Under the pieces are notes generated by a model, which was given only the letters and a program-made list of their open reading frames with translations, searched no databases and was not told the origin of the DNA. From assembly GCA_905178155.1 (NCBI GenBank), contig CAJINV010000039.1, positions 49,321 through 75,345 of the forward strand: a stretch of DNA of 26,025 nt, in the 5' to 3' direction. Positions 1-26,025 of the stretch are shown here, in pieces (position 1 is the first letter of the stretch; each line of letters opens with the position of its first letter). A program made the translations under genes and the position numbers. The stretch is from Amoebophrya sp. A120. Its lineage: Eukaryota; Protista; Dinoflagellata.

Positions 1-148
1 TTTGTTCTTCAACCGACTGCCCGATACGTCAATCCGAAAGGCGCAGGACAGCTTGCGTGTTTAGACTCAGCATATTATTTTTCCGTTGCTCTTTCTCGTG
101 CTATGTGGGGTGAGAAAAAAAAGTGCGCATCTTATCAAAGATATAATG
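1..148. repeat. Dispersed ~150-bp repeat, diverged copy of 17917-18068 (may extend beyond the window start)
   Basis: Shared collinear blocks AAAGG(C/G)GCAGGAC, ACTCAGCATATTA, TATGTGGGG and AAAAAAAGTGCGCATCTTATCAAA at both locations. Confidence 0.85.
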
Positions 149-346
149 CAACAGCGAGCTTAATGGAAGACCTTGCTCCGTAGAACCACAAGAAGAGCGC
201 CTTAACCTTACCAGTTTCGCTGCTGGACATGTTGATGATACTGGCAAATATTTATAGATTTGTAGGTATCCACACACTATTGTCGGTGATATGGATTGGT
301 GCTATGAATTGCAACAGCGACTATTGAGTATTGTGCCTTTTGCAAA

Positions 347-3142
347 ATGACCGCTGCACCGTTTTCAGCTTGTGTAGACCTCCGCGTCAGAGACGAGTCC
401 GCTACCGAAAACGAGCTGCACAACGCACCGCGCGGCGTGGGACGCCAGGAATCAGTTGAGGTTCTGCATCCCCGGCAAGATGGCGATGTCGATCGCTGCG
501 TCACAGTTTTCAACCTTGCTGGCGATCCAGTCTGCCGAATCAAACGCACATCCAAAGCAGCAAATGATCCGCACGGCCTGGATAGCGCAGTCAGCACGTC
601 CGAGGTTGCAAAGCATGGAGGTCTCCCTTCGAGTCTTTTGAAACAAAAAAATTCTATCAAGGAACGGAATGCATCCGAAAGCATCCCAGCAAAAGAGATC
701 GACGCCACCTCACTAGCTTCTGACTCGAGGCTTTTGCTGCGAAACATAATGGAGAAAGTCGAAGCTGCCACCGGCTACGCCGCCGAGGACCACTCGTACT
801 TTTGGCATTACGAAAAGGACCAGAAAAAAATCGAAACCGGCACATCGTCTTCTCATGATGATGTCGAGGAAGCCGACGACGATCACGAGCAGCTGGCTGA
901 GGACGCTGCAGATGACTCATCAAAGCTTGACTTTTTCTATGATCCACTACTACCAATTCCAGAAGAGGTCGCAATGCTGTCTGTCATTTTTGACAAACGC
1001 GCTTCAAAAACCCTAGAGTGGGTGTCTGAGCATGTAGAGCAGCAAGTCAAATTTTCTCTTGGCGATAGCATCAACTGTGGTGGGTACGTTCCTGAGCAGG
1101 CAGCTTTTTTGGTCGAGGATCGCGACCAAGGGCCGAAGCACGAACAGGAGCGCGAGCAATTGCAAGCGGATTCTGAGGAGGCCAATGTCAGCGACCCGAC
1201 AAGAGGTGGACGACCCTACTACCTCGTTAAGGTCGTACAGCACATGTATCCCGAGTACCGCAAAAACGAATCATTTTTGGCGAAATTTCTAACAACTGCC
1301 ATGCCGATGTTTCTTGCCCCGTCACTGAATCCGCTGTCCTTGCCGTGGGATTTTGCGCGCCTCTTTGCCTCAAGCAAGCAGCGCGCACTTGTTGCATGCA
1401 AAGCCAATGGACTTGCGTTGAAGCATTTGTGCTCTGCACTTCGCGATGACGTGGAGGTTGTGCGCACGGCGGTTTCCTGCGACTGGCGAGCGTTGCAGTA
1501 TGCCTCAGAACGGGTTCGGGAAATGGCCGATGCGCAGACTGTTTCCGACGCGGCGCGTCAGTGCGGGTGGGCCTTAAAGTACTTCGCAGCCGACTCAAAA
1601 GCAAGTCCTGAATTGGTCCGAACTTGCGTGCGGCATAAGCCTTGGGCGATCCAGTATGCCTCCGAGGGCCTTTGGGACGACAACGACACCATGGCCTGCG
1701 TGGCTAAAATAGACGGCCTTCCTGCTCTGAAGTACGCGTCACACCGATTACGAGCCAGCGAATGGCTGGTGAGGCTAGCGGTGCAGACCAACGGGCTAGC
1801 AATCAAGTTCGCCTGCAAAGAGGTTCGGGCGAATTACGAGATCGCACTTCTTGCCGTCCGCAATAATCCATACGCAGTTCGGTACTTGGCGCATGAGTTG
1901 CGCCGAACCAATCGCGAGCTTCTCAGCACAGCACTCGACGTCTACACAAATAATGAGGAGAAGCGCGCCGCCCTTGATGACATCTACGGGCAGAAATTTT
2001 TCTGCGAGAAACTGCACTACAGCGTTATCACGTGTCACCGCGGGCCGTGGCACTGGTTTCCCGAGTGGGACGGACGGCATCTAAAGCATGTGGATTTTCG
2101 TGGGCTTGTTGAGCATCATTGTGACTCCTGGTGTCGTGAACACCATCACTCACATCGCGAGGCGGACCCGCCTCATGACGAAGACCATTTTGCAAGTCAG
2201 GACGAGCCTGCACAGGTTCCTGATTTGCAAAACGGAAACGAAATGCACGCGAATCTTCCGGATGGGGACCTCGCCCGCACTCACGGTGCTCAGCCGCCTC
2301 CAGAGCTCGGACTAGAAATCTTGTCCAGTGCTAGTCGAGAGCTACGAGACGACGAAGAATTTGTGACTCTTTGTCTTGAAGCGAGTCCCGCGTGCTTCGA
2401 ATTTGCGAGCTCCAGAATCCGAAGTAACGGTCGCTTTGCTTCTCACGCCGTTCGAAAATTTTGCAAGGGGGATATTGTGGTGGAAGAACCTGCTGACGCT
2501 GGAGGCAGCGATTTGATTGACAGATATGACGAGCGCAGAGAGCTTACGGATGCGTGTCCAATGCGGTTTGCCGGCGAACATCTACGAGCCGACGCATCCT
2601 TCCTGCGAGCAGTGCTTTTCGATGAGAATATATTAATGTCCTCCCTAGAAGCTACAATCATCCTCTCCCACGCGGACGAGAAAACAAAGGCAGCTTTCTA
2701 CGGAGAAGACGTAGAGTTGTCGACGCAATTTGCTCAGCGGTATCCGACTGCGCTTCGGTGGATGCCCAGAGGCTTCAGGCGGGATCGAGAAATAGCGCTT
2801 CAAGCGGTTCGCGCAAACGGGGAAGCGATCAAACACTTCGGAAGCCGCATCAAATCTGATCGCGAGGTAGGTTTCGTGGCCGTTTCTCATGAAATGGAAA
2901 ATATTTTCTGCCCCTGGACACTCGAATACCTGCACAAGCGGCTACGCCGCGATGAAGGTATTGTGCGCGCTGCGATTTGCAGAAATGTACATTCCCTTCG
3001 CCACGCATGCCGATATCTCCGAGGTACTCCTGAAATCGCTTTTCTGGCTGTGTCAAAAGTATCCCGCGGAATTCAAAAAATATCGGTGCTCACTTGTTTT
3101 TGTACGTCGCAATGTCGCGCATTGTCTGGACAGGATGCATGA
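347..3142 (+). CDS. DUF4116-repeat protein A, main exon (true exon end probably ~3058); N-terminal split ubiquitin-like header
   Basis: 931-aa ORF with many DUF4116-type units (NGLALKHLCSALRDDVEVVRTAV, DWRALQYASE, NGLAIKFACKEVRANYEIALLAV, DREIALQAVRANGEAIKH). Paralogous to 12393 and 22979. Repeat character ends at IAFLAVSK (3058). Confidence 0.85.
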   Translation: MTAAPFSACVDLRVRDESATENELHNAPRGVGRQESVEVLHPRQDGDVDRCVTVFNLAGDPVCRIKRTSKAANDPHGLDSAVSTSEVAKHGGLPSSLLKQKNSIKERNASESIPAKEIDATSLASDSRLLLRNIMEKVEAATGYAAEDHSYFWHYEKDQKKIETGTSSSHDDVEEADDDHEQLAEDAADDSSKLDFFYDPLLPIPEEVAMLSVIFDKRASKTLEWVSEHVEQQVKFSLGDSINCGGYVPEQAAFLVEDRDQGPKHEQEREQLQADSEEANVSDPTRGGRPYYLVKVVQHMYPEYRKNESFLAKFLTTAMPMFLAPSLNPLSLPWDFARLFASSKQRALVACKANGLALKHLCSALRDDVEVVRTAVSCDWRALQYASERVREMADAQTVSDAARQCGWALKYFAADSKASPELVRTCVRHKPWAIQYASEGLWDDNDTMACVAKIDGLPALKYASHRLRASEWLVRLAVQTNGLAIKFACKEVRANYEIALLAVRNNPYAVRYLAHELRRTNRELLSTALDVYTNNEEKRAALDDIYGQKFFCEKLHYSVITCHRGPWHWFPEWDGRHLKHVDFRGLVEHHCDSWCREHHHSHREADPPHDEDHFASQDEPAQVPDLQNGNEMHANLPDGDLARTHGAQPPPELGLEILSSASRELRDDEEFVTLCLEASPACFEFASSRIRSNGRFASHAVRKFCKGDIVVEEPADAGGSDLIDRYDERRELTDACPMRFAGEHLRADASFLRAVLFDENILMSSLEATIILSHADEKTKAAFYGEDVELSTQFAQRYPTALRWMPRGFRRDREIALQAVRANGEAIKHFGSRIKSDREVGFVAVSHEMENIFCPWTLEYLHKRLRRDEGIVRAAICRNVHSLRHACRYLRGTPEIAFLAVSKVSRGIQKISVLTCFCTSQCRALSGQDA

Positions 3143-3358
3143 ATGATGGAAAAATAGAACTATTGCAGACGCTGGCTAGAGTAGATCTCTCAAAACTAAG
3201 TGCATCTATGTACTTGTTCTTTTTGTAATACTACAATAAACTCAACGAGAAGGAGAGGAAAGTCAAATTATCATGTCTCTGCGTACATACCATCATGCTG
3301 CAAAGGTCCACAGCCTTTCGAAATTATGAGAATCCGATACTTTTGCATGCTATGACGT
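3059..3358 (+). other. Probable 300-nt intron in gene A with non-canonical boundaries
   Basis: Removing 300 nt joins LAVSK to DGNAYNHI, restoring the AVxxDGxA repeat motif. The interval is AT-rich and contains stops. A 10-bp inverted repeat lies near its ends (CAAAAGTATC 3054-3063 / GATACTTTTG 3336-3345). An in-phase AG at 3399-3400 is an alternative acceptor. Confidence 0.55.
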
Positions 3359-3850
3359 GACGGAAATGCGTACAACCACATCAACTTCAACCACTTCGAG
3401 GAAGTAGCGCCCATCGACAGCCAGAGAGATCTTGCACGACTTGCAATTCGCAATGGGTTGAGCTGTGCCGGTCATCTGCACAAGGCTCTCGAGTTGTGCA
3501 ATTGGGAGCGCGCTCTTGTCTTTGTTGCACTTCAAAACTGTGGCACCTTCTTTGGCGAGTTAGAGAATTTCCCTGCGGAACTTATGATGGATCACGAAAT
3601 TATTTGTTGGGCGCTCAAAAGAAGCCCCTTTCCAACTGGGTTGTGGTCGTTGGAGAGAGCAGAGCAGCGCGGTGTCAAAGAGTACGTTCTCCTCGCCGTT
3701 GCCCGGTATCCCTACGCCATCGCCTTTGCATCAAAGGAAATGCAGTGCCACCCGGAGGTTCTGAAGCTTCAGCGCGAGAAGTGGGGGCATGTGAATTTGA
3801 TGGACAAGCATTGGCGCTTTGCAGTGCCAGTCGCGATGACGCGCCTCTGA
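3359..3850 (+). CDS. Terminal exon of DUF4116-repeat protein A
   Basis: Frame is open from 3356 to the TGA at 3848-3850. It has DUF4116-like units (VALQNCG..LENFPAELMMDHEIICWAL, KEYVLLAVARYPYAIAFASKEMQCHPEV). Confidence 0.75.
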   Translation, partial: DGNAYNHINFNHFEEVAPIDSQRDLARLAIRNGLSCAGHLHKALELCNWERALVFVALQNCGTFFGELENFPAELMMDHEIICWALKRSPFPTGLWSLERAEQRGVKEYVLLAVARYPYAIAFASKEMQCHPEVLKLQREKWGHVNLMDKHWRFAVPVAMTRL

Positions 3851-4881
3851 TGTACAGTGAGCCGCGATCGGGTAATCAAGCTCTGAGTGTGTAAGCAAGC
3901 AACGGTAAACCAGGACTAGGGTTCGGAAAACTTTTGGACCTTTTGTTACTCTCTGACGTACTTTATACCATTGTAGAGATGACAAATAACAGTACGCCAC
4001 TTCATAGCGCATTTGGGTTGATCCTGCTTCGTTTCCAGTGAAAATGTACAGCAAAAACGGAACTGCCACTCCTGCAACTGGCTTCTTGTCCAGCCGCTCC
4101 TTGCGAGAGAAAGCGCCAGCCAGACGTGGAAAATTCTCGAATTTGGTCGGGAAAACTGTTTATTCTGACCCCCAGCCATTCAGCATAGTAATAGCAGTCC
4201 GTGGAAAATGTGAGAGGCCTATAGCCACAGCTTGACTTTGGGATCGTGAACTACGCACATCGAAGATGAAAATATCATTTTTTGCGAGATGTTGAACTGC
4301 GAGTCCAGAAGGTGTACCCTCAATCCGTAAATTTTCTTCTATTGGCTCTGAATATGTACGATATGTAAATAAATCTGACTTAGTCGTCCAACCCCCTTCA
4401 CGCGCCGGATGGTGAATTCGTGGTTCTTGAGCTCCTTGCGCGCCTGTTTGTCGGGTTCCCAAGGACAACGAACAAAAGGGCTCGATCCGCGCGTTCGAAG
4501 ACTGAGACGTACCCCCACCCAAACGAAGTGCAGGATGACAGATCGCGAATTCAAAGCATTTCCCAATTTTGTGGCGCCAGTGTGGCAGTTTCTCATCTAT
4601 TCGAGCTGCACTCCCATCCATGCCAAAAACGCCTCCTCTACTGATTGAGGATGAAACAAATTTTGAGAGGTTGTGGTGGACAAGGTAGTCGCGCAAGAAC
4701 GAAAAATCTGCATAGAAGATTGAAGATCATCGGCGGTGCCGATTCCGATAACAAGATCTTTATATATTTATAGGCACGATGCAGCTTCTGCCGTGCTATG
4801 AATTCCATACATATACATGCTCTTCAAAGGGGAGATGCTATTCAGTTGCCTCAGATCAGAAGATGCAACTATCTTCATCGA

Positions 4882-4925
4882 TCTTCGTCGTTTATTAATT
4901 TGAACTTTCTTCGTCGTTTATTAAT
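4882..4925. repeat. 18-bp direct repeat x2 (TCTTCGTCGTTTATTAAT), period 26
   Basis: Exact copies at 4882-4899 and 4908-4925. Confidence 0.85.
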
Positions 4926-5753
4926 CTATCGTGTGATATTTTTCCATAGTCCTAGTGGGCAGAGCCGCCCTCAACGAGAGAAGTTTTCGACTGTCGTTTT
5001 TTTCGGACAAATATGGTTTATCCTGTCAATTGCTTTTCGTGAATCTGAATCTCTCTTTTTGTTGTGTCCCACCGACCACAAAGGTCTGCATTCGACGTCC
5101 AGAGACGCATCACTACACTTCGAACTCATGTATTCTGTCGTATCCGGTCGTGAATGGATGTCGTAGTTCGGTACAGTTCTGTTGACCGAGCGTGTCTAGT
5201 TAGGAAACTCCTTCTACCCCGCGCACGCGCGTCTCCTCCTAATTAATGTTTCCAAAAAATGATTGCATTGAGTGATGACTAAACGGAATTATTCGGACAT
5301 TCCTCGGAAGCAGCTGAAGATGTCGGACGAAAGGCACTGCCTAGATGAAAATAGTAAGTGAAGACGAAGAAGAAGCTCAAGCAACATTAGAAGCGGCCGC
5401 GATCAATGATCCTCCTTTTTTCAGATGCAAATGCGGGACAAGTACAAAAGCGACTCAATTGTGAATCGTTTAGCCCCATGGGATCTTACAGATTTGAGAT
5501 CAAAGCTAAGCAGGAAACCAGACGGCAGAGGATCACCTTTGTATCGAGAACCTGGCTGCGATGTTGGTGCGACAAGAAAAATGCTTCCTCTAAATTCGAT
5601 GTTGCAAACGACAGGCGGCTGTGTACACTCGACTACATTATTGGAGCTTCTTTGCGAAGAAAAACCCCGCTCCTCAGCAAACATTCCATTTCTAAGTACC
5701 CCCGGGCCTGTCGAATTAGTAAATAGTATATAATACAAGCGCCACAGCAAAAC

Positions 5754-6941
5754 TTGGAAGCAGATGGCGACGAGGGCCAGCCAATTTGTGTAGAAGCGGG
5801 CGCCCATCTGGACGAGCTAGCCATGGGGCCGGATTTCGACTCTGTAGAGGAGAAGAAGGAGATGATGGAAGAGGAGGACGTGCTGGAGTTTGGCGACTAT
5901 CAGTGGGTACGCAAGCCGAAACTTGACTTGCTCTTCGCGCATGGGGTAGGAATCCTCATCCTAGATGAGAAACTGCGGGCCGAAGTGCAGGCGGATCAGC
6001 TACATACAGCGGTGGACGCAGTGAGATCACGGCCGCGAGTCTTGTCGCTATTCCTGCGGGAGCTAGCGGTAGTCGCTTGCTATGCCCCCACCGCGGGATC
6101 GCCAAGGGAAGACATGGCGGCATTTGACGGCAATTTTACGAAGGCAATAAGAGAAACGCAAAAAATGAAGCAGCACAAGTGGAAAACCAAGATTATCGGC
6201 GCCGATTGGAATGCACAGGTGGGGACGCGACTCTTTGGCGGGTCTATCATAAAAGGGCAGCACGGCCCTGCGACATCGACGCCGCGCGGGCGACAGTTTG
6301 CGACGACGATGCTGGCTCTAAACATGGCGCAGCCAGCCAGCCACCTGGAGCTCCCGTCCTACAGCACGCATGATGGAGGGAACGAGCTAGATTATTTCTT
6401 GGTGCCAGGTCAGCAGCTTACCAAGGTCCTAGGATACCGCATTTTTGACGCTAATGGGGTGCAAGAAGATGGAACTAGACTGGCCGTGGCGAGATTCGAC
6501 CATCGGGCGGTGGAGATGGATACGGCCGTAAAAACGAAGAAGCACTTGAGACATGAGGGAGAACTGCGAAGATTATCTACGTTTGGGCTGATGACGAACC
6601 CCCCGGAGGCACTGCTGACGTTTTTCAATGAGGATCTGCGTGCCAGAATTGAGGACAAGGGGGGCCGTGACGCCTTCAGCTTGGAGGATTTCCGCGACTT
6701 CTTGGTAGACAACACGCCGCACTTCATCGGGAAAACAAAGAAGGAGGCGCCGGCGAAGGACCTAGATAAATACGCAGAAAGTGCGAAAACTCGTTCAAAA
6801 ATGTGGTCGCTCTTTCGTGAAATGGACTTACTCAAGATGGGCCGAAGATGTGAGATAACTCCTGCCCAGGCGGCCAAGCAGTATGCTGCTGTCTGTGGGA
6901 AGCACGCCGATACGGCCGGAGCCGGACACCCTGCCAATTGA
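5754..6941 (+). pseudogene. LINE ORF2 5' part: APE/EEP-type endonuclease
   Basis: Motifs GVGILI, ACYAPT, IIGADWNA (GDFNA), ELDYFLV (IDYIL) and FDHRAV (SDH). The N-terminal QET motif is not visible. The frame shifts at ~6890-6940 into the RT frame. Confidence 0.85.
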
Positions 6942-8349
6942 AGCGGAGTTACCCAAGTACATCCAGCCCCTGACGCCCGAAGACCTGGAAGAATTGGACA
7001 AGCCCCCGGACGTATTTGAGGTGGAAGAAGTTGCGAAGGCGGTGGCCGCCGGGGGAAAAGCGCAAGACGCTTGTGGACTACAGGGAGGCATCCTGAAGTT
7101 TTTGGACCAGGACTCGCTCGAGATTCTCACGACCATCCTGGCCAAGGAGTTAGGCACGCGAAAAATGAGTGAACTGGGCGAAAGAATGCGGCTCTGCCGA
7201 GATACGCCGCTACTCAAGGGCAAAGGATCGCCAAAAAACCCGGATGGGTGTCGTTTTCTCGTCATTTCGCCGCCTGTAACGAAACTGGTGGTAAAGCTGT
7301 ACTCGGATCGATTATGCCGACTTTTAGAGGATAAGGGATATTTCTGCGAGTCCCAGTTCGGATTTCGGGAAAGCAGGGGAACGATTGAGAGCCTCGCTAT
7401 TTTCAACAAACTACGGCAGGACATGGCGCACTACGGCGAACATGGCATGGCGAGGGTATTGGTGACGCTTGTGGACTTGAAGAAGGCATTCCCAAGCTTG
7501 GACAAGCGAGCAATCAGGGGAACGGTCCAGGCACTTAATCTGCAGAACCGTAAATGTTGGGAAGCGATAGAAGCAAGCCATCGGAGCGCAATCCATGAAT
7601 TTCGAGACCCGGACAACAAGAACATGCCGGGCGAGCGGTTCACATTAGAAAACGGAACGAAGGAAGGCTGTGTGTCGTCGCCCCTGGTGTTTGTGATGGT
7701 GTGCTCCGCGGTCATGAAACACTTCCGGCATAAACTCAAGGCGGAGCAGCTGCAAAAATCCAAACCGGCAGGAGTTCAACTCCGCACGAGCCCGCGGGCT
7801 TTGTGTTGGAACAGGGTCGACCGGTTGTATGCGTATGTCTTCGAGTCGGGTGCCCAGGCGGCGGAACAGCAGCAGCAGGAAGGGCCTGGCGCTATCGAAA
7901 TGGAGACGGTTTTCAAAGCTTTGACGACCTTGCTTTTTGCAGACGACACGACCCTCCTGGAGCTAGAGCGGCGGCAGCTTCTGGAGAAGCTGGCGAAGGA
8001 AAACGAGGCGCGGGAAGAAAGAAACAAAAAGAAGAAGGCTGGGGAAGAACTCGAAGAGCCCCTTCCATCGAATGCGATGAAGGTTCTCTCGGAAGTCCTT
8101 TGGGAGGCGGGCACGTCAGAAAACAAAACCAAGCGCATAACCAACGACATCACGGAAATTGTAACGCGGAACCTAGGGCAGAACACGGACCCGATGGAGG
8201 ACGTTCGGCAAAAAGTAAAAAAATCCTGGCGCGCGTACTCGTCACTACGACAGAAGATCAGCGGGGTCAGTGGCATACACTCGAAAAGACGCGGGGAGCT
8301 GATAATGGTGATGATCAGAAGCGTCACGACCTACGGCATGGCCTGGTAG
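6883..8349 (+). pseudogene. LINE ORF2 3' part: reverse transcriptase
   Basis: GKAQDACG, PLLKGKG..PDGCRFLVI (YRPISL), SQFGFRESRGT, LVDLKKAFPSL, GTKEGCVSSPLVF, LLFADD, NKTK, RNLG and RSVTTYGMAW (RTE-like LxYGxExW). The ORF stops immediately after the last motif. Confidence 0.92.
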
Positions 8350-8467
8350 TAGCGCGGATAATTGAAATCGTACGCCAACTTGGGCCCGTGCTGCAGAGGG
8401 CTGCTAACACCATGCAGACCGAGCACAAGAAGATTCTCAACTACGTCAAAGACCACTATGACGCTAT
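8346..8467 (+). CDS. 5'-truncated upstream exon of permuted-OTU gene copy 1
   Basis: VVARIIEIVRQLGPVLQRAANTMQTEHKKILNYVKDHYDA is homologous to 19140-19261. A GT donor at 8468 is in phase with the AG acceptor at 8706-8707 (240-nt intron). Confidence 0.65.
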
Positions 8468-8707
8468 GTATAGCAGGACTAGAATGTTTCTTGTTACTTC
8501 GTTGAGAGGCTGGGCCAGAGCACGTAGTCATGCCTCAATACGTATCATACAGATGATGCTCCGGTGCTGGGTTGTCTTCATCTCCTATTTGAGTCTTCCA
8601 GCAATTAGATGAGTCACACAATGACAGCAACAGCATCAAAATTATATTGAAGGCCAGGAATTATGTCCTGACACCAAACTTCTATGAAATTACTCACCTT
8701 TGTTCAG

Positions 8708-9077
8708 GATAAATTGGTTCGGTGGCAGACGACAGGATGAGGACCACGAGGAGTACGACCAGCGACTTTCGAACAAGTTGCAGGAGAACATTGAAACTCA
8801 GAAAAAGTGGCCGAAGTGGTCTGCGATCCCTCTGTGGGTCCGACAAGTGGACGGCGAAACGGTGCAGACCTACGTAAGATTGCAGTTGCAGAAGGTGCGG
8901 TCTTCAGGGGATCCGCCGAGCAACCAGCAGGCACCGAACAGCAGTTCGTCGTCTGGGGACACGAGTGGCAGTTCCCGCGGTAACGGTGCTAACTTCAACG
9001 CAACCCAGGGATACCAGGCACAGGTCCAAACATCCCCCGTAACTGTCAAAGAGACGGCTGAGGAGATTTCGCTGCGG
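8708..9077 (+). CDS. Middle exon of permuted-OTU gene copy 1
   Basis: INWFGGRRQDEDHEEYDQRLSNKLQENIETQKKWPKW...EEISLR is collinear with 19442-19811 of copy 2. It is interrupted at 9078 by the TIR element. Confidence 0.85.
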
Positions 9078-9247
9078 TATCCCACAGAAAAAAGCTGGCA
9101 GGTCACATTTGTACTGAAAAAATAAATACACAAAAAATCTGCGCTGCGTATCCTAAACAGCATACTATGAGGCCGCCCATGACAGATTTTTCTGTGTTTT
9201 CATTTTTGCATTACACATATGCCCTGCCAGCTTTTTTCTGTGGGATA
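9078..9247. mobile_element. 170-bp MITE/introner-like element with 25-bp perfect terminal inverted repeats and 5-bp target-site duplication TGCGG
   Basis: TATCCCACAGAAAAAAGCTGGCAGG (9078-9102) and its exact reverse complement (9223-9247). TGCGG lies at 9073-9077 and 9248-9252. The element is absent from the paralog (empty site at ~19806-19812). Confidence 0.95.
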
Positions 9248-10737
9248 TGCGGGCTTCGGGGGTCATGAAGGATTTGATCGAAAACGGAGCGATCATGCCC
9301 GCGGTTCAATTTGGCATCGGGCAGTTGAGCAAAAAAATGTGGCAGTCGTGGGACGACAAGGTCGATAATGAACTCCAAATCTTTCGATCAAAAACGCATC
9401 AGGCAATGGCGTTCAGCGGCAAGCCGGCGGCCCGGGCGCTTGTCGCCACGGTGCGTGATGCGGAACGCACCGCGATACTGGCAAAGTTCTCACCAAAGGA
9501 GCAGGCCAAGGTGAGGAAGATGCTGCTGCAGCAGGACCTGGACTCGGCGATGGATGCCGCGGGAGCCCTGGACCGCGGGGAGCCGGCGAGCCTCCACCAC
9601 ATCGGTGCGCTCACTGAAACGCTGCAGCAGCCCGTCGTGCTCCGCGACGAGAACCAGAATGTGCTCACCACCATCGGCAAGGGCCTCCCTGGTGCTCCGT
9701 GCAACGTCACGTATTATAAGGGCGAAAACGGCAAACCCGGACACTACGTGGCGACGAATGCAGCCGTGGGGGACGGGTACACCTCCCCCGGGAAGCCTAC
9801 CGGGAAAAATGCTTGCTTGTTCAATGCAGTGGCCGCGCAAGTGTATGGGGATCAGGGCAGAGGCGCACAATTGCGGGCCAAGACGGCTGCTCACATTCGG
9901 AACAACCCCCAGCGGCTCATGACAATTGCCAGTTCGATTCGCCGACACAACTTTTACAAGGGCGGCGCGCCGTCACTGATTCCAGATCCAGGGGGTGCCC
10001 CTTTTTGGCACCCAAATCAAGATATGCTGAATGCAGTCGCAGACCACATTCAAGCTCAAGGCGAGCCACGTCCAGATCCGGCAGATCTGGATATGCACTG
10101 GAATCTCCAGCCGCACTGGGATCCGCACTTTACACTGCGTGTAGGCGATCAGCGATTCGTGTATGGTGTTCCTCGTTATGCCCCGCCTGGTACCCTTCCA
10201 CAGGTTCGCGATGCGCCGGAGACACCAATTGCGAAAGCGGCTAATCATCTTTACAAAGCTTATGCGGTTGCAACGAAAACAAACAGTTTTGTCTCGGTGA
10301 CACAAAAAGCGGCTCCGCCTCCAAAAATAAGTTTTAAAGCGGCGCAAGCTGGACTTCAGTTTCTTGCAAAGACATCGTTTCCTATGGCGAAGAATGCTAT
10401 AGCTTTGACGAGTGGCCAAGCAAAAGCCAACGAGTTTGCGAAATATGGGGACCTTATGATGCCAGGTAACGTGGTCTGTGTGCGTAATACGTTTTCCAGT
10501 ACTCCAAAAAACGGCGGAAACACCCATGCGGCTCGTGCGCAATTCGCCGAACAGCACAATCGTCCTGTACCTCCACCGAACTTCATCAATAATTTTTTAG
10601 ATGATCCCCCTTTGGGAGCAGGACCACCGCCGAAGCCGAAGGGCCCCGCCTGGGGCGTCGCAAAGGCGAAGGGAGCACAACCGGCTACTGTGGCAAAGGC
10701 AAAGGGAGCACAACCTGCCTGGCCAGCTCAACCGTGA
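9247..10737 (+). CDS. Last exon (from 9253) of permuted OTU-like protease + KGG + variable C-terminal domain protein, copy 1
   Basis: HIGALTETLQQPVVL..CNVTYY..PGHY (His 9742-9744) precedes NACLFNAVAAQVYGDQ..LRAKTAAHIRNNP (Cys 9814-9816). FYKGG (GG 9961-9966) is followed by a divergent C-terminal region. Confidence 0.85.
   Translation: MRASGVMKDLIENGAIMPAVQFGIGQLSKKMWQSWDDKVDNELQIFRSKTHQAMAFSGKPAARALVATVRDAERTAILAKFSPKEQAKVRKMLLQQDLDSAMDAAGALDRGEPASLHHIGALTETLQQPVVLRDENQNVLTTIGKGLPGAPCNVTYYKGENGKPGHYVATNAAVGDGYTSPGKPTGKNACLFNAVAAQVYGDQGRGAQLRAKTAAHIRNNPQRLMTIASSIRRHNFYKGGAPSLIPDPGGAPFWHPNQDMLNAVADHIQAQGEPRPDPADLDMHWNLQPHWDPHFTLRVGDQRFVYGVPRYAPPGTLPQVRDAPETPIAKAANHLYKAYAVATKTNSFVSVTQKAAPPPKISFKAAQAGLQFLAKTSFPMAKNAIALTSGQAKANEFAKYGDLMMPGNVVCVRNTFSSTPKNGGNTHAARAQFAEQHNRPVPPPNFINNFLDDPPLGAGPPPKPKGPAWGVAKAKGAQPATVAKAKGAQPAWPAQP
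10657..10719 (+). repeat. Coding tandem repeat VAKAKGAQPA x2 (33-bp period)
   Basis: Units at 10657-10686 and 10690-10719 differ only by synonymous changes. Confidence 0.85.
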
Positions 10738-11036
10738 GGTCTAGCGAGTCGTCGCGAACATTGTATTACAGTGCCTTCTCACAGGATCTCTGTCATTGCG
10801 CTCCAACTTGAATCATTGCAGCAAAGCAAGGAGGTACTTAATGTGTGCGCGATCACACGAGCATCTTGATCTTCCGTGCCTTTTATATGAAAAATGGTGT
10901 TGAAGTCGCCACATCTTTTCGTCACAACGTCTATAGCGTAACGTCTGTCCTGTTATCAGCGTAGTCCCCACGTCCCAGCACCGCGGCCGACGCAGCAAGG
11001 GTTTATGGGGTTTGAGGGTTCTGGTTTGAGGTTCCT

Positions 11037-11066
11037 AATTTGATCTTATCAAATTTGATCTTATCA
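11037..11066. repeat. 15-bp tandem repeat AATTTGATCTTATCA x2
   Basis: Exact copies at 11037-11051 and 11052-11066. Confidence 0.85.
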
Positions 11067-12392
11067 TAGCCTATATTGCGAAAGATGGCGCTATAAAGGT
11101 TTCGTGCGATACAGACGCGCAGCAGATTCAGCAAGTAAACCAAAAAGAAATATCAGAGGACTTTATTTCTCACGCGTCGAATTACTCGTTTTTTATGTAT
11201 GATTTAGCCGTTTACATTAACTCTCGCAGCTCTATGTAACTGCAACAGTGGAGATGATCAGAGGCACTAAAACTAAATACGCCATGAAAGTTGTACTGCA
11301 ACATGTAAAAAGTGCAGTCAACATAAAGCTCACAGGTCATTACTTAGTTCATTTTCAGAAAAATCGATCGGCTATACTCCCGTTCGCTCTTTGAGATATG
11401 CAATACTATCAAAAAGCAAAAGATACACACTGTCAATACCTCCTTCTTCACATGATTATACATTTTTGTTGTCATCAACACCAACAGTATGAATAGGCGA
11501 ATGTATTGTGATCATCGGAGGCTGATATTGTAGCACTATTTCTGGCCATTCATATTCATCGCATTGTTTCATTTACGTGGAAAATACAAGTCGTGGAAAA
11601 TAAAGAAAAAACGCAATAGATGGCTGGTTCGAAGCGACGGCGTGATGTATGATTTTTTTTCCTACGAGGGTGACATTATTGGTTTCGGTACTATTCATTT
11701 ATCGTCCGTCGTTTTAGACACCATTATTTGGTACTTGTAGAATTCAAAAGAATACAGCCCAGAATCAACGATACCAGTGAGCGCCCCCAACAAGCGACAC
11801 TCGAATTTCGAATCCCGACCAAAGTATTGATTCCAATATTTGCCTCGGGTTGTTCCGCTTCACATGAGAACCCAGATCCCAAGGACACCCTCAAATACAT
11901 GGAAACGTCGATGAAATGTGGAAGCTGAAGAAGATCCTCGCAAATCGATTTTCCTTGAAATTCTTGAAAATCCATGCAGGCGTCACAGCTGTTTATCCCT
12001 GTTCCAACGCATGCTCCTTCTCGTTCGCAGATGCGAGGTATCAAATCGAATGCTAGATCATATCCATGTGGACTATTGTGGATCAATAAGATTGGTAAAT
12101 ATTAGAAAATCCGACCCATCGGGTGTTTCACCCATTCACAGATGTACAAGCACCGCGCCAGTCAGTAAAATCCCTCTTAGCTTCGTATGTTGACATTGAT
12201 TCCTTTAGCTGTATCATTTTAGTGTTCGTTCCTTTCTTGACGGTATTTTTCATTGACTCGACTACATCGAAATAAATTACTGAAACAAAGGGCCGACCAG
12301 GCCAAAATAATTAAACCAAAGCTGACGAGTACATGAGGTGGTTCTCCAAACGCGACAAAAGTTCCAACGAGAATAAACTTTAATTGATAACA

Positions 12393-15107
12393 ATGGCACA
12401 CTTTCTCGCTCCGAGCTCGCATGGCACAGAGTATCGCAGATGCCAAGAGGATCCAGTGGCGCAGTTGTCCACTCTGACCCTAACTGATCTGGGAGGGAAC
12501 AGTTTATGTCGCATTGACCTGCCTTTAAACCAAGACTGCATTCTCTTACGGACTGTGAAGCGTCACCTCGCGGCTGCCCGCGGCCAAGACCCTTCCTTCC
12601 TGTTGGGCCAAGGAGTTGTTTTGGAGCGGAAGACTTTTCTAGCAGTCGTTAACGCGAACAAAAGTGTCATTCCAGTAGCATCATCCTCTTCTCCGCTCGA
12701 ACAGCCGACGACGGAGGGCGAAGCTCGTGTTGAGCCAGGTCTCACATCGCCAAAAAGACAAGGAGCTTTTTCAGACAGAGCTGCAGATGCCGGACCGCGT
12801 GCAATCAGTCATGTTGCAGCTTCCGTTGATACATCCGCATGCACAGCAACGGAGGCCCGCTTAGAGCCGGAGGACGAGGAAAAGTGTATTGTCCGGGACG
12901 GACGGTTTCCTATCCCTCTCTGGACAACTGACGGGGCGCGTGTTCGTGAGATCCAGGCCGTCTTTGATAATCGAGTGGAAAAGGCTTTTTCATTCGCCAG
13001 AGGATGCCTTCAGATGAATTCCGCAGATGTACAGCAACAGTTTTTACAAGATTCCGAACTGCAGTCATCATGTCCGAGTGTGACTGATCTCACAGTTGTT
13101 GTCCACTCAGACGCACTGGAAGGTCCGTGGGATGACCGCGATCTGCCGTCTGATATCGACATGATGCATTTTCGCGGATGTTGCTGCAACCTCGGAGATC
13201 CGAGTATAGAGGGAGGGACTCTGTGCCTTCATAAAATATTGCAGGACTTGTATCCGCCGGGTTTCGACACCACATTTGGGACGTGTGACTTCGAATTCCG
13301 TGAAGCTTTGGTGAAAGAGGCGGTAGAACCATCCGTGCGTTGGGACCCTTACACGAATCCTCAGCTGATTCAGATGGGAAGCACGGCATCACTCTTCCGT
13401 TCGAGCAAGGATCTCTGCATGCTTGCCTGCGAAATCAACGGGCTCACACTGCGATACGCAACGCCACAGCTACGGAACGACGCAGATCTTGTCCGAGTTG
13501 CTGTTGCAGCGGATTGGCGGTCCTTGCGATTTGCTAGCGGGCACATCAGGTCCTCCCTGACCTACGAAGATATTGCGCTCTGTGCCATACGGCAAAACGG
13601 ATGGGCATACAAGTATCTTCGTGGCGAACTTCGCCACCGCCATCCGCTCATCAAGTTGGCAATCGGACACAAGCCGTGGTGCCTGCGCTACGTGCCAGTG
13701 GAGCATCACGCGGCAATCGACTTAATTTCATCTGCTGCAGAGATAGACGGCGTTCCCGCTCTCAAATTCTGTGCGCATCATATTCAAACTGAAGAACTGG
13801 TGAAAGCAGCAGTCGTGTCAAACGGGCTTGCGCTGAAGTACTGCGCGCCAGAACTTATCAGCCGACTCGTAGTTGAGCTAGCGTTGCAGCAAAACCCTTA
13901 TGCGCTCCGCTTCGTCAATGATATCAATCTACGCAACGAGGCCGAGCTGCTGCTGAAACTTCTCGACGGGCCGAGTCCGATGTTGCGGACCAACTGGCAC
14001 CATTGTACAGACCATCCTGAGTCGGCGCTTCAGTTGGTGGACGTGCAGGGACGGAACGATGAATCAAAAGCAAAACAAGGGCACACAAAACCGACATTGT
14101 TCAGCTCTCCCCACCACGGCGACTGCCAAAACGGAGTAGTTCGCAGTACGGAAGCAGACTGTGCCCCTTTGCGCATTCAGGGATCACAGTCTACAGGAAG
14201 CAGCCTTGTTCCTCCGTGCCCGTGGACGCACCCATGTAGATGTTCCACGTGTCAACTAAGCCGTATGAAACTCGACCGCACTCCGGCCAGGTTCTCGAAA
14301 TGTTATCAAGCTAGCAATGATGAGACAGTCCGTCGGTATGCTTGCCTGTTGCAGCGCTACATCCAAGTATCTGACTTCTGCGGCGATGGGGAGCACATCT
14401 GCAACGCGGTGTGCCGACAGGAAAGCCACCGCTACCCCACTACCGACATCTTCAATGAAGATAACCTCGTCCTCTTGCACAATTTCGAGAACCTGCAGGA
14501 GGAAGACTTCGACTCGGTTCCAGAGGATCTTCCGACTCTGATTCTGCAAAACCTCCCTGCAGAGCATGCTGTTCGAGATAACGCGGAAATCATCCGTCGG
14601 TGTGTCCGCCTTGACGCCCTTTCGCTTGAGCACGCCAGTCCGCGACTTCGATCCGACCGCGGTCTCGTCAAAGAAGCGGTTGCTCAAAATCACGACTCGT
14701 TTCTTTTTGCCGGAGACGAACTCCGTCGGGATCCGGAATTCGTTGTGGAACTCATGGAACAAGGATGCGCTGAAATTTTTTGGAATGCCGATAAGGAGGC
14801 CGTACAAGATCTGTTGCTCTGGGGAAACGGTGCGCCAGAGGTCTCTTTGCGGGCTTTTTGCGCGTGGCCTTGTTTATTAGAATTTGCGAAGCCGGAGTTC
14901 AAGCAAGACAGCTTTCTTGTCGAGTCGGTTTTGGCAATCGACGGCGAAGCGCTGGAGTTCGTGGACGTTTCTTGTCGGCGCACGAAGCACTTCGTCCACA
15001 CGGCCATGAGAGCAGGAGGCTTCTTGGATCATGCCGACAAGGCATTCCACGACGATGCCCATTACGAAAATTCTCTTGATGTTGTCCTGTCATTGCATGC
15101 ATTCTAA
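12393..15107 (+). CDS. DUF4116-repeat protein B, main exon (ATG 12393; true exon end probably 15061); split Ubl header
   Basis: ~900-aa ORF with NGLTLRYATPQLRNDADLVRVAV, NGWAYKYLRGELR, DALSLEHASPRLRSDRGLVKEAVAQN and FAGDELRRDPEFV. Closely paralogous to 22979. Confidence 0.88.
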   Translation: MAHFLAPSSHGTEYRRCQEDPVAQLSTLTLTDLGGNSLCRIDLPLNQDCILLRTVKRHLAAARGQDPSFLLGQGVVLERKTFLAVVNANKSVIPVASSSSPLEQPTTEGEARVEPGLTSPKRQGAFSDRAADAGPRAISHVAASVDTSACTATEARLEPEDEEKCIVRDGRFPIPLWTTDGARVREIQAVFDNRVEKAFSFARGCLQMNSADVQQQFLQDSELQSSCPSVTDLTVVVHSDALEGPWDDRDLPSDIDMMHFRGCCCNLGDPSIEGGTLCLHKILQDLYPPGFDTTFGTCDFEFREALVKEAVEPSVRWDPYTNPQLIQMGSTASLFRSSKDLCMLACEINGLTLRYATPQLRNDADLVRVAVAADWRSLRFASGHIRSSLTYEDIALCAIRQNGWAYKYLRGELRHRHPLIKLAIGHKPWCLRYVPVEHHAAIDLISSAAEIDGVPALKFCAHHIQTEELVKAAVVSNGLALKYCAPELISRLVVELALQQNPYALRFVNDINLRNEAELLLKLLDGPSPMLRTNWHHCTDHPESALQLVDVQGRNDESKAKQGHTKPTLFSSPHHGDCQNGVVRSTEADCAPLRIQGSQSTGSSLVPPCPWTHPCRCSTCQLSRMKLDRTPARFSKCYQASNDETVRRYACLLQRYIQVSDFCGDGEHICNAVCRQESHRYPTTDIFNEDNLVLLHNFENLQEEDFDSVPEDLPTLILQNLPAEHAVRDNAEIIRRCVRLDALSLEHASPRLRSDRGLVKEAVAQNHDSFLFAGDELRRDPEFVVELMEQGCAEIFWNADKEAVQDLLLWGNGAPEVSLRAFCAWPCLLEFAKPEFKQDSFLVESVLAIDGEALEFVDVSCRRTKHFVHTAMRAGGFLDHADKAFHDDAHYENSLDVVLSLHAF

Positions 15108-15139
15108 TTCTTCTTGGGTCGTTACATCATTATATCAAG

Positions 15140-15172
15140 CTTTGCATCTGAGGATAATAAGTTGGTAGACAG
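15140..15172 (+). CDS. Predicted 33-nt micro-exon of gene B (FASEDNKLVD)
   Basis: Preceded by AG at 15138-15139. Followed by GT at 15173, in phase with the polypyrimidine-AG acceptor at 15330-15331. FA aligns with the FA after the equivalent intron of gene C. Confidence 0.45.
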
Positions 15173-15332
15173 GTACAGGAAAAATTCAGTTGAAAACTAC
15201 GGACCCAGATCGTGATATGGACGCTGTTGAGAGACGTGTCTATATGCATTTGCAACGCAACTGCGCACCTACAATAGTGTACTTATTTTCCTCACAGTTA
15301 ACGTGGTATAGTGCTTTTTTTCTCCAAACAGG

Positions 15333-16271
15333 ATGCAAAGACAGAGTTTTTTTTTGGATGAGAAACTGATACGGGAGCAAATAATTTCCAATGCAGCGAA
15401 ATTCAATGACTTACCGCGAGACGGCAAGTTGGTGCTTACGACTCGCCTTCAGCCCTACTGGGAACGGTTGATGAGCAGGAAACCGAGCAAATACTGCAGG
15501 GACGCAATCCTGTTGGAAGCTGCCGTGCGCCTCGGCATCGCAGCCTTGGAAAACATTCCCCTCGATCTTCCCCAAGATCTATTCCCGGGAATCGTTCATA
15601 ATATATGCAAACAAATACGGTTCACAAGGGGTCTTCAACACGGCTATACCGTGGCAAAGCAACTCACCGACATTCCGCCCGCGATGCAGGACGATCCATT
15701 GGTTCAATGCGAATTTTACGTTGAAGCGGTGGCACGTCGGGGTCGAAACCTCGAACGAGAAACGATCCTGATTGGACTGGTCACGACGCAAGCATTTTGT
15801 CACTCATTTTTTGTTTACATGGAGCTCGAGGATGAAGACTCCATGTTCTATTCGTCGAAGGAAGCTGCTGAAGAGTACGCACTTTTCACACTCCAGCAGG
15901 CTCCGTGGGGTGCAGAAGTTTACTTTTTGTTTCCCCGTGCCGTTCGTGAGTGCTCCACAATTCAAGATGCTTTTTTCACTCTGTGTGGCGAGCCGCTGGA
16001 AATCGGAAACTTGGTCGGGTTCGCTTTGATGCATTGCACTGAGCTTGCAAGAAACCGGTGTACGAAATCAAACGGAGCGTGGTCTACGTACGAGCGAAGC
16101 CGTAAAAGCGCGGTTCCAGAAGTTACGTGGAACGCGGGTGGGCTTCACAGCCCACTTGAGCAATATCTCAGATTACGACTGCCCTCGTGCCACAAGAGCC
16201 CTGAGAAAAATGCGCTTCTTAGCACAGCGGAAGCGCGTAGAAACAGACTGGCTGCGCCACCATTTCCCTAG
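15333..16271 (+). CDS. 312-aa ORF with degenerate DUF4116-like helical repeats; probably the terminal exon of gene B (acceptor at 15331)
   Basis: RDAILLEAAVRLGIAALENIPLDL and LTDIPPAMQDDP..FYVEAVARRG. TTTTTTTCTCCAAACAG lies directly upstream. Confidence 0.65.
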   Translation: MQRQSFFLDEKLIREQIISNAAKFNDLPRDGKLVLTTRLQPYWERLMSRKPSKYCRDAILLEAAVRLGIAALENIPLDLPQDLFPGIVHNICKQIRFTRGLQHGYTVAKQLTDIPPAMQDDPLVQCEFYVEAVARRGRNLERETILIGLVTTQAFCHSFFVYMELEDEDSMFYSSKEAAEEYALFTLQQAPWGAEVYFLFPRAVRECSTIQDAFFTLCGEPLEIGNLVGFALMHCTELARNRCTKSNGAWSTYERSRKSAVPEVTWNAGGLHSPLEQYLRLRLPSCHKSPEKNALLSTAEARRNRLAAPPFP

Positions 16272-17916
16272 CCCCAGTCTTTTTCAAACCTATGTGGAAT
16301 CAAGACAAACGAACAAGAACGCAGACCACTGTTAGGCGAAGAAGAGTAGTTCACAGCAAGGCGATTCCGGTATGCTGGATGAAAGCTCACTATTGAAAAT
16401 AAGATGTGTGTAGCGTCTTCCTAAGACCTTGTCTTGCGCAATACCAGTCTGCACTCACAGCTCCTTTCGATTCCGCCAAACGGCACAATGAGTTGGCGTT
16501 TCCGCAAGTACACGTGCAAGGTACGTATGTGTAATAAGCGGACGTGGATAATTTCCCTTTTTTGACTACTCAAACCGAAACCTGACACTGACTCTTAGCG
16601 TCTCTCCTGTATGATGATCATAGTGTAAAACGCAATAAAGAAGCAAGGCGGAGCTAGCAAACTACGCAGGTGAATGTGGATAATTTCGATATGACCACAA
16701 AATAAACTTTATTCAAGCGTGAATCTCGTCTCACTCTTGCTTTACCTGCAGGGGCTTCGTCTGAACGGGCTGCTGAGCAGTGCCTGGCATTTTTCTGCCA
16801 CGTTCGTCATAGGGCTACACACTGAGGAACACGATGGCGTTCTATCACTAATTGGATTCTGAGGTGTCTTGCCTACAACCCTCTTCGGTGACACGGTATG
16901 TTTGTGGCTCTGTATGTAGAGGATCTGAGAAGTACCGGTGGCGCTATGTTTCATATAAAAAGGCACAAAAGGAAAAGATGCAAACCCGAGGTCAGATAAA
17001 AAGGTCGGACAGCATCAGTAATTACGCTCACCAAAAATGACTAGAAATTATAATTAAAGTAACATTTATTTTCGGCATTTTTACCGATCATGAGCAGGGA
17101 AGGTTGATGCATTTACTATGCAAGCCCAGGAGTTGCATTTGGAGCACCATTTCATTCGTATAAATTCATTTGCTAATGAATGTATTACTGTAATCATGTT
17201 GATAATGAGCGCTACCATGGAGCGCGCCGCTGCTCCTCCGAAGATCCTTAACTGACTCCGCTGTCATCTGCAATTGCTTCGCATCATCAGAGATCCATCG
17301 GACACGGAATAAAGGAAAGCTCCCTCCGCGAAAAATAGCACCTACTAACTTGGGTAGCCACGACAGCGCAAGATGGAGCTGTCCGCGCCGAGATCAGGAT
17401 CATCAATTTTTGTGATGTCAATTATAGGCTGCTTTAGATAATCAAAGCACTCGCCGATGTTGCACAACGAACAAGACACAATTGCAACACAATTGCTGTC
17501 AGCGACCAAGTACTGAGTCACGGGAGCAGGCACCTTGATCGCGTGATGAGTTGTCGCAGGCACAAACGGTCGGCATTTCGTTGCAGGCGCATCGATGCTG
17601 TAGCGATTTCTGGTAGTTCATGATCACAAGGAAGATCTCTACCTCTCCTGCCGCTTGCAGCGATGTGATTATTTTCGCGGCATTGGTGGATATCTATGAA
17701 AAAAACACACTTGAAATTTTTGCAATCATTCCATGGCATTTCAGGTCCCGCCGCTTTTCCACCTGCCTGGTTCTGTCATCTTTATGACTTACTCTCATAT
17801 TTATGGAGGTACACAACGCTAGATAGTGTAGTCTCGAAAAGTCTTCTTGAGGTGTTTGTCTTCGATCCTTCTCCGATCTTCCTGAGTTTAGGATGGCAGG
17901 TAGAATTTTTTTTATT

Positions 17917-18068
17917 TTTGTTTAAACCATCTGCCCCAGACGTGAATTGGAAAGGGGCAGGACTGCCTAGTGTTCTTGAAACTCAGCATATTAATGAATA
18001 CTTGTCTGTTGCCATTTGTCGTGGTATGTGGGGGGACAAAAAAAGTGCGCATCTTATCAAATATAACG
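17917..18068. repeat. Second copy of the dispersed repeat at 1-148
   Basis: Same collinear blocks as 1-148. It ends ~50 bp upstream of ORF 18118. Confidence 0.85.
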
Positions 18069-18117
18069 TGGAGATATCGCTCTATAGCTTGTTTATTTCT
18101 TCAAAAGAAAAACGACA

Positions 18118-19089
18118 ATGCCGACGCTTTGCAGTCGGAAGAAGTTTGCCGCAGTGATGGTTTGCCTGCACCAATATTGTCACGCCGGTCAGCCACAACA
18201 AAAGTGCTGGCCTCTTCCAAATAAGTCGTTGCCAGTCCAGCGAGCAGAGTGCTGCGCGGACGACTCCGACGGGGAGACGAGGGGACACAGCTGCGCCGCC
18301 GACCTGGAAGAGGGTGCCCCGCCGGAGGAATCGGACAACGGCTGGAGAATGGCGGTGAACGGCTCAGGCGGCGGCTCAGCCAGCAAGAGTGGGGCCGAGC
18401 CAATTGCTCAGGAGAGCGAGGCTCTTCAGACGTCGAACAGAGCAGTGACTCCAGAAGAGCGAAACCGTCTGGAAATCGAAAACTCGTACCGCAACGAAGA
18501 GAGCGTGGGCCGGTGTCTCCAGCAAGCGGGGGCCGAGCGTGGTTTGGCTGCAAAGAAAAGATCCGATGAAAAAACACAGCAAGTGAGAGTGAGGCATGAA
18601 ACGCTGTATAATTCAGAAAAGAATGAAAGCACCGATATAGAGGCAGAACTAAAACAGCAAAGCGAAAGAGAAGAGGACGCGGAACTGAGGCACAGCGGAT
18701 ACTGTCCCCTTAACCTTGACCGTAAGCTGCCGCTTCTGTCTAGTCACGCCATGGCGAAGAGGATGCTGAAGCTGAATGGACATGAGGCAAAAGTCTGGGG
18801 CTCGAGTCGCAAAACAACTGACGCTGAGCGAGGCATCCCTTATGCTGATGAAAGCGAGCAAGTCTCCTACCGTGCAATGTTGCGATCCCGTAACAAGTTT
18901 TACCGATTGGTTGAGCTTGTCTGCAAGGCCTGCGAATTCACCTTCCGCTTTACCTTCGAAACGGATTTCGCGCCGGATGAGGTTTTCAAAAAAAAGCTGT
19001 TTGGACAATCACTGCAACGAGCGGAAATACGGCTCTGCGCCGCCCATGAGAAACCGATTCCTGTGAGAGAAAGTTTTTTCATTCCATAG
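18118..19089 (+). CDS. Hypothetical 323-aa ORF (charged/low-complexity N half, CxxC...CxxH near the end); possibly an upstream exon of OTU gene copy 2 or an unrelated element
   Basis: Long ATG-initiated ORF with coding-like composition. No recognisable family. Confidence 0.45.
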   Translation: MPTLCSRKKFAAVMVCLHQYCHAGQPQQKCWPLPNKSLPVQRAECCADDSDGETRGHSCAADLEEGAPPEESDNGWRMAVNGSGGGSASKSGAEPIAQESEALQTSNRAVTPEERNRLEIENSYRNEESVGRCLQQAGAERGLAAKKRSDEKTQQVRVRHETLYNSEKNESTDIEAELKQQSEREEDAELRHSGYCPLNLDRKLPLLSSHAMAKRMLKLNGHEAKVWGSSRKTTDAERGIPYADESEQVSYRAMLRSRNKFYRLVELVCKACEFTFRFTFETDFAPDEVFKKKLFGQSLQRAEIRLCAAHEKPIPVRESFFIP

Positions 19090-19098
19090 ACCTTCCAG

Positions 19099-19261
19099 GT
19101 CCGTTGGAAGTGTTAGTCCAGCTTTTGGAGATCAGCAAGGTAGCAGCGCAGATAACTGGAATTGTCCACCAACTTGGGCCAGCACTGCAGAGGGCTGCCA
19201 ACACCATGCAAACCGAGCACAGGAAGATTTTCAACTACATCAAAAACCACTACGACGCTGT
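19099..19261 (+). CDS. Upstream exon of permuted-OTU gene copy 2
   Basis: Putative acceptor CCTTCCAG ends at 19098. The exon encodes PLEVLVQLLEISKVAAQITGIVHQLGPALQRAANTMQTEHRKIFNYIKNHYDA. A GT at 19262 is in phase with the AG at 19440-19441 (180-nt intron), the same position as in copy 1. Confidence 0.65.
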
Positions 19262-19441
19262 GTATACGACTATGCTTCTTGTTGCTTCGTTGAGACGCTG
19301 GTCCATAGGTAGTCATGCCCCAATACGTATCATCCAGATGAGTCAGAAAATTTTTGCAACATCAAACTTAATATATTGAAGGCCAGGCATGTAGTATTTG
19401 TAATGACCGCAAACTTCTTTCAATGGCTCCTCACTTCTCAG

Positions 19442-21242
19442 GATTACCTGGTTCGGGGGGAAGCGTCAGGATGAGAACCAGGAAGAGTACGAGCAGCGAC
19501 TTTCGAACAAGTTGCAGGAGAACATTGAAACTCAGAAAAAGTGGCCGAAGTGGTCTGCGACCCCTCTGTGGGTCCGAGAAGTGGACGGCGAAACGGTTGA
19601 TACCTACATAAGGCTGCAGTTGGAAAAGGAACGGTCTGCAGCGGTGCCGCCGAGCAAGCAGCAGGCACATAGCAGCAGTTCGTCCTCTGGGGACGCAAAT
19701 GGCAGTTCCCGCGGTAGAGGTGCTAACTTCAACGCGACCCAAGGACAGCAGGCGCAAGTCCAAACTTCCGAGGTTACTGTCGAAAAAACGGCCGAGGAGA
19801 TTTCGCAGCGAGCTTCGGGAGTAATGACGGATATGATCCAGAACGGAGCGATCATGCCCGCGGTTCAATTTGGCATCGGGAGATTGAGCAACAAAATGTG
19901 GCAGTCGTGGGACGACAAGGTCGATAATGAACTCCGGATCTTTCAAGCGAAGACGCAGCAGGCGATGGCGTTCAGCGGCAAGCCAGCGGCCCGGGCGCTC
20001 GCCGCCACGGTGCGCAATGCGGAGCACGCCGCGATACTGGCGAAATTTTCACCGGAGGAGCAGGCCAAGATGCGGAAAATGCTGCTGCAGCAGGACCTGG
20101 ACTCGGCGATGGATGCCGCGGGAGCCCTGGACCGCGGGGAGCCGGCGAGCCTCCACCACATCGGTGCGCTCACTGAAACGCTGCAACAGCCCGTCGTGCT
20201 CCGCGACGAGAACCAGAATGTGCTCACCACCATCGGCAAGGGCCTTCCCGGTGCCCCGTGCAACGTCACTTTTTACAAAGGCAAGGACGGTGAACCCGGG
20301 CACTACGTGGCAACGAATGCAGCCGTAGGGGACGGGTACACTTCCCCCGGAAAGCCCGCCGGCAAGAATGCTTGCTTGTTCAACGCAGTAGCGGCGCAAG
20401 TGTACGGGGATCAGGGCAAGGGCGCACAACTGCGGGCCAAAACGGCTGCCCACATTCGGAATAACCCGCAGCAGCTGATGACAATTGCCAGCTCGATTCG
20501 CCGACACAACTTTTATAAGGGCGGTGCGCCGTCGTGTACTCGAAGCAATGATTGTTGGGTAGCAAACAATGACATGATTACCGCAATCCAAAACGCGCAC
20601 CCGCAAGCTCAGTTCGTGGCACTGCACCTAAATTGTCAACAAGACAAGACACCACACTTCACTATAAAGTACGGGCATGATGGACCGTTCGGGTGGAAGC
20701 AGGTATATGGCATGCCTCAGCCCGGAGACCCTCCGGGGCCTAAAGGTCAACCTACGGTGCATCCCAGGGGAAAGCATATGAACAAACCTCCTCCCTACGT
20801 TCAGAACGCAAACCAAGCCGCACTGCTTTCGTTCGCACAGCGCGTTTTTCCGATCGCGAAAGCCGCTCTTCGGGCAAACGGAGGGGCCGCGGCAGTAGCG
20901 GCGCAAAATATGAATGGCCCTGGAGACCTTTTGGTGCCTGCCAATAATGCTGTGATGCGGGCCACTTTTGCTCTACACGGAGCCCCAGGAGTCGGCGATG
21001 GGAACATAGCTGCTACAACTGCGTTCAATAATGCCGCAAATGCAGACCAGGTCAACAACGCGCCAGCTTTCAATCCGGATGTTTTCCTCAACGCACCACC
21101 GCCTGCCGCTGCAGCACAGGCACACCCAATAGCCAAGGTACCTGGTGGAGGTCCGAAGGCTCCCGCTTTGCAAGGCGTTTGGGCGAAAGCGCCACCTAAA
21201 GCCGCTGCGAAGCATCCACCACATGCTGGGCCAATTCCATGA
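19442..21242 (+). CDS. Last exon of permuted OTU-like protease + KGG + variable C-terminal domain protein, copy 2
   Basis: Uninterrupted paralog of 8708-10737. His at 20301-20303, Cys at 20373-20375 and GG at 20520-20525, then a divergent C-terminus. Confidence 0.88.
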
Positions 21243-22978
21243 CAGCTTCAACAAGCTGGACACCAACTACGCAGACGCTTACGCACAAAGAAGAAGAGTA
21301 AATTGCGGATACCTCTACAGCTTGATAGCTTTCGCTTTTTGGTTTGTCTCACCAACTGAGCCGCGGAGAAGTTCAAGTAGTTCACCGGTTTTCATCTCTT
21401 CCAACTATAATCGCAGTTTTCTTCTTTGGATACCTGCGAGCTGCATCCTTCCTCGCCCGGTGTAGGCGAATTCTTCTGTAGGTTTTCGCTTCGGCAGAGT
21501 AAGAAATAGACAAAAATGTCCGATAATAATCATACTTATATGTCTCTTCAGAAATCAAGATACTTCAACGCTAAACATAAAGAAGCATAAGAGCGGTTCG
21601 CTGCCATAAAAAGGAAGTAAGCCCTCCACTGACTTCGATATCATGTGTGGACTACGACACATTGGACCATTTTCTCTGCTTTTTTGTATGATTCTATATG
21701 ATTTCTTTAACCTAGCAGTGGAAGAAGATGACGCAAGAACGGCAGTATTTGCAAGTCAGTACTTTTTGTATGATATGATTTTTTTTCGGACCTGCCCCTT
21801 CTTCCGACTGCCGTAGACACAAGACCACCATGTGTACACCATGTTTCCTTAGAAATTGTACGAGAATGCCTATGATGTTTTAGGCTTCAAGAAATAGTTT
21901 TCGTTTCGTATTATACATAATGTATTACTAATGCTACGCGGAAAATATAAAGATCTTTTTGGGAACAGAACAAAATATCTTTCTGACACCAGCACAGAGT
22001 ACGTAGGATGACACCCATCAGATTTTGCATTATGCACGGCAGCTAGAGTGGTATGGATGGCATTCTTTTTCGTCGACAATTATTTCACAAAAAAGATAAT
22101 TTTTACAAAAATGGTGTTGTTTTCGTGGTTTTCCGGTCGGTGAACCGGTACCCCTGTCCTCCATACAAGTCTATGACACGAATAACAAACGACCACTGTG
22201 TTCGGTGAGACGGCAGGGGCTGAACTGCTTCGCTTTCTTTCTCGGTCCCCGAGTGATTTCGGTGTGAGTTTGTTTATGCTACGAGTGGAAATGAGATGCT
22301 TCCCAAATAATGCTGTTTCTGTTGTAATGCAAAGTTGCTTTGCATGATCCTCAAATTTGAATTTTACAAGAAGAACAAAAAAACAAAAATTCCGACCAAA
22401 TGATTGAACGACCAGTCCGATCGCGCTCGCGCATTCCTGAAAAGTCATCTCTGCGCACCAACCTATCTTGTTCGAAGCAAAGGATGATAAATGGCGCGAT
22501 CAAACAAAAAATGAAAATCACTCAAATTTTTTTGCTCATGTCAGGCCTTTTAGATCGGCGAAAAATATCATTAGATAGAAATCCCTTCACGCGGACTCGC
22601 TGCATACCCATGAAAAAATCACTTTCCACAAGACACCGACGAACATGATCGGCATGGCGAAATGAAAGCTCTCGCAGAAACCACAGTATGAGCAATGAGA
22701 GTGTAGTAGTTCTTAGATTGAATATCAATTTCGCACAACGAAGTCCTACCCGGGAGCTAGTGAAGCACAACGTTGAGCTTTGTTTTCCCTCATGGAAGAA
22801 CGACAGGTACAGACTGCATTCATATTGCGTGAGAAGAAATTGGAGCATCTACTTTTTGACTTCCTTTATCCCAACTACGTTCCTCGACAACGAGATAATC
22901 CGTATTTCGCACTGTGTACACTCCTCCCACATAGAAAGCTGCAATTGGTATTTATTTCATTGCTCCTCGGAATAAAGA

Positions 22979-25774
22979 ATGGCCCAAATCGTCAATTTTT
23001 CGGTGGAGCCGCCTGCGTCCTCATCATGCCAACAAAACTCAGGTAGTTCGCATGATGTGTGTCCAGGTGAAAACAATAACAAACCGCAATCCCATAAGGT
23101 ATTGACAATTGTTGATCTTGGCGGAAATAGATTGAGCCACATATCCTTGGCACCACAGCAGAATGAATTGCTTTTCCGGGACGTGAAAACCCATCTCCTC
23201 ACTTCGCTCAGTCAAATAAAGAGCTTACTTGGCATAGGAGCCGTGTTCAGCAAGCCGCTCGTCGAGAGAGTATGCACTTCACGTTGCGGAATGACCAAGA
23301 CGGAAAAAATCCAAGCTCCAGCAAACGAGGATATAGGTCTACATCTCCTTGGCGCAGAGGGGCCAGGTGAGCTTGACGAAAAGATCGCCGGGTCCAGAGT
23401 CCAACAAATGCCGGATGACTCGGCAGCGGAATGTGCGGCAAGTGCATGCGGGTGTCCGTCTTCGGGCTTCGGTTCTTCCAGCAAAAACGTGATGGCAATC
23501 GGGGCGCGCGCAGAGAGCGAATGCATTGTCTGGGATGGACGCTTTCCTATTCCAGTACGAGGAGATGATGTGCATGGGGTTGCGGAACTCCAAGTTGTAT
23601 TTGATGCCCGGGCGCAAGACGCACTTACACATGCGACGGAGGTCCTGCAGCTACAGAGCACGAATCTACAAGAGCAAGAAGAATTTTTGCACAGGGACGC
23701 GGACGAATCGTTTTCGTGGAACGTTCCTGCCGGTGCCATGGCTGCACACGGCGATGTCGAAGACGACACTTGGGACGACTATGATCTTCCATCTGATGCC
23801 GACGCTCAACATTTTGGCGGATGCTGTTGCAGACATGGGGGAACACGTTATGCAATGAGCGAGGGAACCTGCCTGATGAAAAAGATACAAGAAATTTATC
23901 CGCAGGGTGCCAGCAACGACTTCGGCGAGTGTGACTTTGAATTTCGCGAAGCTTTGGTCAAACTTGCTGTCGGTTGTTCTGTCCGTTGGGAAACGGGGAA
24001 TCCGCAAGTGATCGAGATGGGTGGCAGCAGCCGGCTTTTTCGGGCAAGTCGCGAGCTTAGCATGTTGGCATGCGGAATCAATGGGTTGGCGCTGCGATAC
24101 GCGACATTCGAGCTACGCAAGGACCCTGAAGTCGTGAAGATTGCCGTTGCCACGGACTGGCGCTCGTTGCGATTTGGCAGTGTCGCAATTCGGTCTCAGC
24201 TTGAACACACAGACATAGCACTTTGCGCAGTAAAACAAAACGGCTGGGCATACAAATACCTGCGGGGTGACCTCCGGCAGAGTCGTGAACTCGTTCAACT
24301 ATCCGTTCAACACAAACCGTGGTGCCTACGTTACGTCCCGCTAGAATACCGAGCTGACCCGAAAATCATCACGGACGCGGCGGCGATTGATGGCGTTGCC
24401 GCGTTGAAGTTTTGCGACCCCGCGATCCAAACAAAAGCGCTACTGACCGTCGCGGTACAGTCAAACGGACTGGCGCTGAAATATTGCGAAGCTGAGATTT
24501 TGGACAAGTCAATTGTGAAAGTGGCGCTAAAACAAAATCCATACGCGCTCAGATTTGTGACTGGCGATGCGATGCGCAACGACCTCGACCTGTTGCGTTC
24601 ACTTTTTCGTGGCCCAAGTCCAATGCTGCGGACCGATTGGCATCTTCTTCCAGAACAGTGTCCGCCAGAACGCTTTGGAAGCGAGATTTGCGAACGCCAA
24701 CCTGGCAACGGCTACGGCATGAGCACGGATTACAGTGCTGTCCATGTTGGCTGCTCTCTGAAAGAGCACAAGGATCTTCTTTTTACGGACGGCGCGAGTG
24801 ACTCTATGGTGCGCGACACGAGGAACAACCAGATTCATACGAAATCTCCTTGCGGTATCGCGACGCAGGTGCGACATTGCTCTTGCTCGAGTTGCCTCTT
24901 GTCGCAACTCCGTTTTAACGACACCAGCCGCTCTAGCAGTTGCTACAAGCACAATCAAACAAGGCGTCGCCATACGTGCCTGATGCAGCGCTATATTCAC
25001 GTTCCCGATTTCTGTGGAGATGGGGAACATGTATGCAATGCGCTTTGCCACGAGCTAGGGCACATCTATGTCGAATCTGAGCCGGAGCCCAACCAGTTTC
25101 TCGCGCAACATTTTGAGGACCAGCAGGAAGAGTCCTTTGGCTCGGTTCCGGAGGACCTCGGAGACCTGGTTCTTCGAGACTTCTGCAACAAGGATGTCTG
25201 CGACGACGACGCTATTGTTCTTTCTTGCGTTCGTTTGGATGGGCTGTGCCTCGAGCACGCGAGTTCCCGCATCAGAGGCGATCGAGGGCTTGTCAAGGAG
25301 GCAGTCGCGCAGAATCACGACGCCCTGCTCTTCGCTGCGCAACATCTCCGTGAGGACCCGAGTTTCGTTGTGGAATTAATGGAAGAAGCCTGCGCAAATG
25401 TGTTCTGGAATGCCGACAAATTAGCAGTGCAGGACGTTCTGCTGTCGGAAAAAGGAGAGAGAAGCCTGTCCCTCCGAGCTCTGAAGGCGTATCCCGGTCT
25501 ACTGGAGTTCGCCAGTGAGGACTTCAAGCGCGATCGGTCGAACGTTGCAGCGTTGCTAGCGATCGACGGCGCAGTCCTTCAGTTCGTGGACTCGTCAATG
25601 AAGCGCGACAAAGACCTTGTACGTGTTGCGCTGAACGCTGGTGGATTCCTTTGGCACGCCGACAAATATCTCGAAAAAGACCCCGATTATGCATGGCAGT
25701 ATCTATTTTTCCCCTCTTTTCTTCGACGAATTGCACTTGGTTTGTTGAAGCACAACATCGCTTCGCGAAATTGA
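22979..25774 (+). CDS. DUF4116-repeat protein C, main exon (true exon end probably 25686; gene continues at ~25904); split Ubl header
   Basis: 931-aa ORF with NGLALRYATFELRKDPEVVKIAV, DGLCLEHASSRIRGDRGLVKEAVAQN and LLEFASEDFKRDR. Collinear with gene B. Confidence 0.88.
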   Translation: MAQIVNFSVEPPASSSCQQNSGSSHDVCPGENNNKPQSHKVLTIVDLGGNRLSHISLAPQQNELLFRDVKTHLLTSLSQIKSLLGIGAVFSKPLVERVCTSRCGMTKTEKIQAPANEDIGLHLLGAEGPGELDEKIAGSRVQQMPDDSAAECAASACGCPSSGFGSSSKNVMAIGARAESECIVWDGRFPIPVRGDDVHGVAELQVVFDARAQDALTHATEVLQLQSTNLQEQEEFLHRDADESFSWNVPAGAMAAHGDVEDDTWDDYDLPSDADAQHFGGCCCRHGGTRYAMSEGTCLMKKIQEIYPQGASNDFGECDFEFREALVKLAVGCSVRWETGNPQVIEMGGSSRLFRASRELSMLACGINGLALRYATFELRKDPEVVKIAVATDWRSLRFGSVAIRSQLEHTDIALCAVKQNGWAYKYLRGDLRQSRELVQLSVQHKPWCLRYVPLEYRADPKIITDAAAIDGVAALKFCDPAIQTKALLTVAVQSNGLALKYCEAEILDKSIVKVALKQNPYALRFVTGDAMRNDLDLLRSLFRGPSPMLRTDWHLLPEQCPPERFGSEICERQPGNGYGMSTDYSAVHVGCSLKEHKDLLFTDGASDSMVRDTRNNQIHTKSPCGIATQVRHCSCSSCLLSQLRFNDTSRSSSCYKHNQTRRRHTCLMQRYIHVPDFCGDGEHVCNALCHELGHIYVESEPEPNQFLAQHFEDQQEESFGSVPEDLGDLVLRDFCNKDVCDDDAIVLSCVRLDGLCLEHASSRIRGDRGLVKEAVAQNHDALLFAAQHLREDPSFVVELMEEACANVFWNADKLAVQDVLLSEKGERSLSLRALKAYPGLLEFASEDFKRDRSNVAALLAIDGAVLQFVDSSMKRDKDLVRVALNAGGFLWHADKYLEKDPDYAWQYLFFPSFLRRIALGLLKHNIASRN

Positions 25775-26025
25775 ATCAAGAGAATGCTTGGCCTCCGTGC
25801 TGCGCTAAAAGAAATGACAGGTGAAACGCTGGTCTTCATTTGCAATGCAGATCGCTGGTCTTTGTGTGCGATTCGTTCCTAAAAAAAGGCTATTCCAGGC
25901 ATGATTCGCAGCCTGTGAGGTGCGAACGCTTCGACCGCCCACGTTAGAAGCGCGAGCGCTTCGCTATGCCCGCAAGCAAAACAAGCAAGCACAATTTTGA
26001 ATGGTGGGGTTAGATAGGTTTCTTT

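Follow-up and report, generated by a model that had tools for sequence, protein, structure and literature searches.

An introner-type element in a 5'-truncated, likely silent gene duplicate of Amoebophrya sp. A120

The closest described counterparts of the element considered here are the introners of Amoebophrya itself. In the available part of the Farhat et al. 2021 study (PMC7789003) 29,850 introner elements, divided among 1,954 families, are reported for Amoebophrya sp. A120; they are bordered by direct repeats of 3-5 nt, carry inverted repeat (IR) motifs of 8-20 nt with the pattern TAT, 7 nt and then at least 3 A, and are RNA-validated introns, where a junction with at least 3 RNA reads served as the splicing criterion. 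According to the same part of that paper U1 snRNA was not detected in Amoebophrya, intron removal is modelled by an IR stem through which the two TSD copies meet, and it is still open how introns without GT-AG are removed and which transposase moves them. A set of 58 A120 families, mostly TIR (terminal inverted repeat) DNA elements with mixed non-canonical ends, are listed in supplement file 8 of Gozashti et al. 2025 (PMC12130899), one of the portions of this source at hand. In the accessible sections of Gozashti et al. 2022 (PMC9860276) introners derived from MITEs are described in Symbiodinium, Aureococcus, and Micromonas, together with introners that add codons to the host gene. In the openly available Amoebophrya introner literature nothing was found on the family of the present element or on strain-level polymorphism, and a search with the TIR motif of the element in the supplement files of PMC12130899 other than 13 and 14 gave 0 hits.

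The window, that is, the whole analysed stretch of 26,025 nucleotides of contig CAJINV010000039.1, contains a putative young introner that had been proposed by a sequence-only reading as an element with 25-bp perfect TIRs, a TGCGG duplication, and a 170-bp body. All three features were borne out (Table 1). The perfection of the TIRs spans exactly 25 bp, the arms pair across 60 nt, stops occur in five of the six reading frames of the element, and a long ORF is absent. Folded as RNA, the element forms a single hairpin of -81.6 kcal/mol (z = -8.05; equally stable shuffles 0 of 200), and it is the sole find of a scan of the window for inverted repeats with a TSD, in which 20 Markov sequences used as controls gave 0-1 hits each and 4 in all; according to these figures the structure is not a product of chance. 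A further TIR-like site was searched for in the window and none was found, and there was no match for the element in Rfam or for its TIR in viral contigs.

Table 1. Features of the element, its host copy, and the neighbouring paralog (window coordinates)
Feature	Position	Strand	Remarks
Non-autonomous TIR element	9078..9247	.	170 bp; GC 0.39; lacks an open frame; forms a single long hairpin
Left TIR	9078..9102	+	Perfect over 25 bp; 87% arm reaches 9137; starts with TAT+7 nt+A-run (A120 introner motif)
Right TIR	9223..9247	-	25 bp, perfect; arm from 9188
Left TSD copy TGCGG (5 bp)	9073..9077	+	Last G and the element's T form GT at 9077
Right TSD copy TGCGG	9248..9252	+	
First surviving exon, host copy 1	8346..8467	+	P0001 residues 201-241; internal ATG at 8412
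Canonical GT-AG intron, copy 1	8468..8707	+	240 nt (copy 2: 180 nt, 19262-19441); P0001 continuous across it
Exon part 5' of element	8708..9077	+	P0001 residues 242-365, 91% identical
Exon part 3' of element	9253..10737	+	Open to stop; OTU-like domain ~9520-9975; paralog-specific tail after 9974
Broken non-LTR retrotransposon (LINE)	5727..8349	+	RVT_1 E 4.8e-14 in 6859-8346; endonuclease-like frame ahead of it by eye; ends at copy 1 start
Paralog copy 2, element-free	19092..21242	+	Empty site AGCGA at 19807-19811

The family of the element is clearly abundant and mobile. Depth in the DNA run X1 adds up to ~15,000-23,000 over the element vs 21-45 on single-copy pieces, a value that does not give a copy number, and X1 contigs with foreign flanks leave the window sequence at the exact element ends (13 at 9078 and 27 at 9247). 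The window copy deviates from the family majority at least at positions 9198 and 9201 and is thus not brand-new. Two further copies, 90.6% and 88.6% identical, were retrieved by a pattern scan in another assembly (loci L001 and L002); each is flanked by its own 5-bp TSD (TGTAG and GAGGA), which makes a duplication of 5 nt in three of three copies including that of the window. Both additional copies split open coding frames, which are closed if the element is kept and reopened if it is removed, and in both the base before the element on the gene strand is A, vs G in the window copy. The consensus of the loose ends is GC-rich, hinting at coding flanks, but the effect proved only weak in simulation and is not used as evidence. 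With its TIRs, its TSD of fixed length, its short non-coding body, and its many copies the element bears the traits of a MITE, and its derivation from a DNA transposon, as was suggested initially, agrees with this anatomy (TIR, 5-bp TSD).

The removal of 175 nt, the element together with one TSD copy, can be placed in six equivalent ways with an identical product, the interval ends being TG..TA, GC..AT, CG..TG, GG..GC, GT..CG, and TA..GG. As had been stated before, none of these placements gives GT..AG, and GC..AG or AT..AC ends are likewise found in 0 of 6, so the exact-removal interval has no canonical U2/U12 ends; yet 10 in-frame GT/GC..AG pairs lie near the element ends, and among them is the canonical GT9077..AG9230 (154 nt), which is off that interval. 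The predicted product was also confirmed: after the deletion the frame is open at 8688-10737 and reads EEISLR-ASGVM vs EEISQR-ASGVM in copy 2, and with the element kept it meets a stop at 9123. The use of this exact frame restoration as support for an intron did not hold, because, owing to the way in which TSDs arise, any transposon of this type, once taken out together with one TSD copy, leaves the original frame behind; the restoration demonstrates a clean insertion and by itself is no evidence for splicing.

The host protein has a single close homolog, P0001 (GSA120T00025530001; P0001/P0002) of Amoebophrya sp. A120, which is element-free and closer to copy 1 than copy 2 is, with 256 of 271 aligned residues identical. 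Letters in X1 agree with the residues of P0001, and X1 also has pieces identical to the window, which points to A120 or a nearly identical strain as its source. Since both paralogs, copy 2 and P0001, are without the element, the insertion is later than the gene duplication, in accordance with the original proposal. The claim that copy 2 preserves the empty site stands only in part: copy 2 is indeed element-free, but its AGCGA shares three of five bases with TGCGG, and the closer element-free paralog P0001 lies elsewhere.

The likeness of copy 1 to copy 2 and P0001 starts abruptly at 8345, where the broken LINE stops, and this junction is bridged by an X1 contig with 0 letters other than those of the window. 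Residues 1-200 of P0001 were sought upstream of 8346 with no match save one chance hit (E 5) inside the LINE. The distant homologs of the host reach a length of 3,700 aa and carry SecA-DEAD and TPR domains; their C-terminal end corresponds to the host region, and among the 69 HSPs of 34 such homologs none fell outside the two window copies. The absence of P0001 residues 1-200 and of the other homolog parts from the window identifies copy 1 as a 5'-truncated fragment. The alternative origin of the shared region as the LINE's own 3' end was rejected, since P0001 continues upstream with unrelated sequence and the distant homologs are SecA-like. Copy 1 is probably a truncated pseudogene and likely silent. 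Gene models of copies 1 and 2 were not found in the protein collection (30-1070 aa), which says little, since an exact look-up of window ORFs, the DUF4116 genes included (one query a codon early), also returned 0 of 7.

On balance the evidence favours, with some margin of doubt, an introner-family element lodged in a 5'-truncated and likely silent duplicate, where it is probably not a working intron; in live genes, the family itself is likely subject to splicing as a non-canonical intron. The course of events consistent with this reading would begin with an element having TIRs, a TSD, a hairpin, and many genomic copies, which entered the gene after the paralog split. A transposase encoded elsewhere would recognise the TA...TA ends and insert the element by a 5-nt staggered cut; an integrase-like enzyme is suggested as mobiliser by the note on family 38 in the supplement file of PMC12130899. 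In a transcript the ~60-bp stem may join both TSD copies, after the model given in the available part of PMC7789003, and the spliceosome would then cut within the TSDs, removing the element with one TSD without GT-AG. The host copy, which lies directly behind the broken LINE, begins at a point equivalent to residue 201 in its closest paralog, and as a presumed pseudogene fragment it would tolerate the insertion without splicing. The LINE and the element may have entered copy 1 in either order.

The strongest competing explanation, which is unlikely but deserves weight, holds that transcripts of copy 1 exist, arising from the LINE or the ATG at 8412 or carrying a spliced leader, and that the element is spliced out exactly as a young non-canonical intron. 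Copy 1 without its intron and element shows no stop or frameshift at 8346-10737, the upstream GT-AG intron is intact, the element ends are of A120 type, and dN/dS between copy 1 and copy 2, a value that sums both lineages, is below 1 in all three segments (0.39, 0.33, and 0.12); the open frame, the ATG at 8412, and these ratios count against copy 1 being long dead. Against this stand the missing residues 1-200 of the closest paralog and the broken LINE that abuts the first exon, which keep live the case that the sequence-only reading had named against itself, a silent copy 1.

The joined RNA contigs also fail to serve a working intron at this locus. Of ten runs, none of those listed being recorded as RNA, the ones compared with the window were X1, X3, X4, and X8, and those compared with L002 were X1, X3, X4, and X5; at the L002 gene ordinary introns are still present in X1 and one of them is skipped in X3, so that X1 has the behaviour of DNA and X3 that of RNA. 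The junction expected after removal of 175 nt was indeed present as a 9073>9249 joint, in one contig each of X1, X3, and X4, but in each of these contigs the letters at 9032, 9036, and 9037 differ from those of the window. In the joined contigs seven of seven checked letters give the P0001 residue, three of the seven differ from copy 2, and in X3 three extra bases correspond to the extra Thr of P0001. The joint has the letters of P0001 and stands joined in DNA too, hence it is the form of the element-free third paralog, and its interpretation as splicing of the window copy was rejected. An RNA joint resembling splicing can thus derive from an element-free paralog, which calls for caution. Four X3 and five X4 contigs lie on the window, copy-1-specific letters occur in none of them, and the copy-1 tail is covered in X3/X4 only by a paralog contig at 90%; since contigs show presence and not absence, neither this result nor the sparse coverage of the element by RNA contigs is counted as silence. 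In X8 0 of 3,295,382 records fell on the window, a figure with no bearing on expression.

The view that the element is an ordinary disrupting MITE, of a family that is unspliced and merely knocks out the genes it enters, is improbable. It accords with the anatomy (TIR, TSD, no ORF), with related element sequence having foreign flanks in RNA contigs (X4 record 14), and with the fact that no spliced junction was tied to an element-bearing locus. It is opposed by the position of both other copies (2 of 2) in coding exons, by an end motif that, in the available part of PMC7789003, is that of RNA-validated A120 introners, and by the conserved WD40 gene in which the L002 copy sits. In this gene three IR elements were observed, at L002 1345-1525, 1753-1867, and 2591-2804. 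An X1 contig of the gene (~97% identity) lacks all three; the A25 ortholog runs uninterrupted over the insertion site of the L002 copy and is without the two of these three elements that could be aligned. Among the listed differences between L002 and X1 in one exon 14 of 18 are synonymous. A conserved gene with three exon insertions and mostly synonymous change suggests that the element class is spliced.

Presence/absence at orthologous sites, one more MITE trait, is thus displayed by the L002 copy and the two other elements, and the finding of three elements in one assembly but in none of the same sites of a close strain indicates mobility between close strains; the pattern suggests that introns are gained fast at the strain level. 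The RNA strain carries the empty site at L002, the element being absent from its DNA, so this comparison is silent on splicing of an element-bearing locus. Two side observations concern related elements: that at L002 1756-1864 has 109 bp, a 5-bp TSD (TGCTC), and no stop in frame, and in the A120 gene model P0004 such an element is kept as 36 residues of protein (residues 90-125), likely a missed intron in the annotation. A combined claim, that insertions of one A120-type introner family are going on at present in strains only ~3% apart and that copy 1 is live with the element removed by a hairpin-guided, GT-AG-free reaction, is rather unlikely, a little more so than a working intron in copy 1 taken alone. 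If it were true, the locus and its 95% identical element-free paralog would be a ready-made pair for testing splicing without detectable U1.

Very improbable is ordinary splicing of a transcript from GT9077 to AG9230 with 7 extra codons left: the pair lies in frame without a stop, and codon-adding introners are known (PMC9860276, in the accessible sections), but the GT needs the last G of the window TSD, where L001 and L002 have A, so it offers no family mechanism, and AG9230 lies within the stem. Least credible of all is an assembly chimera as the source of the element-bearing allele: among the listed X1 pieces the only contig covering 8938-9037 is the paralog's, with none carrying window letters there or bridging flank and element, but the 5-bp TSD is perfect, copy-1-specific X1 pieces with 0 other letters lie on both sides of the element (8444-8789, 10146-10330, and 10347-10635; 0 other letters in five of the eight listed pieces on the window), and contig assemblers presumably drop the flanks of high-copy repeats.

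Several features of the surroundings may be recorded here. Copy 2 matches P0001 only from residue 185 on, and the ORF upstream of it (window 18118-19092) is unrelated to the P0001 N-terminus and not in frame near a run of T at ~19074, so copy 2, too, may be a fragment or a chimera. The OTU-like domain of both copies (9520-9975 and 20079-20534) gives a weak Pfam OTU hit below the cut-off (E 0.014-0.023), and in eight of eight aligned sequences an invariant His (~9742) precedes an invariant Cys (~9814), so judging by residue order the domain looks circularly permuted. The paralog tails (9975-10737 and 20535-21242) differ after a sequence common up to 9974, and an RNA contig has a third tail. The host copies alternate with three long intron-free DUF4116 repeat ORFs (308-3142, 12384-15107, and 22976-25774); similarity in DNA is ~65% between the second and third of these ORFs and 81-90% between the host copies. 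A non-coding stretch ~76% alike is found at 1-143 and 17917-18065, upstream of two different ORFs.

As for significance, the class is published and abundant, with ~30,000 elements reported, so one more element changes little. The window copy adds a clean anatomy, a 5-bp TSD and TA...TA ends, as well as a hint of strain-level intron gain; by itself it answers neither GT-AG-free removal nor the identity of the transposase. The most useful by-product is the set of three elements in one gene, present or absent between close strains.

In comparison with known systems, the element resembles A120 family 38, a Ginger-like family marked '5-bp TSD, TA/TA Termini' in the supplement file of PMC12130899, in both of these characters, but family 38 is ~810 bp long with ORFs similar to LTR-element proteins, and the present element has 170 bp and is non-coding. 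With the introners described in the accessible sections of PMC9860276 it shares the nature of a non-autonomous TIR element with TSDs, of the kind that turned into introns there with TSD bases partly used as splice sites; those introners, however, carry or co-opt GY/AG sites, which the window element lacks at any exact-removal placement. In relation to the A120 introners, so far as the available part of PMC7789003 describes them, the perfect IR of 25 nt exceeds their motifs of 8-20 nt, and they are RNA-validated, whereas the window copy is known from its DNA anatomy and its host looks 5'-truncated. The agreement with them is otherwise close: the inverted repeats that join the ends, the TAT+7 nt+AAA motif (at least 3 A in the published form), the boundary repeat of 5 nt within their range of 3-5 nt, the hairpin, the lack of GT-AG, the repetition, and the organism (or a nearly identical strain) are the same, and the assignment to Amoebophrya introners with TIR and TSD made at the outset proved right. 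By every DNA feature the element is an A120 introner element, a further member of a published and abundant class, and the copy at 9078-9247 is an ordinary example of it.
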